Source of the DNA: a virus
Taxonomy: Duplodnaviria > Heunggongvirae > Uroviricota > Caudoviricetes
Reading direction: 5' to 3' (one strand)
DNA: 64,000 nucleotides
Virus record (IMG/VR): IMGVR_UViG_3300028888_000043
Span: 9,756 to 73,755 of that record
Shown here: positions 1 through 64,000 of the stretch, one piece after another
Layout: the number at the start of each line of letters is the position of its first letter
How positions within the stretch are numbered: position 1 is the stretch's first letter
The notes under the pieces: model-generated
Databases searched by the model: none
What the model saw: only the letters and a program-made list of their open reading frames with translations
What the model was told of the DNA's origin: nothing
Translations under genes and position numbers: made by a program

Positions 1-599
1 TTCTGTCGGGTGCAGATTGTGTTGCTGTTGGTATTGGTCCTGGTGGTCAGTGCTTGACCAGGGAACAGACTGGTTGTGGAAGACCTCAACTCTCTGCTAT
101 CATCGAGTGTGCGGATGCAGCCCATCAGGTTGGAGGTATGGTCTGTGGAGATGGAGGTATCACTTGCCCTGGAGATTTGGGAAAGGCATTCGGTGCGGGT
201 GCAGACTTCATAATGATAGGAAGTATGTTTGCCGGTACATTGGAAGCAGATGGTGACATTATCACAAAACATATAATTACAAATGAATATGATATAATTA
301 ATGAGTGTCCTCACCTGGAACTGAAAGAATTCAAACAGTTCTATGGTATGAGTTCCACCTTGGCCCAAGAGAAGTTTGGAAATGGTAAACCCAAGTACAG
401 AGCCAGTGAAGGAAGAGTCACTATTGTTCCATATGTGGGATCCATTGATGGTGTCATTGAAGAGCTGCTTGGTGGATTGAGGTCTACTATGACTTTCCTT
501 GGTGCCTGGAAACTGAAGAACATCCCAAAGCAGTGTACATTCTACAAGGTTCACAACCAACTGAACAGAACTTATGAGAAATACACTATAGGTAAATAA
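1..599 (+). CDS. guaC: GMP reductase (GuaC/IMPDH family), 5'-truncated at window edge; about 15-aa insertion relative to E. coli GuaC
   Basis: C-terminal motifs GGMVCGDGGI, GAGADFIMIGSMFAGT, FYGMSS, YRASEG, LGGLRST match GuaC C-terminus; ORF runs to window start in frame 3. Confidence 0.75.
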   Translation, partial: LSGADCVAVGIGPGGQCLTREQTGCGRPQLSAIIECADAAHQVGGMVCGDGGITCPGDLGKAFGAGADFIMIGSMFAGTLEADGDIITKHIITNEYDIINECPHLELKEFKQFYGMSSTLAQEKFGNGKPKYRASEGRVTIVPYVGSIDGVIEELLGGLRSTMTFLGAWKLKNIPKQCTFYKVHNQLNRTYEKYTIGK

Positions 600-601
600 A
601 A

Positions 602-630
602 AGGAGAAGAATAAATCTTCTCCTTTTTTG
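602..630. terminator. Rho-independent terminator between convergent genes (bidirectional)
   Basis: hairpin AGGAGAAGA-ataaat-CTTCTCCT followed by TTTTTT. Confidence 0.7.
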
Positions 631-1560
631 TTAATCACCCCAGTAAGACCCAGGTCTTGAATGATCTATTTGTTTTGTGAACTTGTATCCACTGTTCAAT
701 TCATCATTGTTCACATAACAGGTTGCAGTCTCAACATCATATGGATCTCTTGGACCATGCTCAATGTAAACCACATATTCTGAATCCATCAGGTCATCTG
801 AATTGATGACATCAAGGATTTCCTGGGGAAGGTCTTTCTCTTCCACCTCCACATAGTTGTCAGGGTTTGCTTCCACATCTGCCTTGATTGCATCAACCCT
901 CTTCTGATAAGCGGCATCCTTTTCCTTTTTGAGTTCTTCCGCCTCTCTGTTCAGTCTGGCTTCCTCTTCCCTCTGATTCTCTTTCTCCTCATATTCGGCA
1001 TACAGTGCATCAATCTCTTCCTTGACTGCATCAACACCTGCTGTCCTTATCTTCAACCAGAGTTCAAAGAATCCGATAGCACCATTGTTATTGGCATAAT
1101 AAGAATCATCTATGTGGGCAAAATAGAAATACTTGTTCTCCTTGTTCCAGAGTACATAATAAAGTGAACCTTTCTTTGTGAAGCAAGAACTCACATTCTC
1201 AATCGCCATCGCAGCAAGATATGTAAGGAACTTCTCGGAATCCAAGACATCCTCACCATATTCCTTCTTATAGATGGACATATCAAGATGTGACTTGTCC
1301 GGTGTGAAGGTGACATAATCCTTTCCACATACCTGAAGTTTTTCAATGAATTCATCCGGCACAGTGTCCAGAACTTCCTGATATGCAAAGGCATTTACCA
1401 TCTTTACCTTCATTGTCAGTGTACCAAGAAAGTCATATCCCTTTGACAGGAATCCATTCTTCATATCACTGTAACTTAAATTTCTCTTATTACCCTTGGC
1501 GAGATCTCCCAAAGAGACGGATTCTTTGAGCAGATTATAGTAATTAAAGCTGGGAATCAT
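631..1560 (-). CDS. hypothetical protein, acidic, coiled-coil rich (309 aa)
   Basis: long minus-strand ORF convergent with guaC; E/K-rich predicted coiled coil; no recognisable motif. Confidence 0.5.
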   Translation of the reverse strand: MIPSFNYYNLLKESVSLGDLAKGNKRNLSYSDMKNGFLSKGYDFLGTLTMKVKMVNAFAYQEVLDTVPDEFIEKLQVCGKDYVTFTPDKSHLDMSIYKKEYGEDVLDSEKFLTYLAAMAIENVSSCFTKKGSLYYVLWNKENKYFYFAHIDDSYYANNNGAIGFFELWLKIRTAGVDAVKEEIDALYAEYEEKENQREEEARLNREAEELKKEKDAAYQKRVDAIKADVEANPDNYVEVEEKDLPQEILDVINSDDLMDSEYVVYIEHGPRDPYDVETATCYVNNDELNSGYKFTKQIDHSRPGSYWGD

Positions 1561-1603
1561 ATATTTTTGTTATTTTTATTATGGTTTTTAATATAAGTTA
1601 TTT

Positions 1604-2695
1604 ATGACTAATACTAATTTTCTTGAAGACTTTTTGTTGACTTACAGACCATCAGGATATGAAAAAGATGGTGCAGAACTTTTCCTGAAAGAGACACAGG
1701 AAATTCCTGGTGTGGAATATGAGTTCATGGACAATATGTGGAATGCTTGTGTCAGTGTGGGTAGTTCCCAACCTGATGCCTTGAAGGTTCTCATTTCAGG
1801 ACACTCCGACCAGAACTGTCTCATTGTCACTGAGATAACCAAGAATGGTTTTTTGAAGTATGCCACCCAGGGTGGTATATCTCCAAAGACTGTCATCGAT
1901 ACCGATATGTATGTCCTTGCCCAGGAGGATACAGGTGTAATACCTATCCCTTGTTTCTGTAGCTTCAAGGCAATACACCTTGAAAAACAGGATGATAGGA
2001 AGAAGTGTCCAGAACATAAGGATCTGGTCCTGGATCTTGGATGTACTTCCAAGGAAGAAGTTGAGAAGTTGGGAGTCAGGGTTGGAGATCTTGTTGTCTT
2101 TGACAACTCCAAACTTAATATGAATTTCGGTCCGGATGGTAAGTTCATAGTCGGGTCAGGTCTTGATGATGGTGTTGCCTGTGGTATAGTGTATGATGTC
2201 CTGTCCAAACTTGATGTAGAGAAACTCAAGGAAGACAATATCAGGGTCTATGGTGCATGCATCTCATCAGAGGAGACCGGGGCAAGAGGTGTCGGGCCGG
2301 TAGTGAGGAAAGTTCAACCTTCCATCTCCATTGACATTGATGTCTGTCACGACTCCATCAAGGAAGTTGGAGAAGATGAGACCAGACCTGCCAAGATGGG
2401 TGAAGGCGTGGTCCTGAACTATGGTCCGGACAAACACAGATTACTCAATAATGATTTGAGGAAACTTGCCAAATGGCATGACATCAAGTTCCAGGTCATT
2501 GCCGGCAAGGCTGGAGGAACAAACACCAATTCCATCCAGATGATGTCTGACAACTGTACCACGACTCTCTTGAGTATCCCTTGCAGGTATATGCACAGTT
2601 CCACACATGAGATGGTTCACAAGGATGACATCAATGGTTGTGTCGAACTGATAAGTTATTTCATTCAGGAATTAAAATCATTAGGCAATGAGTAG
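1604..2695 (+). CDS. M42-family (FrvX/YpdE-like) metallopeptidase-like protein
   Basis: metal-ligand pattern in M42 order: ISGHSDQ (H-x-D), GSGLDDGVACG, SSEETGARG (EE), SIDIDVCHD, MHSSTHE; length 363 aa. Confidence 0.6.
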   Translation: MTNTNFLEDFLLTYRPSGYEKDGAELFLKETQEIPGVEYEFMDNMWNACVSVGSSQPDALKVLISGHSDQNCLIVTEITKNGFLKYATQGGISPKTVIDTDMYVLAQEDTGVIPIPCFCSFKAIHLEKQDDRKKCPEHKDLVLDLGCTSKEEVEKLGVRVGDLVVFDNSKLNMNFGPDGKFIVGSGLDDGVACGIVYDVLSKLDVEKLKEDNIRVYGACISSEETGARGVGPVVRKVQPSISIDIDVCHDSIKEVGEDETRPAKMGEGVVLNYGPDKHRLLNNDLRKLAKWHDIKFQVIAGKAGGTNTNSIQMMSDNCTTTLLSIPCRYMHSSTHEMVHKDDINGCVELISYFIQELKSLGNE

Positions 2696-3272
2696 ACCAA
2701 ACAGATGTATCAAGGATGAGAATGGAAATGATGTCTGGGTGTCAAGAAGTACGGTAGTCATTCCCATAGTTTTCAAATTGGAAGAGAAGACAGGTGACAT
2801 CTATACACTTGTAGAGCAGAGAGGTCATGCAGTTTCGCACACCAATGAATGGTGCTGTCCCTGTGGATTCATTGATTGGGATGAAACTCTTGAAGAGGCA
2901 TGTCAAAGAGAGGTGAGGGAAGAGACCGGTCTTCTGCTTGATATGGATAAGATTTATTTTGTTACTGTAAACACAAACCCCAAAAGTACCAGTCAGACAA
3001 TAGACCATTGGTATATGTGTTGGGCGGGAGAAGATAAGGATATTGACAAGAGTGCAATAGAGACTGTAGATGAGGTGATTGATGTGAGATGGTTGAAGGT
3101 TGCCCATGTGTATAAGTCAGGATTCCTGAAAAGAAAAATCAATATGGACATATACAAGAAATCCATATATGACTGCTATGGTACCTGGGCATTCAAGACA
3201 CACAAGGACAGGATCATCGAGATGTTGAAAATGACTGTCAATGGAGGTAAGGTTAAATTATTAGATGAGTAA
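2688..3272 (+). CDS. Nudix hydrolase
   Basis: complete Nudix box G-x5-E-x7-REVREETGL (GFIDWDETLEEACQREVREETGL). Confidence 0.75.
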   Translation: MSRPNRCIKDENGNDVWVSRSTVVIPIVFKLEEKTGDIYTLVEQRGHAVSHTNEWCCPCGFIDWDETLEEACQREVREETGLLLDMDKIYFVTVNTNPKSTSQTIDHWYMCWAGEDKDIDKSAIETVDEVIDVRWLKVAHVYKSGFLKRKINMDIYKKSIYDCYGTWAFKTHKDRIIEMLKMTVNGGKVKLLDE

Positions 3273-4755
3273 GGGTAAAGGAAAATACAAGAATGTCCTG
3301 GACAATGGATATTATGTCTGGTTGGATTTTGTACTCAATGACCAGCAGAAGGAGGTCATCAAGCAGATAAATGACTTCATCACCAATCCTGATGAGTTTG
3401 CTATGACTGTCTCCGGTTGGGCTGGTACAGGTAAGACCACACTGATGGAGATTGTCAACAAGAGGTACTGGATGAGTCACACTGTCCATTTCTGTGCCAC
3501 TACACATAAGGCGGCAGGTGTGTTGAAGGAGAAGGTTGGAAAGAAAGTATCCACTGTCAACTCACTGTTCGGTATTATGATAGAGACAGACATGGAAGGT
3601 GAGAAGTATGATGTGTCCAAGAAGTCCAGGAATCTCTCTGATGACAAGGTGAAACCAAACTCCATCATCATCATTGACGAGGCATCCATGCTGTCCATCC
3701 AGAACTACATTGATGTCATCTTGAAAGCAAAGGAGAAGAAGTGCAAGATTATCTTTATTGGCGATTCTGCCCAGCTCTCACCGGTAAATGAGGATGACAT
3801 ATCCATTGTGTTCAGGAATGTGGACCACAGGATTGTTGAACTCACCAAGGTGATGAGGACGGATGACAACTCCATCCTGAATGAGTCTGCCTCCATCCGC
3901 ACAGGTGACGGGTTCACCTATGAGACACACCTGAATGAAGAAGGGGATGGTGTCAAGTACATCAAGAACACTGATATGCAGGGAATCCTTGATGTCATTG
4001 ATGAACATATAGGTGGTCTCAAGGATGACCCAAACTATTTCAGGGTACTCACCTACACCAACGCCAATGTGGAGAAACTTAATATGGTCATCAGGAAAAA
4101 ACTGGGTTATGATGGTCTGAATCCACAACCGGGAGAACCATTGATGGCATACAGTAACTGGGGTTATGAAGGAATGGGTATATCTGGCGCAGTATATAAG
4201 ATTGTGAATTCCGAGGCATACATATGTAAGGGTATCACTGATGAACACGATGACGATGTGAAGGATATGATCACCTACACAGATGAGAAGACTCTGGATG
4301 ATTACAAACTGCACATCATTGAACTGGATGTTGAAGATTCCCTGGGAAACACCATTGAAGTTCCTTTGATTGATGTGAAGAACAATCCTCACAACAGGGA
4401 GATAGTGGTTGCCCTTGCCTATGAAAAAGTACACCAGTGGAACAGATACAGGGATGCAGACAACAAGAAGGACAAACTGTTATGTCTTGACAAAATTAAT
4501 ACCATTGAAGATTTCCTTTTTGTAAATGACAATGTGTATGATAAGTATGGTACATTGATCCAGGCAAAGGTGATTGACTATGGTTATGCTCACACCATCC
4601 ACAAGAGTCAGGGAAGCACCTTCAAGCATGTACTTATCAATGATGATGACATCAGCAGATGCCTTGACAAGAAGGTCAGGAAACAGTTGAGATATGTCGC
4701 TCTCACAAGGGCACAGAAATCAGCAAATATTATTACTTCACACACAGTAAATTAA
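3265..4755 (+). CDS. SF1B helicase, Dda/RecD-like
   Basis: Walker A GWAGTGKTT, Walker B IIIDEASML, motif III GDSAQLSPV, motif V/VI HTIHKSQGSTF. Confidence 0.8.
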   Translation: MSKGKGKYKNVLDNGYYVWLDFVLNDQQKEVIKQINDFITNPDEFAMTVSGWAGTGKTTLMEIVNKRYWMSHTVHFCATTHKAAGVLKEKVGKKVSTVNSLFGIMIETDMEGEKYDVSKKSRNLSDDKVKPNSIIIIDEASMLSIQNYIDVILKAKEKKCKIIFIGDSAQLSPVNEDDISIVFRNVDHRIVELTKVMRTDDNSILNESASIRTGDGFTYETHLNEEGDGVKYIKNTDMQGILDVIDEHIGGLKDDPNYFRVLTYTNANVEKLNMVIRKKLGYDGLNPQPGEPLMAYSNWGYEGMGISGAVYKIVNSEAYICKGITDEHDDDVKDMITYTDEKTLDDYKLHIIELDVEDSLGNTIEVPLIDVKNNPHNREIVVALAYEKVHQWNRYRDADNKKDKLLCLDKINTIEDFLFVNDNVYDKYGTLIQAKVIDYGYAHTIHKSQGSTFKHVLINDDDISRCLDKKVRKQLRYVALTRAQKSANIITSHTVN

Positions 4756-4759
4756 AATT

Positions 4760-5371
4760 ATGGGATACAGAATAAGTTTATACAGATGTCCTAAAAATGA
4801 TGTTGATGACATCAGGAACATCACTGATGAAGATATTGAAAAGAGTGATTATTCTATTTTTGACATATTAGAGAAGGAAAGAATCAAGTATGACACACTT
4901 GCATATGTACTTGATACAGGAAGAGAAGTTGAAGATGGTCTTTGCAGTAGGATTTTCACAAACAGACTTTCTATGGAAGATGATATGTCATTTTATACAA
5001 TATCAAGGGAACAACTTCTCAATATCATTGAATATATTAGATCCCATAATATATTTGAGTATATGTGGTCTCATACTATTGATTATGATAATAAGATAAT
5101 CGGAAAAGGTCTTACTGGAAAATTTGGTGAACCAGCCACCTGGGATGATGCTGTTAGGAAAGTATGTATGGATTCAAGGTTTGATGCAAGATTATGGAAT
5201 GATTACTGGACAGATGATGATGGGATAAAACATTATATGAACATTGATTTGTCTGATAACAAGTGGTGGATATCTGATGGAATGTCTTATAAATATGCAA
5301 TCTTCAATTTCATTCATATCTTGAAATGCTTTGATTGGGATAATGATTATCTTGTTGCAATTGGAGGATAA
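4760..5371 (+). CDS. hypothetical protein (203 aa)
   Basis: ORF in operon-like chain; no motif recognised. Confidence 0.5.
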   Translation: MGYRISLYRCPKNDVDDIRNITDEDIEKSDYSIFDILEKERIKYDTLAYVLDTGREVEDGLCSRIFTNRLSMEDDMSFYTISREQLLNIIEYIRSHNIFEYMWSHTIDYDNKIIGKGLTGKFGEPATWDDAVRKVCMDSRFDARLWNDYWTDDDGIKHYMNIDLSDNKWWISDGMSYKYAIFNFIHILKCFDWDNDYLVAIGG

Positions 5372-5390
5372 CAATTTACATAAATAAATT

Positions 5391-5831
5391 ATGGGAAAGT
5401 ATCGAATGTACAGTTTGGTATTGAGGCAATTAAGTCCAATACAGAAAGGTGTCCAATCTTCTCACTCCATTGTTGAATACATCAAAAAGTTTTACAAATC
5501 CAGTGAGTATATTCAGTGGGTGAATGTGGACAGAACTATTATCATGCTCGATGGTGGTACCTATCAAGAGATGAAAGAATGTCGTGAAACTCTTGAAAAC
5601 CTTGGAGTTCCATATGCAGTCTTCTATGAAGAAGACCTTGGTAACATTATGACCTCAATCTCTTTCTTGGTTGAAGATAAGGTATGGGATTCTGATGCAT
5701 ATCCTGCATATGAAGAGGAACTTGATGACATTTCTTCTGATTTCGAAAATCCTGTTTGGCTTATTATGATGGGTGGTAGACGGAATCTTGATTTGAGGAA
5801 TTTCCTGAAGAGTAAAAGATTGTCTTCGTAA
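5391..5831 (+). CDS. hypothetical protein (146 aa)
   Basis: ORF followed by strong terminator. Confidence 0.5.
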   Translation: MGKYRMYSLVLRQLSPIQKGVQSSHSIVEYIKKFYKSSEYIQWVNVDRTIIMLDGGTYQEMKECRETLENLGVPYAVFYEEDLGNIMTSISFLVEDKVWDSDAYPAYEEELDDISSDFENPVWLIMMGGRRNLDLRNFLKSKRLSS

Positions 5832-5836
5832 TAAAA

Positions 5837-5863
5837 GTGGTGAAGAGGTTCACCACTTTTTTT
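5837..5863 (+). terminator. Rho-independent terminator with embedded class-B element (TTTTGTTATATTTA at about 5859-5872)
   Basis: GTGGTGAA-gagg-TTCACCAC then T7; ATG of next gene about 6 nt past the element. Confidence 0.65.
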
Positions 5864-5877
5864 GTTATATTTAGGTT

Positions 5878-6450
5878 ATGAATATACAAATTGAATTTAA
5901 CATTGACAAGGTAATATGTGACATAGATGTCAGGTATTATGTGGATTGTTCTTTCTCAAAGGACAATGGTGAAACCTGGGAGAAAGACTTTGAAGATGAT
6001 GACAAATCAGATGAATATGTGAGGTCCCAACTTCCCTGCATGAAGGAGATTTCATATACCCACCACAGCATCTGGAGCGGAAAGGTTACATCGGAGACCA
6101 GACAGGACTGGTGTCCCGTCATTGATGTGAATGAGGGAAAGGTTCTGGACTGGCCTGCTGAATTTGTATTGGTAACCGGATTCAAAGTATGCGACCAGGG
6201 AATCTATGTCTATTCCAACCAGGACGAGTCCCAGCAAATCGTTTCTACTGATTGTGATGAGTATTATGTACCTTCCTGGCTGGATGATGATGGTGACGGT
6301 TATGGAGACTACCTCCAGATCCGAATCAATGGTGATGGTACAATAGAGAACTGGGAAAAATTGAAGAAGAAACTTCTCGACTATGCCAAAAAATATCTTG
6401 ACACTGACAAGATGAAATCATATGTTAACATTTTAGATTACATCAATTGA
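5878..6450 (+). CDS. hypothetical protein (190 aa)
   Basis: ORF; acidic; no motif. Confidence 0.5.
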   Translation: MNIQIEFNIDKVICDIDVRYYVDCSFSKDNGETWEKDFEDDDKSDEYVRSQLPCMKEISYTHHSIWSGKVTSETRQDWCPVIDVNEGKVLDWPAEFVLVTGFKVCDQGIYVYSNQDESQQIVSTDCDEYYVPSWLDDDGDGYGDYLQIRINGDGTIENWEKLKKKLLDYAKKYLDTDKMKSYVNILDYIN

Positions 6451-6451
6451 T

Positions 6452-6763
6452 ATGACTGATCAAGAACTATTTCAATACAGGTGTCTATACCTGGAAGATG
6501 CACTCACATATGAAGAATCAAGAAGCATGGGGTATGAAGGATTCAAGTCATATGTGAGGATGCATGTGTTCCCAATTCCAAAAGCGGAATTGATCGCTGG
6601 TGAAACCTACCCTGGTTATTGCAGAAATGCCAGTAGAGCGACTTGGGATGGAAAGATGTTCCATTATACCCGTGAGAAGTTTGGGTCCAAATTTGAGGAG
6701 AAAATCAACCACTATGAGGATGATAATGGGATGGATGTGTTTGTTCCGATAAAAGAAATTTGA
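6452..6763 (+). CDS. hypothetical protein (103 aa)
   Basis: tightly packed ORF. Confidence 0.45.
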   Translation: MTDQELFQYRCLYLEDALTYEESRSMGYEGFKSYVRMHVFPIPKAELIAGETYPGYCRNASRATWDGKMFHYTREKFGSKFEEKINHYEDDNGMDVFVPIKEI

Positions 6764-6764
6764 T

Positions 6765-7142
6765 ATGAAAGTATATAAAAAGAAAAGTCCTTTCATTCCT
6801 GGGGTGGAAGATAATGTCTATGTCCTTGAAACTATGGAAGACTGGGATGAATATGAGAGGATTTTGAAAGATACTGATCAAGACTTCCTGAAATGGAATC
6901 CCAACTTCTATTCCTTCAAGGAGGATTTCAAAAAGTACATTGGAAAAATCTGGCAGGATAAGAATCAGTTGAGATACACATTCAATGGGAATCCTGTCTA
7001 TGTTGAGTACAAGGTAATCGCTCTGGAAGATGATAATCCCAATTTGGATTGGTATTGGGTGGTCCAGAATGTGGATGATGACAGGGACATCAAGTATGTC
7101 CTTGCAAACAGTTGGGATATGCAAAATGGAATTAAGATATGA
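6765..7142 (+). CDS. hypothetical protein (125 aa)
   Basis: ORF, stop overlaps next start (ATGA). Confidence 0.45.
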   Translation: MKVYKKKSPFIPGVEDNVYVLETMEDWDEYERILKDTDQDFLKWNPNFYSFKEDFKKYIGKIWQDKNQLRYTFNGNPVYVEYKVIALEDDNPNLDWYWVVQNVDDDRDIKYVLANSWDMQNGIKI

Positions 7143-7297
7143 AAGTTTATAAGTACAAAGAGGTTAGAACCAAGACAGATATGGGCGAGGCCAAATTGAA
7201 TGAGTTTGGTAGAAGAGGTTATGAACTTGTCTCTGTCATCACCGATGAGCATGGATTCACATACTATTTCAAGACAGAAGTGGAGAACAATGGGTAA
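7139..7297 (+). CDS. small protein (52 aa), DUF4177-like (MKVYKYKEV...)
   Basis: ATGA overlap with upstream stop; overlaps tdk start (ATGGGTAA); resembles about 50-aa DUF4177 proteins; below ORF-track size cutoff. Confidence 0.35.
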   Translation: MKVYKYKEVRTKTDMGEAKLNEFGRRGYELVSVITDEHGFTYYFKTEVENNG

Positions 7298-7859
7298 ACT
7301 CACATTCACCTATGCATGTATGGGTGCCGGAAAGACAACCCAGATGCTCACTATGTTTGACCAGTACAAAAGAAGGAAGAAGAAACCTCTCATTGTCAAA
7401 CCCTGTATGGATGTAAGGGAGGGAACATTTGCTGGTTGGGGAATCACCAAGTCAAGGATCACCAAGAATGAAGAACCCACTTACTATTACCAGGATTTGA
7501 AATCTGAATTGAACAACCTTGATTTTGGTGTATTGTTTGTGGATGAAGCTCAGTTCCTGTCAAGGGAAGATGTACTTACTCTCTGCGAAGTCTGCGATGA
7601 CAAATGTATAGATGTCTTTTGTTTTGGATTGAAGACAGATGTAACTGGAAATCTTTTTGAAGGCAGCAAGCATCTCCTGGCATTGGCAGATGTCATCAAT
7701 GAAATCCAGACACCTTGTGAGATTGAAGGTTGTAATTGTAATGCTGTCTGTCATATCAGATACATTGATGGTATCAGGGAGACAGATGGAAAATCTGTTG
7801 CTATTGAGACAGGGAATGTCACATATAAGTCTGTTTGCAGGAAACACTGGAGATTATGA
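7290..7859 (+). CDS. tdk: thymidine kinase
   Basis: P-loop CMGAGKTTQML, VDEAQF, Zn-ribbon Cys cluster near C-terminus; start chosen at MGKLTFTYA (ATG 7290), alternative upstream ATG 7200. Confidence 0.85.
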   Translation: MGKLTFTYACMGAGKTTQMLTMFDQYKRRKKKPLIVKPCMDVREGTFAGWGITKSRITKNEEPTYYYQDLKSELNNLDFGVLFVDEAQFLSREDVLTLCEVCDDKCIDVFCFGLKTDVTGNLFEGSKHLLALADVINEIQTPCEIEGCNCNAVCHIRYIDGIRETDGKSVAIETGNVTYKSVCRKHWRL

Positions 7860-8422
7860 GCAGTACAAATTCTCTCCACTATGACCTCTGTGTTGAGGGA
7901 GCAAAGTGGTTACATAGAAGGAAGCATGACTGGCAGAAATGCCAAAATAAGAATTGTCATATACCAGACTTTTGTAAAAACTGTCAGATATATGATTATG
8001 TGGTGGTTGAACTGTGTGTATATGGTGCCGAGAACACCGATGTTTGGGGTTATTGTTGTAGTGATGCAACCAGTGCAGTCATAGAAGTGAAGACATCCCA
8101 CTCTGATTTTATAGCAGACAAGAAGAAATGGTGGAGATCAAAAGAGGCTGAAGATGGAGGATTCCAGGCAGGAACCAGAAGATGGTTTCTCTGTCCAGAA
8201 GGTATCATTAAACCTGATGAACTACCAGAAGGATGGGGACTACTATACTGGGATGGAAAAAAGATAATACATGTGGTTCCACCAAAAGTTACTGACAGGA
8301 ATACATCAAGGGCTGATATGATTATGCTCACATCCATATTAAGAAGGGAAGGTTTCAAGAAGAAAATCTATAACTACAGGTATACAAATCCAAGATTCAA
8401 CCAAGATAATTTGGAATTGTGA
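7856..8422 (+). CDS. putative PD-(D/E)xK-fold nuclease with N-terminal Cys cluster
   Basis: E..D(x14)EVK pattern (VVVELCVYGAENTDVWGY...AVIEVKTS) plus CxxxxC...CxxC; start at ATGA overlap with tdk stop. Confidence 0.35.
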   Translation: MSSTNSLHYDLCVEGAKWLHRRKHDWQKCQNKNCHIPDFCKNCQIYDYVVVELCVYGAENTDVWGYCCSDATSAVIEVKTSHSDFIADKKKWWRSKEAEDGGFQAGTRRWFLCPEGIIKPDELPEGWGLLYWDGKKIIHVVPPKVTDRNTSRADMIMLTSILRREGFKKKIYNYRYTNPRFNQDNLEL

Positions 8423-8467
8423 GAAAAAAATGTTATGTTTGTAACAGAAGATATAGAATTATAAGAT

Positions 8468-8695
8468 ATGACTTACGAGAAATTTATTGCTGAACTCTGG
8501 GAAGAGGTAGCAAAAGCTCCAAAGGCATGGCGTAAAGGTCAGGCTGTGTTCAATGTGATTGACGAAAAATGGAATGTGGCCCGCAAGGTCCAGTTTGAGG
8601 ATGGTGTGGACTGCTTCTATGATGACAAACAGATTGACCTGTTCATTGACAAGGCATGGACCAGAATTTACAACAAGCAGGAGAACATCATCTGA
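8468..8695 (+). CDS. hypothetical protein (75 aa)
   Basis: preceded by -7-like TATGTTTGTAACAG at about 8437-8456. Confidence 0.4.
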   Translation: MTYEKFIAELWEEVAKAPKAWRKGQAVFNVIDEKWNVARKVQFEDGVDCFYDDKQIDLFIDKAWTRIYNKQENII

Positions 8696-8696
8696 T

Positions 8697-9152
8697 ATGG
8701 AAATACTTAAAGGTACAGACTGGATGAATCAGGATCCAGAAGTTGAGCTGGACAAGTTCCTGAAAGAGAATCCTGATATAGATGTTGACAGGGAGACAGC
8801 AGTCCTCCTTGCCAAACACTTTGTAGAATGGTATCAAAATCTTCTTATGAACAAGTACCACATCAGCGGTCCGAGAGGAAGGATGGGTGATGTACCGGAA
8901 GAAATCCGTAAGAGAGCAGATTCATTCCAGGAGACTATGAATCCTCCGTATGATGCTATGGACATCTGCACTGCCTATGAGAAAGGTGCTATGGACCAGG
9001 AGAAGGTTCTGATTGACAATGGTATCCATTGTAAGGTGGACTGGGTGGACGGACCGTTGCTAACATACACACAAGAGCAGCAGGATGATGTCCTTGAAGA
9101 AATCGGTGCGGATATTGATGATGATGTTTCTGTTATCATTAAAAAACTTTAA
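8697..9152 (+). CDS. hypothetical protein (152 aa)
   Basis: start reassigned to ATG right after upstream stop (track ORF 8559 extends into previous gene). Confidence 0.45.
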   Translation: MEILKGTDWMNQDPEVELDKFLKENPDIDVDRETAVLLAKHFVEWYQNLLMNKYHISGPRGRMGDVPEEIRKRADSFQETMNPPYDAMDICTAYEKGAMDQEKVLIDNGIHCKVDWVDGPLLTYTQEQQDDVLEEIGADIDDDVSVIIKKL

Positions 9153-9153
9153 T

Positions 9154-9417
9154 ATGGGAAAGCCAAAGACACAACCTGTGAAAGTATATGGATGCTATGT
9201 CTATAATGCACAGGTGAAAGGTGACAAGATTATCATCCACAAGTGTGAACTGGATAAGGCTATCAAAAGGGTGAAGAACTCCAGAGACCCTTATGGTGAT
9301 GAGTATGTTGCCGGAAAAGAACAAGGATATATCTGGATGATGGAAGATCTCCTTGATATGATTAAGAGGGGAAAAGAAATAGAAAAAGAAAGATACAAGA
9401 ATGAGAAATCTCTTTGA
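9154..9417 (+). CDS. hypothetical protein (87 aa)
   Basis: start at ATG 2 nt after upstream stop. Confidence 0.4.
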   Translation: MGKPKTQPVKVYGCYVYNAQVKGDKIIIHKCELDKAIKRVKNSRDPYGDEYVAGKEQGYIWMMEDLLDMIKRGKEIEKERYKNEKSL

Positions 9418-9497
9418 AAATATTATCGCCTGGCTTGCAAGGAAAAGCAGGGAGATGAATAGTTATCAATGGAGGACTGGTGATTTTTATTAAAATT

Positions 9498-10004
9498 ATG
9501 GGACTTCCACACAGACAATTATATGCCACCAATACAGGTGATGATAAAATCATCCTTACTTCCTGGATACCAGAGAAGAAGGATGATAGATATTATATGC
9601 CCGCCGGTACTCCACTTGGCGGTGACATCTGGGTGAACAACACAATAAACCTTAAAGAGGAAGAGGGAACCGTACCTGTCATGGTCGTAAGGTCAAAGAG
9701 AGTCACAGGTATCTGGATTGTATGTGAGAATGGTTACTTTGCTGCTGAACAATGGTTGTATAACTATAAACCAAGATGGGATGAAAACAAGTTCAGATTG
9801 GATTATGAATGGGCAGAAAAGCACATTGAAGGTGATGACATCTTTGGGATCCATATAATGACAGACATTGAAATGAAACATGGAGATGGTCCCTGGCCTG
9901 TCACTCTTGAAAGGGGAGAATACCCCAAGGAAGAAAAGAAAATACCATTCTGGAAGAAATTCGGTATGGTTCTTGGATTATGTAAGAAAAACAAACAGTT
10001 ATGA
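9498..10004 (+). CDS. hypothetical protein (168 aa)
   Basis: ORF; stop overlaps next start. Confidence 0.45.
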   Translation: MGLPHRQLYATNTGDDKIILTSWIPEKKDDRYYMPAGTPLGGDIWVNNTINLKEEEGTVPVMVVRSKRVTGIWIVCENGYFAAEQWLYNYKPRWDENKFRLDYEWAEKHIEGDDIFGIHIMTDIEMKHGDGPWPVTLERGEYPKEEKKIPFWKKFGMVLGLCKKNKQL

Positions 10005-10627
10005 AAAAGATTATCACTTTACTTTTAGGACTCATCCTGTTTGTATCCTGCGGTGCCACCAGGTACATCAGTCTTGACAATCAGGATGCAGCATTTGATG
10101 CTGTCGAGGTTCTCTACAACAAGTATCCTGAACTGGTAAGATACTATGAGGAAGGTGTACTCCAAATCACGTCACTGAAAGAGGTCAGGACTGAAATGGG
10201 TTATGATTACAAAATCAAGTACAGGTTCATCAAGTATTATTACAGGGATTATGCTGAAAAGATGGCATGCTTGAAGGAGAGATTCCCTGAACTCTACACA
10301 TTGTACACCAATGGTACCATCGAGGTCACATCAATCTACAAATATGTGGATGAGTATGGTGAGATTAGACATCATGCCTCATACAGAAGATTGTATGACT
10401 TCTATTATGACAATGTTCCACTGGTCTATCCTTATGGTGGGTACAGATATTACTACAGGGTGAGACCCATTCCTCCAAGGATGAGTCCACCTCCACCAAA
10501 ACCAAGACCTAATGACAGACCACAGGCAAGACCTAACAATCCACAAACCAGACTGAACAATCCTCCATCTTCAAGACCAAGCAACCCTCCAAGATCAAAT
10601 GGAGGTAATGGAGGAAGGAGAAGATAA
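10001..10627 (+). CDS. lipoprotein with Pro-rich low-complexity C-terminus
   Basis: signal peptide plus lipobox LFVSCG; C-terminal PPRMSPPPPKPRPN... tail. Confidence 0.6.
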   Translation: MKKIITLLLGLILFVSCGATRYISLDNQDAAFDAVEVLYNKYPELVRYYEEGVLQITSLKEVRTEMGYDYKIKYRFIKYYYRDYAEKMACLKERFPELYTLYTNGTIEVTSIYKYVDEYGEIRHHASYRRLYDFYYDNVPLVYPYGGYRYYYRVRPIPPRMSPPPPKPRPNDRPQARPNNPQTRLNNPPSSRPSNPPRSNGGNGGRRR

Positions 10628-10654
10628 TACCACGATGCGAAAATTCTGCGGAAA

Positions 10655-10680
10655 GAGAGTCTTTTGACTCTCTTTTTTGT
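10655..10680 (+). terminator. Rho-independent terminator plus class-B element (TTTTGTTATATTTG)
   Basis: AGAGAGTC-tttt-GACTCTCT then T6. Confidence 0.7.
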
Positions 10681-10715
10681 TATATTTGTATGTGTAAACC
10701 TATATGTAATTTATT

Positions 10716-10973
10716 ATGACAAAAGAAGAAATGATGGATGCCTACTATATCAATGATAATGATGAAAAAAATTATGAAGAGGCACAGAGAAGAATAAAGG
10801 AAGCAATGCAGAATGGAGAAAAATATGTTTATCTCCCAGGAAAGAATAATAGTAGTGGAGAATTTGCATGGGTAGCAACCAGTACCACTATTGGAAGACT
10901 CATTGCTGATGGTTTTGACATTGACAAGGTATGGAATCCTTGGGAATACTGGTCTGTTGAATGGGGATATTAA
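10716..10973 (+). CDS. hypothetical protein (85 aa)
   Basis: ORF after terminator/class-B element. Confidence 0.4.
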   Translation: MTKEEMMDAYYINDNDEKNYEEAQRRIKEAMQNGEKYVYLPGKNNSSGEFAWVATSTTIGRLIADGFDIDKVWNPWEYWSVEWGY

Positions 10974-10993
10974 AATATTAAAATATATTTATT

Positions 10994-11119
10994 ATGGAAA
11001 AAGAATGTAAAGATTGCTGGCACAATTATCATTGCCCAATGCCACAGGAAGGATATGATTATAATCCTGACACATGTCCATACAATCCTGATAACAAAAA
11101 TTTGGAAAATAAAAAATAA
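10994..11119 (+). CDS. Cys-rich mini-protein (41 aa, CxxC..C..C)
   Basis: MEKECKDCWHNYHCPMPQEGYDYNPDTCPYNP...; below ORF-track cutoff. Confidence 0.25.
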   Translation: MEKECKDCWHNYHCPMPQEGYDYNPDTCPYNPDNKNLENKK

Positions 11120-11152
11120 ATTCTTATCTTTGTAGTAGAAATACTATAAGAT

Positions 11153-11353
11153 ATGAAAAGAATCAAATTCAATTTCCAGGGTAAGCAGAGAGTCCACACC
11201 TTCTTCTTTGGTACCAATCCAGGTACAACAGGATTCAGTATCAGAGATGACAAAGGAATCCTCCATGACTGCCTGTTGACAGGTGATATGGTGAACATCT
11301 ATGGATTGGACTCTGACAAACTGGAAGAGAAAAGTAAAGTTGTTGAATTCTAA
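11153..11353 (+). CDS. hypothetical protein (66 aa)
   Basis: preceded by TATCTTTGTAGTAG -7-like motif at about 11125. Confidence 0.4.
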   Translation: MKRIKFNFQGKQRVHTFFFGTNPGTTGFSIRDDKGILHDCLLTGDMVNIYGLDSDKLEEKSKVVEF

Positions 11354-11613
11354 TGAAACTTATTAGTTACAATACCTGGAAGAAGTACAATTATGGTCAC
11401 CCTCTTGCCAATGGGTACAAATTGTGTGGTGAAGATAGAGGATGGAGTCTCTTCAAAAGTGTTTATCCCAAAGACATTGCCAGGGTTATCATCCATAAAA
11501 CATTCAGTGTTGAGGATGAAAAGAAGTATGAGTTTGTCTATTGGCCTCATCCTTATAGAGGTGTAAATTACAGGGAAGATACTATTGACATCTGGTGTAA
11601 GAAAATAAAGTAG
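11353..11613 (+). CDS. hypothetical protein (86 aa)
   Basis: TAATG overlap. Confidence 0.4.
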   Translation: MKLISYNTWKKYNYGHPLANGYKLCGEDRGWSLFKSVYPKDIARVIIHKTFSVEDEKKYEFVYWPHPYRGVNYREDTIDIWCKKIK

Positions 11614-11615
11614 AT

Positions 11616-11921
11616 ATGCTTGCAGTTATATTATTTCCAGTCAAACCGGAGAACAAGGATTATCCATTCTACAAGTCTCCGAAGAAAGTATTGGAGATTG
11701 AAGATGATGAAGCATTCTCCTATACAACTGGGACAAAGGGTGTCTATTATTGGAAACACCACATTGACAATATGGATGGGTTGAGTGACAGAGAGATTAT
11801 AGAACACTACAACTCCATATCAAGTCCAAAGGTACAAATCCTATCCAAGAAGACAGGAAAAGGATATTCAACCGAAGAGAAGAATTATTTTGTAAGGATT
11901 ATAAGATATGCTCACAATTAA
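11616..11921 (+). CDS. hypothetical protein (101 aa)
   Basis: ORF. Confidence 0.4.
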   Translation: MLAVILFPVKPENKDYPFYKSPKKVLEIEDDEAFSYTTGTKGVYYWKHHIDNMDGLSDREIIEHYNSISSPKVQILSKKTGKGYSTEEKNYFVRIIRYAHN

Positions 11922-12507
11922 AGACATCAAAAATGAAGCAGGGATTTACAACATTCCCGCTGATATTCATATCAACAAAAATATCTGTTTTGATTTCCGT
12001 CTATTTGATGCGCTTGTCAATCCTGATTATAAAAATAACCATGATTACAGGTATGATTTTGATATTTATCTTCCCAAATATGGTATCAATCTTCAGAGAC
12101 CTTATGTGTGGGAGGCATGTCAGCAGCAGGAATTTATTTTCTCTATTCTCCTTGAAAAACCGATTGATTCTGTTATCATCAATCAGCACAACAATGATGT
12201 AAACCGTAGTAACACCATCAACCGGGTTATTGATGGGAAGCAGAGGCTCTTGACTATTCGGAAATTCGCTCTCAATGAATTCCCTATCTTCATTGATGGG
12301 AAGGAATATTATTATAAGGATTTCTCAAAAGAACTCCAGCGCTTCTTCCAGTCAAGGGTGAATTATATGACAGGTACTGTCTATTATTCATATGATGACA
12401 TCCCTCTTGATGATGATATGCTCATCCGTCTTTTCAACTTCTACAATTTTGCCGGTACTCCCCAGGCAGAGGAACATAAGATTAAACTTCAAAAACTGTT
12501 AAAGTAA
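11908..12507 (+). CDS. DUF262 (GmrSD N-terminal / ParB-like nuclease superfamily) domain protein
   Basis: LQRPYVWE...IDGKQRLLTI matches the QR-x-Y-x-W and DGQQRL signature motifs. Confidence 0.5.
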   Translation: MLTIKDIKNEAGIYNIPADIHINKNICFDFRLFDALVNPDYKNNHDYRYDFDIYLPKYGINLQRPYVWEACQQQEFIFSILLEKPIDSVIINQHNNDVNRSNTINRVIDGKQRLLTIRKFALNEFPIFIDGKEYYYKDFSKELQRFFQSRVNYMTGTVYYSYDDIPLDDDMLIRLFNFYNFAGTPQAEEHKIKLQKLLK

Positions 12508-12508
12508 T

Positions 12509-12805
12509 ATGTCAAGAAGAAAAAAAATCGAATCTTTCTACAAGTTGTTCTATAATGAATATAGAATGCCTGATAAACTTTCTTATATCATGGATGTGAT
12601 GAGATCCTGTAAAAATCAGGACCAACTGGATGCGACCCTCAAGTGGGGTAAAAAAGTCCTTTGGCAATTCAATGATGTAATGTGCAAGTCTATTATAGAC
12701 CTTTCCATAGAACTCAAACTCCTAAACAGGACTGAACAACTTATAGATACATTAAAAAATTATCATGAATTCCTATCCAAAAGATTCCTCAAATGTCAAG
12801 AATAA
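12509..12805 (+). CDS. hypothetical protein (98 aa)
   Basis: ORF. Confidence 0.4.
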   Translation: MSRRKKIESFYKLFYNEYRMPDKLSYIMDVMRSCKNQDQLDATLKWGKKVLWQFNDVMCKSIIDLSIELKLLNRTEQLIDTLKNYHEFLSKRFLKCQE

Positions 12806-13068
12806 AAGTAGAATGGAATGACAAGCACTCCTGGAAGGTCACCAAGAGACTTGACAAGGATGGTAAGGTTGTCGCTATGAAATTTATGGGAGATTGGTAT
12901 TATCCCAGAAAAGATTATAGTGGTAGAGATTATATGTATGGATCCTGGTATATTGCCAGTGATGTATGTGACAATTGTGCCTTACAGAAGTTCTGTAAAG
13001 GAGACAACCCTATCTGGAATGCCTGCTCTGAAACTGATGAATTAGAAATTAATTGGTATTTATTATGA
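12793..13068 (+). CDS. hypothetical protein (91 aa)
   Basis: ORF. Confidence 0.4.
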   Translation: MSRIKVEWNDKHSWKVTKRLDKDGKVVAMKFMGDWYYPRKDYSGRDYMYGSWYIASDVCDNCALQKFCKGDNPIWNACSETDELEINWYLL

Positions 13069-13289
13069 AAAAATGGAGAATTAAAGAAGTTACGTATCGT
13101 GCTGGAACACCTAATGAAAGTAAAAAGTATCTTGTTGAAAAAAGATTCCTTGGATTTCTTTGGTGGCATGATCCGTTTGAAGATGGTATGTATAGTGATG
13201 GTGAATTCAATACATTTGATGAAACACTTAAACGTGTGCAAAATCACATCACTTACACCAAGAGTAGTAAGATTGTTTGGGAAGTATAA
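13065..13289 (+). CDS. hypothetical protein (74 aa)
   Basis: start at ATGA overlap. Confidence 0.35.
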   Translation: MKKWRIKEVTYRAGTPNESKKYLVEKRFLGFLWWHDPFEDGMYSDGEFNTFDETLKRVQNHITYTKSSKIVWEV

Positions 13290-13301
13290 TAATTATTATA
13301 T

Positions 13302-13841
13302 ATGAAAATTAAACTATCCAATGAGGATTATGAATTCTTGAAGAGTCTTCAGTATGAACTCAATGTGCAGGAGCATGATGGGAATGCAGACCCAGTGTTC
13401 TGGGGTGTAAGTGAGGTATATGAAGAATTCAGAGGTGAAAGTGGAGAATATGGTGGAAAACCATACATCACATATGATGATGGTAAGTATTCTCTTGAAG
13501 AGGCCATTGAAGAAGTTGAAGGTGCATTGAATACAGATGATGATTATGCTGATGTAAAAGAAGAGTGGAAAGAAGTTGATAAATCTGATCCATATGAGGT
13601 TCGTGATTTTATGACTGACCGTATGGGATGGGATAACATCTATGATGTCGTTTATGTAGAAAAGGTAAGGAGAGTCACTGAAAATACCGGCGCATTCCTG
13701 ACAAAAAAGGCATGTAAGGATTATATCAAAAAATACAGGTACAACCACGATGATCCGAAAACCTATGCTATGACCGCATACAGAAACTTTGAACTTGAGA
13801 GACTCCTCAACATCTTAAAGAATCTTAAATTCGAGGAATAA
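13302..13841 (+). CDS. hypothetical acidic protein (179 aa)
   Basis: ORF. Confidence 0.45.
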   Translation: MKIKLSNEDYEFLKSLQYELNVQEHDGNADPVFWGVSEVYEEFRGESGEYGGKPYITYDDGKYSLEEAIEEVEGALNTDDDYADVKEEWKEVDKSDPYEVRDFMTDRMGWDNIYDVVYVEKVRRVTENTGAFLTKKACKDYIKKYRYNHDDPKTYAMTAYRNFELERLLNILKNLKFEE

Positions 13842-13858
13842 GCCTAAAAATAAAGGAT

Positions 13859-14299
13859 ATGATGACATTAAATGAAGCGATAGAACATTGTAGAGAAAAA
13901 GCATGTGGAAATTCAGAGTGCGCTCTTGAACATCAACAACTTGCAGATTGGTTGGAAGAACTTCAAACACTTAAATCGCTACATTGGATTAAGATGAGTG
14001 ATGTTCCTCTTCTTGAAGGTATTGAAGTCATTGGTTATAATAAGGAGTGGGTTGATGAAGACTTTAACCCAACCGGTACCAGGATTGGATTTATTAACAG
14101 TGAAGGTTGGTTTACATCTGCAAAGTGGGTAAATGATCTTGATTGTTATGCGACCTGTTGTGAGGAAGGTGATGATTTTGAAACAACCCAGACTGTAGAT
14201 GGTAAGGAAATCCGTCGTTATTGGAAGAATGGAGAACCAATAGAAGGACATCTTCCAAATATGCCAACACATTATATGATTATACCTAAAGTAGAATAG
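13859..14299 (+). CDS. hypothetical protein, DUF551-like C-terminus (PTHYMIIPK)
   Basis: weak resemblance to the phage DUF551 C-terminal THWMPLP motif. Confidence 0.4.
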   Translation: MMTLNEAIEHCREKACGNSECALEHQQLADWLEELQTLKSLHWIKMSDVPLLEGIEVIGYNKEWVDEDFNPTGTRIGFINSEGWFTSAKWVNDLDCYATCCEEGDDFETTQTVDGKEIRRYWKNGEPIEGHLPNMPTHYMIIPKVE

Positions 14300-14301
14300 T
14301 T

Positions 14302-14574
14302 ATGTATAAAGCTGGAGATTTTCTCTATGAACTTGGAGATAAAGGTATTAAGAAGGACTCACAAAGAGTTTTCATTTATACTGGTCATACAACCGGGGAT
14401 GGATATGGTATCCTCATTGGATTTGATTCTGATGGTAAGCTCAGGAAGTCAACCGGTCCTGGAAATTATCAGTATGGTAATGATGTGAGACTTGCGACAG
14501 AGGAAGAAATCAAGTCCTTCATAAATGATGTATTTAACTATCAGGATCCTATAAGAGAATATGGGAGACCTTGA
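14302..14574 (+). CDS. hypothetical protein (90 aa)
   Basis: ORF. Confidence 0.4.
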   Translation: MYKAGDFLYELGDKGIKKDSQRVFIYTGHTTGDGYGILIGFDSDGKLRKSTGPGNYQYGNDVRLATEEEIKSFINDVFNYQDPIREYGRP

Positions 14575-14667
14575 ATAAGCAATGTATAATGATAAGAATC
14601 TATCATAATTTTGGTGTTGTGGTAGACAATCACAAAATCACAAAAAAGTTGTTTAGGAGTATTAATT

Positions 14668-15402
14668 ATGAAATTTCTGATTCAGACAATCAATAAGCAG
14701 ATTGTCCATGATTTCTCCTGGGAACTCTCCAGATGTGAAGAGTATCACAAGTGGATTGAGGATCCTATCACTCTCCGTTATCATGAGGGAATGGACTTTG
14801 AGCAAATCAAACACCCTGATACATATGTACCCGTCGGGTCTGTGGAGTTTGTGTCAGCATACCTGAACAGGTTTTATCCGGAAGCAAAGGAGGCATTGAA
14901 ACCTCTCAATGTCCCTAAATGTCTGTATCCTTATACCGGCAGAACTATCTCCAATGTGAGAACACCAGAAGATTTCATCCCCTTCTGTAACTATTCGCTT
15001 GTGTTTGCAAAGGATATGAACAAGATTAAAAGTGAAAGAAGCGGGTTCATTGGTCTTCCAACATTTGAACGAGTGAAGGACTGTCAGGTATCATCTGTCG
15101 TTGACTTCCAGTCTGAATGGAGAGTATTTGTATTCCAGGATGGTTTATTGGACTGTCGGTGTTACAGTGGAGACTGTTTTGTCATTCCAAGTAAAGACAA
15201 AATCAAAGAGATGATGAACACATTCAGGACAGAAGGAACTCCTGTTGCATACACACTGGATGTAGGAGTCACCACCAATGGTGAGACTGTAGTTATCGAG
15301 TGTCACCGTTTCTATTCTTGTGGCCTCTATGGATTCAGTCAGCAGAATATTTATCCTGCGATGCTTTCGCAGACCTGGTACCAAATGAGAAATATGAAAT
15401 GA
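14668..15402 (+). CDS. ATP-grasp-like protein (tentative)
   Basis: SEWRVFVFQDGLL and TLDVGV..GETVVIECH resemble the RimK-type ATP-grasp E-RVFV and LEVN regions. Confidence 0.3.
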   Translation: MKFLIQTINKQIVHDFSWELSRCEEYHKWIEDPITLRYHEGMDFEQIKHPDTYVPVGSVEFVSAYLNRFYPEAKEALKPLNVPKCLYPYTGRTISNVRTPEDFIPFCNYSLVFAKDMNKIKSERSGFIGLPTFERVKDCQVSSVVDFQSEWRVFVFQDGLLDCRCYSGDCFVIPSKDKIKEMMNTFRTEGTPVAYTLDVGVTTNGETVVIECHRFYSCGLYGFSQQNIYPAMLSQTWYQMRNMK

Positions 15403-15403
15403 T

Positions 15404-16084
15404 ATGAAGCACTATGATTCCATACCAAGGATCCAGGATGATGGGACACTGAAAGGGGATTATGTCTGGGGGTTCAATAAACTTGATGGACAGAACTTCT
15501 GTGTAACATACAACTGCCGGAAGAAGACCTGGGGTCCATATGGTTCAAGGACTGTCACTGTTGATGAGAACAGCGAGCAGTTTGGTGACACTGTAAAGTG
15601 GTTCAATTGCTCCCACTATCCAGATGTCCTGGAAAAGATTGTCAGGGAACACTCCAGTAAGAAAGAGGTTTTCAATGGTGTAGATGAGGTAACCTTCTTC
15701 TTTGAATGGTATGGTGCAAACTCTTTTGCAGGGAAACATCAGGAAGGTGATGAAATGCATCTGGCACTCATTGATGTGTTCTTGAAAAAGAAAGGTTATA
15801 TGGAGCCTGCTGACTATTACTCCCTATTCTGCCTGAATGATGACATTGAGACACCTGACTTGATTTGCAGGGGGGACTTGGATTCTGAAATTATATCCAT
15901 CATCCAGGAGAATGACTGGACACAACCAGATGCTGAACTTCCAAATGTCAAGGAAGGTGTAGTCTTCAAGAGGAGTACACTTATGAAAGGACAGAGAAGA
16001 CCTTCTGTCAAGGTGAAGACCAAGTGGTGGTTGGACAAACTCCACTCTATGTATAGTGAAGAAGAATGTAAAAAGTTGGAGTAA
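15404..16084 (+). CDS. Rnl2-family RNA ligase nucleotidyltransferase domain (226 aa)
   Basis: motif I FNKLDGQN (KxDG), motif IV EGVVFK, motif V KVKTK about 20 aa later; spacing matches T4 Rnl2. Confidence 0.6.
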   Translation: MKHYDSIPRIQDDGTLKGDYVWGFNKLDGQNFCVTYNCRKKTWGPYGSRTVTVDENSEQFGDTVKWFNCSHYPDVLEKIVREHSSKKEVFNGVDEVTFFFEWYGANSFAGKHQEGDEMHLALIDVFLKKKGYMEPADYYSLFCLNDDIETPDLICRGDLDSEIISIIQENDWTQPDAELPNVKEGVVFKRSTLMKGQRRPSVKVKTKWWLDKLHSMYSEEECKKLE

Positions 16085-16086
16085 TA

Positions 16087-16313
16087 TGGATACAAAATTT
16101 ATTGATGATACTCTTGCTGAATCACAAAATAGACAAAAAAATTATCTTATAAAGATTAGCAAAATCAAAGATGCAATAAAGACACTTGAAGAAGAAGGTA
16201 TTGCTCTACCTGAATCTGTATATGGAACACTTGCATACTATCAGTCAGAGTATGACAATGAATATAGACAATATAGTATTTTACTTAAATTGAATAAATA
16301 TGAAGACTGTTGA
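16087..16313 (+). CDS. hypothetical protein (75 aa)
   Basis: ATG right after upstream stop. Confidence 0.4.
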
Positions 16314-16437
16314 ACTTAAAGTAATCATCAATGTACCTGATGATTATGATTGTGCATATCCATTTGATACATTGGTGGATTCTAATTACAGGGATGATAT
16401 GGAAGTCATTGATGTTGAACTAATTGATGAATATTGA
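16299..16437 (+). CDS. acidic mini-protein (45 aa)
   Basis: MKTVELKVIINVPDDYDCAYPFD...; below cutoff. Confidence 0.25.
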
Positions 16438-16438
16438 T

Positions 16439-16678
16439 ATGGATTACTATATGGCAACTGGTAAATATGAGACACTAACCCGTGTCGTGATTGAACACTA
16501 TGACAAGAGATATATTTTAGAAACTCCTTATAGTGATTCCAATTTACTGGAAGATTTGTTATCTTTAACTTACAATGCGCTTCTTGCCGCTGGTTACCAT
16601 CAAGATACAATCAATCAAGCTCTTGTGGAGATGGCAGAAGAAAAGGGATATAAGGAAGATGAAGAAGAAGAATCCTGA
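16439..16678 (+). CDS. hypothetical protein (79 aa)
   Basis: start trimmed to ATG after upstream stop. Confidence 0.4.
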   Translation: MDYYMATGKYETLTRVVIEHYDKRYILETPYSDSNLLEDLLSLTYNALLAAGYHQDTINQALVEMAEEKGYKEDEEEES

Positions 16679-16922
16679 ATACACTGACATCTGTGACTGT
16701 AATGGTGAACTCATTCCATATGGTGCCCTGCTGGATTTTATCTGGTGGGCATACAATGGTAGTGAGGTGGAACTCCATTATGTGGCCAAGATAAGGAAGA
16801 GAAAATCCGGTGACATCTTTGAATTCATCAAGGATGACAGGGGAAGAGACTGTCACTTCACACATAGATTGACATCCCTGAACTGGTGTAGTGATGACCT
16901 TGAACTGATAAAGGAGAATTGA
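16659..16922 (+). CDS. hypothetical protein (87 aa, CxC motif)
   Basis: start trimmed to MKKKNPEYTDICDC. Confidence 0.4.
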   Translation: MKKKNPEYTDICDCNGELIPYGALLDFIWWAYNGSEVELHYVAKIRKRKSGDIFEFIKDDRGRDCHFTHRLTSLNWCSDDLELIKEN

Positions 16923-16923
16923 T

Positions 16924-17076
16924 ATGGACAAGATTCTTGAAGAACTACATAAGAAATATTGCTGTGAATGCGGATCGCAGAGATGTACAGGTGAGGATGA
17001 ATGGTTGAATGGGTGTCCACATTACAGAGAATTGAAAGAAAGATATGGGAAACTGGAGAAAAATAATCTTCCTTGA
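16924..17076 (+). CDS. Cys-rich mini-protein (50 aa; CCECGSQRC...C)
   Basis: below cutoff; overlaps start of next gene. Confidence 0.25.
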   Translation: MDKILEELHKKYCCECGSQRCTGEDEWLNGCPHYRELKERYGKLEKNNLP

Positions 17077-17569
17077 CATTGACGGGGTGATGGCATCCAT
17101 ACCTTACCTGTGTAAAGGGAAAGGATATATAGACCCGAAGAAATGTAAACTCCTCAACACCCTTGAAGACATAGGTGTTGAGATTGTTATATCATCTTCC
17201 TGGGGATACGACAATGGCCGCACGGAGAAATCCCTGCGAGACTGCGGTCTCACCATACCTATCATTGGTTACACACAACATCTCCATTTCAACTGGGAAT
17301 GGGCATGCCGAGGTAATGAGATTGAAAAATGGATTCAGGACAACTTCAAGGGGATGGGAACTAAGTGGGGTTATGATGATGAAGGAGTATCATATCACAG
17401 ACACCATCCTCATAATACCGACATTGATTATGAGTATGTCATCTTTGATGATGGGGAAGATATGCTTCTTGGTCAGAAGGATAACTTCATTAAGATACAT
17501 GATTATCAAGGTATAACAAAAAGAGATATTAACAAAGCAAGAAAAATATTGACAAGGGATGAAAAGTAG
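17045..17569 (+). CDS. HAD-superfamily phosphatase (polynucleotide 3'-phosphatase-like)
   Basis: N-terminal FLDIDGV (DxDG nucleophile motif), ISSSWG, FDDGEDM. Confidence 0.55.
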   Translation: MGNWRKIIFLDIDGVMASIPYLCKGKGYIDPKKCKLLNTLEDIGVEIVISSSWGYDNGRTEKSLRDCGLTIPIIGYTQHLHFNWEWACRGNEIEKWIQDNFKGMGTKWGYDDEGVSYHRHHPHNTDIDYEYVIFDDGEDMLLGQKDNFIKIHDYQGITKRDINKARKILTRDEK

Positions 17570-17834
17570 AAGTGAAAATGAGATTAAAATATGGCTCATC
17601 ACAAGGTCTTGGTACAAGAAATATATGTACAACCTGATGAAAGAAAACCCTGATGAGGCAGATAACTACCTTGATGGGAAGATGGGTCCATACACTCTGT
17701 CCAGTGCCTTTACATACAGGAACACACCTGAGGGTGTTGAGTACTGGGGGAAGAAAGAAGAAAAGTTCCTTATCTGGTATTATCACCAGAAGAAAGAGGT
17801 ATTCCGTTGCAGATGGTTCACAATTCAAATCTAA
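17559..17834 (+). CDS. hypothetical protein (91 aa)
   Basis: ORF. Confidence 0.4.
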   Translation: MKSRSENEIKIWLITRSWYKKYMYNLMKENPDEADNYLDGKMGPYTLSSAFTYRNTPEGVEYWGKKEEKFLIWYYHQKKEVFRCRWFTIQI

Positions 17835-17839
17835 ATATT

Positions 17840-18232
17840 ATGGCACACAAGAAATTTATGAAGCACCTTGGTGATAGGTATGAAGTCCTCACTGGCTGGC
17901 AGACAGCCAATCTGATTATTAAAACTATGAAGGACAGAGCTCCATTGACATCTAATCAGGAAAGAGTCTTGAAAGAAGAATTTGGTGATTCTGGTATTAA
18001 AGGAAACCTGGATATGCCATTCCTTGCCTATTCCTGGAAAGAGGAAAAGAAAGCAGGTAAATTCATATGGAGACTCACCACCCCCATATTCTTCCTGTAT
18101 GTTTTCATTGTTATGATTACTGTATTACCTCTCAAATGGATTTTAACAGGTTACTATGGATTGTCCAGGGACAGTAAGTTTGGACAGTTCAATGTCAACT
18201 GGTATCAGAAAATATACAATGAACGCTGGTAA
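17840..18232 (+). CDS. membrane protein (1 TM)
   Basis: hydrophobic helix PIFFLYVFIVMITVLPLKWIL. Confidence 0.45.
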   Translation: MAHKKFMKHLGDRYEVLTGWQTANLIIKTMKDRAPLTSNQERVLKEEFGDSGIKGNLDMPFLAYSWKEEKKAGKFIWRLTTPIFFLYVFIVMITVLPLKWILTGYYGLSRDSKFGQFNVNWYQKIYNERW

Positions 18233-18286
18233 TTTTTGGAAATGTGAAAATAATATATTATATTTGTATTGAAAATGTGATTGTAT

Positions 18287-19084
18287 ATGGAAACTGAAAA
18301 GAAAGAAGAAAAGCAGGTAATCACCCCGAGTCAGTATTTTGAACATCTGAAAGGTGCAAAGAATGAGATTACCTCGGAAGACCTGAAGGAGTCCATCAAT
18401 GCCTTTGTCATCCTGGCAGACAAATATGAAAAGACCGGTCAGACTCTGGCCACGGATAAGCTGATCTACCTGTCAGAGGTTATGAAGAAGGAAGAGCAGC
18501 TCATCAGTATGGGTATCAACACCTTCATCTATAAGGATGTTATCGAGGACTACATCACCAAGGTGGCGGACAAGACTGTCAAGATCGTTGAACTGTCTCG
18601 TTATATGAGAGAGTTGCCGGATGAGATTGTGGAGACCGTCGCCAAGGTCAAGGGTATCTTCGATGAACTCTATGTGGTTTTTACCGACTACACCGGTAAG
18701 GAAGAAAGAAAGGTGGAGAAGGAGAGACGGGACAAGGACCCCATCCTCTTTGGCGTGTTCAAGAACAATGCTGTGGTTGCTGACCGCTTCTATTTCCTTG
18801 GTGACTGGGTTGATGAGTACTGCGACCTCACCTTGGACAAACTCATTGACCAATATAAGGACAAGGAAGGATTCTCTCCGCTTATCACTACCAGCATCCC
18901 AAAGAATGTAGATGAACTGGTTGAACTGATGAAGACCTACAAGGTGGATGAGAAGAAACAGAAGGTTGTGTTAAGTGGTGACAATTTTATCTCATCTACA
19001 GAAATCCATGCCTTCAATGTGGATCCTCAAGTGAAACCGAAGAAGAGTTTCTTTGACAAGATTCGCAGTATCCTCAAGAAGTAA
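18287..19084 (+). CDS. hypothetical protein (266 aa)
   Basis: ATG start (track start 18281 is TTG); -7-like TATATTTGTATTG upstream. Confidence 0.5.
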   Translation: METEKKEEKQVITPSQYFEHLKGAKNEITSEDLKESINAFVILADKYEKTGQTLATDKLIYLSEVMKKEEQLISMGINTFIYKDVIEDYITKVADKTVKIVELSRYMRELPDEIVETVAKVKGIFDELYVVFTDYTGKEERKVEKERRDKDPILFGVFKNNAVVADRFYFLGDWVDEYCDLTLDKLIDQYKDKEGFSPLITTSIPKNVDELVELMKTYKVDEKKQKVVLSGDNFISSTEIHAFNVDPQVKPKKSFFDKIRSILKK

Positions 19085-19500
19085 TGTTACCTCCTAACAT
19101 AGACCTGACTGAAAACAGGGACTTCAATGAAGGAAATCTCTGGTTTGACATCAATTTTGGTGATGAACTGGAGGCCTTATTTGTAGATGAATATATGACA
19201 TCTGACCAGTATGAAACTCTCAAGAGATATGAGAGCATCTTTGGAAAAAGGAGGCACAAGAATCAGGCGAGAGAACTACTTGGAGATTTGTATGATATGC
19301 CTTTTTCTGTTCCGGTAAACTGGAACAGAACCTGTGTCAGATGTGGGAAACCTTTACTTCCCTGGAACAATCTCGGTGGAATATGCCGAGAATGTGATGG
19401 AGAACTGAACCAGTCATATGGATATGGAGGTTTCCCTTGGGCAGTTTACAATACTCCAAATGACCCCAGGTCGGCTATGGACATTTTCACATTAAGATAA
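19084..19500 (+). CDS. hypothetical protein with C-terminal CxxC..CxxC
   Basis: TAATG overlap; CVRCGKP...CRECDG. Confidence 0.45.
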   Translation: MLPPNIDLTENRDFNEGNLWFDINFGDELEALFVDEYMTSDQYETLKRYESIFGKRRHKNQARELLGDLYDMPFSVPVNWNRTCVRCGKPLLPWNNLGGICRECDGELNQSYGYGGFPWAVYNTPNDPRSAMDIFTLR

Positions 19501-19501
19501 T

Positions 19502-19699
19502 ATGAGTATCTGGGCAGACATGCACCGTAGAAGTAACGGTGTACAGGAAAGAAAGGAGAACAAGATAAAGGAATGGGATGATGAAATCACTTGGCCTCAT
19601 GTACTGAAAGTATATAGCAAAACCATTTCCGGTAATATTGTATCAGTACAACCAATGTCCCCACCAATAGGTAAGTTATTTTATACAGATTTCAAATGA
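19502..19699 (+). CDS. MSIW-leader family member 1 (65 aa)
   Basis: N-terminus MSIWADMHRRSNGVQERKE. Confidence 0.6.
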   Translation: MSIWADMHRRSNGVQERKENKIKEWDDEITWPHVLKVYSKTISGNIVSVQPMSPPIGKLFYTDFK

Positions 19700-19863
19700 G
19701 TATCTGGGCAGACATACACAGAAGAAGTAATGGTCTTCAGGAAAGGAGAGAAGATATCCTTGCGAGAATAAAGTATCAGGAATATCTTTCATACTTGAAA
19801 AGTCCACAAAAATTTATGGATGAATATGTAGTTATTTTTCCTCCACATTCTAACAAAGAATAA
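19696..19863 (+). CDS. MSIW-leader family member 2 (55 aa)
   Basis: MSIWADIHRRSNGLQERRED...; ATGA overlap; below ORF-track cutoff. Confidence 0.45.
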   Translation: MSIWADIHRRSNGLQERREDILARIKYQEYLSYLKSPQKFMDEYVVIFPPHSNKE

Positions 19864-19864
19864 T

Positions 19865-20257
19865 ATGAGTATCTGGAGAGACATACATAAAAGGAGTAAT
19901 GGTCTAACACAAAGAAAGGAAGACCAGATTGATAAGAGTCCTTATGCAACAAGGGCAGATGTTGAATCCATCATACAACCAATCACATATGCTGGAATTG
20001 TAAACTCACAAAGTCAATTACCACAGTCGGCAGCAGTAGGGGCAATCTTCTATGCCCAGGGTACTGGTGAATTTTATATCTACACCAATAATGGTTTTGA
20101 GTTAATCTCATCTGTAACTACTTGCGACAATAATTTGGATTATATTGATGACTCCATTGGTCAACCTATTAAACCATTTGAACCCACTATCGTATCTGTT
20201 GAAACAAAAAATGGAATTTATTATGAAACTATCTTTAGAGAACATAACTATCAATGA
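19865..20257 (+). CDS. MSIW-leader family member 3 (130 aa)
   Basis: MSIWRDIHKRSNGLTQRKED. Confidence 0.6.
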   Translation: MSIWRDIHKRSNGLTQRKEDQIDKSPYATRADVESIIQPITYAGIVNSQSQLPQSAAVGAIFYAQGTGEFYIYTNNGFELISSVTTCDNNLDYIDDSIGQPIKPFEPTIVSVETKNGIYYETIFREHNYQ

Positions 20258-21503
20258 CCACAAGATATTTGACCAGGAGGGAAAGTATAGGGGTGAAATC
20301 CTGTATGAGTACATCCGCGGATCCCATCTCTATGGTACCAATGTTGCCACTTCCGATGAGGATAGGGGAGGTATATACATTATGCCCAATGACAATCTCC
20401 TCGGTCTTGGTTTTGATTATCAGAACGAAATCAAGGATGCCAGTAATGACAAGTGCATCTGGGAACTTGGTCGGTTCCTGGAACTGGCGCTCTCTTCCAA
20501 CCCTACGGTCCTGGAAGCCCTATTTGTTCCTGATGACAAGGTTATCTATGAGCACCCTGTCATCAAGGATATCCGTTCGTACCGTGACGAGTTTGTGACC
20601 AAGAAGTGCTTCGCTCCATTCGGAGGATATGCAGAACAACAGATCAAAAAAGCCCAGGGTCAGAACAAGAAGATTCACTGGGATATGGAAGATGTTCAGA
20701 GAAAGAACCCTCTTGACTTCTGCTACACCTTCAAGAATCAAGGAAGTCAGAACATCCAGGACTTCCTGAAGGAGAACAAACTCGATCAGAGATACTGTGG
20801 TCTCGTGAACATCCCCAAGATGAAGGATGTCTATGGTGTGTACTATGACTTCGCTGCTTACTTCCACTTCGAGAACATTGACTGGTATGATGTGAGCTTC
20901 CAATCTGGTGGTGTCAAAGCACCATATAACAAATTCATCAAAGATGGTCAGTGGAGTGATGAGATTTCACTCCGTATCAGTCAGCATGCCTTCTATGGTT
21001 ATGCGGGCATCGTCAACCCGGAGGATCCCACCAAGTCCAATGAGGTAAGACTCTCTTCCATCCCAAAGGGTGAACACCCCATCTGCTTTATGGCCTACAA
21101 CTCCGATGGTTATGCTCATCACTGCAAGAAGTACAAGGAGTATGATGAGTGGAGACAGAAGAGGAACAAGGCCAGATATGAGTCCAATATGGATGGTGAG
21201 AAGTCTGGTGACCCTGATATGAAGTATGACTGCAAGAATATGATGCACTGCTTCCGTCTGATGTCGATGGCGAAGGAGATTGCTGAAGGTAAGGGTATCC
21301 TTCTTGACAGGACAAACATAGACAGGGAATTCCTCCTGGATGTAAGAAACAGGAAGTTTGGTTATTCAACCCTCAGCGAACTGATGCTCAACCTGAAAGA
21401 CAAGATGGACGAGGCAATCAAGAACTCCACCATCAAGGAGGAGATTGACCGGAAGATGGTCAATGAGATTCTGTTGAATGCAAGAAAACAATTTAATCAA
21501 TAA
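20223..21503 (+). CDS. predicted nucleotidyltransferase (COG3541 / RNA-repair-associated Pol-beta-like family)
   Basis: RGSHLYGTNVATSDEDRGGIYI is the minimal NTase signature GS...D.D; start uncertain (ATG 20211 or 20223; track start 20145 is TTG). Confidence 0.5.
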   Translation: MKLSLENITINDHKIFDQEGKYRGEILYEYIRGSHLYGTNVATSDEDRGGIYIMPNDNLLGLGFDYQNEIKDASNDKCIWELGRFLELALSSNPTVLEALFVPDDKVIYEHPVIKDIRSYRDEFVTKKCFAPFGGYAEQQIKKAQGQNKKIHWDMEDVQRKNPLDFCYTFKNQGSQNIQDFLKENKLDQRYCGLVNIPKMKDVYGVYYDFAAYFHFENIDWYDVSFQSGGVKAPYNKFIKDGQWSDEISLRISQHAFYGYAGIVNPEDPTKSNEVRLSSIPKGEHPICFMAYNSDGYAHHCKKYKEYDEWRQKRNKARYESNMDGEKSGDPDMKYDCKNMMHCFRLMSMAKEIAEGKGILLDRTNIDREFLLDVRNRKFGYSTLSELMLNLKDKMDEAIKNSTIKEEIDRKMVNEILLNARKQFNQ

Positions 21504-21508
21504 AAACT

Positions 21509-21784
21509 ATGTCAGCATTAACTATCATTTGTATTATTCTCAGTTCTCTTTTCATTATCATTGATCTCATCAAGGGTGAAATTGGATGGGTGTTAATATG
21601 GATTATCATCCTTGGTCTTAACATCTTCACAGGTATCAATGAGATTAAAAAAAAAGAAAAGAAACTCAATGGAGATGTAGAAACCTATGTCATCCATGAT
21701 GTAAAGGGGTTCAAGGCAGACACCACGACCATCATTAATGGTACTGATACCACTAAGACTTATATACTAACATATTGGAAATAA
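21509..21784 (+). CDS. small membrane protein (2 TM)
   Basis: hydrophobic N-terminus LTIICIILSSLFIIIDL..WVLIWIIILGLNIF. Confidence 0.45.
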   Translation: MSALTIICIILSSLFIIIDLIKGEIGWVLIWIIILGLNIFTGINEIKKKEKKLNGDVETYVIHDVKGFKADTTTIINGTDTTKTYILTYWK

Positions 21785-21796
21785 TTTTTTAAAGAT

Positions 21797-22255
21797 ATGA
21801 CAGAAGATAACAAAATCAAATTGCTTAAGAGTGTAAAACTTCTTAAATCCCTTCATTTCAAACCAGAAAATATTATGGTCACAGGTAGTGTTGCCCTGGA
21901 TGCACATGGTATCCTCCCTTCCAATAGAAAATCACATGATGTGGACTTCATCATCAAGATGAACAATGACACCTGGGGTTGTCTCAAACTGATTGAAGCA
22001 ATGGTGAGACCTGATGATGAACCATTACAGGAATATGAATCCAAAATCAGGAAAGAGATAGTCTTTTTGACAATGAATGATGGTACAACCATCAACATCT
22101 GGAGATACAATGCCAGTTATGATTGGTCAGACATTAAGGATGCGGACACCGGTGTCTTTGTGGCGACTGTGGATCACATCATCAAAGCCAAGAAGAAATA
22201 TGGTCGGGCAAAAGACCTGAAAGACATCAATGACATTGTGAAAGGATTGTTATGA
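21797..22255 (+). CDS. minimal nucleotidyltransferase (Lnu/KNTase-like fold)
   Basis: TGSVALDAHGI...SHDVDFII is the GS-x9-13-D-x-D NTase motif; C-terminal pattern like lincosamide NTases. Confidence 0.45.
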   Translation: MTEDNKIKLLKSVKLLKSLHFKPENIMVTGSVALDAHGILPSNRKSHDVDFIIKMNNDTWGCLKLIEAMVRPDDEPLQEYESKIRKEIVFLTMNDGTTINIWRYNASYDWSDIKDADTGVFVATVDHIIKAKKKYGRAKDLKDINDIVKGLL

Positions 22256-22482
22256 AATTCAAATTCAATGGCGGAAATGGTGCAATCCTCTGTGGAAGAT
22301 GTGGAGTCATCCTCAAATCAGGAAGACAAATCCCGGAGTATGTGTGGGAGGCGGTCAGGAATGGTACTGTTGATAAACTACCGGATATGTACTGTGAAGA
22401 CAACTGTGAGAGAAGCATGAAAGTACTTGCAGAGTGTGACAGGATTATGAACAAGATAAAAGAAGAAAACAAAAATAAATGA
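22252..22482 (+). CDS. small Cys-containing protein (76 aa)
   Basis: CGRCG...CEDNCER. Confidence 0.35.
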   Translation: MKFKFNGGNGAILCGRCGVILKSGRQIPEYVWEAVRNGTVDKLPDMYCEDNCERSMKVLAECDRIMNKIKEENKNK

Positions 22483-23048
22483 AGCATTTAATAAGTGAAT
22501 CCTTATTCGCCGGTATCCTAATTGGAGTTGGTGCATTTGGATACCTTTCCCTTGGTGGGATTCAGGGTGCAATCATCTTTACATTCGGTCTGGTTGGTGT
22601 TGTACTCACCAGGACTCTCCTCTACACTGGTCAGGCAGGTATCCTCAATAATATTTGGGATGTGACCAAAATCTGGTTCTTCAACATTCTCGCCTGTGTT
22701 GTGATTGGATTGATGGCATTGTATCTTGGTGGAGAACCGGTTGAGAGGGCAAGAACTGTTGTAGAAGGAAGACTTGCCGTTGAACCAATCAAAGTGTTCC
22801 TCAAAGCTCTCGGATGTGGACTCATCATAGACATTGCCTGTTTCACTTATAGGGAATCAGGAAGTATCATTCCTGTACTGTTTGGTGTCCCTCTCTTCAT
22901 CCTATGTGGGTTTTATCACTCCATTGCCGATGTGGTTTATATAGTGGCGGCAGGAAACTGGGATAAAGGATTACTCTGGTATTATCCTCTGATTGTCTTG
23001 GGAAACTATGCTGGTTGTAATGTAAGAAGAATTGTATTAAAAAGATAA
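22479..23048 (+). CDS. polytopic membrane protein (about 6 TM), possible small-solute transporter
   Basis: hydrophobic throughout; no family assignable by eye. Confidence 0.5.
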   Translation: MKHLISESLFAGILIGVGAFGYLSLGGIQGAIIFTFGLVGVVLTRTLLYTGQAGILNNIWDVTKIWFFNILACVVIGLMALYLGGEPVERARTVVEGRLAVEPIKVFLKALGCGLIIDIACFTYRESGSIIPVLFGVPLFILCGFYHSIADVVYIVAAGNWDKGLLWYYPLIVLGNYAGCNVRRIVLKR

Positions 23049-23052
23049 AGTT

Positions 23053-23865
23053 ATGTATTTCAAAACATTAAAGGATAAATGTGAATTTTATCGTTCGCTC
23101 ACAGACTACAAGCTGATGCCGAACAGTTATGTCCTTGCTATGGTGGATGGTCACTGTTTCAGCAGGATGATCAAGAACAAGTTTGACAAGCCATTTGATG
23201 ATATGTTCATCAATATGATGAATGAGACTGCCAAGTATCTATGTGAAAACATACAGGGTGCCAAGTTTGCTTATACACAGTCTGATGAGATCAGTATCCT
23301 CATCACGGACTTTGACACACCAATGACTGATTCATTCTTCAGTTTCAGACTCTGCAAGATGCAGTCTCTCATTGCTGCGATGGCGACTGCGAAATTCAAC
23401 CAGATGTATGCAAAATTGGCAGATGACTATAAGGGTTTCGGTCTCAAGAAGTTTGATATGAAAGAATACCCGACTTGTACCTTTGACTGCAAGGTCTGGA
23501 CTGTTCCCAATGCCAATGATGCCTATGCCTGGTTCCTGTACAGACAGACCGACTGCATCAAGAACTCCAAGGCCCAGACTGCACAGACATATATCCCTCA
23601 CAAAGACCTGATTGGACTCACTGCTGATGAGATGATAGTCAAGTTGAAGGATGAGAATGGCATTGACTGGAATACATTTGAGAATGGAAAGAAATATGGT
23701 CGTGTCATCATGAAGGTTGAGACCAATATGGAGAAAGACCTTCCGAATGGACAGCACATTGAGTTTGTCAGGAATGTGTGGACTCCTGTGGATGCAGTGG
23801 ATCTGAAAGATGACAATGAATGGTTGAGACAATTAATCCCAGGATATAATGAACAAACAAGTTGA
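23053..23865 (+). CDS. Thg1-like protein (tRNA-His guanylyltransferase / 3'-5' polymerase family)
   Basis: YVLAMVDGHCFSRMIKN..FDKPFDDMFINMMNETA...AYTQSDEISILI parallels Thg1 VVRIDGRNFH..FEKPND..AYGQSDEYSFV. Confidence 0.5.
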   Translation: MYFKTLKDKCEFYRSLTDYKLMPNSYVLAMVDGHCFSRMIKNKFDKPFDDMFINMMNETAKYLCENIQGAKFAYTQSDEISILITDFDTPMTDSFFSFRLCKMQSLIAAMATAKFNQMYAKLADDYKGFGLKKFDMKEYPTCTFDCKVWTVPNANDAYAWFLYRQTDCIKNSKAQTAQTYIPHKDLIGLTADEMIVKLKDENGIDWNTFENGKKYGRVIMKVETNMEKDLPNGQHIEFVRNVWTPVDAVDLKDDNEWLRQLIPGYNEQTS

Positions 23866-24037
23866 TCTGGAACCTCCAATAAGAGAAGCAGTCTTACAAT
23901 TATTGAAGGATAAACTTTCAATCAGTACTGATATTGATTGGGAATATGATACAAAAATACTGACCACAAGACTTTTTTTTGATGGGAAGGAAATAAGCAG
24001 AGACCAGGTTATACTTTGTCATGATGATGATTTTTAA
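23849..24037 (+). CDS. hypothetical protein (62 aa)
   Basis: ORF. Confidence 0.3.
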   Translation: MNKQVDLEPPIREAVLQLLKDKLSISTDIDWEYDTKILTTRLFFDGKEISRDQVILCHDDDF

Positions 24038-24040
24038 GAT

Positions 24041-24445
24041 ATGATTATAGCTATAGATTTTGACGGGACTTGCGTGAAGCATGCCTATCCCAAGATTGGT
24101 GAGGACATTGGAGCCATACCGGTACTTAAAAAAATGGTTAAGGATGGTCACCAGTTGGTATTGAACACAATGAGATCGGGTGATCTCCTTGATGAAGCAG
24201 TCAAATGGTTTGAGGATAACAGTATAAAACTATCAGGTGTGAACCACACACCAGGTCAATCCACCTGGACTACATCACCAAAGATTTATGCACAAGTGTA
24301 CATTGATGATGCCGCCCTTGGTTGCCCAACAGTTATGGATGAACAGGGTAGAATCTTTGTGGATTGGAGGATTGTTGCCAAGGTATTCGGATATGATTAT
24401 GATAAACTAATCAATGATGGAATCAGACCTGTTGAAAAGCAGTAA
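24041..24445 (+). CDS. HAD-like phosphatase (small)
   Basis: IAIDFDGT nucleophile motif, C-terminal YIDD. Confidence 0.5.
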   Translation: MIIAIDFDGTCVKHAYPKIGEDIGAIPVLKKMVKDGHQLVLNTMRSGDLLDEAVKWFEDNSIKLSGVNHTPGQSTWTTSPKIYAQVYIDDAALGCPTVMDEQGRIFVDWRIVAKVFGYDYDKLINDGIRPVEKQ

Positions 24446-24565
24446 TAAAAGAACTGCACAGATATTGATGTCTCAAATTAATGGTGAGATTGAATACATT
24501 GAAGAGTATCTTTCAAAATTAAAAATGAAAGTATCTGAATTAGAAACAATTATAAATGAGTTATA

Positions 24566-24742
24566 ATGGATCCAAAAGACATTGTAATTGGTAAAAAGGT
24601 TTATTATCACCCCATCATTGGCGGTCCTGAAAAGAAAGAAGTGACCATCACAAGTGAGGTTTTTGAAATCTGTGGCACATCTTGTTGTATGGTGGATTCT
24701 GTTTCAGGATGTGTTGCTATTGAAGCATTAACGGAAATTTAA
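24566..24742 (+). CDS. small Cys-containing protein (58 aa)
   Basis: MDPKDIVIGKKVYYHPIIGG...; preceded by a 32-aa ORF at 24468-24566. Confidence 0.25.
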   Translation: MDPKDIVIGKKVYYHPIIGGPEKKEVTITSEVFEICGTSCCMVDSVSGCVAIEALTEI

Positions 24743-24743
24743 G

Positions 24744-25400
24744 ATGGAAATAAAAACTAATATTATGGAACTTGGAACAAACAAACAATGTGATTCAATA
24801 TGGAACGAGATTGATCCTTTAAATAACACTGACATCAGGTTATTTGGTATCTGTCTCCTTCCCCATGTCCCGGAATATTTCTTTCATATTCCTGCCAGTT
24901 CATCTGGTAAGTATCACCCGGTTGGTGATCTTGGAGAGGGTGGTCTGGTCAGGCATTCCATCGCTGTCAAAAGGATGCTCACACATATCCTGGAACTGAA
25001 CGGGTACTATGAATTCACAGACAGACAGAAGGAACTCCTTCAATTGGCGGCACTGTTCCATGATTGTATGAAGTCCGGCACCCAGGAGGACTATGAAAAG
25101 AATCCACACACAAAATTCCTCCATCCTATCCTGGCAGCCAACTTCATCATGTACTATGCCTGTATGTATGAGTTTCCATATGAAGATGCTGTGTTTATGG
25201 CATCTGCCATCGCCTCCCATATGGGACAATGGAACACAAGTAAGCATGAAAGCGGATTGCTTCCTTTGCCCAAAGAACCTCACCAGAAGGTTCTCCATCT
25301 GGCAGACTATCTTGCTTCAAGGCAGGACATCAATATTGTCATTGAGGAGGAACAGGAAATCAAAGATGAAACAGATAAGGTAGAAATTGTAAAAGAATAA
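24744..25400 (+). CDS. HD-domain phosphohydrolase
   Basis: SGKYHP...GGLVRHS...AALFHDCMKS...LAD (H, HD, D motifs). Confidence 0.6.
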   Translation: MEIKTNIMELGTNKQCDSIWNEIDPLNNTDIRLFGICLLPHVPEYFFHIPASSSGKYHPVGDLGEGGLVRHSIAVKRMLTHILELNGYYEFTDRQKELLQLAALFHDCMKSGTQEDYEKNPHTKFLHPILAANFIMYYACMYEFPYEDAVFMASAIASHMGQWNTSKHESGLLPLPKEPHQKVLHLADYLASRQDINIVIEEEQEIKDETDKVEIVKE

Positions 25401-25913
25401 ATGATGAAAACTATGTTCAAAGCAATCAGAAAACACATTTACCAGTATTTCCTAAACCAGAAGCTCAGGAATCTGGATGCCAGAAAACTCTTCCGTATTA
25501 TGGAGGAGTATGATAAACTGTATGAACGACCTGTTGATACCAACATCAAAACAGATGAACTCATTGGGTTCAACATCGGTGACAACTATGACATCTTCTA
25601 TAAGAATGTCCATCTTCACTATATGGAGACACCGGAACATATGATCACCCGTGTGTCAATCAAACAGAATGATGATACCTGGAAGATTGGTAATACTTTC
25701 TCGGAGGATAATGATGTGATGGAGGTCTATCTCACCTATGACATTGAAGTCCTTGGTGGATTGAGATGTACCAATACCATCCTGAAGAACGGGACCTGGA
25801 ATGAATATGTCTTCAAGACTCTGGATGAGATTGAGCAGATTGTGTTCAGTTATACCAGGGAGGCAAAGTTCAACAGGGCATATGATTATGTTCCAAGTAC
25901 CAGTACCAATTAA
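25401..25913 (+). CDS. hypothetical protein (170 aa)
   Basis: ORF. Confidence 0.45.
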   Translation: MMKTMFKAIRKHIYQYFLNQKLRNLDARKLFRIMEEYDKLYERPVDTNIKTDELIGFNIGDNYDIFYKNVHLHYMETPEHMITRVSIKQNDDTWKIGNTFSEDNDVMEVYLTYDIEVLGGLRCTNTILKNGTWNEYVFKTLDEIEQIVFSYTREAKFNRAYDYVPSTSTN

Positions 25914-25935
25914 ACCTTGCGATTGCGAACCACGA

Positions 25936-25969
25936 AAAAGGAGAATGATTTGCTTCATTCTCCTTTTTT
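25936..25969. terminator. bidirectional terminator preceded by TTGCGATTGCGAA element
   Basis: AAGGAGAATGA-tttgct-TCATTCTCCTT then T6; convergent genes on both sides. Confidence 0.7.
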
Positions 25970-25972
25970 ATA

Positions 25973-26263
25973 TTAAATGCTATGTGTTTCTTCATATTCT
26001 TCTTCAGACTCACCATAATCATTCCCCTGTATCGGTGTACTGTATCTTTTCTCAAACACTCCTATGCCAAGAAGTGCAAATGCTCCAATCATCATTGTGA
26101 GTATCGCTTCTCCAAGCCAGGTACCTTCATATCCAGTAAACACACAAATAACTATGACAGTAAGAAGTACAAGAAGAATAAAAACACCAAGGACTCTCTT
26201 TGAAGAGATTCTTCCATTGGCTCCGGTGAACATTGTTCCCCAAAATCTACTTTTCTTTCCCAT
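25973..26263 (-). CDS. small 2-TM membrane protein with acidic C-terminus (holin-like topology)
   Basis: two hydrophobic helices, C-terminal ESEEEYEE. Confidence 0.45.
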   Translation of the reverse strand: MGKKSRFWGTMFTGANGRISSKRVLGVFILLVLLTVIVICVFTGYEGTWLGEAILTMMIGAFALLGIGVFEKRYSTPIQGNDYGESEEEYEETHSI

Positions 26264-26293
26264 GCTGTTATGTCCTTTTTAATATTTATGAAC

Positions 26294-26336
26294 AAATATT
26301 TGGATATATCAGAAAAAATATGTATCTTTGTAATAG
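26294..26336 (+). promoter_or_regulatory. class-A consensus promoter (AAATATTTGG, about 20 nt, TATCTTTGTAATAG)
   Basis: Bacteroidetes -33 TTTG / -7 TAnnTTTG grammar; one of 13 near-identical copies. Confidence 0.6.
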
Positions 26337-26354
26337 GTAAACAAGACAGAAGTT

Positions 26355-26672
26355 ATGAATCTCAAATTTAAAATTGGTCAATTTATTGTTATTAAATGGA
26401 GACCTGTTGAAAATGTGTATCCTACTCCTCTCGGATTGATGTATTCTGAAAAGAATGAATCCAAATATGGTGTTTGGAGGATTGATCCTTACAAACCCGA
26501 TTATTTCAACAGTATTGACTATAAGATGCATCTGGTCCCGGTTGGTGAGTCTGCCAATATTTTCCTTCCTATGGACAGATACACTATTGATTACAATGAT
26601 TTGAAAGATGAATTCATCTTTGATGACCAGCATCTTGCTGAAAAGTTTGTAAAAGAATTTTTAACTGATTAA
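26355..26672 (+). CDS. hypothetical protein (105 aa)
   Basis: first ORF after class-A promoter. Confidence 0.5.
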   Translation: MNLKFKIGQFIVIKWRPVENVYPTPLGLMYSEKNESKYGVWRIDPYKPDYFNSIDYKMHLVPVGESANIFLPMDRYTIDYNDLKDEFIFDDQHLAEKFVKEFLTD

Positions 26673-26682
26673 ACTCTATACT

Positions 26683-26847
26683 ATGGTGTACATTTATGAA
26701 AAAAATCTCAACACTAACCAGTCCCGCTTCTATATGTCAGTTGAGAATGAGAACCAGGCAAAGAAAATGGTCCGGGAAATGAACCTTGACTCCCTCTATG
26801 ATGACAAATTCTACTTTATTGGAGAAAATCCAAAAGAAAAAGAGTAA
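26683..26847 (+). CDS. small ORF (54 aa)
   Basis: MVYIYEKNLNT...; below cutoff. Confidence 0.2.
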   Translation: MVYIYEKNLNTNQSRFYMSVENENQAKKMVREMNLDSLYDDKFYFIGENPKEKE

Positions 26848-26890
26848 AAAATTTGGAATTGTCAAAAAAATGTATTATCTTTGTAACAAG
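26846..26890 (+). promoter_or_regulatory. class-A consensus promoter
   Basis: AAAAATTTGG...TATTATCTTTGTAACAAG. Confidence 0.55.
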
Positions 26891-26910
26891 AAATAAAAAC
26901 TCATACAATT

Positions 26911-27096
26911 ATGAATGACAAGGAACTTTTTATCGAGGTATTTAACCGCTTCCAGGCCCGCCACAAGGGTCTCACCCTCTCCGGTACTCTGGTTTACTAC
27001 AACCATGACTGCAAGTTCAACATCGATGGATTCAACCTGGAGTACAATCTCCTCCGTCTCACCAGACTTCTGGATGAAGAGGGAGAGCTCCGCTAA
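26911..27096 (+). CDS. hypothetical protein (61 aa)
   Basis: ORF after promoter. Confidence 0.4.
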   Translation: MNDKELFIEVFNRFQARHKGLTLSGTLVYYNHDCKFNIDGFNLEYNLLRLTRLLDEEGELR

Positions 27097-27108
27097 TCAA
27101 TAAAGAAT

Positions 27109-27330
27109 ATGAAAACCATAAAGGTAAAAGACTCCAATGGAGTAACCCACAACTACAACCCCAAGTACATCAAAGATATACAGGAGGTTGAAAACCATCA
27201 TAACAATGAATGGTGTATCAACATCATTCTTGATGGTGAAGGAGAGCACATCAATTCCATTCTCTGTAAATCCAAAGAAGAGATGGAGACATTACGGGAT
27301 GCACTTATCTTCTGTATGGAATCTGTCTAA
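27109..27330 (+). CDS. hypothetical protein (73 aa)
   Basis: ORF. Confidence 0.4.
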   Translation: MKTIKVKDSNGVTHNYNPKYIKDIQEVENHHNNEWCINIILDGEGEHINSILCKSKEEMETLRDALIFCMESV

Positions 27331-27348
27331 CCCATAACAATCAAGACA

Positions 27349-27894
27349 ATGGGAAAGTTCTTCAAAAAACTTTTTAGAGAATACTATATTTTCACAGTCC
27401 TTGCCATTGCATTTGCAATTGCCATTGCAATTGTAGTATGGGGCATCACAATGAAACCTTATCAGCAGAAGGAAATGGAGAAACTGATTGTCTCCAATGT
27501 GGATGCCCGGGGTTTCTCTGACTTCAAGAAATATGATGTCACCTTCATCAAGGATGATGTCAAAGACAGTATCCTCTATTACAGAATGAAAACCAGCTGG
27601 GATGAGACCTTCCTGGATCTCTACCAGAATGTCTATGATGAACCTGCCAAACGGGAATACTACCAGAAGGAAGTCATCGAGGACAAGGAGAGACATGACT
27701 ACTTCAATGATATGGAAACCAACCATCCAGATTTATGGAATGAGATTGCCATCACCACTTACCGTATCAACTACCTATACACTGATGAGACTGGTAATGA
27801 CAAGATTGAAATCTGTGATGCCAAATTCAATAACAAGAATGAGATGCTGGAATACCGTATCACATCTCAATCTGACTGGGTGAAAATAAAATAA
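27349..27894 (+). CDS. membrane-anchored protein (N-terminal TM)
   Basis: IFTVLAIAFAIAIAIVVWGI helix. Confidence 0.45.
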   Translation: MGKFFKKLFREYYIFTVLAIAFAIAIAIVVWGITMKPYQQKEMEKLIVSNVDARGFSDFKKYDVTFIKDDVKDSILYYRMKTSWDETFLDLYQNVYDEPAKREYYQKEVIEDKERHDYFNDMETNHPDLWNEIAITTYRINYLYTDETGNDKIEICDAKFNNKNEMLEYRITSQSDWVKIK

Positions 27895-27901
27895 CAAGTA
27901 T

Positions 27902-28624
27902 ATGAAACTCAAACATATCACATTCACAGGTATTGATGCCAAGACTGATCTCAATGCTCTGAAAGAAATCCAGAAGAAGTATCGCTTTGCAGAATTTGGT
28001 GTCCTCACCAGTTATCACTGGTATGAGAATGGAAACCGCTACCTGGATCCACAGATTATCGACAACCTCCGGTCATATGACCTCAAGCTTGCCCTCCATG
28101 TCTGTGGAAAGGCAGCCAGTGATGCTGCCATCGGGCACTGGCACAGAATCAACAAGTTGGTCTGGACCAACCTTGACATCTTCAAGCGCATCCAGCTCAA
28201 TGTCTCCGGCAGGAAGGACTGCACCAATGTCTGTCATGCCCCTATGTACAACAATCAGGAGGTCATTATCCAGGAAAAAGATGTGGAGAATGTCAAACGC
28301 TACACTGACACCATCAACTACTATGAACACTCCTTCATACAGGATGAGTTCTCAATGCTCCTGGACGGATCCGGTGGTCGAGGTGTGGACACAGGTCTGA
28401 CCATCTATCCTTCTGACAGGAAAATCGGTTATGCCGGCGGGTTCAACCCTGACAATGTAGGTGGTAAACTGTCATACCTCCTGGAGAATGTCAAGACTGG
28501 TACCTTCTGGATAGATATGGAGTCTGGAGTAAGAACAGATGACTGGTTTGACCTTGACAAGGTGACCAAGGTCCTGGAAACCTGTGAACTTGTCATAAAA
28601 GACTATTACAATACTACTTCATAA
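27902..28624 (+). CDS. TrpF-like (phosphoribosylanthranilate isomerase family) TIM-barrel protein
   Basis: LLDGSGGRG...GYAGGFNPDNV...FWIDMESGVRT.DDWFDLDKV parallels TrpF LLDS.GGSG..AGGL.P.NV...GLD.NSAVE..G.KD. Confidence 0.45.
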   Translation: MKLKHITFTGIDAKTDLNALKEIQKKYRFAEFGVLTSYHWYENGNRYLDPQIIDNLRSYDLKLALHVCGKAASDAAIGHWHRINKLVWTNLDIFKRIQLNVSGRKDCTNVCHAPMYNNQEVIIQEKDVENVKRYTDTINYYEHSFIQDEFSMLLDGSGGRGVDTGLTIYPSDRKIGYAGGFNPDNVGGKLSYLLENVKTGTFWIDMESGVRTDDWFDLDKVTKVLETCELVIKDYYNTTS

Positions 28625-28634
28625 ATTATTTTTC

Positions 28635-28666
28635 AAGGGATTCGCTGGGAAGTGCATCCCTTTTTG
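28635..28666 (+). terminator. terminator hairpin plus class-B element
   Basis: AAGGGAT-loop-ATCCCTT then T5 then GTTATATTTAATG. Confidence 0.5.
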
Positions 28667-28679
28667 TTATATTTAATGT

Positions 28680-29543
28680 ATGATTATTCCTCCCATCAAA
28701 ATACAGGGAAAGAAAACCAAACTTGTTCCCAAGATAATGGAGATTGCCAACAATCTCCTGGACAATCATAAGGATATTGACACCTGGGTTGAACCATTCC
28801 TGGGTTCTGGAGTTGTTGCCTTCAACTGTCCGACCAGGATAAAGAAAGTGATAGTGAATGACATCAATCCTCACATCATCAAGTTCTACAAGAGCATAGC
28901 AGATGGTGAGATAACATCACAGAAAATCCATGATGTCTTTGAGGAACACAACAGGAGACTCATCAATGATGGTGGTCTGTACTACACGGAAATAAAAGAC
29001 AGGTTCAACCAGACTTTTGACACAATGGACTTCCTCTTCCTCACCAGAACTGGATTCAATGGGGTGATGAGGTTCAATGGTTCCGGAAAATGGAATGTCC
29101 CTTTCTGCAAGCTCAATGACAGACTCTCCAAAACGGTCATAGATGACCTAAAGAAGACCGTAGATGAGCTTTCACAACTCTTCCTGACCAAGGAGTTCAC
29201 TTTCTACAACAAGTCATTTGAGGAGGTTTTAGAGGCATCTCCTGCCAATTCTATTTTCTACTGTGATCCTCCTTATTATGGACTCCAAGTCCAGTACTTC
29301 AAGGGATGGGGAAAGGAAGATGAGATAAAACTAAATCAGATGCTGAAAGACAAGGTGTTCATCTACTCCACCTGGCTCAATGACAGTCACAGGGATAACC
29401 CTATGATAAATGAATACTGGGGAGACTATATGATAGAGTCAAAGCAGCACAAATATAATGTAGCGGAAAAGTCAAGTGAACGGGCACAAGTCCAGGAAGG
29501 TCTCATCTATCCTGGTGTTCCAAATGAATATGCTCTGTTTTAA
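28680..29543 (+). CDS. dam: Dam-family N6-adenine DNA methyltransferase
   Basis: IQGKK...EPFLGSGVV (motif I), FYCDPPY (motif IV DPPY). Confidence 0.8.
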   Translation: MIIPPIKIQGKKTKLVPKIMEIANNLLDNHKDIDTWVEPFLGSGVVAFNCPTRIKKVIVNDINPHIIKFYKSIADGEITSQKIHDVFEEHNRRLINDGGLYYTEIKDRFNQTFDTMDFLFLTRTGFNGVMRFNGSGKWNVPFCKLNDRLSKTVIDDLKKTVDELSQLFLTKEFTFYNKSFEEVLEASPANSIFYCDPPYYGLQVQYFKGWGKEDEIKLNQMLKDKVFIYSTWLNDSHRDNPMINEYWGDYMIESKQHKYNVAEKSSERAQVQEGLIYPGVPNEYALF

Positions 29544-29544
29544 T

Positions 29545-29596
29545 CTGCGATTGCGATCTGCGAAGGTGGAGATTGAAGAAATCTTCACCTTTTTTC
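29545..29596 (+). terminator. TGCGA tandem repeat (CTGCGATTGCGATCTGCGAA) plus terminator hairpin
   Basis: GGTGGAGATT-gaaga-AATCTTCACC (one G-U pair) then T6. Confidence 0.7.
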
Positions 29597-29597
29597 A

Positions 29598-29642
29598 TTT
29601 TTATTTGGATATGTCATTTTTTTGTTGTATCTTTGTATCAGA
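29598..29642 (+). promoter_or_regulatory. class-A consensus promoter
   Basis: TTATTTGG...TTGTATCTTTGTATCAG. Confidence 0.55.
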
Positions 29643-29655
29643 AATAAATGAGATT

Positions 29656-29973
29656 ATGAACTACAAGATTTATCAACTTGACATCGACAATATCAATGTT
29701 CTTAGTGACCACAGACTCTTTGAGTCCTGGGATATGCTAAACAGAACATGTGGGTTCAGCAAGCACTGCTACAAGAAAGTCTATGAAGGTGAAGTCACTG
29801 CAAACACAATCGTCGGAGCGCTTGATTCCCTTTTCTGGAAATTCAATCTCAATCACCCTGAAGACTTCCATGGTCACTCCCTGTCTGTATCTGATGTGGT
29901 TGAATTGGATGGAGTCTGGTATTATTGTGACTCCATTGGCTGGGTGAACATCAAAACAGAAGAAAAACTATAA
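29656..29973 (+). CDS. hypothetical protein (105 aa)
   Basis: start trimmed to first ATG after promoter (track ORF extends back over dam). Confidence 0.45.
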   Translation: MNYKIYQLDIDNINVLSDHRLFESWDMLNRTCGFSKHCYKKVYEGEVTANTIVGALDSLFWKFNLNHPEDFHGHSLSVSDVVELDGVWYYCDSIGWVNIKTEEKL

Positions 29974-30016
29974 AAATATTTGGATATACCAATTATTTGT
30001 ATTATCTTTGTAACAG
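29973..30016 (+). promoter_or_regulatory. class-A consensus promoter
   Basis: AAAATATTTGG...TATTATCTTTGTAACAG. Confidence 0.55.
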
Positions 30017-30031
30017 AATCAGAAACAGTAT

Positions 30032-30415
30032 ATGAAAACTAACGAACAGTTACTCAATGAGATTTATTCTCATTTCCCCGAGTCTGAAGACAAGAATGAG
30101 ACTCTTTGCAGTCTTATCACTGACTCCCTGGCCGCCATCGGTTATTGGAACACCAAGGATCCTGAACCGGAAGATCAGACCAAGTACTACTGGGAGGACC
30201 GCATCTGGGAAGATGTGAAGGCAGGTAAGTCTCTTACCTTCGGTGATGAGGACAATCATGGTGAACTCAACCTGGCGAACATCGCCAAGGCACTCAACAT
30301 CATCAAGAAACATGACCCTGACACCTATGAAGACATCCAGAATGAAGACTGGGATGCAGATTCCTGCGATGTCTTCTTCCAGATTGCTGTCTTCGGGGAA
30401 GTGGTATTCGGTTAA
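30032..30415 (+). CDS. hypothetical acidic protein (127 aa)
   Basis: ORF after promoter. Confidence 0.45.
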   Translation: MKTNEQLLNEIYSHFPESEDKNETLCSLITDSLAAIGYWNTKDPEPEDQTKYYWEDRIWEDVKAGKSLTFGDEDNHGELNLANIAKALNIIKKHDPDTYEDIQNEDWDADSCDVFFQIAVFGEVVFG

Positions 30416-30433
30416 ACTCAAAACAACAAGACA

Positions 30434-30928
30434 ATGAAACCAATCAAGTTATCAATCAAGTCAGTAGTACTTATCATCTCTCTGACAATCAACATCTTCA
30501 GTGCATTCTATCTCAGGAATGCCAAGTCACCGGAGACCATCCAAGCAGAAGCGGAACTTCTTGCCCAGGCAGACACCCTTTCTGAGTGGGACATCTTCAC
30601 CCTTGCCCTGATGAAGGTGGAGTCAGAATATGACAACAGTGCAGTCTCATCTGTTGGTGCAAGAGGATACTTCCAGATGACTCCCATCTATGTCAAGGAG
30701 GTAAACCGAGTCCACAATACCAACTACACCTTTGACCAGGTGACTGACTTTGACACTGCCTATGAGATTTTCGACCTTATGCAGCAGGCCCACAATCCCA
30801 ATTACAATCTGGACAAGGCACTGGAACTCCATAATGGGAAGCATGCCTGGTACAACCGCCGGGTATATAAGGAGATGAAGAATATCCAGCAGTATGAAGA
30901 AATGAGAAACAAAGTTAAGAATATTTGA
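30434..30928 (+). CDS. lytic transglycosylase (SLT domain) with N-terminal signal/anchor; endolysin candidate
   Basis: ALMKVESEYDNSAVSSVGARGYFQMTP matches the SLT catalytic motif ES...S.AGA.GLMQ. Confidence 0.7.
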   Translation: MKPIKLSIKSVVLIISLTINIFSAFYLRNAKSPETIQAEAELLAQADTLSEWDIFTLALMKVESEYDNSAVSSVGARGYFQMTPIYVKEVNRVHNTNYTFDQVTDFDTAYEIFDLMQQAHNPNYNLDKALELHNGKHAWYNRRVYKEMKNIQQYEEMRNKVKNI

Positions 30929-30930
30929 TT

Positions 30931-31176
30931 ATGAAAAAGTTCATTATTCTCCTCGCCCTCTCCATCATACTCTCAAGTTGCGGAGTCACCTATTACACCT
31001 ACTATGAGGTGGATGATGTGGACAAGGCCAACACAATCTCCAAGCAGGATGCCGAGTGGTCTCAAAGACATATCTCACCGTCACGAGTGATCGCAGCATA
31101 CACAGACTCCACCGGACATATGGTCTATCTCATTGAGACCAAGATCTATGACACCGGTAAAATTGATTATGAATAA
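30931..31176 (+). CDS. small lipoprotein (o-spanin-like position)
   Basis: signal peptide plus lipobox ILSSCG immediately downstream of the lysin gene; ATG start (track start 30925 is TTG). Confidence 0.5.
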   Translation: MKKFIILLALSIILSSCGVTYYTYYEVDDVDKANTISKQDAEWSQRHISPSRVIAAYTDSTGHMVYLIETKIYDTGKIDYE

Positions 31177-31191
31177 AAATCCAATACAGTC

Positions 31192-31377
31192 ATGATTTAC
31201 AAATTAGTTATCGGCGCCATTCTGTTGGCCACCATCCTTTACTATTTCTTCTGCTTTATGGAGATTTTTGGTGCAATCAAGTTCACGGACAAGAACACCA
31301 CCATCAAGATTCCACAGATGTTCATCCCCTTCTACTACCTTATCCACAGTGATAAGCCCAAGTCCAATGAAAAGTAA
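31192..31377 (+). CDS. small membrane protein (holin / i-spanin candidate)
   Basis: 61 aa, N-terminal TM helix, charged C-terminus. Confidence 0.45.
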   Translation: MIYKLVIGAILLATILYYFFCFMEIFGAIKFTDKNTTIKIPQMFIPFYYLIHSDKPKSNEK

Positions 31378-31415
31378 AACCAATCAATAATTTTTTAATT
31401 TAACCCTTTTTAATT

Positions 31416-32600
31416 ATGTTTGAATTAAGCAAAGGCAAAGTCATTGCCATTATCACCGGCATTTTCGTCATCATCGTCCTCGCCCTTATGGGAAGTGCAG
31501 CGGAGGATGTGAAGAACGAGCAGATTGTCATCAACCAGTACCCTTTCTCCGGAAAGATGGCATACTGGACCGAGCCAGGCATGCACTGGCAGGGATTCGG
31601 TCGCAAGACTGAGTACTACAAGACCCAGCAGTTCTGGTTTGGAGGTAAGGATGTGGACGGTGAGTCCCATGGTAACCCCATCAAGGTCATTTTCAATGAT
31701 GCTTCCGTCGGTTACATCTATGGATCCCTCCGAGTCATCCTCCCTACCGATACCGAGCACCTGAAACTCATCCAGACAGCATACACGGGTATGGACCGTC
31801 TTATGAATGACCTGGTTGCCCAGAATGTTGTGAAAGTCATCTATGCTTCCGGACCTCTGATGTCGGCATTTGAGTCCTATGCAGAGAAGAAGAATGATAT
31901 GGTGTTCTATATTACCGACCAGTTGACCTATGGTGTGTACAAGACCACAGTCCGTGAGGAGGATACTGTCGATTCCTTCACTGGTGAAGTCAAGAAGGTC
32001 AAGGTTGCGTCCCTGGTACAGAATGAAGATGCTCCTAATGGTTATGTGCGTTCAGAGAAGTCTCCTTTCTCCTCCTATGGTGTGATTATCGACCAGGTGT
32101 CCATCACTGAAATCACTTATGATGAGAAGGTAACCCAGCAGATCCAGACACAGCAGCAGGCCAATATGTCTATCCAGACCAAGAAGGCAGAGGCCCTTGC
32201 CGCCCAGCAGGATGCCATCAAGGCAGAGGCAGAAGGTAAGGCTGCTGCCGCCAAGGCCAAGTGGGAACAGGAGAAGGTGAAGGCAACCGAGGTGACCAAG
32301 GCTGAACAGGAACGGGAAGTTGCCCGCCTGGCAGCAGAGAAGGCAGAGTTTGACAAGAAGAAGATTATTGCCGAGGGTGAAGCGGAGGCGGCTGCCAACC
32401 GTGCGAAGGTCTCCGCTGGTCTGACTCCTCAGGAACGTGCAGAGTGGGAATACAAGACCAAGGTTGGTGTCGCTGACGCTCTTGCCAAGACCAACTGGCC
32501 GAAGATTGTGATGAGTGGAGGTAATGGAGGTGCATCCGGCGCACTGGATGTCATCACCCTGGAGAGGATGAATGCACTTGTCAAGAGTATGTCTGACTAA
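31416..32600 (+). CDS. SPFH/band-7 (HflK/C-, prohibitin-like) membrane protein
   Basis: N-terminal TM, central SPFH-like region, A/E/K-rich coiled coil at C-terminus; C-biased codon usage. Confidence 0.55.
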   Translation: MFELSKGKVIAIITGIFVIIVLALMGSAAEDVKNEQIVINQYPFSGKMAYWTEPGMHWQGFGRKTEYYKTQQFWFGGKDVDGESHGNPIKVIFNDASVGYIYGSLRVILPTDTEHLKLIQTAYTGMDRLMNDLVAQNVVKVIYASGPLMSAFESYAEKKNDMVFYITDQLTYGVYKTTVREEDTVDSFTGEVKKVKVASLVQNEDAPNGYVRSEKSPFSSYGVIIDQVSITEITYDEKVTQQIQTQQQANMSIQTKKAEALAAQQDAIKAEAEGKAAAAKAKWEQEKVKATEVTKAEQEREVARLAAEKAEFDKKKIIAEGEAEAAANRAKVSAGLTPQERAEWEYKTKVGVADALAKTNWPKIVMSGGNGGASGALDVITLERMNALVKSMSD

Positions 32601-32617
32601 ACACTATGAAAAGAAAA

Positions 32618-32654
32618 ATGTGGCATGCAGGTTACTGTGTGCCACATTTTTTTA
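32618..32654 (+). terminator. Rho-independent terminator
   Basis: ATGTGGCA-loop-TGCCACAT then T7. Confidence 0.65.
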
Positions 32655-32690
32655 TGTATTGCCATAAATATTTTTATATAATTATAAGTT

Positions 32691-35072
32691 ATGGCAGATA
32701 CAATATCATATATAAAAATTGGAAATCAAACACATCCAATAGATGCAGTGACAGTCAATGGTATAACCATCTCACAACAAGAAAAGAACACATGGAATTC
32801 AAAACAAAATGCATTATCCTTTGACTCAATCCCTACAGAGAACTCTAACAACCTGGTGAAGTCAGGTGACCTCTACACTGTCATAGTTGACAATGAGGAG
32901 GTGACAGCAGCTGCTCTCAATGACCTCAATGACAGGATGATAAATGTGGAGAATGGTATGGTAACTGAAGAATATGACCCTGTATTCTCCTCATCTGCTG
33001 CTGCATCAATCACATCAGCCAACATCTCCAACTGGAACAGTAAGACCAGTAACACTGGTACCCTCACTGGTATCTCTATGAATGGGGTGAGTAAAGGTAC
33101 AAGCGGTAACATCAATCTTGGTACTGTCGTCACAGGTATAACTTTCAATGGTTCAAATGTATCTGTAAGTAAAGGTGTAGCAGCAATTAGTGTTTCTATC
33201 CCTGCCGCAGTGACATCAAATACAGTAGCAGGTTGGGGATTTACCAAAAATTCTGCACCTGGAACACTGACAACAACTGCAACTACATCTTTGTCAACTG
33301 CAACCAATGAGGCATTATCTGGGAACATCAGTCTCCACAAGATTGCCAAGACTGGTACTTATTCGGACCTGGTTGGAAAACCAGACCTACCAATGGCTGC
33401 TTACTTCAATCCTGCCAATGAGACTATGTATTTCTTCAAGTCAACAGCAGACAGGGATTCATTTGTGGCAAATAGAACACAAACAAGTCTGGTAATGTTT
33501 TCAACACAGATGTCACCATATATCAAGTTTAAAGACCCGAATGTTTTATCAGTCTTACTTACAAAAAACATAGGTGATGGTGTCGGAATAACTGAAACAC
33601 AGGCAGCCGCCGTTACAAGTATGAATAATGTTTTTGACGGCAATACAGGCATCAGTACCTTTGATGAGGGAGAGTATTTCACGGGATCTGACAGTTGGGC
33701 CAGTGCTTTCCGCAACTCAACTGTCACAAGGGTAAAACTTCCGATGGGTCTCCGCACAACCAATGCCTCTGGAGCATGGTCATATATGTTCTATGGATGT
33801 ACATCGTTGCAGGAGATTAATTTTGCTGATATGCAAAGAGGTACAGAGGCAGCACAGGCTGCACAATTCCAATGGTTTACTGGTTGCTCCACTCTTACAA
33901 CAATCAGTTTTGACAATATTGAGCAGATTTGTAAGTTTGTACCTACACGTTATCTTTTGTCAGATGTTCCATTTGGCTATAATACTAACACTCACCTTGT
34001 CAACTTGAATGGTCACGAACTCATAAATGTGGTTATTCCTTCAACCATTACTTCGATACGACCTTGCACCTTCTATCGTTTTAATAGGATTGTTTCTGTA
34101 ACAAACATAGCATCTGTGACAACAATAGGTCAATATGCATTCTACCAATGTACATCACTTACAACTGTTACAGAACCCACATCTTTAACAACAATAGAAC
34201 CATATACATTCAGTCAATGTACCAGTCTAAAATCAATATCCTTACCAGTGGCAACAACTATTGGTAACTGTGCATTCAATCAATGTACCAGTCTTTCTTG
34301 TGATTTGCCATTACCAGTGGCAACAACTATTGGAAAATATGCATTTTATCAGTGTCCTATTACAAATCTATCATTACCTGTTATTGAGACAATAGGTGAA
34401 TATGCATTTAGTGATTGTACTGAAATCACTTCCCTCACATTACCTTCAACAATAACAACAATAGGTAATGGTGCATTCAAGGGGTGTTCAAAATTAGTTA
34501 ATGTAACAATAAACAACAGTGTAAATTGTGGAAGAGATTGTTTTGTATCATCAGGAACAGGAGAAGGTACATTTACAATAAATGGTAATTATACAGAAAC
34601 TGTAGGAAGTTCATATAACAGACTTGGTTATTACAAACATTACAATATCACTGGGGATTTAAGTTCATGGACTACATATTGGACATTTGATTCAAAGTTT
34701 GAAACAATCAGAATAGGTGGTAATATAATTGGACAAAATACAACTGCATGTGTATTCAGAGATAGTAGTTATAGTCAAAAATTAAAATTTTTTGAATTGA
34801 TGGGAACATCCAACATCAATTTATGTTCTGCATTTCCACAATCAATTGAAAGTGGATTCATAGCTCACTTTGGATATAGTGATATTGCTATGACAGCAGC
34901 ACAAGCACATATATCTGATTCAAAGTTCTCAAAACTATATGTTGGTGATGGAACATCTGCTGCTGCCGATCAAGCAGTATTGAATAAATATCTTGCTGAT
35001 TCCACTTGGTCTCCATACTCATCAAAATTAGATCTCTGGTATAATTACACAGGTACATACAAAACCAGTTAA
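32691..35072 (+). CDS. tail fibre / receptor-binding protein with C-terminal BspA-type leucine-rich repeats
   Basis: N-terminal module shared with next gene; repeated xTxIGxxAFxxCxSLxxI(S/T)LP units near C-terminus. Confidence 0.6.
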   Translation: MADTISYIKIGNQTHPIDAVTVNGITISQQEKNTWNSKQNALSFDSIPTENSNNLVKSGDLYTVIVDNEEVTAAALNDLNDRMINVENGMVTEEYDPVFSSSAAASITSANISNWNSKTSNTGTLTGISMNGVSKGTSGNINLGTVVTGITFNGSNVSVSKGVAAISVSIPAAVTSNTVAGWGFTKNSAPGTLTTTATTSLSTATNEALSGNISLHKIAKTGTYSDLVGKPDLPMAAYFNPANETMYFFKSTADRDSFVANRTQTSLVMFSTQMSPYIKFKDPNVLSVLLTKNIGDGVGITETQAAAVTSMNNVFDGNTGISTFDEGEYFTGSDSWASAFRNSTVTRVKLPMGLRTTNASGAWSYMFYGCTSLQEINFADMQRGTEAAQAAQFQWFTGCSTLTTISFDNIEQICKFVPTRYLLSDVPFGYNTNTHLVNLNGHELINVVIPSTITSIRPCTFYRFNRIVSVTNIASVTTIGQYAFYQCTSLTTVTEPTSLTTIEPYTFSQCTSLKSISLPVATTIGNCAFNQCTSLSCDLPLPVATTIGKYAFYQCPITNLSLPVIETIGEYAFSDCTEITSLTLPSTITTIGNGAFKGCSKLVNVTINNSVNCGRDCFVSSGTGEGTFTINGNYTETVGSSYNRLGYYKHYNITGDLSSWTTYWTFDSKFETIRIGGNIIGQNTTACVFRDSSYSQKLKFFELMGTSNINLCSAFPQSIESGFIAHFGYSDIAMTAAQAHISDSKFSKLYVGDGTSAAADQAVLNKYLADSTWSPYSSKLDLWYNYTGTYKTS

Positions 35073-35077
35073 CTGAA

Positions 35078-35112
35078 AAAGACTCACCAACAAGTGAGTC
35101 TTTCTTTTATTT
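35078..35112 (+). terminator. Rho-independent terminator
   Basis: AAAGACTCAC-caacaa-GTGAGTCTTT then CTTTTATTT. Confidence 0.6.
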
Positions 35113-35163
35113 GTCATTCCCCATAAATACCTATATAGTATCAGAAAACTAATTCTAAACAAT

Positions 35164-37656
35164 ATGGCTGAATCAATTTCTTATATCAAAGTAGGTAACC
35201 AGGACCATCCAATTGATGCTGTAACCGTCAATGGTTTGACCCTTACATCACAAGAAAAAAGTTCTTGGAATGAAAAACAAGATGCTCTGACATTTGATTC
35301 AATACCAACAGAAAATTCAGATAACCCTGTCAAGTCTGGTGGAGTCTATGAGATGATAGTAGACAATGAGTATGTAATCTCTACTGCACTCAATGACCTC
35401 AATGACCGTCTGTTGGATGTTGAAGGTAATTCTCTCACAAGTGAAAGTGACCCGGTGTTTATGTCATCACCTGCATCAAGTATCACTGTTGCCAACATTT
35501 CTGCATGGAATGCCAAGCAGGATGCTCTCACTTTTGACTCACTTCCAACAGAGAACTCTGACAATATGGTGAAATCAGGTGCACTTTACACAGTCCTCAC
35601 AAATACTGAACTTGTTGTGGCAACTGCACTCAATGACCTCAACCAGAGGGTGAGTAGCAATCAAAGTTCCATTTCCAATTTATATGAGGAAATTGACAGG
35701 GCATTGACAGCAGTCCTTACTTACAAGGGTACAGTTGGTTCAAATGGTGATTACACATCTCTTCCTTCATCACATGAGGTTGGTGATGTCTATGTTGTTT
35801 CATCTGCCGGTACTTTTGCAGGTCAGTCTTGCGAGGTTGGTGATTACATCATCTGTAAGACCTCCCGTTCAACTGCATCTGACAATGACTGGAATGTTGT
35901 CAATGGTGAGAACCAGGTGTCCAACAGTGCTGCCACCTTGGCAGCAGCAGGTTCAAATGTGACCATAGCAACAGTGGATGGTACCAACATCACTATCTCC
36001 ACTCCTGCATCCTGGACTGGTGTGAGTAAGAATGGTACACTCACTGGTGTGACATTCAATGGTGTTTCTGCATCTGTAAGTAATGGTGTGGTATCAATCA
36101 GTCTCACCTATGACTCCATCCCTACTGAGAATTCAGACAATCTTGTCAAATCAGGTGACCTCTACACTGTCATAGTTGACAATGAGGAGGTGACAGCAGC
36201 CGCACTCAATGACCTCAATGACAGGATGATAAATGTGGAGAATGGTATGGTGAACTTCTCTGAACAAGACCCTATCTTCTCAAATTCAGCAGCAGCATCA
36301 ATCACCAATTCCAACATCTCATCCTGGAATGCCAAACAGGATGCACTCTCATTTGACTCTATTCCTACTGAAAACTCAACCAACCTTGTGAAGTCAGGTG
36401 ACCTCTATACTGTCATCACACAGAACGAATTCGTCGCGGCCGCAGCACTCAATGACCTGAATGACAGGGTGGAAGTACTTGAAGAAAACCAGTATAGTTT
36501 TGATTCACTCCCTACTGAAAATTCAGAGAACCTGGTGAACTCTGGTGCTCTTTATGGTGTCATAGTAAGTAATGAAAGGGTGGTTGCTACAGCACTCAAT
36601 GATGTCAATGACAGACTGATGGTATTGGAAAATAATATGAGTGATTCCTTTGAAGATGTCAACAGTGATGTGGCATCATTGGCAAGTACACTCCAAACAT
36701 CAGAAGAAGTGACAGCAGCAGCACTTAATGACCTGAACAGTAGAGTTACCACTCTTGAAAGTGGTTCAGGTAGTGGAACTGGTGGTGGTATCACAGGTGT
36801 CACCTTCAATGGTACAGCAGCATCCATCAGTAATGGTATTGCAAGTATAAGTGTAAGTATCCCAGCGGCTGTAACAGAAGCAACTGTATCAGGATGGGGA
36901 TTCACCAAGAATACAGGTACTCTCACTACACATGCCTCACATAAACTTACAGCAACAAACAGTACTGCAACCTCAATCAGCCAAGGTACAGAAATCACAT
37001 TCATAGAGTCTCTCACCGGTACTACAACAGCAACATCAGGAGACCTCACAGTGACTGCAACCAGAAAGAAAGTGACCATCCCTACCGCTGTCACAGAAGC
37101 AACTGTGTCTGGCTGGGGATTCACCAAGAATGCCGGTACACTCACAACACATGCATCACATAAACTTACAGCAACAAACAGTACAGCAACTTCTGTCAAC
37201 CAGGGAACTGAAATCACATTCATAGAGTCTCTTACTGGTACAACCACAGCAACATCAGGAAACCTTACAGTAACTGCAACCAGAAAGAAAGTTACAATTC
37301 CTACTGCTGTCACAGAAGCAACTGTCTCCGGTTGGGGATTCACCAAGAATACTGGTACATTGACAGGTATCTCTATGAATGGTGCCGCAGTTTCTGTATC
37401 CAATGGTGTTGCCAATCTTGGAACAGTCCTGACATCTCATCAGAGTATCAAGACCATCAACAGTCAGACAATGACAGGTTCAGGTAATGTTACAATCAGG
37501 GAGATTCCTGCCTGTACCAGTTCAGACAATGGAAAGATTCTCCAAGTGGTGAACGGATCCTGGACTCTTGTTACACCTGTTAGTATCTATAGTGGTAACG
37601 GTTCACCAAATAATAGTCAGGGAACTAATGGTGATTTATATATACAAACAAGTTAA
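35164..37656 (+). CDS. tail fibre-like protein with reiterated DS(I/L)PTENS..LNDLNDR units and a 219-nt tandem repeat
   Basis: N-terminus MAESISYIKVGNQDHPIDAVTVNG paralogous to upstream gene; at least 5 copies of an about 80-aa unit; 2.3 tandem copies of a 73-aa unit. Confidence 0.6.
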   Translation: MAESISYIKVGNQDHPIDAVTVNGLTLTSQEKSSWNEKQDALTFDSIPTENSDNPVKSGGVYEMIVDNEYVISTALNDLNDRLLDVEGNSLTSESDPVFMSSPASSITVANISAWNAKQDALTFDSLPTENSDNMVKSGALYTVLTNTELVVATALNDLNQRVSSNQSSISNLYEEIDRALTAVLTYKGTVGSNGDYTSLPSSHEVGDVYVVSSAGTFAGQSCEVGDYIICKTSRSTASDNDWNVVNGENQVSNSAATLAAAGSNVTIATVDGTNITISTPASWTGVSKNGTLTGVTFNGVSASVSNGVVSISLTYDSIPTENSDNLVKSGDLYTVIVDNEEVTAAALNDLNDRMINVENGMVNFSEQDPIFSNSAAASITNSNISSWNAKQDALSFDSIPTENSTNLVKSGDLYTVITQNEFVAAAALNDLNDRVEVLEENQYSFDSLPTENSENLVNSGALYGVIVSNERVVATALNDVNDRLMVLENNMSDSFEDVNSDVASLASTLQTSEEVTAAALNDLNSRVTTLESGSGSGTGGGITGVTFNGTAASISNGIASISVSIPAAVTEATVSGWGFTKNTGTLTTHASHKLTATNSTATSISQGTEITFIESLTGTTTATSGDLTVTATRKKVTIPTAVTEATVSGWGFTKNAGTLTTHASHKLTATNSTATSVNQGTEITFIESLTGTTTATSGNLTVTATRKKVTIPTAVTEATVSGWGFTKNTGTLTGISMNGAAVSVSNGVANLGTVLTSHQSIKTINSQTMTGSGNVTIREIPACTSSDNGKILQVVNGSWTLVTPVSIYSGNGSPNNSQGTNGDLYIQTS
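36868..37380 (+). repeat. 219-nt tandem repeat (about 2.3 copies, near-identical) inside fibre gene
   Basis: copies begin near 36868, 37087, 37306 (GCTGT[A/C]ACAGAAGCAACTGT...GGGGATTCACCAAGAAT). Confidence 0.75.
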
Positions 37657-37658
37657 TA

Positions 37659-38441
37659 ATGTCATCCATACTTTGTAAAGTAAATGATAGTTGGGTGCCT
37701 ACATCAAAATATTATAAAAAACAAAATGGAGAATGGGTGGAGATAAGTTATCAAGTATTTGAAAATTATGTTGAGACTTTATCTCCATTCATTTATCAAG
37801 GTCATACCCAATCCGAAACAGGTCCTGTAGTAGTCGATGAAACATATGACCCATCTAATCCTCCGGCACCAAATTCAGATGTCATCTATACCAACACTCC
37901 AGGTAGTCCAGAAGTGAAGACCAGTTCATCTGGAGAAGTCATTGAATACACATTCACAGATACATCCGGAAATACTACAAGTGATGTTGATACAGGCATA
38001 ATTGCCTTTGATAGCAACAACCCTGGCTGGACTCTTCATCTGGTCGTGGAAATGACACCAAATACAAACAACAACAAGAACATAATTGAAGCATATAACA
38101 CCACAAATAGGAGAGGACTGTATATATACACATCAGACAACTACCTGTACAAGAAAATACAGACAGCAAACTACAGCACCAACTCTTCATATGTAGCCTG
38201 GTCAAGGTTAAGTCCAACCGGTAAAGACTCAAATTACTATAAGACTTTGAACACCATCACATTTGATATAACATATACAAATGATAAGAAATTATCACTA
38301 TATGTAAACAATGTGGCACACTTTGAAAACTTCGATGTAGATGACACTACATTCCAAAATCTTACCATCAAAGTGGGTGTTGGAATGAGTGGATTTAATA
38401 TAAAAGAATTCACTGTTGTAAGAACAAATGTGAACACATAA
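37659..38441 (+). CDS. fibre-associated structural protein (260 aa)
   Basis: N-terminus KVNDSWVPTSKYYKKQNGEWVEI shares a motif with the C-termini of the next two genes. Confidence 0.5.
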   Translation: MSSILCKVNDSWVPTSKYYKKQNGEWVEISYQVFENYVETLSPFIYQGHTQSETGPVVVDETYDPSNPPAPNSDVIYTNTPGSPEVKTSSSGEVIEYTFTDTSGNTTSDVDTGIIAFDSNNPGWTLHLVVEMTPNTNNNKNIIEAYNTTNRRGLYIYTSDNYLYKKIQTANYSTNSSYVAWSRLSPTGKDSNYYKTLNTITFDITYTNDKKLSLYVNNVAHFENFDVDDTTFQNLTIKVGVGMSGFNIKEFTVVRTNVNT

Positions 38442-38467
38442 ATAATTATATTATAAGTGATTAACCA

Positions 38468-40852
38468 ATGAGCAGACCTGTAAACATATCAGATACTCTG
38501 ACATTCAATCCTACCGGTTATACTGGTGCATACAATATGTCATTGTCCAATCCGACCAATGGATATCATGGTTCAGATTGGACATCAAATTATGCAACAA
38601 TAACTTTAAGTAGTACAACATCTGGATATGTATATTTCACATTTACAATTTCTGATATACCTTCAAATGCAACAATTACAAGTGTAACTTGTTCTGTAAG
38701 AGAACGTGCAAATCAGAGTAACCGTGTATCCAATGCATCAATACAATTATATAGCAATACAACTGCAAAGGGTAGTGCTACAACAACATCATTATCCACA
38801 AATGCCACAGTTTATAATATCACAAATGCAGGAACATGGACAGTATCAGAATTAAGTAACATAAGGTTAAGGATTAATGGTCGAAAAGCAAATACCCAAA
38901 ATTCAGGAAATATTCGTTTCTATGGTGCAACTCTCTCAATAACCTATTCCATCCAGGGGACTGAATATGAAATCATCTCCACACTCAGTACTGATGATGT
39001 GGACTCCATTGATCCTGCCGGACTCACATATGTAATGGGTGGTGATGGTTATGAACTGAATATTTATACAGACAGCCTGGATGATATAAATGTATTGGAC
39101 AATGATGTGGATGTGACAAGTCAACTTGTACTTACTCATTCAACAGGAGAGTCATCCACAGACACTTTCATCCCAACATCATATGATTCCAACAACTCAT
39201 CATATGACAGTATCTATGAAGGTTCACCCACAAATGGTCTTACTGCTCACACAGATTCAAACAGAATATGTGCTTATGTCACACAGACCGCCTATGCAGA
39301 GGCAAGACTCACTTACAATTTTGACTGTTCTTCAATCCCACAAAATGCAATAATCAGTAGTGTGACCTGTATTGCTAATGCCGCTTGTTTCAGTAATGGA
39401 CAATATTTTGACACCAAGACACTACAACTATATTCAGGAAGTACTGCAAAGGGTTCAGCAGTAACAATAACTGGAACAGGAAATACAAGTACAAGTCATA
39501 ACATTAATGGAGGGTCCTGGACCAGGGCTGAACTTGACAATGCCAAAATTGTTGTTTATATACAAAGAGGAAACGACACAACACAGGCATCCTTCTCATT
39601 CTGGGGAGCAACATTGTCCGTTACTTACAGTCTACCTGCTGATGACTATTATGTCTACACTCTTTCCAATGTCAGTGCAGACCATACCATCATCATAGCA
39701 AATGCCATCATAGAAATCCCAGAGGAGGATCCCCAGTATGACTACTACCCGATAACCATATCCAGTATCAATGCTTCCACCACGCCTGGTCGTGGTACGG
39801 TTCGCATCGTAGAAGGAACAAACCAAACAATCACCATCTACCCGGATGACCCGCAACTCACACTGGCGACAGACAATGGAACAGACATCTCCAACCAGTT
39901 GGTCCAGCATGGTGGCACAATACCTGACCCGACAGTTGCGACTGCGACCGGCGCATCATATGGATTCACACTGAACAGTTCAACAGGATATTATACATCT
40001 ACAAACAATGGTGTGAATTCATCAGCTGCTGTCTGCCATGTGACTTTCAATTTACCAGTGAGATGCCTTGTCACCATCAATTACATCAACTATGCAGAGG
40101 CAACTTATGATTTTGGTGTATTTGGAAACATTGATACTGCATTGAATACAAACAACTATGCTGCCGGTTCAAATGGTGCGACCATAACAGATACAAATTA
40201 CAAACTTGCTTGTAACACGTCTTCATACAATACAGCATCAGTACAAACCATTACATATGAGATTCCTTCTGGACAACATTACATAGACATCAAGTATTCA
40301 AAAGATGATGCAACTGCTTCAAACAATGACTCCCTCCAGTGGAAGATCGCATCCATAGAACCCCTGGAGAACAACAACTATTACACATACACACTGTCAA
40401 ACATTCAGGAATCACATTCCCTGATATTTGTCTTTGGTAATATCTCCTACTACTTTGTGAACTCTTCCAGTTCAGGTGCCAAGCTCTATCCGAATGGATC
40501 AATGGTCCATCTCCAGGGTGACTCCTACCGCCTGACAATAGTGCCTGATGACTACACATACAATGTCAGTGTGACAGACAACAATGTCAATGTCTCCTCC
40601 CAGGTGCAGAGAAAGGAAGAGCAGGTGACAAAGGAAGGGAACACCTACACTGTGGTGAACTTCATATACACTCTAAACAACATCCAGGCAACCCACAACA
40701 TAGTGGTCATCTGCACCGCAAGTGAGTCACTTCACCTGAAAGTGAACAACAGTTGGGTGAGGGTGTCAAAAATCTACAAGAAAATCAACAATGTCTGGAC
40801 AGAGGTCACCCTGGATTCACTCACAGAACCAAGCATTTACATAAAAAAATAG
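38468..40852 (+). CDS. large fibre/structural protein (794 aa), S/T/N-rich
   Basis: paralogous segments with 40902 gene; C-terminal KVNNSWVRVSKIYKKINNVWTEV. Confidence 0.55.
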   Translation: MSRPVNISDTLTFNPTGYTGAYNMSLSNPTNGYHGSDWTSNYATITLSSTTSGYVYFTFTISDIPSNATITSVTCSVRERANQSNRVSNASIQLYSNTTAKGSATTTSLSTNATVYNITNAGTWTVSELSNIRLRINGRKANTQNSGNIRFYGATLSITYSIQGTEYEIISTLSTDDVDSIDPAGLTYVMGGDGYELNIYTDSLDDINVLDNDVDVTSQLVLTHSTGESSTDTFIPTSYDSNNSSYDSIYEGSPTNGLTAHTDSNRICAYVTQTAYAEARLTYNFDCSSIPQNAIISSVTCIANAACFSNGQYFDTKTLQLYSGSTAKGSAVTITGTGNTSTSHNINGGSWTRAELDNAKIVVYIQRGNDTTQASFSFWGATLSVTYSLPADDYYVYTLSNVSADHTIIIANAIIEIPEEDPQYDYYPITISSINASTTPGRGTVRIVEGTNQTITIYPDDPQLTLATDNGTDISNQLVQHGGTIPDPTVATATGASYGFTLNSSTGYYTSTNNGVNSSAAVCHVTFNLPVRCLVTINYINYAEATYDFGVFGNIDTALNTNNYAAGSNGATITDTNYKLACNTSSYNTASVQTITYEIPSGQHYIDIKYSKDDATASNNDSLQWKIASIEPLENNNYYTYTLSNIQESHSLIFVFGNISYYFVNSSSSGAKLYPNGSMVHLQGDSYRLTIVPDDYTYNVSVTDNNVNVSSQVQRKEEQVTKEGNTYTVVNFIYTLNNIQATHNIVVICTASESLHLKVNNSWVRVSKIYKKINNVWTEVTLDSLTEPSIYIKK

Positions 40853-40880
40853 AGAGCCTTTTAACTCTCTATTTTTTTTT
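40850..40880 (+). terminator. Rho-independent terminator
   Basis: TAGAGAG-ccttttaa-CTCTCTA then T9. Confidence 0.7.
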
Positions 40881-40901
40881 GAAATTATCCATAAATAATT
40901 T

Positions 40902-42788
40902 ATGAGTCAAAGAGTAATAGATACAACACAAACAGTAACATTCGTACCGGTATCCAGGGACAGAGAAAATAGTAATTTCTATTCCTGGACTATCGGTGGT
41001 GGATCTGGACCATTCCGCGCGGCCGATGCAAGTTCTACTACCAATTATGACACTCTACAATATGTGAGGACAACCGGCGCAGATTCTTATTTTTATTATG
41101 ACTTCAATGTCACCGGAATTCCATCATCGAATGTACTTATAAATTACATAGGCGGTAGGGTACAAATCCGTGTCGCCAATACATCATCATCATACTTTCA
41201 GGTAAAAGAAGTATATTTCACCAACCAGCTACAGAAGCTGACAAGTTCCGGTAACATAAATTCAGCATTGGCACAGAACATAGTCACCATCCCGTCTTAT
41301 GATGATTCCGGCTTGGAGGATTTGGATTTGAATGACATCAAACTGTGTGTCCATCTCGTAAAAGGAACTTCAAACAACAACTCATCAGCATATATCTATG
41401 GCGCAAACCTGGACATCAATTACTCCACATATCATTATGAGTATGACATCACTGTTCTGAACAATACTGACAAAGTGTCAGTGACAGGTGACTCATATAC
41501 TTTATCAGAAGGACAGTCGCAGACAATCTCGTTCGTAATCGCCAATCTCAATGCCATCGCTATCGAGGACAATTTCCAGGACATCAAATCACAACTGGTC
41601 AACACAACCGGGAACACATATACTTATACCATCTCGAATATAGATGATGATCACATCATCACCTGTGAAGACCGGGCGATAGACATCAGTGATGAGGATC
41701 CCAATTATGATTACCACACATTGTCCATTTCAGGAATAAACATCAGTACCGTGCCGGCATTCGGGTCACACAGATATGTGGATGGCAGTAATGTGGTCAT
41801 CAATCTCAATCCTGATGAACCAAATTTGAAACTGGCATTGGACAATGGTGTAGACATCTCAAACGATTTGGTCATCACATCATCATACACCTACACATAT
41901 ACAACATCCAATGTCTCTGGTACTACTTCCTGGACAAACAACAATGGTGTATATTCAAATGGAAATGCTGGAAACAACAGTACAAGATCAACAATACAGT
42001 TCAACTTCAATACGAGCATTCCCTGTCTGGTGACTTTCTATTACTGGGGCGCACTGACCGGAAACGATGCCATCTGCTTTGGAAATCTCAATCAGACCCT
42101 GACAACGGATGGCACACAGGATTCAGCATCAATAAGAAAACATTGGAAGGGCGGCACATTCACATATGCTGAAGCGGATGCATTTGCAGTAAGTTACGAG
42201 AATGTTGAAGGATCCAATTTCGTCCAGGTGAAGGTGAGAAGAAACAACAACACAAGCGGAGCAAGTTACCACACTGCATATGTGAGAGTGGAAATCACCC
42301 CGATGGTACCCGAGACATATCAGTATACTATCTCAAATATGGACACCGATCATTCGCTGGTGTTCGTCTTCGGTGATGTGGTTTATTACACTGTCCAGGA
42401 AACGACATCCCTCACCGGATTAACCGTCTTCCCGACAGGATCCTGGGTGGTACTTCCTGATGATTCATACAAACTGACAGTGATACCGGACAATTCCCTC
42501 ATCCAGTTGGAAGTGGAGGACAACGGAACCACACAGCAGATGGAAAGAGTCGAGTATGTGAATGATAATGATGATGTTATCATCAATTATGTGTATAAAT
42601 TGTTTAACATAAATGAGAATCACATCATCAATATCGTGGAGAAAACACCGGATGTGAAATTATATATGAAGATAAATGGTATATTCACAGAGGTATCGCA
42701 AGTATATAAGAAGATAAATGGAGAATGGATGCCACAGGAAGATATCCTGAATCTGTTCGGGTCAAATGTTGTTTATATAAGCAAGTAA
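40902..42788 (+). CDS. large fibre/structural protein (628 aa), paralog of 38468
   Basis: shared blocks (YTYTLSNI..H.L.FVFG..YY.V......L...P.GS.V.L..DSY.LT..PD); C-terminal KINGIFTEVSQVYKKINGEWMP. Confidence 0.55.
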   Translation: MSQRVIDTTQTVTFVPVSRDRENSNFYSWTIGGGSGPFRAADASSTTNYDTLQYVRTTGADSYFYYDFNVTGIPSSNVLINYIGGRVQIRVANTSSSYFQVKEVYFTNQLQKLTSSGNINSALAQNIVTIPSYDDSGLEDLDLNDIKLCVHLVKGTSNNNSSAYIYGANLDINYSTYHYEYDITVLNNTDKVSVTGDSYTLSEGQSQTISFVIANLNAIAIEDNFQDIKSQLVNTTGNTYTYTISNIDDDHIITCEDRAIDISDEDPNYDYHTLSISGINISTVPAFGSHRYVDGSNVVINLNPDEPNLKLALDNGVDISNDLVITSSYTYTYTTSNVSGTTSWTNNNGVYSNGNAGNNSTRSTIQFNFNTSIPCLVTFYYWGALTGNDAICFGNLNQTLTTDGTQDSASIRKHWKGGTFTYAEADAFAVSYENVEGSNFVQVKVRRNNNTSGASYHTAYVRVEITPMVPETYQYTISNMDTDHSLVFVFGDVVYYTVQETTSLTGLTVFPTGSWVVLPDDSYKLTVIPDNSLIQLEVEDNGTTQQMERVEYVNDNDDVIINYVYKLFNINENHIINIVEKTPDVKLYMKINGIFTEVSQVYKKINGEWMPQEDILNLFGSNVVYISK

Positions 42789-42793
42789 AACCA

Positions 42794-42848
42794 CTGCGAT
42801 TGCGATATGCGAATTGGTCCGTCCATCTGGGCGGATCAATTTTTTTTG
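42794..42848 (+). terminator. TGCGA repeat (CTGCGATTGCGATATGCGAA) plus terminator hairpin plus T8
   Basis: TTGGTCCGTCC-atct-GGGCGGATCAA (2 G-U pairs) then T8 then GTAAAAAAGTG. Confidence 0.7.
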
Positions 42849-42859
42849 TAAAAAAGTGT

Positions 42860-42906
42860 AAAAAAAATTTGGTAGTCTCGTTTTTTTGTTGTATCTTCGT
42901 ATCAGG
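42860..42906 (+). promoter_or_regulatory. class-A consensus promoter (variant -7 TATCTTCG)
   Basis: AAAAAAATTTGG...TTGTATCTTCGTATCAG. Confidence 0.5.
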
Positions 42907-42926
42907 AAATAAAAAGAACAGATATT

Positions 42927-43691
42927 ATGAAAAAGTCCGACATCATCGACGCCCACAATGCCCTCCTCAACAAGCTCAAGACCGTCCTTGCAGAGTACAA
43001 GGCACTCACAGGTCTGGACTATCCCAAGGCAGACTACCTCATCTCCCAGCTTGGTCCCTACACGATGAACTGGGGCAAGGAATCCCTCCAGAATCGCCTC
43101 AATGAGCGTCAGAATGCCATCATCACCATCCCCCAGGAGGCTGACATCTATGTCAAGACCGAAGAGATGAAGTCCTCCGAGGAAGGTCAAGCTTTCATCG
43201 CCTCCCTGGAGAAGTGCCAGACTGACATCTTGGCAGAGATTCACAATCTCTCCAAGGATTTTGTCGCCAAGTTCAATGAGATGCTTGCCATCTGTGGTCT
43301 CAAGGACTGGGAGATTGTCACCTATAAGAACCTCGAGAAGAACGCCCTCCCCCATATCCTTCCTTCTTTCGGCAAAGAGTTCTTTGACATCGTGAAGAAG
43401 GACATGATGTATGCCAGAGTCCATATCCACATCGGTTGTGACCATGGTGAATGGAAGATGAGTGTGGCTGCCGGTATCAACGGAGGAACTGTCCTCGGCG
43501 AGAATGGCGAAGAGTATCAGCAGTTCAAGGCATACATCACCATCTGCGACCATGCCAAGGCCTTCCAGATTTGGATGAACAACACCTATAATAAGATGGC
43601 CGAACAGATGAAGTCCCTCCTGGCTGCCCTTGACAAGGCTGACGAGGCAGTCCGTGACCCATACGCTGCCTGGATTGCATCAAAGAACTAA
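42927..43691 (+). CDS. hypothetical protein (254 aa), C-biased codon usage
   Basis: ORF after promoter; antisense ORF 42762-43553 rejected. Confidence 0.5.
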   Translation: MKKSDIIDAHNALLNKLKTVLAEYKALTGLDYPKADYLISQLGPYTMNWGKESLQNRLNERQNAIITIPQEADIYVKTEEMKSSEEGQAFIASLEKCQTDILAEIHNLSKDFVAKFNEMLAICGLKDWEIVTYKNLEKNALPHILPSFGKEFFDIVKKDMMYARVHIHIGCDHGEWKMSVAAGINGGTVLGENGEEYQQFKAYITICDHAKAFQIWMNNTYNKMAEQMKSLLAALDKADEAVRDPYAAWIASKN

Positions 43692-43763
43692 AAAAGTCAA
43701 GATTCTTTGAAACTTTTTCCAGGATTACAGGTATTATATAGTGAACCTTTAGAAGACACAGAC

Positions 43764-44588
43764 ATGATTAACTACACCAACATCACAGAGAACATCAACA
43801 TCTATTTCCGTGAAATCCGCAAGTTCCAGAACATGACCAAGGAAGATGAGGATATCCTTTTCTTCCGGGTGTCTCAGGGAGACAACTCTGCCGTCACTGA
43901 AATCTTCAACAAGATGGCGAAGCTCGCAGTCGCAACTGCAAAGACCTATACATCCGACCCAGACCTCCTTCAGGATCTCATCCAGGAGGCAAACTGCGGA
44001 ATCCTGGAGGCCATCCGGAAGTTCAACCCTTCAATGGGCTTCCGCTTCTCCTCCTATGCCCGCTGGTGGATGAAGGCGAACATCTCCAAGTTCCTTAATG
44101 AGAGCATGACTGTCCATCCTTCCAATGGGAGACTGATAATCATCGCCAAGAGAATCCGCCAGGAGTTCTTCAAGGAGAACCAGAGGGAAATCACCGAGTG
44201 TGAACTGATGGATCTCCTGGAAGAGAGAGGAGAGGTAGTCACTGACATCACCGCCATTTTGTCAGTCACTGTCGACAGTATTGACAAAGTGTCAGGTGAC
44301 GATGACAGCACCTTTGAGCAGTCCAAACTGTTCAACTCCAGGTCCGCCATCGACAATGACTATCTGTGTGTGGAGGAGAATGAGAGTCTCTCCGATGACA
44401 TTGATGGTCTGCTGAACAGACTCACCATCCGTGAAAGGACTATGGTGAAGATGAAGTTCGGTATCGGCTTTTCCGAGATGGAATATCCCGACATCGCCAA
44501 GAAGTGGGCAAGGATGACCGGTGAGAAGGTGATGAGTGCGGAGAGAGTCCGTCAGATCGTGGTAGGCGCTCTCAAAAAAATGAAGTAA
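43764..44588 (+). CDS. sigma-70 family RNA polymerase sigma factor (regions 2-4)
   Basis: DLIQEANCGILEAIRKFNPSMGFRFSSYARWWMKANI (region 2.1-2.4); LTIRERTMVKMKFGIG...SAERVRQIVVGALKKM (region 4.2); ATG start (track start 43707 is TTG). Confidence 0.75.
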   Translation: MINYTNITENINIYFREIRKFQNMTKEDEDILFFRVSQGDNSAVTEIFNKMAKLAVATAKTYTSDPDLLQDLIQEANCGILEAIRKFNPSMGFRFSSYARWWMKANISKFLNESMTVHPSNGRLIIIAKRIRQEFFKENQREITECELMDLLEERGEVVTDITAILSVTVDSIDKVSGDDDSTFEQSKLFNSRSAIDNDYLCVEENESLSDDIDGLLNRLTIRERTMVKMKFGIGFSEMEYPDIAKKWARMTGEKVMSAERVRQIVVGALKKMK

Positions 44589-44607
44589 CCCATAAAACAG
44601 AAAAGAT

Positions 44608-45213
44608 ATGAAAAGCAACTCTGACATCATCTACGTCATCAGCGCCCTGGTCGTGGTCGTCATCTTCCTGGGAGGTCTTAAACTTTTCATCGACCAGGAC
44701 AACAAGGATAAGGTGACCGAGACCATCATCGAACCCTCCCAGCAGGAACAGGTTGTTGACTTCAGTCATAATCCCGACCTCTACTACCAGTCTCTCCTCT
44801 ACAAGAGTGACAAGGGATTCAAGGAGATTGGTCTCTACACCATCCTCGGTCCCGACTATGACAAGTTCAACTATGTGGTGGATGCCGATCCTGAAATCCA
44901 GGAATATATGGACAAGACCCTCAAGGGATACTGCCACCAGACTCTCAACCTGTTCAATATGGCCTGGAATGATATGAAAGAGAATGACCTCTATGACGGT
45001 CATATGATCAATGTCCTGGAATCCATCATCCGGCAACAGAAAATGTTCCTGAATAAGTATGGATCTGCCAATGTGAAGGAATATGCCAAGACCAATATCT
45101 TCCGGGATGAGAATATCAACCTCGCTGCAGCCTATGAGACAGCTGCAAAGATGAAGAAGGTTGAAATGCTCGACCACTTCACTACAGAATATGAATTAAA
45201 AAACACCAAATAA
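44608..45213 (+). CDS. membrane-anchored protein (201 aa)
   Basis: N-terminal TM IIYVISALVVVVIFLGGL. Confidence 0.45.
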   Translation: MKSNSDIIYVISALVVVVIFLGGLKLFIDQDNKDKVTETIIEPSQQEQVVDFSHNPDLYYQSLLYKSDKGFKEIGLYTILGPDYDKFNYVVDADPEIQEYMDKTLKGYCHQTLNLFNMAWNDMKENDLYDGHMINVLESIIRQQKMFLNKYGSANVKEYAKTNIFRDENINLAAAYETAAKMKKVEMLDHFTTEYELKNTK

Positions 45214-45218
45214 AGACT

Positions 45219-45437
45219 ATGTTCAAGAATTACATCAGCGTGTCCTTCCAGGTTGTAGGAGGTAACTTCGGATGTGTGTACACGGCCATCAGAGGAAAGT
45301 TCACCTTTGATGAACTCAAACAGAAGATCTCCAAATTCGCCAATGACAAGTATGGTTACAATGTCGATCCGAAAGACATCACCATCACCGGCATCAGTGA
45401 AATCTCCCGGAGACTGTACAAACGATTAACCAAGTAA
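45219..45437 (+). CDS. hypothetical protein (72 aa)
   Basis: ORF. Confidence 0.4.
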   Translation: MFKNYISVSFQVVGGNFGCVYTAIRGKFTFDELKQKISKFANDKYGYNVDPKDITITGISEISRRLYKRLTK

Positions 45438-45442
45438 GACCT

Positions 45443-45823
45443 ATGATCAGGAAGACCGGAGAATACTCCAAGATGAAGAAAATGGATCTATCCAAGTGGG
45501 TGGTGACCAAGTTCTACCACTACACATCCTGTGCAAGGGATGTCTTTGCCGAGTATGATCCATTCTGGCATGAACCTGCCTGGGGTGACCCCTATGTGAA
45601 AGAGGTGTATGACCATTTCCTGAAATGTGCCGATGCCTACCTCAACTATCCAAAGATAGATTTTGCATCCCTGGGCAACCAGAACAAGACAACCATAGAG
45701 ATTTTCAACATCAAGACCGGAGAGAAACTATACCTCACCCAGTATGACGGCCGCTACTCCATCGGCAGGGATGTGTGGAGTGAGTTCGGTTATGTAACAG
45801 AATTTGGAATCATCAAGAAATGA
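45443..45823 (+). CDS. hypothetical protein (126 aa)
   Basis: ORF; ATGA overlap with next. Confidence 0.45.
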   Translation: MIRKTGEYSKMKKMDLSKWVVTKFYHYTSCARDVFAEYDPFWHEPAWGDPYVKEVYDHFLKCADAYLNYPKIDFASLGNQNKTTIEIFNIKTGEKLYLTQYDGRYSIGRDVWSEFGYVTEFGIIKK

Positions 45824-46191
45824 GTGTCTGGGCAGACATACACAAGAGGAGTAACGGCACCACTGTCCGGAAAGAAGATCTTCCCCAGGGGTATGATCCA
45901 ATCCTGGAAGAGAGGATGAAGAAGTATGAAGAGGAGAGGAAAATAGAGGTGGCAAAAGCAGAGAAAGAACAAAGGTTCCTGGACATCTGGGACAGTATCT
46001 GTCTTGCTATGGTCATCATCATGATTTTCTCTTCTGTAGTGACTGTAACCTGTGTCTTGATGTATGGTAATTATTTACCCATCTGGCTGATGGTGATCTT
46101 TTGTTCGTCCGCATTCGCCAGTATGGTAATGTCCATTGGTGGAATGTATTTCAATGATATGAGAAGTCATATACGAAAATATCTGGAATGA
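45820..46191 (+). CDS. MSIW-leader family member 4 (123 aa; C-terminal 2 TM)
   Basis: MSVWADIHKRSNGTTVRKED; hydrophobic C-terminal half. Confidence 0.6.
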   Translation: MSVWADIHKRSNGTTVRKEDLPQGYDPILEERMKKYEEERKIEVAKAEKEQRFLDIWDSICLAMVIIMIFSSVVTVTCVLMYGNYLPIWLMVIFCSSAFASMVMSIGGMYFNDMRSHIRKYLE

Positions 46192-46445
46192 GTATCTGGT
46201 CTGACATACACAGAAGATCCAATGGTCTTGCCATCAGGAAAGAGGATGACATCCAGCAGGAACCGCCGATAATAGACCTGGACTTTTCATCCTTATATCC
46301 AAGGACCATAATCTTTGATCATCCGGAATCACTGTCTGATGGTTCAGGTCAGAATCATACACAGGCAGACTTTGATGAGTTGTTGAAAAAATATTTAAAA
46401 GAATTAAGAGATGAGCGTCTGGGCAGATATACACAAGAGGAGTAA
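46188..46445 (+). CDS. MSIW-leader family member 5 (85 aa)
   Basis: MSIWSDIHRRSNGLAIRKED. Confidence 0.55.
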   Translation: MSIWSDIHRRSNGLAIRKEDDIQQEPPIIDLDFSSLYPRTIIFDHPESLSDGSGQNHTQADFDELLKKYLKELRDERLGRYTQEE

Positions 46446-46932
46446 CGGTGTCTCCTTGAAAAAAGAGAAGGTCGTCTTCAAGGAGATGGTCTATTCTTCT
46501 TACAGGGAAATTGAAATCATTGCCCGCAATGTCTACAAGGGAGTCGAGTACTTTGTTGTGAACATCGGAATCCATCCCTGTGCATATGTGGTCTGTGAGA
46601 AGGAATTCCTTGACAAGCATAGAGATGAATGGGGTGACATCGATGGCATCAGTGTCCATGGAGGAGTGACCTATACTGGAAAACTCTCTGCTCTATCTGC
46701 TTTCGATGATGACCTGGAGCTGGAAGATGTATATTGCTTCGGTTGGGACTATGGCCATTGCGGCGACTGGTCAGGATACCTGACTGACTTCCAGAATGGT
46801 GAAAACAGGAAGTATGATACTTGGATGGTGGTTGATGATTGCAAGTCTGCCATCGACCAGTACCTGGAAAAGAAGAAACAGGATGACTCACTGGCAACCC
46901 TGACCTACACCGGATCATACTGGGTGGCATAA
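46411..46932 (+). CDS. MSIW-leader family member 6 (173 aa); C-terminal domain paralogous to stand-alone gene 46998-47684
   Basis: MSVWADIHKRSNGVSLKKE; shared GIHPCAYVVC..VHGGVTYTG..CFGWDY..DW domain. Confidence 0.6.
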   Translation: MSVWADIHKRSNGVSLKKEKVVFKEMVYSSYREIEIIARNVYKGVEYFVVNIGIHPCAYVVCEKEFLDKHRDEWGDIDGISVHGGVTYTGKLSALSAFDDDLELEDVYCFGWDYGHCGDWSGYLTDFQNGENRKYDTWMVVDDCKSAIDQYLEKKKQDDSLATLTYTGSYWVA

Positions 46933-46939
46933 ATATCAG

Positions 46940-46974
46940 AGGCGATGTCAAGGCATCGCTTTTGTTATATTTAA
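46940..46974 (+). terminator. terminator hairpin plus class-B element TTTTGTTATATTTAA
   Basis: GGCGATG-tcaagg-CATCGCT then TTTTG. Confidence 0.55.
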
Positions 46975-46997
46975 ATGATATAAAAGTGTTTCAGGTT

Positions 46998-47684
46998 ATG
47001 AAGGAAATCATCTACAACCATCAGCCCAATTTCTTCGAGATAGTTGATGAGGGTGAATACAAGGGTGTGAATTACATCTGTATCAACAGGGGAATCCATC
47101 CGGCAGCATGTGTCATCTGTGATGAGAGGTTTCTCAAGAAGCACACCAGTAAGGGAGGTATCATAGAGTGCATCACTGTCCATGGAGGGATGACCTATTG
47201 TGGTGACATCAGTAAGGTGAAGCAACTTGAGGGTCACACTGGTCATTGCTTTGGCTGGGAGTACAACAGGAACAATGACTGGGCCGGATTCTGGACAGAT
47301 GAGGAGAACATCAAGGCGGGCAACCACAAATGGACAACCAAGGAACTGGTATATGACTGTCACCGGGCTATCGACCGCTACCTGGAGATTATGGAGAAGG
47401 ATAATATCCTCGACCCGGTGACCAGTCCGCTCATCACCAAGGATGATCTCAAGAACCTGGGATTCCACTCCATCTATGAGATGATGAAGAATGATGAGGA
47501 GAGTGCCTTCCAGTTAAATGGAGTCAATGATGGGAACAAGTGGTCCATCTATGTGGATCTCCAGACTCCCAGTCTGTCCTATGCCAGGAATCAGAGTCCG
47601 AGAAGGAAGTATGAAGGAAGTATCCTGACTATGGAGGAACTCCGGATGGTGGTGGATCTCTGTGACATCCCTATAGATATTTGA
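46998..47684 (+). CDS. hypothetical protein; paralog of the C-terminal domain of MSIW member 6, lacking the leader
   Basis: GIHPAACVICDERFL..VHGGMTYCG..CFGWEY..DWAGFW; ATG start (track start 46962 is TTG inside the class-B element). Confidence 0.5.
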   Translation: MKEIIYNHQPNFFEIVDEGEYKGVNYICINRGIHPAACVICDERFLKKHTSKGGIIECITVHGGMTYCGDISKVKQLEGHTGHCFGWEYNRNNDWAGFWTDEENIKAGNHKWTTKELVYDCHRAIDRYLEIMEKDNILDPVTSPLITKDDLKNLGFHSIYEMMKNDEESAFQLNGVNDGNKWSIYVDLQTPSLSYARNQSPRRKYEGSILTMEELRMVVDLCDIPIDI

Positions 47685-47691
47685 CGAATCT

Positions 47692-47718
47692 GCGATTATG
47701 CGATTGCGGCCAGAATTT
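47692..47718 (+). repeat. TGCGA tandem-repeat element (CTGCGATTATGCGATTGCGG)
   Basis: same element family as 29545, 42794, 49152, 61516, 63034. Confidence 0.6.
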
Positions 47719-49195
47719 CATCTGTAATTGCATAAATCTTTTTCTTATATGAACTCCAACCAGCAGCGGCCTTATAAGCATCCACAGATTCTGCTGGAAC
47801 ATAGTAGCCACTCACCATATACCATTGAGAACCATTTCCAGTCGCTTCCCTTGTAGGAGGAGTAGTTGCAAGACATACCACCTTGAGACCATTTGCAGCA
47901 TACTGACCTGATCTATCACCGATATATGTCAAAGTAGAAGGGAAGACAATGTACTGACAGACCTCATTGTTCTTGTCATACCAGGGACAGACCTGTGTGT
48001 ATGCACCATTGTCCATCTTTGCCATAAAATCCCTGAACGATCCGGCCATCAGTTTGGTGACACCTTCCGCTATCTTGACTACATTCTGCTTTGACAGACC
48101 ATAATCAGCACCGCCATAACAGATAGTTCCATCCTTGGAGTAGACAATGTTGTTGACTGCTTTGAAGTTTGGATTGTTTTCATCTATGGTGATGGTCTCA
48201 AGCATATCCCAGAAGACGTCATTGTATTGACCGGTATAATCTGCGCCATTACCCAGTGTCTGAAGTCTTTCACCAATGTGTATCTCTCTCGGTGAAAATT
48301 GATTTGAAAACACTTCTTCACCAAACAACATCAATCTTGGAAGGTTCAATATCTCCTGGAATTTACCTGGATATGTATCATAGATATTGGAAAATGCGCC
48401 GTGACCTATATATGTAAGAGTATCCGGGAGTAATTGAGTACCTCCTGGAATACCTGATGTCTGGGCATATCCTATACTTGAACCAGCAAAAGCATAATTC
48501 TGGATAACATTCAATCCCTGGTTCATATTCACATGGGACAATTCACCACAGAAGGCGAACGCCTGTACGCTCACCTGCTTCAGTGTGGACGGGAAGGTAA
48601 TCTCCTTCAGTTTGCTGTTCCTGAAACAGTAGTTTCCGATTATCATCATACTTGGAGGAAGAGTTATACTCTCAAGGTCATATGCACCGAAGAATCCACC
48701 CTGCTTGGCTGCCTGTTCTTCATATGTGGTGTCTGTGAAAGTGGTCTTCGTGACATTCACAAAGAACTGGAACTCATCAAAATGCTTCAGGTTGGCAAAA
48801 GTGAGAGACCTGTAACCTCCAGGTGTGGATGAATCCGACACAAGTATGTTGGCTGCATTGAATGAATCATTTGTAACAGCAATCGCCTGGTCAATGGTCA
48901 TGAATGTGTCTGTCTGTCCCACCCAACCGGCATTCCTGGCGATTTCCATCGCTTCCGGGTTGGACTGGTTGGTCATTATCTTCCTGTAGAAGATTTTCTT
49001 CTTCCATTTTTCTGTGTCTGTCGTCTTCAATGTACACAAAGTAGGATAGTTCACCGGGTTTTCCGAGACATCTTGGATGTATTCATCCACTGTATTGTAT
49101 TCTTTTAAATACTTCATAACATAATAGTCCTTTATATTATTTATGACCTTTCTGCGAATCTGCGACTGCGATATGCGATAGACTGAAATCCACAT
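47696..49195 (-). CDS. BspA-type leucine-rich-repeat protein (499 aa), minus strand
   Basis: repeated I(G/Q)NYAF..C..L..I.(L/F)P units (ITLPPSMMIIGNYCFRNSKLKEITFPSTLKQV...); both ORF ends lie inside TGCGA-repeat elements. Confidence 0.55.
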   Translation of the reverse strand: MWISVYRISQSQIRRKVINNIKDYYVMKYLKEYNTVDEYIQDVSENPVNYPTLCTLKTTDTEKWKKKIFYRKIMTNQSNPEAMEIARNAGWVGQTDTFMTIDQAIAVTNDSFNAANILVSDSSTPGGYRSLTFANLKHFDEFQFFVNVTKTTFTDTTYEEQAAKQGGFFGAYDLESITLPPSMMIIGNYCFRNSKLKEITFPSTLKQVSVQAFAFCGELSHVNMNQGLNVIQNYAFAGSSIGYAQTSGIPGGTQLLPDTLTYIGHGAFSNIYDTYPGKFQEILNLPRLMLFGEEVFSNQFSPREIHIGERLQTLGNGADYTGQYNDVFWDMLETITIDENNPNFKAVNNIVYSKDGTICYGGADYGLSKQNVVKIAEGVTKLMAGSFRDFMAKMDNGAYTQVCPWYDKNNEVCQYIVFPSTLTYIGDRSGQYAANGLKVVCLATTPPTREATGNGSQWYMVSGYYVPAESVDAYKAAAGWSSYKKKIYAITDEILAAIA

Positions 49196-49228
49196 AATCT
49201 GATGGTGGATTTTTTTTGTAAAAAAGTG
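49152..49228 (+). terminator. TGCGA repeat x4 plus GACTGAAATCC plus hairpin plus T7 plus GTAAAAAAGTG
   Basis: AATCCAC-ataatctgatg-GTGGATT then T7. Confidence 0.6.
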
Positions 49229-49274
49229 AAGAAATATTTGGCGGTCTCGTTTTTTCTTTGTATCTTTGTAACAG
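49229..49274 (+). promoter_or_regulatory. class-A consensus promoter
   Basis: GAAATATTTGG...TTGTATCTTTGTAACAG. Confidence 0.55.
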
Positions 49275-49293
49275 AAACAAGAGAGATACTGAA

Positions 49294-49446
49294 ATGAACA
49301 AGGTTTACATCTACAAGAAGAACTGCAACACCGGTGATACTAAACCTTATACCTATGTCAACTCCGAGGAAGATGCAAAAAGTACAGTCAGTGAACTGAA
49401 CCGCTGGGCACCTTATCCCTACACTTATTTCTATCTTCCTAACTAA
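49294..49446 (+). CDS. hypothetical mini-protein (50 aa)
   Basis: first ATG after promoter (MNKVYIYKK...). Confidence 0.35.
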   Translation: MNKVYIYKKNCNTGDTKPYTYVNSEEDAKSTVSELNRWAPYPYTYFYLPN

Positions 49447-49457
49447 AAAAAAGGCAA

Positions 49458-49501
49458 GAAATATTTGGATATTACAGAAAAAAGTATTATCTTTGTAATA
49501 G
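49458..49501 (+). promoter_or_regulatory. class-A consensus promoter
   Basis: GAAATATTTGGATAT...TATTATCTTTGTAATAG. Confidence 0.55.
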
Positions 49502-49517
49502 AAAAAGAGACATAACC

Positions 49518-49739
49518 ATGAGAGTTGAAATCATCACCAAGAAAGACAAGAAAGGTTGCACTACCGAGTCCTATCAGTTCAGGGTCGACCAGGACATCAA
49601 AGCTGCCAATGGCATCCAGGTGGAGAAATCTGTCTATGGGAAGAACTTTGAAATCGACTACTCCAAGGACAAGGCAACCTGGTGGTGGAATGCCCTGCCT
49701 AACATGAGGACCGAGACCGACATTATCTATAAAGACTAA
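49518..49739 (+). CDS. hypothetical protein (73 aa)
   Basis: ORF after promoter. Confidence 0.45.
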   Translation: MRVEIITKKDKKGCTTESYQFRVDQDIKAANGIQVEKSVYGKNFEIDYSKDKATWWWNALPNMRTETDIIYKD

Positions 49740-49752
49740 AAATACAGATACC

Positions 49753-50331
49753 ATGAATTACAATTACCTTTCCGATTCAGAGAAAATCCTCATTGTCCTT
49801 GACAAGATGGGAGCAGTATCCCCCGAGACCGCAATCACCACAGAAGAGATGGTGGGAAAGGGTATCGAACTGGGAATGACAAAAGAAGTTCTCACTGACA
49901 ACTGGCATGGTCACAAGGAAGGTGATCATCCCTGGTGGCTTCTCCTGGCGGCCATGTCCGGCACAGGTTCCGAAGAGGAAGTGGCCAAGCACAATGTCCC
50001 CTACCTCCACCGCCAGAAAGTCCAGAGGATGAAGAATGGCCGCAAGACCAAGGTGATGGTGTACTGGTATGATGAGTCCTACACTCATGAAATAACCTAC
50101 ACCGGAAAGGAATACAAGCAGAAACTGATCCGCCAGCAGGAAATTAAGGACATCCTGGAAAAAACCAAAGGACTTCCCAAGTCCAAGGAGGAGAGGATGG
50201 AGCAGATGAGGAGAGATCCCAACTATGTGGAGATTGACGGAAAGTTCTACACTGCGAAGTTCGTCATCGCACATCCGGAGAAGTTCAACCCGGTGATGGT
50301 GATGATGGTGCAAGAGAACATCAACAGATAA
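49753..50331 (+). CDS. hypothetical protein (192 aa)
   Basis: ORF. Confidence 0.45.
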   Translation: MNYNYLSDSEKILIVLDKMGAVSPETAITTEEMVGKGIELGMTKEVLTDNWHGHKEGDHPWWLLLAAMSGTGSEEEVAKHNVPYLHRQKVQRMKNGRKTKVMVYWYDESYTHEITYTGKEYKQKLIRQQEIKDILEKTKGLPKSKEERMEQMRRDPNYVEIDGKFYTAKFVIAHPEKFNPVMVMMVQENINR

Positions 50332-50336
50332 GAGAT

Positions 50337-50675
50337 ATGGATTACAATGAAATCAAGAAGAGATTGGGGATGAACTCCAGAACAGAGACTGTCAAGTGCA
50401 GTTGCTGCGGCAAGGAGCTCACTGTCCCCAATATGTACAAGAGACAGGACCTGGACATCCTAAAACCCTACTGTGGTGCAGCAACCGTGCTCACTATCCA
50501 GTGGATGATTCATCACGGGTGGCACATCACCGCCCTGGATGATGAACACAAGAGTCGTTTCTACTGCCCAGACTGTTTCCTGGAAGGAACACCGGAGTAC
50601 CAGGAAGCACCTTATGCAAAAGACTGGTGTGAGCAGGCCGGAGAGTGGATGAAGGAGAATGATGGCAAGCAATGA
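50337..50675 (+). CDS. Cys-rich Zn-finger-like protein (112 aa)
   Basis: CSCCGKE...YCG...YCPDCF. Confidence 0.4.
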   Translation: MDYNEIKKRLGMNSRTETVKCSCCGKELTVPNMYKRQDLDILKPYCGAATVLTIQWMIHHGWHITALDDEHKSRFYCPDCFLEGTPEYQEAPYAKDWCEQAGEWMKENDGKQ

Positions 50676-50908
50676 GCATCTGGGCTGACATGCACAGGAG
50701 ATCCAACGGTACTTCCATCAGGAAGGAAGATAAGGTGATTCCTGAAAAACCACAGGAGAACTGTATGCATGGTAGACCGTTGAGTTATGATTACGGGAGT
50801 AAAATCTACAAGACATACACCTGTGATTTTGGGAGTAAAATCTACAAGACCTCAGATCTTGATGACATGTTGGACAATTTAAAGAAGGATTATTATTTCT
50901 TTTACTAA
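50672..50908 (+). CDS. MSIW-leader family member 7 (78 aa)
   Basis: MSIWADMHRRSNGTSIRKED; C-terminus contains duplicated SKIYKT motif. Confidence 0.55.
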   Translation: MSIWADMHRRSNGTSIRKEDKVIPEKPQENCMHGRPLSYDYGSKIYKTYTCDFGSKIYKTSDLDDMLDNLKKDYYFFY

Positions 50909-50934
50909 TTAGTTTAACCCCTAAAATATTTAAT

Positions 50935-51540
50935 ATGCTTCAGAAAGTAAGCAAGGCCAATATCAAGGCCATCAACAACATTCTTCAGCAGCAGGCGCAA
51001 CTCGGAATCATCCTCGGGGTGACCAACATCCAGCAGAACCGCTATATGCGTGACTGTTCCACTGGCGAGATGGTGGGTGTCGACAAGATGAACACCGACC
51101 TCCATGGCTGGGATGGCATCTTCAAGAATGGAAAGTACTTTGAGAACAAGAACGTGAAGGTAAATGCCAAGGCAGGTACTTCCTACTCCCTCACTTTCCG
51201 TGACACCTCCGCTGGAAAGCTCATTGAGATGACCGATGGTGTCATCGCTGTCCAGTCCTTCTGGGGAGATGACGGCAAGCGTGCCTTCTCTATGGTTGGT
51301 AACACCAACTATGTCGGTGATTACCTGGAGGAAGCCTGGAATCCTGACTCCAGGTACACCACATCTGTCAGCATGTCCCGCTGCCTCAAGCGTGGATTCA
51401 AGCTGGTCGCCGGCACTTACACCAAGCAGCAGGTCATCGACACCATCAAGGAGAAATTCCCCCGGCTCGGCAGTACCCTGACACCTGCTGACATCTACAC
51501 CGAGAAGCAGGCCAAGAAACTGGTTGCATCAATGATGTAA
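50935..51540 (+). CDS. hypothetical protein (201 aa), C-biased codon usage
   Basis: ORF. Confidence 0.5.
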   Translation: MLQKVSKANIKAINNILQQQAQLGIILGVTNIQQNRYMRDCSTGEMVGVDKMNTDLHGWDGIFKNGKYFENKNVKVNAKAGTSYSLTFRDTSAGKLIEMTDGVIAVQSFWGDDGKRAFSMVGNTNYVGDYLEEAWNPDSRYTTSVSMSRCLKRGFKLVAGTYTKQQVIDTIKEKFPRLGSTLTPADIYTEKQAKKLVASMM

Positions 51541-51542
51541 TC

Positions 51543-51603
51543 TTCTGCGGTCACGAACTGCGAATACCAGGGGACTGAAAAAAAGTGGAAAAAAGTCCCC
51601 TGG
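51543..51603 (+). terminator. degenerate TGCGA element plus long-loop hairpin overlapping the -33 region
   Basis: CCAGGGGACT-16 nt-AGTCCCCTGG; no T-run. Confidence 0.4.
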
Positions 51604-51645
51604 AAATTTGGAAAATCCGGAAAAAAGCATTATCTTTGTAACAGA
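51601..51645 (+). promoter_or_regulatory. class-A consensus promoter
   Basis: GGAAATTTGG...GCATTATCTTTGTAACAG. Confidence 0.5.
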
Positions 51646-51760
51646 AAGGAAGACATAAAGGTTCATACCGCAACAATCGCCAAAAGATGTTAAAGTAAAC
51701 AAGAAACCCTTTGGAACCTTGTTAACTATCTTCCTAATGAACCAAAAAAGAGTAACAGTC

Positions 51761-52009
51761 ATGAAAAAAGTCACTGCCGAAGAACTGCACAAGATGCTCT
51801 GCCAGGGAACTGTCAAGTTCCAGTACACCAAGAATGACGGTTCGGTCCGCACCGCAGTCGGAACCCTCAAGTCCTCCCTCATCACACGGAAGCCCGGCGG
51901 CGGAGAGAACAAGGTCAAGGGTGCAGGGTACACCACATATTTCGATCTGGAGAAAGATGCATTCCGCTGCTTTGCAGAGTCCAAACTCCTGGGTGTGATT
52001 GAGAAGTAA
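51761..52009 (+). CDS. hypothetical protein (82 aa); stand-alone paralog of the C-terminal domain of MSIW member 8
   Basis: VKFQYTKNDGSVRTAVGT...GYTTYFDLEKDAFRCF..LLGV; start uncertain (ATG 51719, 51737 or 51761). Confidence 0.4.
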   Translation: MKKVTAEELHKMLCQGTVKFQYTKNDGSVRTAVGTLKSSLITRKPGGGENKVKGAGYTTYFDLEKDAFRCFAESKLLGVIEK

Positions 52010-52029
52010 ATCATCAAAAGGAGAAAGAT

Positions 52030-52572
52030 ATGAATCTCGTCACAGTCACACTCGACATCAGTTGGGATGAATCTCCCAAGTATGTCATCCCTACATCCAA
52101 CTTCCACAATGCCTACATCATCGGTGTCCCCTGCAAAATCCTGGCCTCCCCGTATGTCGGGAAATGGACCAACTATGTCCGCACCAGGATGACAAAGCTC
52201 ATCGATATCCAGTCCTGTGTGACAGGTATCAAGTACACCATCCCATATGAGTGGGTAAGGTCTTTCAAGTCACTGGTGGACGCCAATGACCAGGCCGAGA
52301 TTATCGGGCATCACTTCCCGGAGGTGACAGACCTCATCGGAAAACCCTACTGGCCCAGGGATGACTCCTATATCTCCGACCTTGACGGCAATTCCTCTGG
52401 AAGACTTTTTCATCAGCGGTGCGAAATCGTCTCCGTCCCGTTTGATGACACTATCAAGGATATGGTGGGTAAGGACATCACATATAAGTTCATCCTGGTG
52501 AGATATGAGGGAAAAATCTACAGAACTCTCTTTCAGGAATATGCACTCTATGAACCGGAGAGTCGATGGTGA
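52030..52572 (+). CDS. hypothetical protein (180 aa)
   Basis: ORF. Confidence 0.45.
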   Translation: MNLVTVTLDISWDESPKYVIPTSNFHNAYIIGVPCKILASPYVGKWTNYVRTRMTKLIDIQSCVTGIKYTIPYEWVRSFKSLVDANDQAEIIGHHFPEVTDLIGKPYWPRDDSYISDLDGNSSGRLFHQRCEIVSVPFDDTIKDMVGKDITYKFILVRYEGKIYRTLFQEYALYEPESRW

Positions 52573-52633
52573 ATTTATGATTTATGAATTGCAAATCGCT
52601 ATAAATACTGTATACAATCAAATCCAGTAAACT

Positions 52634-53017
52634 ATGAGCATTTGGTCTGACATGCACAAGAAGAGCAATGGTGAATTCCGTAGGGAAGATGCTTTCATCT
52701 TCCAGGAGATCACTCCGGAAGAACTTGCCAAGATGTTCACCAAGGGTATCGTGCATTTCAAATACAGGAAGAAGGCGAAGAAAGGTCAGCCCTGGGACAG
52801 CGGAGTCGAGAGAGAGGCCTGGGGGACCAAGAATATGAGTGTGGTCTCCAAGATTCCTCACGGAGGTTACTGTCCTCCAAAGCAGGCTGGTTACACTATC
52901 TACTTCGATGTGGAGAAGGCAGACTGGAGAGCATTTTCCGATTACCTGCTGCTTGGTGTCTGTTCACATATCTTCACAGAAGAAGAGTACACTAAATTCA
53001 TCAATAATGAAATGTAA
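52634..53017 (+). CDS. MSIW-leader family member 8 (127 aa)
   Basis: MSIWSDMHKKSNGEFRRED; C-terminal IVHFKYRKK...GYTIYFDVEKADWRAF..LLGV domain. Confidence 0.6.
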   Translation: MSIWSDMHKKSNGEFRREDAFIFQEITPEELAKMFTKGIVHFKYRKKAKKGQPWDSGVEREAWGTKNMSVVSKIPHGGYCPPKQAGYTIYFDVEKADWRAFSDYLLLGVCSHIFTEEEYTKFINNEM

Positions 53018-53052
53018 TAACAATTGTTGTTAACCTTTAAAATCTTTAAAAC

Positions 53053-53298
53053 ATGCGCAAGTACAAGTCTATCCGCACCATCCTGCTGGACTTCGTGGCG
53101 AACAATGGTCCGCAGACCTGGAATGAACTCCACAAGGTTGTCCTCACTGTCGCCGGTCAGCCTCTGACCCGCAACGAGTATGGCAGCTCCTACCTTGACC
53201 AGGTATCCGAGGGCACTTCCGTCTGCTTCCCGACCCGCACCGAGCGCCGCTACCTCTACAAGCGAGAGGACGGTCTCTATGACATCGCCAGTCTGTAA
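53053..53298 (+). CDS. hypothetical protein (81 aa) with markedly GC-rich codon usage
   Basis: about 57 percent GC versus about 40 percent surroundings; strong terminator downstream. Confidence 0.5.
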   Translation: MRKYKSIRTILLDFVANNGPQTWNELHKVVLTVAGQPLTRNEYGSSYLDQVSEGTSVCFPTRTERRYLYKREDGLYDIASL

Positions 53299-53327
53299 AA
53301 CCCAGACAAACAGGTGCAAAAAAATCG

Positions 53328-53366
53328 TCACCAGGATGTAAATCCTGGTGATTTTTGTTATATTTA
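53328..53366 (+). terminator. Rho-independent terminator plus class-B element
   Basis: TCACCAGGAT-gtaa-ATCCTGGTGA then T5 then GTTATATTTAATG. Confidence 0.75.
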
Positions 53367-53398
53367 ATGTGTAAGTAATTCTAATAGAAAGTAAAAGT

Positions 53399-54010
53399 AT
53401 GGATAAACTCAATTATGCCCTTGGTCTTTATGTGGGGACATATATGGTAAGAGGAGGAATCGAGAAGGTTGATTCCGTTGATGATTTTATGGCAGGTATC
53501 AACACTGTCCTCAACGATACGGATCTCGCAATCCCGCAGGAGGAGGTGAATGAGACTCTCAAGTCCTTCTTTGGTGAGGTTCTCAGGAAGAGGGAAGAGC
53601 AGGAAAAGAAGGAAGCCGCGGAGAATCTCAAGAGAGGTGAGGAGTATCTCAAAGAGAACCTCACCAAAGAAGGCGTGAAGAAGACCGACTCCGGACTCCA
53701 GTACAAGATCCTCCGGGAAGGAACTCTGATGAAATGGCCTAACGCCCACAGCAGAGTGAGAGTCCACTATGAGGGCAAGTTCATTGACGGTACAGTGTTC
53801 GACTCCTCCTACCAGCGTGGAGAACCAGTCGAATTCGGACTGGACCAGGTGATCCCTGGGTGGTCAGAGGGTGTATGCCTGATGAAACCTGGAGCGAAGT
53901 ATGAACTCACATTGCCGGCACATCTGGCATATGGTGAAGTGGGTGTCCCCGACAGGATTCCTGGGAACAGTGTCCTGATTTTCACTGTTGAACTCCTTGA
54001 CATCCTGTAA
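53399..54010 (+). CDS. FKBP-type peptidyl-prolyl cis-trans isomerase (FkpA/Mip-like)
   Basis: GLQYKILREG..P.....V.VHYEGKFIDGTVFDSSYQRGEPVEFGLDQVIPGWSEG...PGAKYELTLPAHLAYG. Confidence 0.85.
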   Translation: MDKLNYALGLYVGTYMVRGGIEKVDSVDDFMAGINTVLNDTDLAIPQEEVNETLKSFFGEVLRKREEQEKKEAAENLKRGEEYLKENLTKEGVKKTDSGLQYKILREGTLMKWPNAHSRVRVHYEGKFIDGTVFDSSYQRGEPVEFGLDQVIPGWSEGVCLMKPGAKYELTLPAHLAYGEVGVPDRIPGNSVLIFTVELLDIL

Positions 54011-54012
54011 CT

Positions 54013-54441
54013 ATGGAAATCAAGATCAATATTGATGAGTCCAAGTTCCAGGAAGTCCTGGAAAAGGAACTCGGAGCATTCACCCAGGATGAACTCCATA
54101 AAATCCTTGTTGAGGCAATGAAGGAGTACCTCAACAAAGAGGATGTCATCAAGGCATACCTGGAAAAGAATGAGGTGGATAGATGGGGATCACCGGTAAG
54201 AGGATCCAGTACTATGGATAAACTCATCCAGAATGTAGATCTGAATGATGTCCTGGCAGAACCAAAGGAGAAAATCAAGAAGATTATCTCTGAAAATAGT
54301 ACTTTGAAGAATGTGGCCATAGAACTCCTGGCAAATATGTTCAAAAGTAATTTCAGGAATGCCTTCATCCAGGATTACCAGTTTATGGAAGAACTTGCGG
54401 GAAGAGTAGCATACTCGCTTGAACAGATGAAGCAGAGATGA
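54013..54441 (+). CDS. hypothetical protein (142 aa)
   Basis: ORF. Confidence 0.45.
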   Translation: MEIKINIDESKFQEVLEKELGAFTQDELHKILVEAMKEYLNKEDVIKAYLEKNEVDRWGSPVRGSSTMDKLIQNVDLNDVLAEPKEKIKKIISENSTLKNVAIELLANMFKSNFRNAFIQDYQFMEELAGRVAYSLEQMKQR

Positions 54442-54454
54442 GTCTGATGTAATG

Positions 54455-54545
54455 TCCTGAAACCGTAGACGACGTAGACACCGTATACGGTATACGTGTA
54501 TACGTGTATACTGAAGTAGACTGAAGTCCAGAGACCTGGACAGAA
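54455..54545. repeat. array of short palindromic/direct repeats (CGTAGACGA CGTAGACAC CCGTATACGG TATACGTG TATACGTG; TGAAGTAGAC TGAAGTCCAG; GTCCAG-agac-CTGGAC)
   Basis: read directly; replaces the usual hairpin in the inter-unit cassette. Confidence 0.6.
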
Positions 54546-54626
54546 TGTCAGGATATGAAATCCACTGACGACCATCTGCCATCTGCGACGACGAACTGCG
54601 AAAGAAAGATTTTTGAAAAAATGTGA

Positions 54627-54670
54627 GAAATATTTGGATATGTCGTTTTTTTGTAGTATCTTTGTAATAG
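54627..54670 (+). promoter_or_regulatory. class-A consensus promoter
   Basis: GAGAAATATTTGGATAT...GTAGTATCTTTGTAATAG. Confidence 0.55.
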
Positions 54671-54698
54671 AAAAAGAAACCAACAGAAAAACAAAGAC

Positions 54699-54953
54699 AT
54701 GAAACTCATTGCTGACATTTTCAACTACATCCTCCTTACCGGAGCGTTCCTTTTTGCAGTGGCGCTTTTCATCCAGACGAACAGAGAACTCTGGGAGAAC
54801 TTCAAGGAAGACTATGGTGACTGGTTCAAGAGCACCAGAATCGGGATGTGGTTCAACAACAGGAAGAATGGAGTAACCATCCTCACAGACGATGAATATG
54901 AGAATCTCCAAATGACTGGAAAGATTATTCCCATTGAAGTTGTGGAGGATTAA
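54699..54953 (+). CDS. small membrane protein (84 aa)
   Basis: TM helix LLTGAFLFAVALFI. Confidence 0.45.
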   Translation: MKLIADIFNYILLTGAFLFAVALFIQTNRELWENFKEDYGDWFKSTRIGMWFNNRKNGVTILTDDEYENLQMTGKIIPIEVVED

Positions 54954-54956
54954 GTT

Positions 54957-55127
54957 ATGGCAAGAGAGAAGAAAATCTTTGACATCTATGTCGACTATGA
55001 GTATGGTTGTGATGAGACCTACACCGTTGAGGCATACACCCTGGCAGAGGCCAAGAAGAAGGCAAAGAACCGCTTTATGAGGGAATACTTCAAGAAGTCC
55101 TATGTAAAGGCTTTAAAAGCATACTGA
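54957..55127 (+). CDS. basic mini-protein (56 aa)
   Basis: MAREKKIFDIYVDYEYGCDETY...; below cutoff. Confidence 0.3.
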   Translation: MAREKKIFDIYVDYEYGCDETYTVEAYTLAEAKKKAKNRFMREYFKKSYVKALKAY

Positions 55128-55139
55128 TACAAGTTCCGA

Positions 55140-55270
55140 AGCGGTCTGGAATAAACCGTTCGGTTCCATAAGATTGCAGAGGAACTTTTATATGTTGTTT
55201 TCATGTTGTTATGTGTTTTTGGGGTGTCAGTATGTTGGGAAATATACTGACACCATTTTTTTAAGAAATT
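55140..55270 (+). terminator. intergenic double hairpin (CCGAAGCGG..CCGTTCGG; GGTGTCAGTAT-gttgggaaa-TATACTGACACC then T7)
   Basis: second hairpin is a 11-12 bp stem followed by a T-run. Confidence 0.55.
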
Positions 55271-55278
55271 TTATTATT

Positions 55279-55770
55279 ATGAAACATATCGCAAACCGCA
55301 TCGCAGATGACTTCCTGAATGACAAGGAATTCCAGAGTAAGATTGACACTGTGGTTCTCGGCATCAGACAGAACTCCAGTATCATCGCCAAGAAATATGG
55401 TGAACTGTTCACCGATGCCAAAAAGGAGTTTCTTCTGGTTGAAAGGTCTTTAATCGCCAAGATTGTCACCAGCGTTTATAATGAGACCAAGGAAATCCGG
55501 AAGAGAATCAAGAAGAAAGAAACCGGTTTGAATGATGTTCCGATCCGCATCGACATCAACATCGAGCGGTGGAAGGAATTGAAGGTCTATGGAAGAATGC
55601 TCGACCTGAACAAATATGGAATATCCCTTGCCGGCAAGCTCAATGAATCACTGAAGAAGTATCACCTGGATGGAATAGTCAAGGCGTATTATGATGTCCC
55701 ATATTTCTCCGGAAATGGACAGATGTTTATAACCTTTCAGGTGACAGATCCTCAAGAATTTACTGAATGA
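55279..55770 (+). CDS. hypothetical protein (163 aa)
   Basis: start trimmed to ATG downstream of hairpins (track ORF 55174 spans the terminator). Confidence 0.45.
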   Translation: MKHIANRIADDFLNDKEFQSKIDTVVLGIRQNSSIIAKKYGELFTDAKKEFLLVERSLIAKIVTSVYNETKEIRKRIKKKETGLNDVPIRIDINIERWKELKVYGRMLDLNKYGISLAGKLNESLKKYHLDGIVKAYYDVPYFSGNGQMFITFQVTDPQEFTE

Positions 55771-55790
55771 GATTATAAGAAACTGTAATT

Positions 55791-56141
55791 ATGAAATGGA
55801 CTGACATTTGGAGACCTCCCTTCCGGAATGACCACTATGGTTATATCTGGGACAGAGACAATGTGATGACATTCAGTGTAGATGATCTCACAGAGGAGAA
55901 TGACCGGCAGATGCAGGACTTCTGTGACAACCTGGTCAAGGCGCTGAATGGTGAGGAGTGCATGAAATATCCTGATCTCCAGGTGAAGGATGGATGTGAC
56001 CTGTACAGAGGAGAGGAACTCCTGGGATCCTTCAGAGGATGGGGACATCTCACCGGTGGGTTGAAGATGAAACCGGAAGAAGCGGCCGCTGTCCAGGATC
56101 AGCTGATTAGTTTTGCATTGGACAAGATTGCAGAGAGATGA
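55791..56141 (+). CDS. hypothetical protein (116 aa)
   Basis: ORF. Confidence 0.45.
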   Translation: MKWTDIWRPPFRNDHYGYIWDRDNVMTFSVDDLTEENDRQMQDFCDNLVKALNGEECMKYPDLQVKDGCDLYRGEELLGSFRGWGHLTGGLKMKPEEAAAVQDQLISFALDKIAER

Positions 56142-56377
56142 GTATCTGGGCGGACATACACAAGAGAAGTAACGGGTTCAAGCTGAAAGCAGAGGACAGG
56201 GTATCTGTGAAAGCAGAGACATTTGACGATTTCGTGAAGATTCTTGAAGATGCATATACAGCAGGAGATGAAAGCCGTGTTCAGATGATTTTTATCGCTA
56301 ATCCCAAGTATAGCAGAATATATGACATTGATGCCCTGATGAAAAATCTCAAATATAAAAAGTCATTAAATTTATGA
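56138..56377 (+). CDS. MSIW-leader family member 9 (79 aa)
   Basis: MSIWADIHKRSNGFKLKAED. Confidence 0.55.
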   Translation: MSIWADIHKRSNGFKLKAEDRVSVKAETFDDFVKILEDAYTAGDESRVQMIFIANPKYSRIYDIDALMKNLKYKKSLNL

Positions 56378-56628
56378 GTGTTTGGGTTGACATGCACAAG
56401 AGAAGCAATGGAGCGGCAGTCCGGAGAGAAGACTCAGACTGGTGGATAGGAATTCCTGGAATCAGAGTCATTGATCATGGAGAATGGGCAGATTTAGAGT
56501 TGTCATATCAAGGAAAGACACTGAACTTCTATGAGGTGATTGAGATTGCTGAAAGATGGTACAAGGAGACATATAATGTAGAAACAGTTCCTTTGTCCAG
56601 TTTAGTGAAATTCATCAGGCTGGAGTAG
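56374..56628 (+). CDS. MSIW-leader family member 10 (84 aa)
   Basis: MSVWVDMHKRSNGAAVRRED. Confidence 0.55.
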   Translation: MSVWVDMHKRSNGAAVRREDSDWWIGIPGIRVIDHGEWADLELSYQGKTLNFYEVIEIAERWYKETYNVETVPLSSLVKFIRLE

Positions 56629-56653
56629 AAAAGAATAAAAGCATTATTTAGAG

Positions 56654-57001
56654 ATGGAAAATTATATTGAACAATTGAAGGATATCATCCTGGAGAACAA
56701 CTACTTTGATACCCTTGCCGGTGAACGGTTCAGGGAGTGGAATGGTATCCGCAACATCAAGGCCGTCATCGCATTCGCCGGCAGATCCAAGAAGCAGCAG
56801 AGTTACCGGTTGACATCCGGGTCAGAGAGCGATACCATCTATGTGACTCATCTGTACATTGATATGTTTGGTGAGGTGAAGGCCCAACTCGGGTCAGAGG
56901 ACAATGATGACTTCACATCCATCCTCCATCCCAGTGATGAACCTGTTGATGCATATGGTGAGGAGATACTCCAAGAGTGGGTTGACCTGTTGACATATTA
57001 A
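56654..57001 (+). CDS. hypothetical protein (115 aa)
   Basis: ORF. Confidence 0.45.
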   Translation: MENYIEQLKDIILENNYFDTLAGERFREWNGIRNIKAVIAFAGRSKKQQSYRLTSGSESDTIYVTHLYIDMFGEVKAQLGSEDNDDFTSILHPSDEPVDAYGEEILQEWVDLLTY

Positions 57002-57013
57002 TCTGACATTGCA

Positions 57014-57190
57014 ATGAGTATCTGGAGAGACATTCACCGGCGGAGCAACGGTCTCCAGGTGAGGCAGGAAGACACTGTTCAGGATGACTTGGATTATATC
57101 CAGGAGAAGTTTGTGAAGATCCTCAAGATACCAAGAGGATGGATGAATCCTTTATCTAATATTGACATTCAAAAAGATCTCAAGATATGA
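57014..57190 (+). CDS. MSIW-leader family member 11 (58 aa)
   Basis: MSIWRDIHRRSNGLQVRQED; below ORF-track cutoff. Confidence 0.45.
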   Translation: MSIWRDIHRRSNGLQVRQEDTVQDDLDYIQEKFVKILKIPRGWMNPLSNIDIQKDLKI

Positions 57191-57396
57191 GTGTTTGGAG
57201 AAAGATGCATGAACATTCCCTTGGTGAACCGAGGAAAGAGGATACCATACAACCAGTAACCTGGAAAGCATATATACAGATGGCCGGGCAAATGAAAGAA
57301 CTCAAAATGAGAATCCAAGTCTTGGATAAGGAAATGAAGAAACTTGCGAAATTAAATAATAAATTGTATCATGAGTGTTTGGACAGATCTACATAA
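57187..57396 (+). CDS. MSIW-leader family member 12 (69 aa, degenerate leader)
   Basis: MSVWRKMHEHSLGEPRKED. Confidence 0.45.
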   Translation: MSVWRKMHEHSLGEPRKEDTIQPVTWKAYIQMAGQMKELKMRIQVLDKEMKKLAKLNNKLYHECLDRST

Positions 57397-57832
57397 AAAG
57401 AGTAATGGGATTACAGTGTCCCAGGAAGACTTCCATCTTATATACGGTGAAAGGGATGATGTAGACACCCTCTGTGAAGAGAATTACAAGGATGGGACAT
57501 ACGAGGTGAAGACCAATGGGATGTACCCCTTCCTGGAGATCATCTTCAACAGGGGACTCTCCATCTTCTCCGGAAAGGATGTGGTCAGACTGAAGTCTGA
57601 CTCCGGAGAGTATTATGACCTGGGAAGATATTACGGTGATGGACATACTGTCTTCAACTATTGGTTCAACAAGCCGGAGGATTATATTGGGACAGGATCT
57701 GACCCGGAAACGATGATTGTGAAACCTCACCCTGGTCACAAGTATACACTGGATGAACTGAAGCAGATTGCCGAGATGTTCATTGACCTGATTCACCAAT
57801 GTGAGAGTGAACTGACCAATCATATGGAGTAG
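57371..57832 (+). CDS. MSIW-leader family member 13 (153 aa)
   Basis: MSVWTDLHKKSNGITVSQED. Confidence 0.55.
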   Translation: MSVWTDLHKKSNGITVSQEDFHLIYGERDDVDTLCEENYKDGTYEVKTNGMYPFLEIIFNRGLSIFSGKDVVRLKSDSGEYYDLGRYYGDGHTVFNYWFNKPEDYIGTGSDPETMIVKPHPGHKYTLDELKQIAEMFIDLIHQCESELTNHME

Positions 57833-57840
57833 TGAATTCC

Positions 57841-57900
57841 TGCGACGGCGACCTGCGATTGACTGAAATCCGGGCGAACTGCAATTTTTTTTGAAAAAAA
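57841..57900 (+). terminator. TGCGA element plus GACTGAAATCC plus T8 (hairpin degenerate)
   Basis: CTGCGACGGCGACCTGCGATTGACTGAAATCC...AATTTTTTTTG. Confidence 0.35.
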
Positions 57901-57904
57901 TTCA

Positions 57905-57948
57905 AAAAAATTTGGTAAATCAAAAAAATTGTTGTACCTTTGTAGTGG
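57905..57948 (+). promoter_or_regulatory. class-A consensus promoter (variant -7 TACCTTTG)
   Basis: AAAAAAATTTGG...TTGTACCTTTGTAGTGG. Confidence 0.5.
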
Positions 57949-58001
57949 GGAAAGGAAAGAATCCCAAACAGAAAGTTTAACAACAGAAAACACAGAATAC
58001 C

Positions 58002-58568
58002 ATGAAAGCAGTCAAACTCAGCAAGATTAATTGGAATCTTGATAGCGTTAAGAAAGAAGACAGAGAGAAAGTCCTTGCCACCCTCCCCAAGTTCAAGGGA
58101 TTTATGGCAGCAGATGACTTCAATGTGATAGAGAAAGTTCCGGCTCTCCTTGAAAAGAAATACGGATACAGTGTCTTCACCTATTCCTATGTGGAACTCC
58201 GGGTAGTCGACAATGTTGAGGATCTTCTCCTCCTCTGCAACCCCAAGGGTGAGAAACCCAAGAAACTCTTCCTCAAGAATGGAGAACTCTCCGCCTATGG
58301 TGAAGAGATGGTGAAATCCCTTGAATCCAACATCAAGCAGAGACTCCGCCTTGAATTCAGAGGAACTCCTGTGGAGAGCATGCCCACCCTCCTGGATGAG
58401 ATCCAGATTGGTGTAGAGAAGATCACAGGTATGAACTGGGAGAAGCACACCGTTGAGGAGTTGATGTCCCCCATTATGAACAAGATTCGCTTTGCCAAGG
58501 CCGCCAACCTGGTTGACAAGTATGGTGAAGACATCTCCGATGAGGAGGAGTATGGGGACGAGGACTAA
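58002..58568 (+). CDS. hypothetical protein with acidic C-terminal tail (DEEEYGDED), C-biased codons
   Basis: ORF after promoter; antisense ORF 57780-58670 rejected. Confidence 0.5.
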   Translation: MKAVKLSKINWNLDSVKKEDREKVLATLPKFKGFMAADDFNVIEKVPALLEKKYGYSVFTYSYVELRVVDNVEDLLLLCNPKGEKPKKLFLKNGELSAYGEEMVKSLESNIKQRLRLEFRGTPVESMPTLLDEIQIGVEKITGMNWEKHTVEELMSPIMNKIRFAKAANLVDKYGEDISDEEEYGDED

Positions 58569-58604
58569 ATCGCAAACCGCAACCGCAAAAAAAAAATCTG
58601 AAAT

Positions 58605-59225
58605 ATGCCGACTGGTTACACAAGTTTTATTGAAGACGGAAAGGTGAAAGATGCAAAGCAGTTCCTTCACCTCTGTCTGAGAGCATTCGGAATCCTTGCC
58701 TTTATGAGGGATTCAAGTCTGGAAATCAAGGATGATTATACAGATGACATCATCAAGGACTATGAGAATGAAAAGCAGTATCATCAGAAGAGTCTGAAAC
58801 AGGCACTGACAGATCTTTCCAAGGTGCATAACCTGACAGATGATGAACTCTATGAGATGTTCATCAAGGAGGAGAATTATGATGCAGACTACTATGCAAA
58901 CCAATTACAGCATAATGAACTCTATGACAAGATCGCCGGTGAAATCCGCAACTGGGACTGTGACTCTGAACTGGAAGGTCTGAAGAACTTTGCCCTGGAG
59001 CAGATAGAAATCTCCAGGTATAAACCCGACACATCAGGACAACTCCACACATCCAAGAAGGAATTCCTGAAAAAGAAGAAGGATGAGTACAGAAAGCGGG
59101 TCATCGAACATGCACAGTGGGAGGTGGATTATCACACCGAGGAGTTGGAGAAGGTGGAGAACCGCTATGCGGATCGCATCGCCTACTATAACAAGGTAAA
59201 AGAAGAACTTAAAAAACTGGATTAA
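58605..59225 (+). CDS. hypothetical protein (206 aa)
   Basis: ORF. Confidence 0.45.
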   Translation: MPTGYTSFIEDGKVKDAKQFLHLCLRAFGILAFMRDSSLEIKDDYTDDIIKDYENEKQYHQKSLKQALTDLSKVHNLTDDELYEMFIKEENYDADYYANQLQHNELYDKIAGEIRNWDCDSELEGLKNFALEQIEISRYKPDTSGQLHTSKKEFLKKKKDEYRKRVIEHAQWEVDYHTEELEKVENRYADRIAYYNKVKEELKKLD

Positions 59226-59226
59226 T

Positions 59227-59727
59227 ATGAAAGAGTACAATGAGGTATACGGTTATCTGCCGGAATCGGTGATCAATCATCTATCAGAGGATGACAAGCG
59301 TCTGGCATTCCTGTCCTGGCTTACCAAGAAACCGTCAGCTGCCGGAATGTTCATCGCCCAGGTCACCATCAAGGCGCTCGGCCCGGAGTTCATCGAATTC
59401 CTGACACTCCAGGTGGCGCAGGCCAATGAGGACAATGATGTCCCCCTCACCAGGGAACTGCTGATCAGCGAGGTCAAATGTCTGCTGGAAGAGTTCGCCA
59501 CTGACTCCAACATCCTGTGCAGTTATGTCGCTGACTTCCTGGAAGAGCATGAGTCTGATCAGGCAACCATCTCCCGTGTGAAGGAGGAGATGTCTCTCCG
59601 GAACTGGAAGCAGAACCCAGGAATCATGGAACAGTTCAAGAAGACACTGGTCAATGAGAAGACATCTGTACAGAACAAACCTATCAGAGATCCAAAGACC
59701 GGTCGGTTCATCAAAAAGAACAAGTGA
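59227..59727 (+). CDS. hypothetical protein (166 aa)
   Basis: ORF. Confidence 0.45.
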   Translation: MKEYNEVYGYLPESVINHLSEDDKRLAFLSWLTKKPSAAGMFIAQVTIKALGPEFIEFLTLQVAQANEDNDVPLTRELLISEVKCLLEEFATDSNILCSYVADFLEEHESDQATISRVKEEMSLRNWKQNPGIMEQFKKTLVNEKTSVQNKPIRDPKTGRFIKKNK

Positions 59728-59753
59728 TGACCTGAAATCTGCTGACAATGAAT

Positions 59754-59794
59754 GAATTCCCTGGAGAAACCCAGGGAATTTTGTTATATTTAAA
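59754..59794 (+). terminator. Rho-independent terminator plus class-B element
   Basis: AATTCCCTGG-agaaa-CCAGGGAATT then TTTGTTATATTTAAA. Confidence 0.7.
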
Positions 59795-59879
59795 TAGAAG
59801 GCGATTATGGTCATACCCATAAATAATATATAGGCAAATCTGCATTTGCCTGAAATATAATGAAACACACATAACGACT

Positions 59880-60677
59880 ATGATGACGCTGGAACAAGCT
59901 ATTAACAGGTTGGAAGACATGGTTTCAGGATGCTATCAGCAGCAGTTCCCGAAATCAGAGTTGAGATCCAACACCAAGGAGGCTGTTGACTTGATAAGGT
60001 TCAACTTCAACACCATCCTTAAGATACGAAACGAAGATGTCCGTGCCGCGGCATTCGACACCATCCTCCACACTGTCCTGGATGATACTCCTCTACCAAA
60101 ATCCTGGCAGAAGAAGGGAATGAAGACTTATCTGGATTTGTGTAAGATGAAGGCGAGGGATCAGAGAATCATGCAATTCCCTGATGTTGCAGAGGAGTGC
60201 CTCGATACATGCAATGTCATTCTCCAGAGACTGGGAGAAGACGGGTCAGATGTGGACATAGAGGATCAAGCATTGCGTGAACTCAACAGGAGATACCATC
60301 ATAAGTATTTCTACTTCAGGAACAATGACATCGGATCGCAGTTCGTGTGGATAAAGGCCATCAAGAAAGATGAAATGTCCCACTTCATTGTTGATGGAAC
60401 AGTCATCTTCACCAATGGCGTGAACAACACTATCGGTCTGTATGAAGTGAAGGATTACCCAATAGAGAACTTCTACAACTTCGGTGACCAGGAAAACAGA
60501 TTCACCGAGTGTGAAGACCTTGAAAAGGCATTGATGCAACCGATGGATACCAGACTCAAGAGTCATGTGGTGAACAGCAGGGAGGTGGCGGAAGACATCC
60601 TGTTCACCTTCACCTGGTTCTATGAGATTCACATCCCAGACCTGGCAAAGATTCTCAAAACCCTGAAATTTGATTAA
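59880..60677 (+). CDS. hypothetical protein (265 aa)
   Basis: ORF. Confidence 0.5.
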   Translation: MMTLEQAINRLEDMVSGCYQQQFPKSELRSNTKEAVDLIRFNFNTILKIRNEDVRAAAFDTILHTVLDDTPLPKSWQKKGMKTYLDLCKMKARDQRIMQFPDVAEECLDTCNVILQRLGEDGSDVDIEDQALRELNRRYHHKYFYFRNNDIGSQFVWIKAIKKDEMSHFIVDGTVIFTNGVNNTIGLYEVKDYPIENFYNFGDQENRFTECEDLEKALMQPMDTRLKSHVVNSREVAEDILFTFTWFYEIHIPDLAKILKTLKFD

Positions 60678-60691
60678 CACTTTAAATTTAA

Positions 60692-61504
60692 ATGATCACA
60701 GACATCAAATACCTGATAATCCCGGATGTGCATGGCCGGGATTTTTGGATGAACCCAGTGGAGGAGACTCTCCTGCGGACGACAGCAAAGATCATCTTCT
60801 TGGGAGACTTCCTCGACCCCTATCCAACCGAGTGGGAATCTGATACTGTATCCAGAAGAGATGCTCTTCAACTGTGCAGATCTGTAGCCCTGGAGCGGTT
60901 CAAGCAGATCCTTGAGCTCAAGAAGCAGTATCCTGGAAGAGTGACTCTCCTCCTGGGAAACCATGACTGTGGATATGCCATCGGATCTGACATCTGTGAT
61001 TGCAGAACCGACCATAAGAACTACAATGAGATAGAGTCACTCTTCCAGGATAACAGGGAACTGTTCCAGATTGCAGAGGAGTGCCATCTGGGTGGCAGAC
61101 ATTTCATCTTCAGTCATGCAGGAATCCTGAAAGGCTGGGTGGATCAGATCTATGACATCAGGGACATACAAAGCAACCCGATGAAGTACAACCCGGTGAA
61201 CTACCTCAACAATGCATGGCTGACAGAAGACTTCAGAGTCCTGAACTTCCTTGGTGATTATGACAGATACCGCGGCTACCTCGGATACAAGTACGGGTCA
61301 CCAGTGTGGTCTGACCTCATGTCCTGGCAGAGTGTGACAGAGGAGGAGACATTCAGCTTCAACATCTGTGGCCACACCCAGGTGAAGCAACCAGTGGTCC
61401 TGGACCAGATCTGCTGTCTGGACTGTAGGAAAGCTTTCTACCTTGACAAGGATGGAATCATCCGGTACTATGACTCCGGTGATGAGGTGAAGAATCCTCA
61501 ATGA
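60692..61504 (+). CDS. calcineurin-like metallophosphoesterase (lambda-PPase / Pnkp-phosphatase-like)
   Basis: IPDVHG, LGDFLDP, LLGNHD, FSHAG, CGHT motifs in canonical order. Confidence 0.7.
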   Translation: MITDIKYLIIPDVHGRDFWMNPVEETLLRTTAKIIFLGDFLDPYPTEWESDTVSRRDALQLCRSVALERFKQILELKKQYPGRVTLLLGNHDCGYAIGSDICDCRTDHKNYNEIESLFQDNRELFQIAEECHLGGRHFIFSHAGILKGWVDQIYDIRDIQSNPMKYNPVNYLNNAWLTEDFRVLNFLGDYDRYRGYLGYKYGSPVWSDLMSWQSVTEEETFSFNICGHTQVKQPVVLDQICCLDCRKAFYLDKDGIIRYYDSGDEVKNPQ

Positions 61505-61515
61505 CCTACAATTTT

Positions 61516-61568
61516 CTGCGATTGCGACTTGCGAATGATGGATTATCGTCCATCATTTTTTTTGTAAA
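61516..61568 (+). terminator. TGCGA repeat (CTGCGATTGCGACTTGCGAA) plus hairpin plus T8 plus GTAAAAAGGTG
   Basis: AATGATGGA-ttatcg-TCCATCATT then T8. Confidence 0.7.
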
Positions 61569-61576
61569 AAGGTGTA

Positions 61577-61620
61577 GAAATATTTGGTGGATTCAAAAAA
61601 AAGTTGTATCTTTGTAATAG
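61577..61620 (+). promoter_or_regulatory. class-A consensus promoter
   Basis: GAAATATTTGG...TTGTATCTTTGTAATAG. Confidence 0.55.
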
Positions 61621-61662
61621 GAAAAGAGAACAACGGATTTTTAACGATAAACTATAACAGCA

Positions 61663-61863
61663 ATGAAAAAGAAAGAACTTGACAGCTGGTTCAACAGTCT
61701 GGACACCTTTGAGCTGGGACTGATGTTTCCCGGTGAATATGAGGAAACCCTGGAATCCGCCGAACCCGGAGTAAACATCAACACCTTTGTCAGGGAAGTG
61801 AAGGCGATGTGGAAGAATCTCTCCCTGGAAGAGAAAGTGGAACTCTATGAGCAGTACAAGTAA
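61663..61863 (+). CDS. hypothetical protein (66 aa), MKKKELDSWFN family, copy 1
   Basis: first 33 nt identical to next gene. Confidence 0.45.
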   Translation: MKKKELDSWFNSLDTFELGLMFPGEYEETLESAEPGVNINTFVREVKAMWKNLSLEEKVELYEQYK

Positions 61864-61864
61864 T

Positions 61865-62050
61865 ATGAAAAAGAAAGAACTTGACAGCTGGTTCAATCTG
61901 GACCCAGATGGCAAGTACATCCACTATCAGACCTGGAATCAGGAGCACCCTGTGGCGCTCCGTTTCGGGTTTACTGAAATCGCTATGACCAAGGAGAACC
62001 TTGAAGAACTCAAGAAAGAAATCAATGAAGCACTTAAACACATCAAGTAA
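61865..62050 (+). CDS. hypothetical protein (61 aa), MKKKELDSWFN family, copy 2
   Basis: tandem paralog; start trimmed to ATG after upstream stop. Confidence 0.45.
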   Translation: MKKKELDSWFNLDPDGKYIHYQTWNQEHPVALRFGFTEIAMTKENLEELKKEINEALKHIK

Positions 62051-62051
62051 T

Positions 62052-62504
62052 ATGAAAAGACTCACCATCATTGCGGTCATCGTCATCGCAGTAATGTCCA
62101 TCCCCTATTGGGTGATGAGACCGACCATCAAGAGAATCAACATCCACCAGCAGACCAAGACAGAGTGCATGAAGTATCAGATGCAATACTCTGCGCTGTC
62201 CCCGACCAAGGCATATGATCAGGAGAACTATCTCCAGCAGTCATATGAAATCTACTGCGGGCTGTGTGACATCCTGATGAGAATCAAGTCAGATGATGAA
62301 TCTGTCTATCTCAAGGAATCCATCAGGTATTCCCTGGATGAGATCTTCCAGGACCAGGTGGCATCCATCAAATCATTAGATGACATCCTGTTGCAATCCA
62401 AGTACATCAGAGATATCCTGTCCAAGGAGATGGAACTCCTCCATCAGGTTGGTGACCAGTATGAGGAGATGGCGATGGATGAATTGAGGAGGATGAACAT
62501 ATGA
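62052..62504 (+). CDS. membrane-anchored protein (150 aa)
   Basis: N-terminal TM LTIIAVIVIAVMSIPYWV. Confidence 0.45.
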   Translation: MKRLTIIAVIVIAVMSIPYWVMRPTIKRINIHQQTKTECMKYQMQYSALSPTKAYDQENYLQQSYEIYCGLCDILMRIKSDDESVYLKESIRYSLDEIFQDQVASIKSLDDILLQSKYIRDILSKEMELLHQVGDQYEEMAMDELRRMNI

Positions 62505-63010
62505 ACCAGCAGAATCAGTTAAAGGAACACAACCGGTGGTGGGACTTCTCCACTCCAGTGTGGGTGGGAATCGCCTTCATCATTTTCTGCATTGAGATGG
62601 CGATAGTCGCAATGACTACTGTGGCAAGAAACCAGGAATCCCGTATAGAACTCCGGACATCATCCCAGTTGTCATATGACCCGAATGACTACTTCCAACC
62701 GGATGGTGGAACAAAGATGGTCTACTGGAGAGTGAAGCAGTCTGAAGTCCCCAGATGGAAGAGACCGACCAACAGGTGGCACAAGCTCAAGTATGCCTAC
62801 CCCTTCAAGAGATGGAACAGACAGGATGCAATTATGAGGGATGACTACACTGTCGAGGAATACCTGGAACTCAAGAAGAATCTCCTGACAGTGGGTGATG
62901 TCAGGAGATATCAGAAGAGGCAGGAAAAGATCTACCGGAAGAACAACCAGAAGGAAATAGAGAAGGCAAAGATAAAGCATGCCAAGAAGATGTGGGATGA
63001 TGTGGGATAA
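62501..63010 (+). CDS. membrane protein (169 aa)
   Basis: TM helix VWVGIAFIIFCIEMAIVAM; basic C-terminus. Confidence 0.45.
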   Translation: MNQQNQLKEHNRWWDFSTPVWVGIAFIIFCIEMAIVAMTTVARNQESRIELRTSSQLSYDPNDYFQPDGGTKMVYWRVKQSEVPRWKRPTNRWHKLKYAYPFKRWNRQDAIMRDDYTVEEYLELKKNLLTVGDVRRYQKRQEKIYRKNNQKEIEKAKIKHAKKMWDDVG

Positions 63011-63033
63011 TGTGGAATGACATTGTGCGATTG

Positions 63034-63057
63034 CGATTTGCGAATATGAAATCCGCT
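63034..63057 (+). repeat. TGCGA tandem-repeat element (GTGCGATTGCGATTTGCGAA) plus GAAATCC
   Basis: no clear hairpin here. Confidence 0.5.
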
Positions 63058-63069
63058 GAAAAAACCTAA

Positions 63070-63113
63070 AATAAATTTGGTGGAATCAAATCTTTTTTGT
63101 ATCTTTGTAATAG
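63070..63113 (+). promoter_or_regulatory. class-A consensus promoter
   Basis: AAATTTGG...TTGTATCTTTGTAATAG. Confidence 0.55.
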
Positions 63114-63140
63114 AAAAGGAAACCAATAAAACACAGAGAT

Positions 63141-63686
63141 ATGAAAACCCAGGTCCGCAACAGTTTCATCAAGTCCCTTGCAGATGTCATTGACAAGTAT
63201 GTTTACACTTGTGACCTTTTCAATGGAGGGTGCTGCTACTCCGCCTATGTACTGGCCAAGGTTCTGAAGCAGGCCGGAATCAAATACAAGGTGAAGATGT
63301 TTCAGTACAAGGATGTCCTGAAAGTCAATGAGTTCAATACCGCCATCAACGGTAATGGTGTAGCTCATGTCGCCATCGCAGTCAGACAGGACAAGGAATG
63401 GAAAGTGTTCGGTTCCTGTGATGGTATCTACAATCACTTCGCTTTCACCGGTGAGGCATTCAAAATCAGGACATACAGCAACATCACTCCGGAGCAGCTG
63501 CTTGAAGGATATGAGAACAATGATTGGAACAGTATGTATGACACCGAGAACAACAAGAGTCTGGTAAAGGAAATCAACAAGGTGGCGTCCAAGTACATCA
63601 GCGTTGACAAGAAAGCGGTCAAGGTGGTCATCAAGCACAATGAGTTAGACATCTTCAAGCAGATTGTTAATCTCATCTTTGGATAA
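63141..63686 (+). CDS. hypothetical protein (181 aa)
   Basis: ORF after promoter. Confidence 0.5.
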   Translation: MKTQVRNSFIKSLADVIDKYVYTCDLFNGGCCYSAYVLAKVLKQAGIKYKVKMFQYKDVLKVNEFNTAINGNGVAHVAIAVRQDKEWKVFGSCDGIYNHFAFTGEAFKIRTYSNITPEQLLEGYENNDWNSMYDTENNKSLVKEINKVASKYISVDKKAVKVVIKHNELDIFKQIVNLIFG

Positions 63687-63730
63687 AAAATATTTGGATA
63701 TTCCAGAAAAAAACATTATAATTGTAATAG
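63687..63730 (+). promoter_or_regulatory. class-A consensus promoter (variant -7 TATAATTG)
   Basis: AAATATTTGGATAT...CATTATAATTGTAATAG. Confidence 0.45.
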
Positions 63731-63759
63731 AAGAAATCTGACGAAATCCGCAGTCGCAT

Positions 63760-64000
63760 ATGAAAAAGGAATTCTACATCATCCATTCAGAATATGTTCA
63801 GCATGGACTCACCTTTAACAGTGAGAACCGATATGCCGAGAACCAGGAGAAAGCAGATGAAGTTTTCGATGAGGTGCTCAACAGTATGAAGCTGGATAAC
63901 AAGGACATGCTGGAGGACAAGGAGTACTACAAGGTGACCAAAAGCAACAGGAAGGGGAAGAAGTACTTCAGTTGCTATTACAAATATCAGCCGGGTATAT
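63760..64000 (+). CDS. hypothetical protein, 3'-truncated at window edge
   Basis: MKKEFYIIHSEYVQ...; preceded by GAAATCCGCAGTCGCA element. Confidence 0.4.
   Translation, partial: MKKEFYIIHSEYVQHGLTFNSENRYAENQEKADEVFDEVLNSMKLDNKDMLEDKEYYKVTKSNRKGKKYFSCYYKYQPGI

Follow-up and report, generated by a model that had tools for sequence, protein, structure and literature searches.

Results

The DNA analysed here is a 64-kb window from an uncultivated phage of ~411 kb, and a portable peptide tag is borne by no fewer than 13 small proteins of this phage that are not otherwise related. The tag is 20-22 residues long, lies at the extreme N-terminus and follows the consensus MS[IV]WxD[IM]H[KR][KR]SNG, then three unspecified residues, then [RK]xED. 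A profile scan of the six-frame translation placed 13 copies in the window, all on the + strand and 12 of them well conserved, each starting at the first nucleotide of its gene. The leader family is larger than the member numbering in a preliminary description of this DNA had implied. The tagged genes and two untagged paralogs are as follows.

19502..19699, + strand: tagged protein, 65 aa; first member of a tandem trio
19696..19863, + strand: tagged protein, 55 aa; start codon shared with the preceding stop as ATGA; same sequence as P0006, from a ~411-kb JGI contig
19865..20257, + strand: tagged protein, 130 aa, MSIWRDIHKRSNG...
45820..46191, + strand: tagged protein, 123 aa; charged linker and hydrophobic C-terminal half; ATGA overlap with the upstream gene
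46188..46445, + strand: tagged protein of 85 aa; overlaps the preceding gene by ATGA
46411..46932, + strand: tagged protein, 173 aa; tag in codons 1-22 (46411-46476); cargo is one domain, which belongs to the phrog_2164 family
46998..47684, + strand: untagged paralog, 228 aa; N-terminal ~142 aa homologous to the 46411 cargo; extra C-terminal domain that is absent from the tagged copy
50672..50908, + strand: tagged protein of 78 aa; overlaps the preceding gene by ATGA
51761..52009, + strand: untagged WYL_2 paralog, 82 aa; first gene behind a Bacteroidetes-type promoter at 51590-51653
52634..53017, + strand: tagged protein, 127 aa; tag at 52634-52699; cargo is a WYL_2 (Sm-like SH3 beta-barrel) domain
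56138..56377, + strand: tagged protein of 79 aa; overlaps the preceding gene by ATGA; missing in the syntenic relative L020
56374..56628, + strand: tagged protein of 84 aa; overlaps the preceding gene by ATGA; missing in L020
57014..57190, + strand: tagged protein, 58 aa
57187..57396, + strand: protein with a degenerate tag, 69 aa, MSVWRKMHEHSLGEPRKED, which scores 15.9 bits against the profile; overlaps the preceding gene by ATGA
57371..57832, + strand: tagged protein, 153 aa

Each tagged gene in the window carries a single cargo of ~35-150 aa (up to ~240 aa in related loci), and polypeptides with two or more disparate domains, the mark of polyvalent proteins, did not occur among them. Read directly from the sequence, the C-terminal half of the 45820 protein contains two membrane-helix-like stretches. 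A weak Pfam match of the 19502 cargo to Gp23, the T4 capsid protein (E = 0.005), fell below threshold and gained no confirmation from a search of solved structures, and it was set aside as evidence. A RiPP precursor leader was rejected, as the cargo consists of folded domains where it could be assessed (pLDDT > 90 for 46411; WYL_2 for 52634) rather than a short core peptide, and the tag also sits inside polyproteins of related phages. Sec, Tat and lipoprotein signals have a hydrophobic core of about 10-20 residues behind a basic N-terminal region; this core is missing from the tag, which, as read from the sequences, is charged and polar throughout.

Two of the cargo domains also occur in the window without the tag. 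The preliminary description had proposed this from shared motif strings, and all of the strings that it quoted are present in BLASTP alignments made with compositional adjustment. The products of 46411-46929 and 46998-47681 have 61 identities in 146 positions (42%, E = 4e-35), and those of 52634-53014 and 51761-52006 have 36 in 87 (41%, E = 1e-20). Both values are well past chance under that adjustment, and the objection that the similarity is only compositional fails. Both members of the second pair match Pfam WYL_2 (PF10902), the 51761 protein at 68.6 bits and the 52634 protein at 43.4 bits, against a gathering threshold of 26.7. When the 13 cargo parts were compared with the window by tblastn, 46411/46998 and 52634/51761 were the only tagged/untagged pairs.

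In both alignments residue 23 of the tagged protein pairs with Met1 of the stand-alone twin, and thus the leader is a discrete N-terminal add-on of 22 residues. AlphaFold2 places the leader of the 46411 protein outside the cargo fold: pLDDT is ~56 across residues 1-20, modelled as a short helix (3-11) that gives way to coil, but exceeds 90 across residues 23-160. The WYL_2 match in the tagged 52634 protein spans residues 29-102. Since the untagged paralogs start exactly at the leader end, AlphaFold2 confidence is low in the tag and high in the cargo, the Pfam match leaves the leader out, and unrelated cargo carries the same leader in 250 protein clusters (see below), the view is supported that the tag is a separable module under its own selective constraint and not part of the cargo fold. 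The same evidence sustains the earlier suggestion that the leader has a role separate from the structure of the domain.

Conservation starts exactly at the ATG: the upstream DNA is 26-29% identical, which is background, and codons 1-13 (39 nt) are 78% identical. Invariant tag residues are encoded by varied synonymous codons, with Ser11, for example, appearing as AGT, AGC or TCC among the window copies. Between the window and contig L003 (GC content 45% in the window lineage, 32% in L003), the tag retains 79% amino-acid identity but only 44% identity at third codon positions, and for Ser2 one lineage uses AGY and the other TCN. Judged from codon use, these comparisons show selection acting on the tag as a peptide. 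All 13 window copies begin with ATGAG.

Tagged genes share operons with non-structural genes, namely those for a sigma factor, a nucleotidyltransferase and an FKBP. Host-type Bacteroidetes promoters precede these operons and every other operon in the window, and therefore the timing of expression is uninformative. The T4 late-promoter motif TATAAATA upstream of 52634 was not enriched (3 found, 1.8 expected) and was dropped as evidence on timing. Genes for a head protease, capsid or scaffold did not appear in the 74 kb that were read of the ~411-kb genome (the window, L001 and L022), and 10 kb of the 411-kb contig beyond the right end of the window held neither further tags nor head genes.

A search of 1.84 billion representatives with the tag profile returned 250 protein clusters at E <= 1e-3, all of them metagenomic. 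Rumen or gut samples with such contigs include JGI 3300032030 and ENA ERZ27257203 and ERZ12302816. Junctions and N-termini were analysed in a set of 165 proteins with 279 tag copies, drawn from the best 150 of the 250 clusters and from a further search. Within this set, 78 proteins start M-S and 75 carry a presequence of 6-16 aa ending in E (e.g., MIPDFKTYIGE, MKKLSKIDE, MVKSFKEFIGE and MGIIKSYSEFIGE). In AT-rich jumbo phages the tag repeats inside polyproteins every ~150 aa (median spacing 151 aa), and the 124 internal junctions are nearly uniform, with E at P1 in 123, S at P1' in all 124 and V, T, I, M or L at P3 in 121. These polyproteins contain 2-7 disparate modules each (e.g., P0025, P0034, P0075 and P0068). 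At least 26 of them end in a conserved lysine-rich domain that is itself preceded by a hydrophobic-x-Glu (h-x-E) site, and stand-alone versions of the domain carry presequences such as MIKNWDEFINE and MKENEKNLNE, each followed by C. This basic C-terminal domain resembles an internal head protein. A gene-calling artefact from an alternative genetic code was ruled out, as positions 10001-12151 of L003 form an uninterrupted table 11 ORF that translates to P0025.

The polyprotein contigs are 118-401 kb long and encode UvsX-like, SbcD-like, DnaB-like and Cpn10 genes. Cargo types comprise GNAT acetyltransferases, BspA-type LRR/DUF285 proteins, Lcl_C, M15 peptidase and HExxH proteins, which look like host-directed effectors. 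Pfam and PHROGs hold no family for the tag, the AT-rich modules or the basic C-terminal domain. Among GenBank phages there was no match to 20 kb of the window (megablast) or to a two-module relative or the tag consensus (tblastn), and no cultured phage with the tag was found; a degenerate DNA pattern of the tag had 0 matches in IMG/VR.

A survey of related phages showed that both tagged/untagged pairs are old duplications, kept as pairs in the diverged relatives L015, L019 and L020. In a tree of the 46411 family built from cargo-only columns, all tagged proteins group in a single clade that lies within the untagged ones, and this topology points to a single gain of the tag on a duplicate of a 46998-type gene, accompanied by loss of the C-terminal domain. 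Some members of the tagged clade have decayed tags and retain their cargo (P0177-P0184, degenerate). The preliminary description had viewed the pairs as gain or loss of the leader on the same cargo, and in the 46411 family a single gain and later decay agree with that view, but neither pair is a recent change caught in progress.

Discussion

What might a peptide shared by otherwise unrelated proteins do? The explanation that we favour, with a probability of roughly 0.45, is that the tag directs proteins into the phage head, to be injected together with the DNA. Its activity would depend on its being a free N-terminus. In the AT-rich relatives, a prohead protease of the T4 gp21 type may cut after [VTIML]-x-E, directly before the tag Ser, and the predicted cuts fall both within the polyproteins and after the short T4-CTS-like presequences. 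The ~411-kb phage has separate Met-Ser genes instead. Methionine aminopeptidase removes Met before Ser, and ordinary Met excision would yield the same Ser-[IV]-Trp N-terminus, so that this phage would need no protease for the purpose. More tentatively, the tag may be a previously unrecognised loading/ejection signal that is shared widely by huge gut and rumen phages and works only as a free Ser-[IV]-Trp N-terminus, whether from prohead-protease cleavage or from Met excision.

If proteins are loaded in this manner, the tagged WYL_2 and 46411 proteins would be virion-delivered copies that are active at the moment of infection, and their untagged twins would be resident versions made later in the cell, as are ModA and ModB beside Alt in T4. 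Alt is packaged and injected, and ModA and ModB are early-expressed paralogous ADP-ribosyltransferases; one domain thus exists in two versions per genome, with and without a virion-targeting N-terminus, as in both pairs here. The analogy differs in that neither pair here consists of ADP-ribosyltransferases, the shared domain being WYL_2 in one and an uncharacterised phage domain in the other, and the localisation of the twins is putative.

The T4 internal proteins are a very diverse set whose sole conserved part is the CTS (PMC3012670), which has the sequence MKTYQEFIAE (PMC8442874). Like the CTS of IPI, IPII, IPIII and Alt, the tag is a short conserved N-terminal peptide on unrelated, fast-turnover proteins (13 copies in the window, 250 clusters), and its cargo, as with the T4 internal proteins, looks like host-directed effectors. 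The presequences MVKSFKEFIGE and MIKNWDEFINE of the relatives are themselves similar to the T4 CTS. T4 gp21 and the prohead proteases of giant phages cleave after Glu, and T4 Alt is processed at ITE-6 and LTE-619 (PMC5694885); the predicted junctions of the relatives are of the same h-x-E form. The tag itself, however, lacks the terminal (L/I)-x-E at which the prohead protease removes the T4 CTS. Moreover, the predicted cut in the relatives falls upstream of the 20-mer, which the mature protein would retain, whereas the T4 CTS lies upstream of its cut and is discarded, and a simple copy of the T4 mechanism is therefore excluded. The tag also differs from the T4 CTS in starting with Met-Ser in the window, where it has neither presequence nor site, in being repeated within polyproteins and in having no sequence similarity to it, and packaging is what we infer here.

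Giant phages offer a second comparison. SPN3US gp53 and gp54 and the phiKZ inner-body proteins are diverged paralogs with identical N-terminal propeptides that a gp21-related protease cuts after Glu (PMC5694885), but the site is A/S/G-x-E, and the propeptides, which are cleaved off, do not recur on unrelated folds. The polyproteins of the relatives are also reminiscent of polyvalent proteins (Iyer et al. 2017, PMC5512222) in stringing together disparate modules, and by analogy they would arrive with the DNA and then be cut into active pieces. The window, in contrast, encodes its modules as separate small genes, and what marks the junctions of the relatives is the repeated 20-mer with h-x-E, not a zincin-like peptidase embedded in the chain. 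Out of the many polyvalent domain families (PMC5512222), our Pfam scan found only GNAT (and LRR/DUF285 repeats), and these in a few members.

Several observations weigh against loading. The window tag begins at Met1 with no CTS-like presequence and no h-x-E site before it, and its conserved E19 is in an [RK]-x-E context, where P3 is basic and not hydrophobic. A membrane-like character, seen in one tagged protein, is unusual inside the head, and tagged genes lie in operons with non-structural genes. The 74 kb read of the ~411-kb genome, moreover, contained no gene for a head protease, capsid or scaffold.

An alternative explanation, somewhat unlikely in our judgement, is that the tag serves for docking or regulation in the cytoplasm, as a short linear motif through which diverse proteins are brought to one phage or host hub with no packaging involved. 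The hub may be a chaperone, a protease adaptor for timed degradation, or a replication/transcription factory, and the twins would differ in recruitment or degradation. Such a role would suit the operons with non-structural genes behind host-type promoters, the lack of a presequence or protease site ahead of the tag in this phage, the membrane-like protein and the decay of the tag in lineages that keep the cargo; moreover, the predicted structure of the tag, a short amphipathic helix and coil, is typical of docking peptides. It leaves unexplained, however, the [VTIML]-x-E with S at P1' before internal copies (123-124 of 124), the T4-CTS-like presequences of the relatives and the domain like an internal head protein at the polyprotein ends.

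It is improbable that the tag serves solely as a primed-side recognition element at which a phage protease divides polyproteins into modules, and persists as a functionless evolutionary leftover in the phage with separate genes. The strict adjacency of the tag to predicted h-x-E sites followed by S, as well as the existence of degenerate tags (57187; P0177-P0184), would be expected of such an element, but 12 of the 13 window copies are conserved with synonymous codon variation, which implies purifying selection where no upstream cut is possible. Moreover, 78 representative clusters start directly with M-S, and the h-x-E followed by C before the basic C-terminal domain, where there is no tag, indicates that the predicted site is independent of the tag.

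Export or membrane targeting is very improbable. The N-terminal position, the basic residue pair (H-R-R or H-K-R) and the one membrane-like protein recall a targeting signal, but no hydrophobic core follows the basic residues, the tag is charged throughout, and it is repeated inside long polyproteins. Moreover, the type IX secretion signals of Bacteroidota are C-terminal.

That the conserved stretch acts as nucleic acid, either as a translation-coupling/initiation element or as a recombination site for cassette shuffling, is extremely improbable, since the ATGAG in 13 of 13 copies, the ATGA overlap in 7 of 13, the 78% DNA identity across 39 nt and the behaviour of tagged genes as insertions or deletions between conserved neighbours are countered by differing codons at invariant residues (including the AGY/TCC and AGY/TCN serine switches), by third positions that fall to 44% against 79% for amino acids between lineages of 45% and 32% GC, by tags far inside ORFs and by unconserved upstream DNA. 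The ATGA overlap may contribute to coupled translation, yet it cannot explain the conservation.

Returning to head loading and co-injection, the functional class that the tag would mark is probably that of proteins which enter with the DNA. If the tag is a general loading/ejection signal, a 20-residue profile would reveal all the effectors that uncultivated megaphages inject (>250 protein clusters), and phages would maintain a given domain in paired versions, one injected and one resident. These megaphages are uncultivated and most of their genes are unannotated, and a searchable tag would be a computational handle on their first-strike arsenal. Proteomics of virions or viral fractions could test the model directly, and the tag would be a candidate for bringing foreign proteins into large capsids. 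The twins, together with the split-gene and polyprotein forms, provide a natural experiment on the gain, retention and loss of targeting signals. Comparison of the window with its syntenic relative L020 indicates that tagged genes come and go between conserved neighbours, and this pattern of presence and absence resembles that of plastic internal-protein loci.

Two pairs of paralogs with and without the leader

The preliminary description of the window held that the same domains occur there with and without an N-terminal leader beginning MSIW, and pairwise alignment revealed that the homology is real in both of the pairs concerned (genes are named by their starts):

46411-46932, + strand, leader-bearing member of pair 1
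46998-47684, stand-alone member of pair 1
52634-53017, + strand, leader-bearing member of pair 2
51761-52009, stand-alone member of pair 2

The proteins of pair 1 are 42% identical over 146 aligned residues (E=4e-35) and those of pair 2 are 41% identical over 87 (E=1e-20). In both alignments Met1 of the stand-alone protein lies opposite residue 23 of its leader-bearing twin, and the leader is therefore a discrete 22-residue addition. Pfam WYL_2 is found in both pair-2 copies (68.6 and 43.4 bits; cut-off 26.7 bits), starting at residue 29 of the tagged one, and the sole family match of the pair-1 cargo (the protein remaining beyond the leader) is phrog_2164, for which no function is assigned there. 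When every cargo part was compared with the window by tblastn, these two pairs and no further untagged paralogs were returned, and the cargo parts are mutually unrelated.

That the leader is not a structural part of the domain, as had also been proposed, agrees with an AlphaFold2 model of the 46411 protein built from an alignment of 46 sequences (mean pLDDT 86.8, pTM 0.80). Residues 23-160 have pLDDT above 90, whereas residues 1-20, with a helix at 3-11 and then coil, reach only about 56. The leader is thus predicted to be separate from the cargo fold.

Twins of both families also occur on related contigs located by a DNA-pattern scan of metagenomes. Locus L019 has a tagged and then an untagged 46411-family copy, and L015 and L020 have a tagged WYL_2 gene directly downstream of an untagged one; orthologs are 67-94% identical and paralogs near 40%. 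Window 45.4-57.4 kb has a diverged relative with conserved gene order in L020, where the 46411 family is represented solely by an untagged two-domain gene of the 46998 type. Since L020 lacks counterparts of the tagged trio 45820/46188/46411 and of tagged genes 56138/56374, the tagged genes behave as insertions or deletions between conserved neighbours. The 499-aa ORF at 47696-49195, the sole long minus-strand ORF in this + strand region, has no counterpart in L020 between the 46998 and 49753 homologs, and hence appears to have been inserted recently.

In a set of 61 cluster representatives from the 46411/46998 family, tags are present on the 16 nearest 46411; the remainder are untagged, about 227 aa long and of two domains. 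A neighbour-joining tree of cargo-only columns places all tagged proteins in a single clade nested among untagged ones. As for the suggested gain or loss of the leader on the same cargo, these sequences fit one gain of the tag plus loss of the C-terminal domain, and the tag has decayed in some lineages of the tagged clade (e.g., MSIWANINKRSEG and MSLWAEIQNQASG).

The tag is conserved as a peptide

A leader profile searched against the six-frame translation of the window recovered 13 tag copies:

19.5-19.9 kb, + strand, three copies
45.8-46.4 kb, + strand, three copies
50.7 kb, + strand, single copy
52.6 kb, + strand, single copy
56.1-57.4 kb, + strand, five copies, one degenerate

The consensus is M-S-[IV]-W-x-D-[IM]-H-[KR]-[KR]-S-N-G-x3-[RK]-x-E-D, and M1, S2, W4, D6, H8, S11, N12 and G13 are invariant in ten aligned copies. 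Every copy starts with ATGAG, and 7 of the 13 have an ATGA overlap, their ATG sharing bases with the upstream stop codon. Identity sets in exactly at the ATG: the preceding 90 nt are at background (26-29%), codons 1-13 reach 78%, and background is reached again by codon 21. The invariant residues use synonymous codons (Ser2 AGT/AGC; Asp6 GAC/GAT; His8 CAC/CAT; Ser11 AGT/AGC/TCC; Asn12 AAC/AAT, 5:5; Gly13 GGT/GGC/GGG). Compared with the tags of L003, a phage contig of 32% GC, the S2 to G13 peptide is 79% identical and third codon positions 44%, with Ser2 codons that differ between the two lineages, AGY against TCN. What is conserved is the peptide and not the DNA.

The 45820 cargo has a hydrophobic, membrane-like C-terminal half. 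Pfam aligns the cargo of 19502-19699, which holds IVSVQPMSPPIGKLF, with the beginning of the Gp23 family (T4 capsid), but below threshold (E=0.005), and solved structures, when searched, gave no confirmation. A 55-aa tagged window protein is identical to P0006, a protein recorded on three contigs (longest 411,604 bp), one of which, Ga0310697_10000001 (410,934 bp, JGI sample 3300032030), matches the window at about 9.07-73.07 kb.

The tag in other phages

Searched against 1.84 billion representatives, the tag profile matched 250 clusters (E<=1e-3), and those looked up were all metagenomic and without an informative name. Neither Pfam nor PHROG has a family for the tag, and there was no match in 50,697 GenBank phage records or, by DNA pattern, in IMG/VR. 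A census of the 150 best-scoring of the 250 clusters, together with the proteins from one earlier search, covered 279 tag copies in 165 proteins that bear the motif. Of these proteins, 78 begin with M-S like the window tags, and in 75 the tag follows 6-16 residues of presequence, which invariably ends in Glu (e.g., MIPDFKTYIGE, MKKLSKIDE, MSKFYEHITE, MVKSFKEFIGE and MGIIKSYSEFIGE). Polyproteins, as we call the long proteins in which 2-6 internal copies recur about every 151 aa (median), account for 63 of the 165. At their internal junctions (n=124), the predicted cut is flanked by Glu at P1 (123/124) and Ser at P1' (124/124), with V/T/I/M/L at P3 (121/124) and Asn at P2 (92/124). Polyprotein loci are AT-rich (GC 32-33% in the two measured, L003 and L021) and lie on large contigs (118, 171 and 401 kb) with UvsX-like, SbcD-like, DnaB-like and Cpn10 genes.

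Recognisable domains in tagged cargo include GNAT acetyltransferases, BspA-type LRR/DUF285, Lcl_C and an M15 peptidase. Tagged proteins of 249-262 aa without a Pfam match contain HE(A/F)MHAFFD, a zinc-metallopeptidase-like HExxH motif:

L005, 11972, - strand
L009, 7956, + strand
L016, 4885, + strand
L017, 5197, + strand

A conserved, lysine-rich domain some 100 aa long, ECDGVPGG..GGMG..GSGD..KKKKKKFRKEDE..YVDDYR.YVDR.Y, forms the C-terminus of at least 26 polyproteins and is itself preceded by h-x-E (h, hydrophobic):

L003, 10001-12151, polyprotein with the domain
L021, 10001-12757, polyprotein with the domain
P0248-P0269, proteins with the domain

This domain, for which Pfam and PHROG have no family, also occurs as a small stand-alone protein whose presequence (e.g., MKENEKNLNE, MVNNLKNIKE or MIKNWDEFINE, each followed by Cys) resembles the T4 capsid targeting sequence (CTS), and we regard it as a putative basic internal head protein. 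DUF7487 genes on either side of the polyprotein gene (L003 8924-9973 and 12267-13370; L021 6309-7505) contain repeats and may be homing-endonuclease-like.

A possible role in virion loading and injection

What does the tag do? In T4, the CTS (MKTYQEFIAE) is removed inside the prohead, and fusions to it are encapsidated (PMC8442874); it is the sole common feature of the internal proteins, a diverse anti-defence set (PMC3012670). The prohead proteases of T4 (gp21) and of giant phages all cut after Glu, as at ITE-6 and LTE-619 of T4 Alt (PMC5694885). The presequences and h-x-E junctions of the AT-rich jumbo phages closely fit this pattern, from which we infer that their tagged proteins are head-internal and cut by a prohead protease. 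The homology of the pairs, the modularity of the tag, selection on its peptide, the phylogenetic pattern and the junction statistics are results, whereas cleavage at the junctions, packaging and injection are inferences.

After the predicted cleavage, each polyprotein module would begin with the Ser of the tag. Because methionine aminopeptidase removes a Met that precedes Ser, the tagged proteins of the window would acquire the identical N-terminus by Met excision, with no need for a protease. Anything between 0 and 16 residues of presequence can stand ahead of a constant tag, which suggests that the function is carried by an N-terminally exposed tag and that the presequence is dispensable. 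Binding partners of the exposed tag may lie in the scaffold or inner body, in the portal or tail channel, or in the cell that has just been infected. The twins have a parallel in T4, where Alt is injected and its paralogs ModA and ModB are produced after infection (PMC5512222, PMC2988021): the tagged twin would be injected and the untagged one made after infection. Three features set the tag apart from the CTS: the cut would fall upstream of it, polyproteins contain it in several copies, and it can also stand as a bare start, Met-Ser, with nothing before it. Directing polymorphic phage effectors by an N-terminal signal is a known kind of system, of which the present tag is an undescribed case.

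The main alternative, which we consider possible but doubtful, is that the tag is a cytoplasmic docking or degradation signal. The tagged genes lie within promoter-led operons adjoining genes for a sigma-70-family protein, a nucleotidyltransferase and an FKBP isomerase, a context that agrees with such a signal, as does the lack of a protease site at the tag in the window phage, but the junctions and presequences of the relatives would be left unexplained. It is unlikely that the tag is purely a leftover of protease recognition given the purifying selection on M-S tags, and an export signal is very improbable for a peptide that has no hydrophobic core. Least probable is a nucleic-acid-level element, which the codon data contradict, although the ATGA overlaps may contribute translational coupling.

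Genomic setting and host

Sixteen copies of a ~60-nt intergenic element (AAAAA..ATTTGG and, after some 20 nt of spacer, TTGTATCTTTGTAA(T/C)AGAAA) lie ahead of window operons, which they delimit:

+ strand, promoter element, at 8408, 11084, 18218, 26282, 26835, 29581, 29962, 42845, 49214, 49447, 51590, 54610, 57888, 61560, 63053 and 63676

The Bacteroidetes promoter consensus has TTTG at about -33 and TAnnTTTG at about -7. The element matches it, and this agreement and the BspA-type LRR genes jointly suggest that the host belongs to Bacteroidota. A search for head genes in the 74 kb covered (the window and flanking sequence) found none. The operon of the trio 45820/46188/46411 includes the phage-encoded sigma-70-family protein (43707-44588; Sigma70_r2, E=2e-13), and that of the first tagged trio is headed by a 267-aa protein (18281-19084) matching a PHROG transposase family (phrog_10081, E=6e-72). 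An RNA-repair/tRNA gene cluster at 14668-25400 encodes R2K and RNA ligase domains, an RlaP-type nucleotidyltransferase, a tRNA-His guanylyltransferase (Thg1) and an HD phosphohydrolase. Five consecutive ORFs at 32691-42788, four of 628-830 aa and one of 260 aa, may encode surface or receptor-binding proteins; those at 32691-35072 and 35164-37656 are rich in repeats, both within each ORF and between the two (families D1, D5 and D8-D16), and the former contains BspA-type LRR_5 repeats.

Follow-up and report, generated by a model that had tools for sequence, protein, structure and literature searches.

How does a single gene come to lie antisense within a long block of genes that otherwise run in one direction, and do the short repeats at its ends have a part in placing it there? 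The question is raised by a 64,000-nucleotide stretch of DNA (hereafter, the window), which belongs to a phage contig of 410,934 bp from a very large Bacteroidota phage. A preliminary description of the window had pointed to a lone reversed gene for a protein with BspA-type LRRs, and this gene is indeed the sole convincing minus-strand gene from about 26.3 kb to 64 kb, the remaining long minus-strand ORFs of that interval being antisense within plus-strand genes. Here, the coding status of the gene, the repeated elements around it, and its position in related phages are examined in turn.

Coding status and start of the reversed LRR gene

The mechanical ORF comprises 499 codons on the minus strand (47696-49195). 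Its product matches Pfam LRR_5 (PF13306) with an E value of 2.5e-22 and 79.6 bits, against a cutoff of 27.7; it has 13 full-length homologues; comparison with the relative L004 yields a dN of 0.075 and a dS of 0.427 (dN/dS of about 0.18); and an AlphaFold model shows a confidently predicted LRR solenoid (mean pLDDT 87.6). On these grounds, the reversed ORF is a real gene on which purifying selection acts, and a reading of it as non-coding was rejected based on the dN/dS between relatives.

The ORF as called is nevertheless too long. The 13 homologues measure 438-471 aa, cover only 95% of the 499-aa query, and mostly open with a MKYLKEY-like sequence that aligns to M27. Further, an in-frame stop lies upstream of the corresponding ATG in 8 of the 8 relatives checked. 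The true start codon is therefore the ATG at 49117, and the CDS encodes 473 aa (Table 1), which corrects the 499-aa database call by 26 codons. The superfluous N-terminal extension (MWISVYRISQSQIRRKVINNIKDYYV) contains the stretch RISQSQIRR, which had been described as a protein terminus encoded by a TGCGA array and which now proves to be an artefact of ORF calling; the array in question is non-coding DNA, 36 nt upstream of the start codon.

Assignment of the protein to the BspA-like type is upheld by the LRR_5 match, far above cutoff, and by the solenoid model. Foldseek retrieved 4fd0, 4fdw, and 4h09 at a probability of 1.0 with low TM-scores (0.23-0.36), the curvature differing; among bacterial structures, the model resembles 4fd0/4fdw, LRR proteins from the cell surface of Bacteroides, and among viral ones it comes closest to an LRR protein from a crAss-like phage. 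No signal peptide-like stretch was seen in the N-terminus (MKYLKEYNTVDEYIQDVSENP), which is hydrophilic as judged by eye, and no Pfam domain beyond LRR_5 was found in the protein. A relation to the LRR tip of the fibre gene at 32691-35072 had also been suggested. The two proteins do share LRR_5 repeats, but nothing specific (BLASTP E value of 1e-5; 26-32% identity over 50-150 residues), and a specific kinship was rejected since the similarity is at the level of the repeat family. The earlier proposal that the protein may serve as a receptor-binding or host-interaction module is plausible.

Table 1. Features at and around the LRR gene, in window coordinates.
Feature	Position	Strand	Remark
Empty site C	42789..42812	+	Three-copy TGCGA array upstream of a 254-aa gene and a sigma-factor gene; equivalent boundary occupied in L002/L003
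228-aa gene (from its ATG)	46998..47684	+	Convergent with LRR gene; stop 11 nt from LRR stop
Left copy of 11-bp direct repeat CGAATCTGCGA	47685..47695	+	From empty-site alignment
Left TGCGA pair	47691..47703	+	First copy from target array; second from insert, overlapping last codons and stop of LRR gene
LRR cassette CDS	47696..49117	-	BspA-type LRR_5 protein, 473 aa; start is M27 of mechanical ORF
Inserted segment, 1,459 bp	47696..49154		Missing from empty site of eight close relatives; begins with reverse-complemented stop codon of LRR gene
Spurious 26-codon extension	49118..49195	-	Non-coding leader plus upstream DNA; in-frame stop in 8/8 relatives
CATAAATA motif	49138..49145	-	Candidate T4-type late promoter of cassette; 20 nt upstream of ATG
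Right TGCGA array, four copies	49153..49178	+	Last three copies are the resident array of the empty site
Right copy of 11-bp direct repeat CGAATCTGCGA	49155..49165	+	From empty-site alignment
Stem-loop with T-run	49185..49220	+	Plus-strand intrinsic terminator; in fold of 49150-49215, stem 49185-49193 with 49205-49213
Early promoter, Bacteroidota host type	49237..49270	+	TTTGG, 19 nt, TATCTTTGTA; drives 50-aa gene
50-aa early gene	49294..49446	+	Right neighbour of cassette in window and L004, and of empty site in relatives
Empty site B	63021..63043	+	ATTG plus three-copy TGCGA array; occupied in L008/L015, L009/L011, L010, L013, L021, L024

Composite elements and a candidate late-type promoter motif

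The TGCGA arrays reported to flank the gene are real and far above chance, with 16 matches to TGCGA-N0-4-TGCGA in the window versus 0.08 expected. The left 'array' consists of just two TGCGA copies, one from the target site and one from the insert, plus a degenerate TTGCGG; the LRR gene does end within it, as had been observed, the last two codons (I-A) and the stop overlapping the pair in the window and likewise in L004. The right array is followed by a terminator hairpin, which is kept in the empty-site relatives, and by an early promoter. The same order of array, hairpin, and promoter occurs at 29546, 42795, 49153, and 61517, while an element at 63026 has no hairpin and one at 25918 has an array and hairpin only. 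T-run hairpins were found at 25915, 29543, 42792, 49150, and 61514 (z from -1.7 to -7.0), all of them, save that at 25915, directly followed by promoters of the form TTTGG-N17-24-TAnnTTTGTA. Host-type early promoters number 15 on the plus strand of the window and none on the minus strand, and a scan for sigma-70 promoters around the LRR gene gave a background level (6 found versus 5.8 expected). No terminator was detected between the 228-aa gene and the LRR gene, the minus-strand fold of 47640-47720 yielding no hairpin (z of 0.04). An Rfam scan of the window returned no family; the arrays and hairpins thus do not correspond to any RNA family described there. In IMG/VR, TGCGATTGCGANNTGCGA was matched 41 times, always singly, which is about the chance level expected from the length of the pattern, and multiple arrays were not seen on any contig.

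The promoter of the LRR gene appears to be of another kind. The CATAAATA motif upstream of its start occurs 10 times in the window, versus 2.85 expected, and all but one of these copies lie upstream of ORF starts, including those at 32691, 35164, 38468, and 40902 and those of all three minus-strand genes. The motif is kept upstream of the LRR gene in L004, L008-L010, L021, L024, L003, and L005, is replaced by CCGTAAATA in L001, and differs in the distant relative L022 (ATTTATAG). Late promoters of T4-type phages read TATAAATA in T4 and KVP40 and NATAAATA in cyanomyoviruses (PMC2984593). In L005, a T4-like structural module includes a 43%-identical LRR homologue, which lies beside a gp13-like neck gene and runs in the same direction. 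The window proteins scanned included no homologue of gp55, gp33, or gp45. Nor was any T4 core structural or late-transcription protein recognised in the window, and its fibre-like genes have no matches to structural-protein families; it does encode a Dda-like helicase and a thymidine kinase. By analogy with T4-type promoters, the LRR gene is probably expressed late from the CATAAATA motif, which it has in common with the large fibre-like genes and a holin-like gene.

Empty, occupied, and alternative sites in related phages

Eight close relatives (L011, L013, L014, and L016-L020), all of which share an 81-aa protein of the window exactly, lack the LRR gene at this position (site A). Their undisturbed site reads tgaCGAATCTGCGAcTGCGAtaTGCGA, with a single copy of the repeat and the resident array (tga-CGAATCTGCGA-cTGCGAtaTGCGA). 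The empty-site junction was defined as ...TTTGACGAATCTGCGACTGCGATATGCGATAGACTG... and the predicted circle junction of the cassette as ...TATTTATGACCTTTCTGCGAATCTGCGATTATGCGATTGCGGCC.... In the window, the insert is flanked by an exact 11-bp direct repeat, CGAATCTGCGA; blastn breakpoints against relatives fall at 47708 and 49151. The cassette thus lies inside one split array, and not, as had been proposed, exactly between two inter-unit elements. In L004, TCTGCGA stands on both sides of the cassette, and homology to the window begins exactly at TCTGCGA, inside the array.

The cassette also occupies other boundaries. At site B, an array near the right end of the window that is empty there, close relatives carry an LRR allele only 51-55% identical to that of the window, and in L011 and L013 an empty site A and an occupied site B are found on one contig. 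Site B junctions have no flanking duplication. Equivalents of site C are occupied in L002/L003 and a fourth boundary, site D, in L001. The CATAAATA motif adjoins an array or a degenerate equivalent at all four boundaries, the distance from the end of the cassette promoter being 0-6 nt to the first TGCGA at sites A and B and 0-8 nt to the degenerate equivalent at sites C and D. At the opposite end, left flanks in L008-L010, L021, and L001 contain a degenerate array plus a TGAA(A/G)TCCACTGA hairpin, a piece of another inter-unit element; a terminator hairpin is present at the 3' end of the cassette in L001, L003, L008-L010, and L021 and not in the window or L004. The synteny comparison among relatives, with empty, occupied, and alternative sites and junctions at arrays, thereby bears out the initial suggestion that the cassette sits at the TGCGA elements and that these are implicated in its exchange. 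In L002, a 639-aa plus-strand gene had been called next to the LRR gene, but this is most probably an ORF antisense to real genes, given that the sigma-factor and 255-aa genes of L003 are recovered at that position by tblastn. The same holds for the 124-aa (L008) and 135-aa (L010) calls that appeared co-oriented, both of which run antisense within the homologue of 62501-63010.

An in-situ inversion had been considered because TGCGA copies flank the gene at either end; on this view, a formerly plus-strand gene was turned around between two inverted or direct repeats. The flanking repeats, however, are direct and not inverted; no relative has a plus-orientation gene at site A, and eight have no gene there; and the LRR gene is antisense to its neighbours at all four boundaries in different phages, and again in another phage, L022/L023, so that orientation is constant at every boundary found within the early-gene block. 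Inversion is thus extremely improbable and was rejected.

Divergence of the alleles is uneven. The flanks of L008-L010 are about 92% identical to the window in DNA, while their LRR proteins are those 51-55% identical to it; the three site B alleles share 56-68% identity with each other. Conversely, the LRR protein of L004 is 87% identical to that of the window, its neighbouring genes 68-71%, and its left neighbour is unrelated. Since the identities of flanks and LRR proteins diverge in both cases, exchange rather than vertical descent is suggested.

Could an enzyme carry out this exchange? A recombinase or transposase of phage or host might recognise the TGCGA arrays, perhaps together with the hairpin, as attachment sites, the CGAATCTGCGA repeat then being a target-site duplication or core site. 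The exactness of the 11-bp repeat and its single copy in empty sites fit such insertion, as does the right junction, which at each of four independent boundaries adjoins the 5' side of an array or of its degenerate equivalent. A protein at 18281-19084 also matches PHROG 10081, 'transposase' (E value of 6e-72), but has no Pfam, NCBIfam, or PDB support and was dropped as evidence. The cassette itself consists of a single LRR ORF, with no recombinase or transposase gene and no terminal inverted repeats, and site B has no duplication. Moreover, the TCTGCGA on both sides of the L004 cassette indicates that a crossover within 7 bp of microhomology would suffice to produce the window repeat, and the 32-44% difference between alleles at one site is more in keeping with replacement via flanking homology than with repeated transposition. 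Enzyme-mediated insertion is accordingly judged quite unlikely. Similarly doubtful is a reading in which the phage carries a platform for cassette exchange, with the arrays as its dedicated sites of recombination or attachment. On that view, the LRR gene, which would be late, adhesin-like, hypervariable, and present in one copy, moves from one defined slot to another in a giant Bacteroidota phage, and the arrays might in addition serve as an RNA or DNA signal directly 5' of early terminators. Megaphages would then possess a system comparable to integrons or shufflons, based on sites of a new type, for genes of host range or host interaction.

Targeting may also be dispensed with altogether. 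Random illegitimate recombination could insert the cassette in many places, but only insertions that fall after a stop codon and before the following regulatory element would persist, the arrays being purely regulatory. Small dispensable ORFs are abundant in the region, and indels between the window and close relatives at 51997/52585, 54441, and 55305/55793 are not at TGCGA arrays; a 90-aa gene after the promoter at 61583-61626 has its indel junction inside an element. The region is generally plastic, and the association with arrays could partly reflect where insertions are tolerated. Yet harmless intergenic positions are available elsewhere, for example past the promoter or in the gap that separates it from the hairpin, and the cassette promoter nonetheless ends within 0-8 nt of an array or degenerate equivalent. 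The start of window/L004 homology inside the array and the pieces of another inter-unit element in the left flanks of other relatives also count against untargeted insertion, which is considered unlikely.

The preferred reading, with a probability of about 0.65, is that of a late-expressed, hypervariable host-interaction cassette that is shuffled by recombination at terminator-promoter elements resembling the PeSLs of T4-type phages. The cassette consists of a minimal, putatively late-type promoter and the BspA-type LRR gene, with its own terminator hairpin in most relatives, and lies antisense inside a hyperplastic early-gene block of a very large Bacteroidota phage that is punctuated by composite plus-strand elements (TGCGA array, intrinsic terminator, and host-type early promoter). 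In the window lineage, it was inserted into the TGCGA array that follows the 228-aa gene, and the flanking 11-bp repeat resulted; sister lineages have a divergent allele at the 5' edge of another array, and in more distant relatives further boundaries are occupied. Recombination between the repeated elements, in co-infection or within one genome, is the most likely process, and its route may be a double crossover, or excision and re-integration via a circle, using short homology in the arrays, where 7-11 bp are available for crossover. As the elements all run in the same direction, such recombination would leave the cassette antisense. A single mechanism acting uniformly at all junctions would have to accommodate the duplication at site A and its lack at site B. 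The LRR protein is probably a rapidly diversifying ligand-binding module, either virion-associated or engaged in host interaction. Comparative sequence data thus show the gene with its true start, the purifying selection on it, the insertion polymorphism with its junctions, the constant orientation, and the enrichment of the motif, and it is from these data that late timing, the mode of recombination, and the role of the protein are inferred.

Regarding the reach of the homology searches, a megablast search with the 46-51 kb interval found no match among 50,697 phage records, tblastn of the sigma factor gave distant matches only (below 30% identity), and in IMG/VR no related loci were retrieved with the LRR protein, with the 240-aa protein next to it, or with an alignment of the family. 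A metagenome scan added, among the matches listed, at least two family members (L024 and L025), many generic LRR proteins being left out.

These observations document, at base-pair resolution, the relocation of a gene in uncultivated Bacteroidota megaphages, including an empty site, an occupied site, a flanking repeat, and alternative slots. They also flag a fast-evolving, single-copy LRR protein as a likely determinant of host interaction.

Comparison with known systems

Phage morons are independently transcribed extra genes located between conserved genes, a concept derived from the comparative genomics of lambdoid phages. The LRR cassette is likewise self-contained and lies between genes that are adjacent in related phages: it has its own CATAAATA motif, a terminator in several relatives, and an empty site in eight relatives. 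It differs from morons in being antisense in an early-gene block of a lytic-looking megaphage, in being apparently single-copy and relocating among several boundaries, and in having lost its own terminator in the window. Integron cassettes are similar in that promoter-poor single-gene units occupy alternative slots bounded by short repeats with their orientation preserved. Here, however, no integrase is encoded nearby, the cassette lacks an attC-like imperfect palindrome and carries its own promoter, and the slots, instead of forming one array, are scattered regulatory elements.

The encoded protein agrees with BspA-type surface proteins (PF13306; 4fd0, 4fdw, and PcpA, 4cp6) in repeat family and solenoid fold. 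Unlike them, it is phage-encoded, has no signal peptide, export, or anchoring module as judged by eye, and has a conserved N-terminal helical region specific to its family (residues about 41-120). Its putative promoter resembles T4-type late promoters as an 8-bp ATAAATA-containing motif without a -35 element, few to tens of nt upstream of the starts of large fibre-like and holin-like genes; a search of the 64-kb window turned up no homologue of gp55 or gp33, and the likeness rests on the motif.

The closest parallel to the elements themselves may be the PeSL (promoter-early stem-loop) regulatory cassettes of T4-type phages, for which modular shuffling has been described (Arbiol et al., 2010, PMC2839356; Comeau et al., 2014, PMC4122927). 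Both join a terminator stem-loop to a strong early promoter of the host type in a short unit, and both recur in a constant orientation across hyperplastic regions where small ORFs abound; in the present phages, gene content differs extensively among close relatives over 43-64 kb. For PeSLs, the junctions of indels or replacements between close relatives fall inside the elements, which supply portable homology for shuffling. In the present phages, this is the case for the LRR cassette at sites A and B and for the 90-aa gene, while several other indels lie elsewhere. In contrast to PeSLs, the promoter follows the Bacteroidota -33/-7 consensus and not sigma-70, and the shuffled unit is a large antisense gene with a late-type promoter and not a small early ORFan. 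PeSLs are furthermore known from T4-type phages, whereas no T4 core structural protein was recognised among the window proteins. The elements described here also have an extra 5' module of 2-4 TGCGA copies, an added component where the mapped crossovers are found, and with it the idea of PeSL-type shuffling would extend beyond proteobacterial and cyanobacterial T4-type phages.

Occupied and empty sites of the LRR cassette

The window is contained in JGI contig Ga0310697_10000001 (410,934 bp), from which the database locus L012, an exact substring of the window, also derives. Its gene set includes a Dda-like helicase, thymidine kinase, a Thg1-like enzyme, methyltransferases, and a sigma-70-family factor. 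Nearly all window genes are carried by the plus strand and, beyond ~26.3 kb, the BspA-type LRR gene is the sole convincing minus-strand gene. Other long minus-strand ORFs past this point were rejected as genes, as they lie antisense within plus-strand genes whose homologues are conserved. Such ORFs mirror plus-strand genes almost fully (44572-45177, minus, versus 44608-45213, plus; 42762-43553, minus, versus 42927-43691, plus) and could mislead gene callers, as seemingly happened in the related loci L002, L008, and L010. Elsewhere, a 267-aa protein (18281-19084, plus strand) strongly matched PHROG 10081 'transposase' (E 6e-72), with no match in Pfam, NCBIfam, or PDB. Genes 46411-46932 and 46998-47684 are paralogues, and a segment of ~20 aa is common to the small early ORFs at 45820, 46188, 50672, 56138, 56374, 57014, and 57371 (tblastn cross-hits), suggesting that small early proteins of 45820-47684 and 50672-57832 may form an expanded family.

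A look-up of the window's 81-aa protein (53053-53298) yielded ten loci: besides L012, which comes from the window's own contig, nine belong to relatives. In eight relatives (L011, L013, L014, and L016-L020), the 228-aa gene is directly followed by a 50-aa gene, and this empty site A reads tga-CGAATCTGCGA-c-TGCGA-ta-TGCGA-tagactgaaatccac... The window reads tga-CGAATCTGCGA-(1,459 bp)-CGAATCTGCGA-c-TGCGA-ta-TGCGA-tagactg..., with an insert that starts at the reverse-complemented LRR stop codon and ends just beyond the CATAAATA motif of the gene. By blastn, the breaks fall at 47708 and 49151, with one 28-nt stretch of the empty site aligning on either side. Based on these sequences and breakpoints, the cassette sits inside a single array that it has split with an 11-bp direct repeat.

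At site B, the window has just ATTG before the array, and the relatives compared there share ~92% DNA identity with it across 53-64 kb. Both L011 and L013 combine an empty site A with an occupied site B on a single contig; the window has site A occupied, site B empty, and no second LRR family member. These reciprocal sites support the proposal in the preliminary description of an exchangeable cassette tied to TGCGA elements. Inversion, also proposed there, is not supported, since all four sites (A-D), where occupied, carry the gene antisense to those around it. It is antisense as well in a still more distant phage (L022/L023). At sites A and B, 0-6 nt separate the promoter end of the cassette from the first TGCGA; at sites C and D, 0-8 nt separate it from a degenerate equivalent of the array. 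A 43%-identical homologue in L005, a T4-like phage (gp23-like capsid, T4-type portal, and gp13-like genes), is co-oriented and adjoins a gp13-like neck gene.

Positions of cassette sites, motifs, and associated genes (L-numbers are database loci from related phages)
Feature	Window position	Strand	Details	Occupied in	Empty in
Site A	47685-49165		after 228-aa gene	window/L012, L004	L011, L013, L014, L016-L020, L002/L003
Site B	array at 63026		between homologues of 62501-63010 and 63141-63686	L008/L015, L009/L011, L010, L013, L021, L024	window
Site C	array at 42795		upstream of 254-aa gene and sigma-factor gene	L002/L003	window
Site D	no equivalent		after OmpA-like gene in L001	L001	
CATAAATA copies	1599-1606, 5379, 26283, 32663, 35122, 38437, 40890, 46928, 49138, 59818				
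CATAAATA of LRR gene	49138-49145	-	20 nt before ATG		
Holin-like ORF	25973-26263	-	96 aa; two hydrophobic helices, acidic C-terminus; CATAAATA at 26283-26290; converges on array-plus-terminator at 25918-25975		
Sigma-70-family factor gene	43707-44588	+	regions 2 and 4; downstream of array-terminator-promoter element at 42795		
TGAAATCC(A/G)CTGA word	49183-49195, 63047-63059, ~54590, ~57880		also in L001, L003, L008-L010		

Array structure and probable exchange of LRR alleles

TGCGA arrays gave 16 matches in the window versus 0.08 expected. Those at 29546, 42795, 49153, and 61517 comprise 2-4 TGCGA copies with 1-3 nt spacers after a plus-strand stop codon. Directly downstream of each are a stem-loop plus T-run and then a Bacteroidota-type promoter (TTTGG-N17-24-TAnnTTTGTA), of which the window has 15 on the plus strand and 0 on the minus strand. 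The element at 63026 keeps this order but lacks the hairpin. At 25918 there are just an array and a hairpin, and a reversed late-type gene separates that element from the next promoter. More distant relatives have degenerate array versions (e.g., CGACTGCGA or GGCGACGA), and Rfam has no family for the arrays, hairpins, or promoters of these window elements. A second conserved word, TGAAATCC(A/G)CTGA, recurs beside TGCGA arrays, often as the 5' arm of the terminator hairpin.

The LRR alleles appear to have spread by exchange rather than descent. Site B alleles share just 51-55% identity with the window protein despite flanks that are ~90% identical, and three of them (P0004, P0005, and P0006) share 56-68% identity among themselves. 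In L004 the pattern is reversed, with an LRR protein 87% identical to that of the window and neighbouring genes only 68-71% identical; the left neighbour of its cassette is an unrelated 57-aa gene, and homology to the window starts exactly at TCTGCGA-tta-TGCGA. The left cassette flanks in L008-L010, L021, and L001 carry a degenerate array and a TGAA(A/G)TCCACTGA hairpin, which are part of another inter-unit element and double as the cassette terminator. This hairpin is lost in the window and L004, where the LRR gene stops right at the array and folding predicted no terminator at its 3' end. Allele P0006 (L010 7976-9331) looks mosaic, being closest overall to P0004 (68%) with stretches of its C-terminal half that read like P0007/P0008, which indicates likely recombination within the LRR gene. 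Four close relatives (L011, L014, L016, and L020) lack a 180-aa gene of the window (52030-52572), whose junction is at ...AAATCGCTATAAATA, not at a TGCGA array.

Gene model, late-type motif, and predicted protein

The mechanical ORF (47696-49195, minus strand, 499 codons) is present and has a BspA-type LRR_5 domain (Pfam, E 2.5e-22). A search of ~5.8 billion proteins recovered 13 full-length relatives (41-87% identity, 438-471 aa), and the MKYLKEY-like start of most homologues aligns to ORF residue 27. Because the frame upstream of this ATG is interrupted by a stop in all eight relatives examined, the coding sequence is 47696-49117 (473 aa); in L004, nearly identical in DNA upstream of the ATG, the stop falls inside the array. 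The preliminary observation is partly confirmed: the gene, its reversed orientation, and its flanking arrays are real, and 'RISQSQIRR', the N-terminus that the array was said to encode, is an artefact rejected as protein sequence. The public gene call (L012 4644-6143) is this 499-aa ORF and is too long; counted from the conserved start, the protein has 473 aa.

In the window, CATAAATA occurs 10 times versus 2.85 expected, nearly always upstream of ORF starts. It precedes the large genes at 32691, 35164, 38468, and 40902, at 4 nt to several tens of nt, and all three minus-strand genes (the LRR gene, 631-1560, and 25973-26263), and persists upstream of LRR homologues even at only 43-57% protein identity. 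Late promoters of T4-type phages are TATAAATA or NATAAATA (PMC2984593). The motif is a candidate late promoter of the window megaphage, and the LRR gene is inferred to be expressed late. In three cases just 4 nt separate the end of CATAAATA from the ATG, suggesting that late transcripts may lack a leader.

Between the window and L004, dN is 0.075 versus a dS of 0.427, and the LRR gene is therefore under purifying selection. Residues 41-120 and 281-360 are the best conserved; the LRR face (121-260) and the part near the C-terminus are the least conserved. In an AlphaFold model (mean pLDDT 87.6), the first 45 residues are poorly defined and a small region of helices precedes the long LRR solenoid, with best structural matches to Bacteroides putative cell-surface LRR proteins (4fd0 and 4fdw) and a crAss-like phage LRR protein. 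The protein shows no visible export signal and is therefore not a surface protein of the bacterial kind. It resembles the putative fibre gene 32691-35072 only in generic LRR_5 repeats (E 1e-5), and the specific link suggested earlier is not supported. The gene is single-copy, strongly divergent, and mosaic among otherwise alike phages, and this pattern, together with the late-type motif and the neck-adjacent place in L005, would fit a virion-associated or otherwise host-interacting binding module.

Possible mechanism of exchange and known systems

Repeated co-oriented inter-unit elements would supply short homology for crossover within arrays, either with a co-infecting relative or via an excised circle. 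Array crossover would account for the 11-bp direct repeat of site A, for homology with L004 being bounded by the array, and for an antisense orientation that never varies. The homology usable for such crossover is only 7-11 bp, site B has no flanking duplication, and several further indels of the region do not fall at arrays. Less probably, a dedicated enzyme that recognises the arrays might move the cassette; neither a recombinase gene nor terminal inverted repeats were found in the cassette. The cassette is rated as PeSL-like modular shuffling or a moron. In T4-type phages, promoter-early stem-loops (PeSLs) are terminator-promoter cassettes that mediate ORF insertion, deletion, and replacement and form mini-circles (PMC2839356, PMC4122927). 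The proposed array crossover likewise uses terminator-promoter elements as shuffling homology. Unlike PeSLs, the window elements have an extra TGCGA module, where crossovers map, and a Bacteroidota-type promoter, and their cargo is a large antisense late-type gene.
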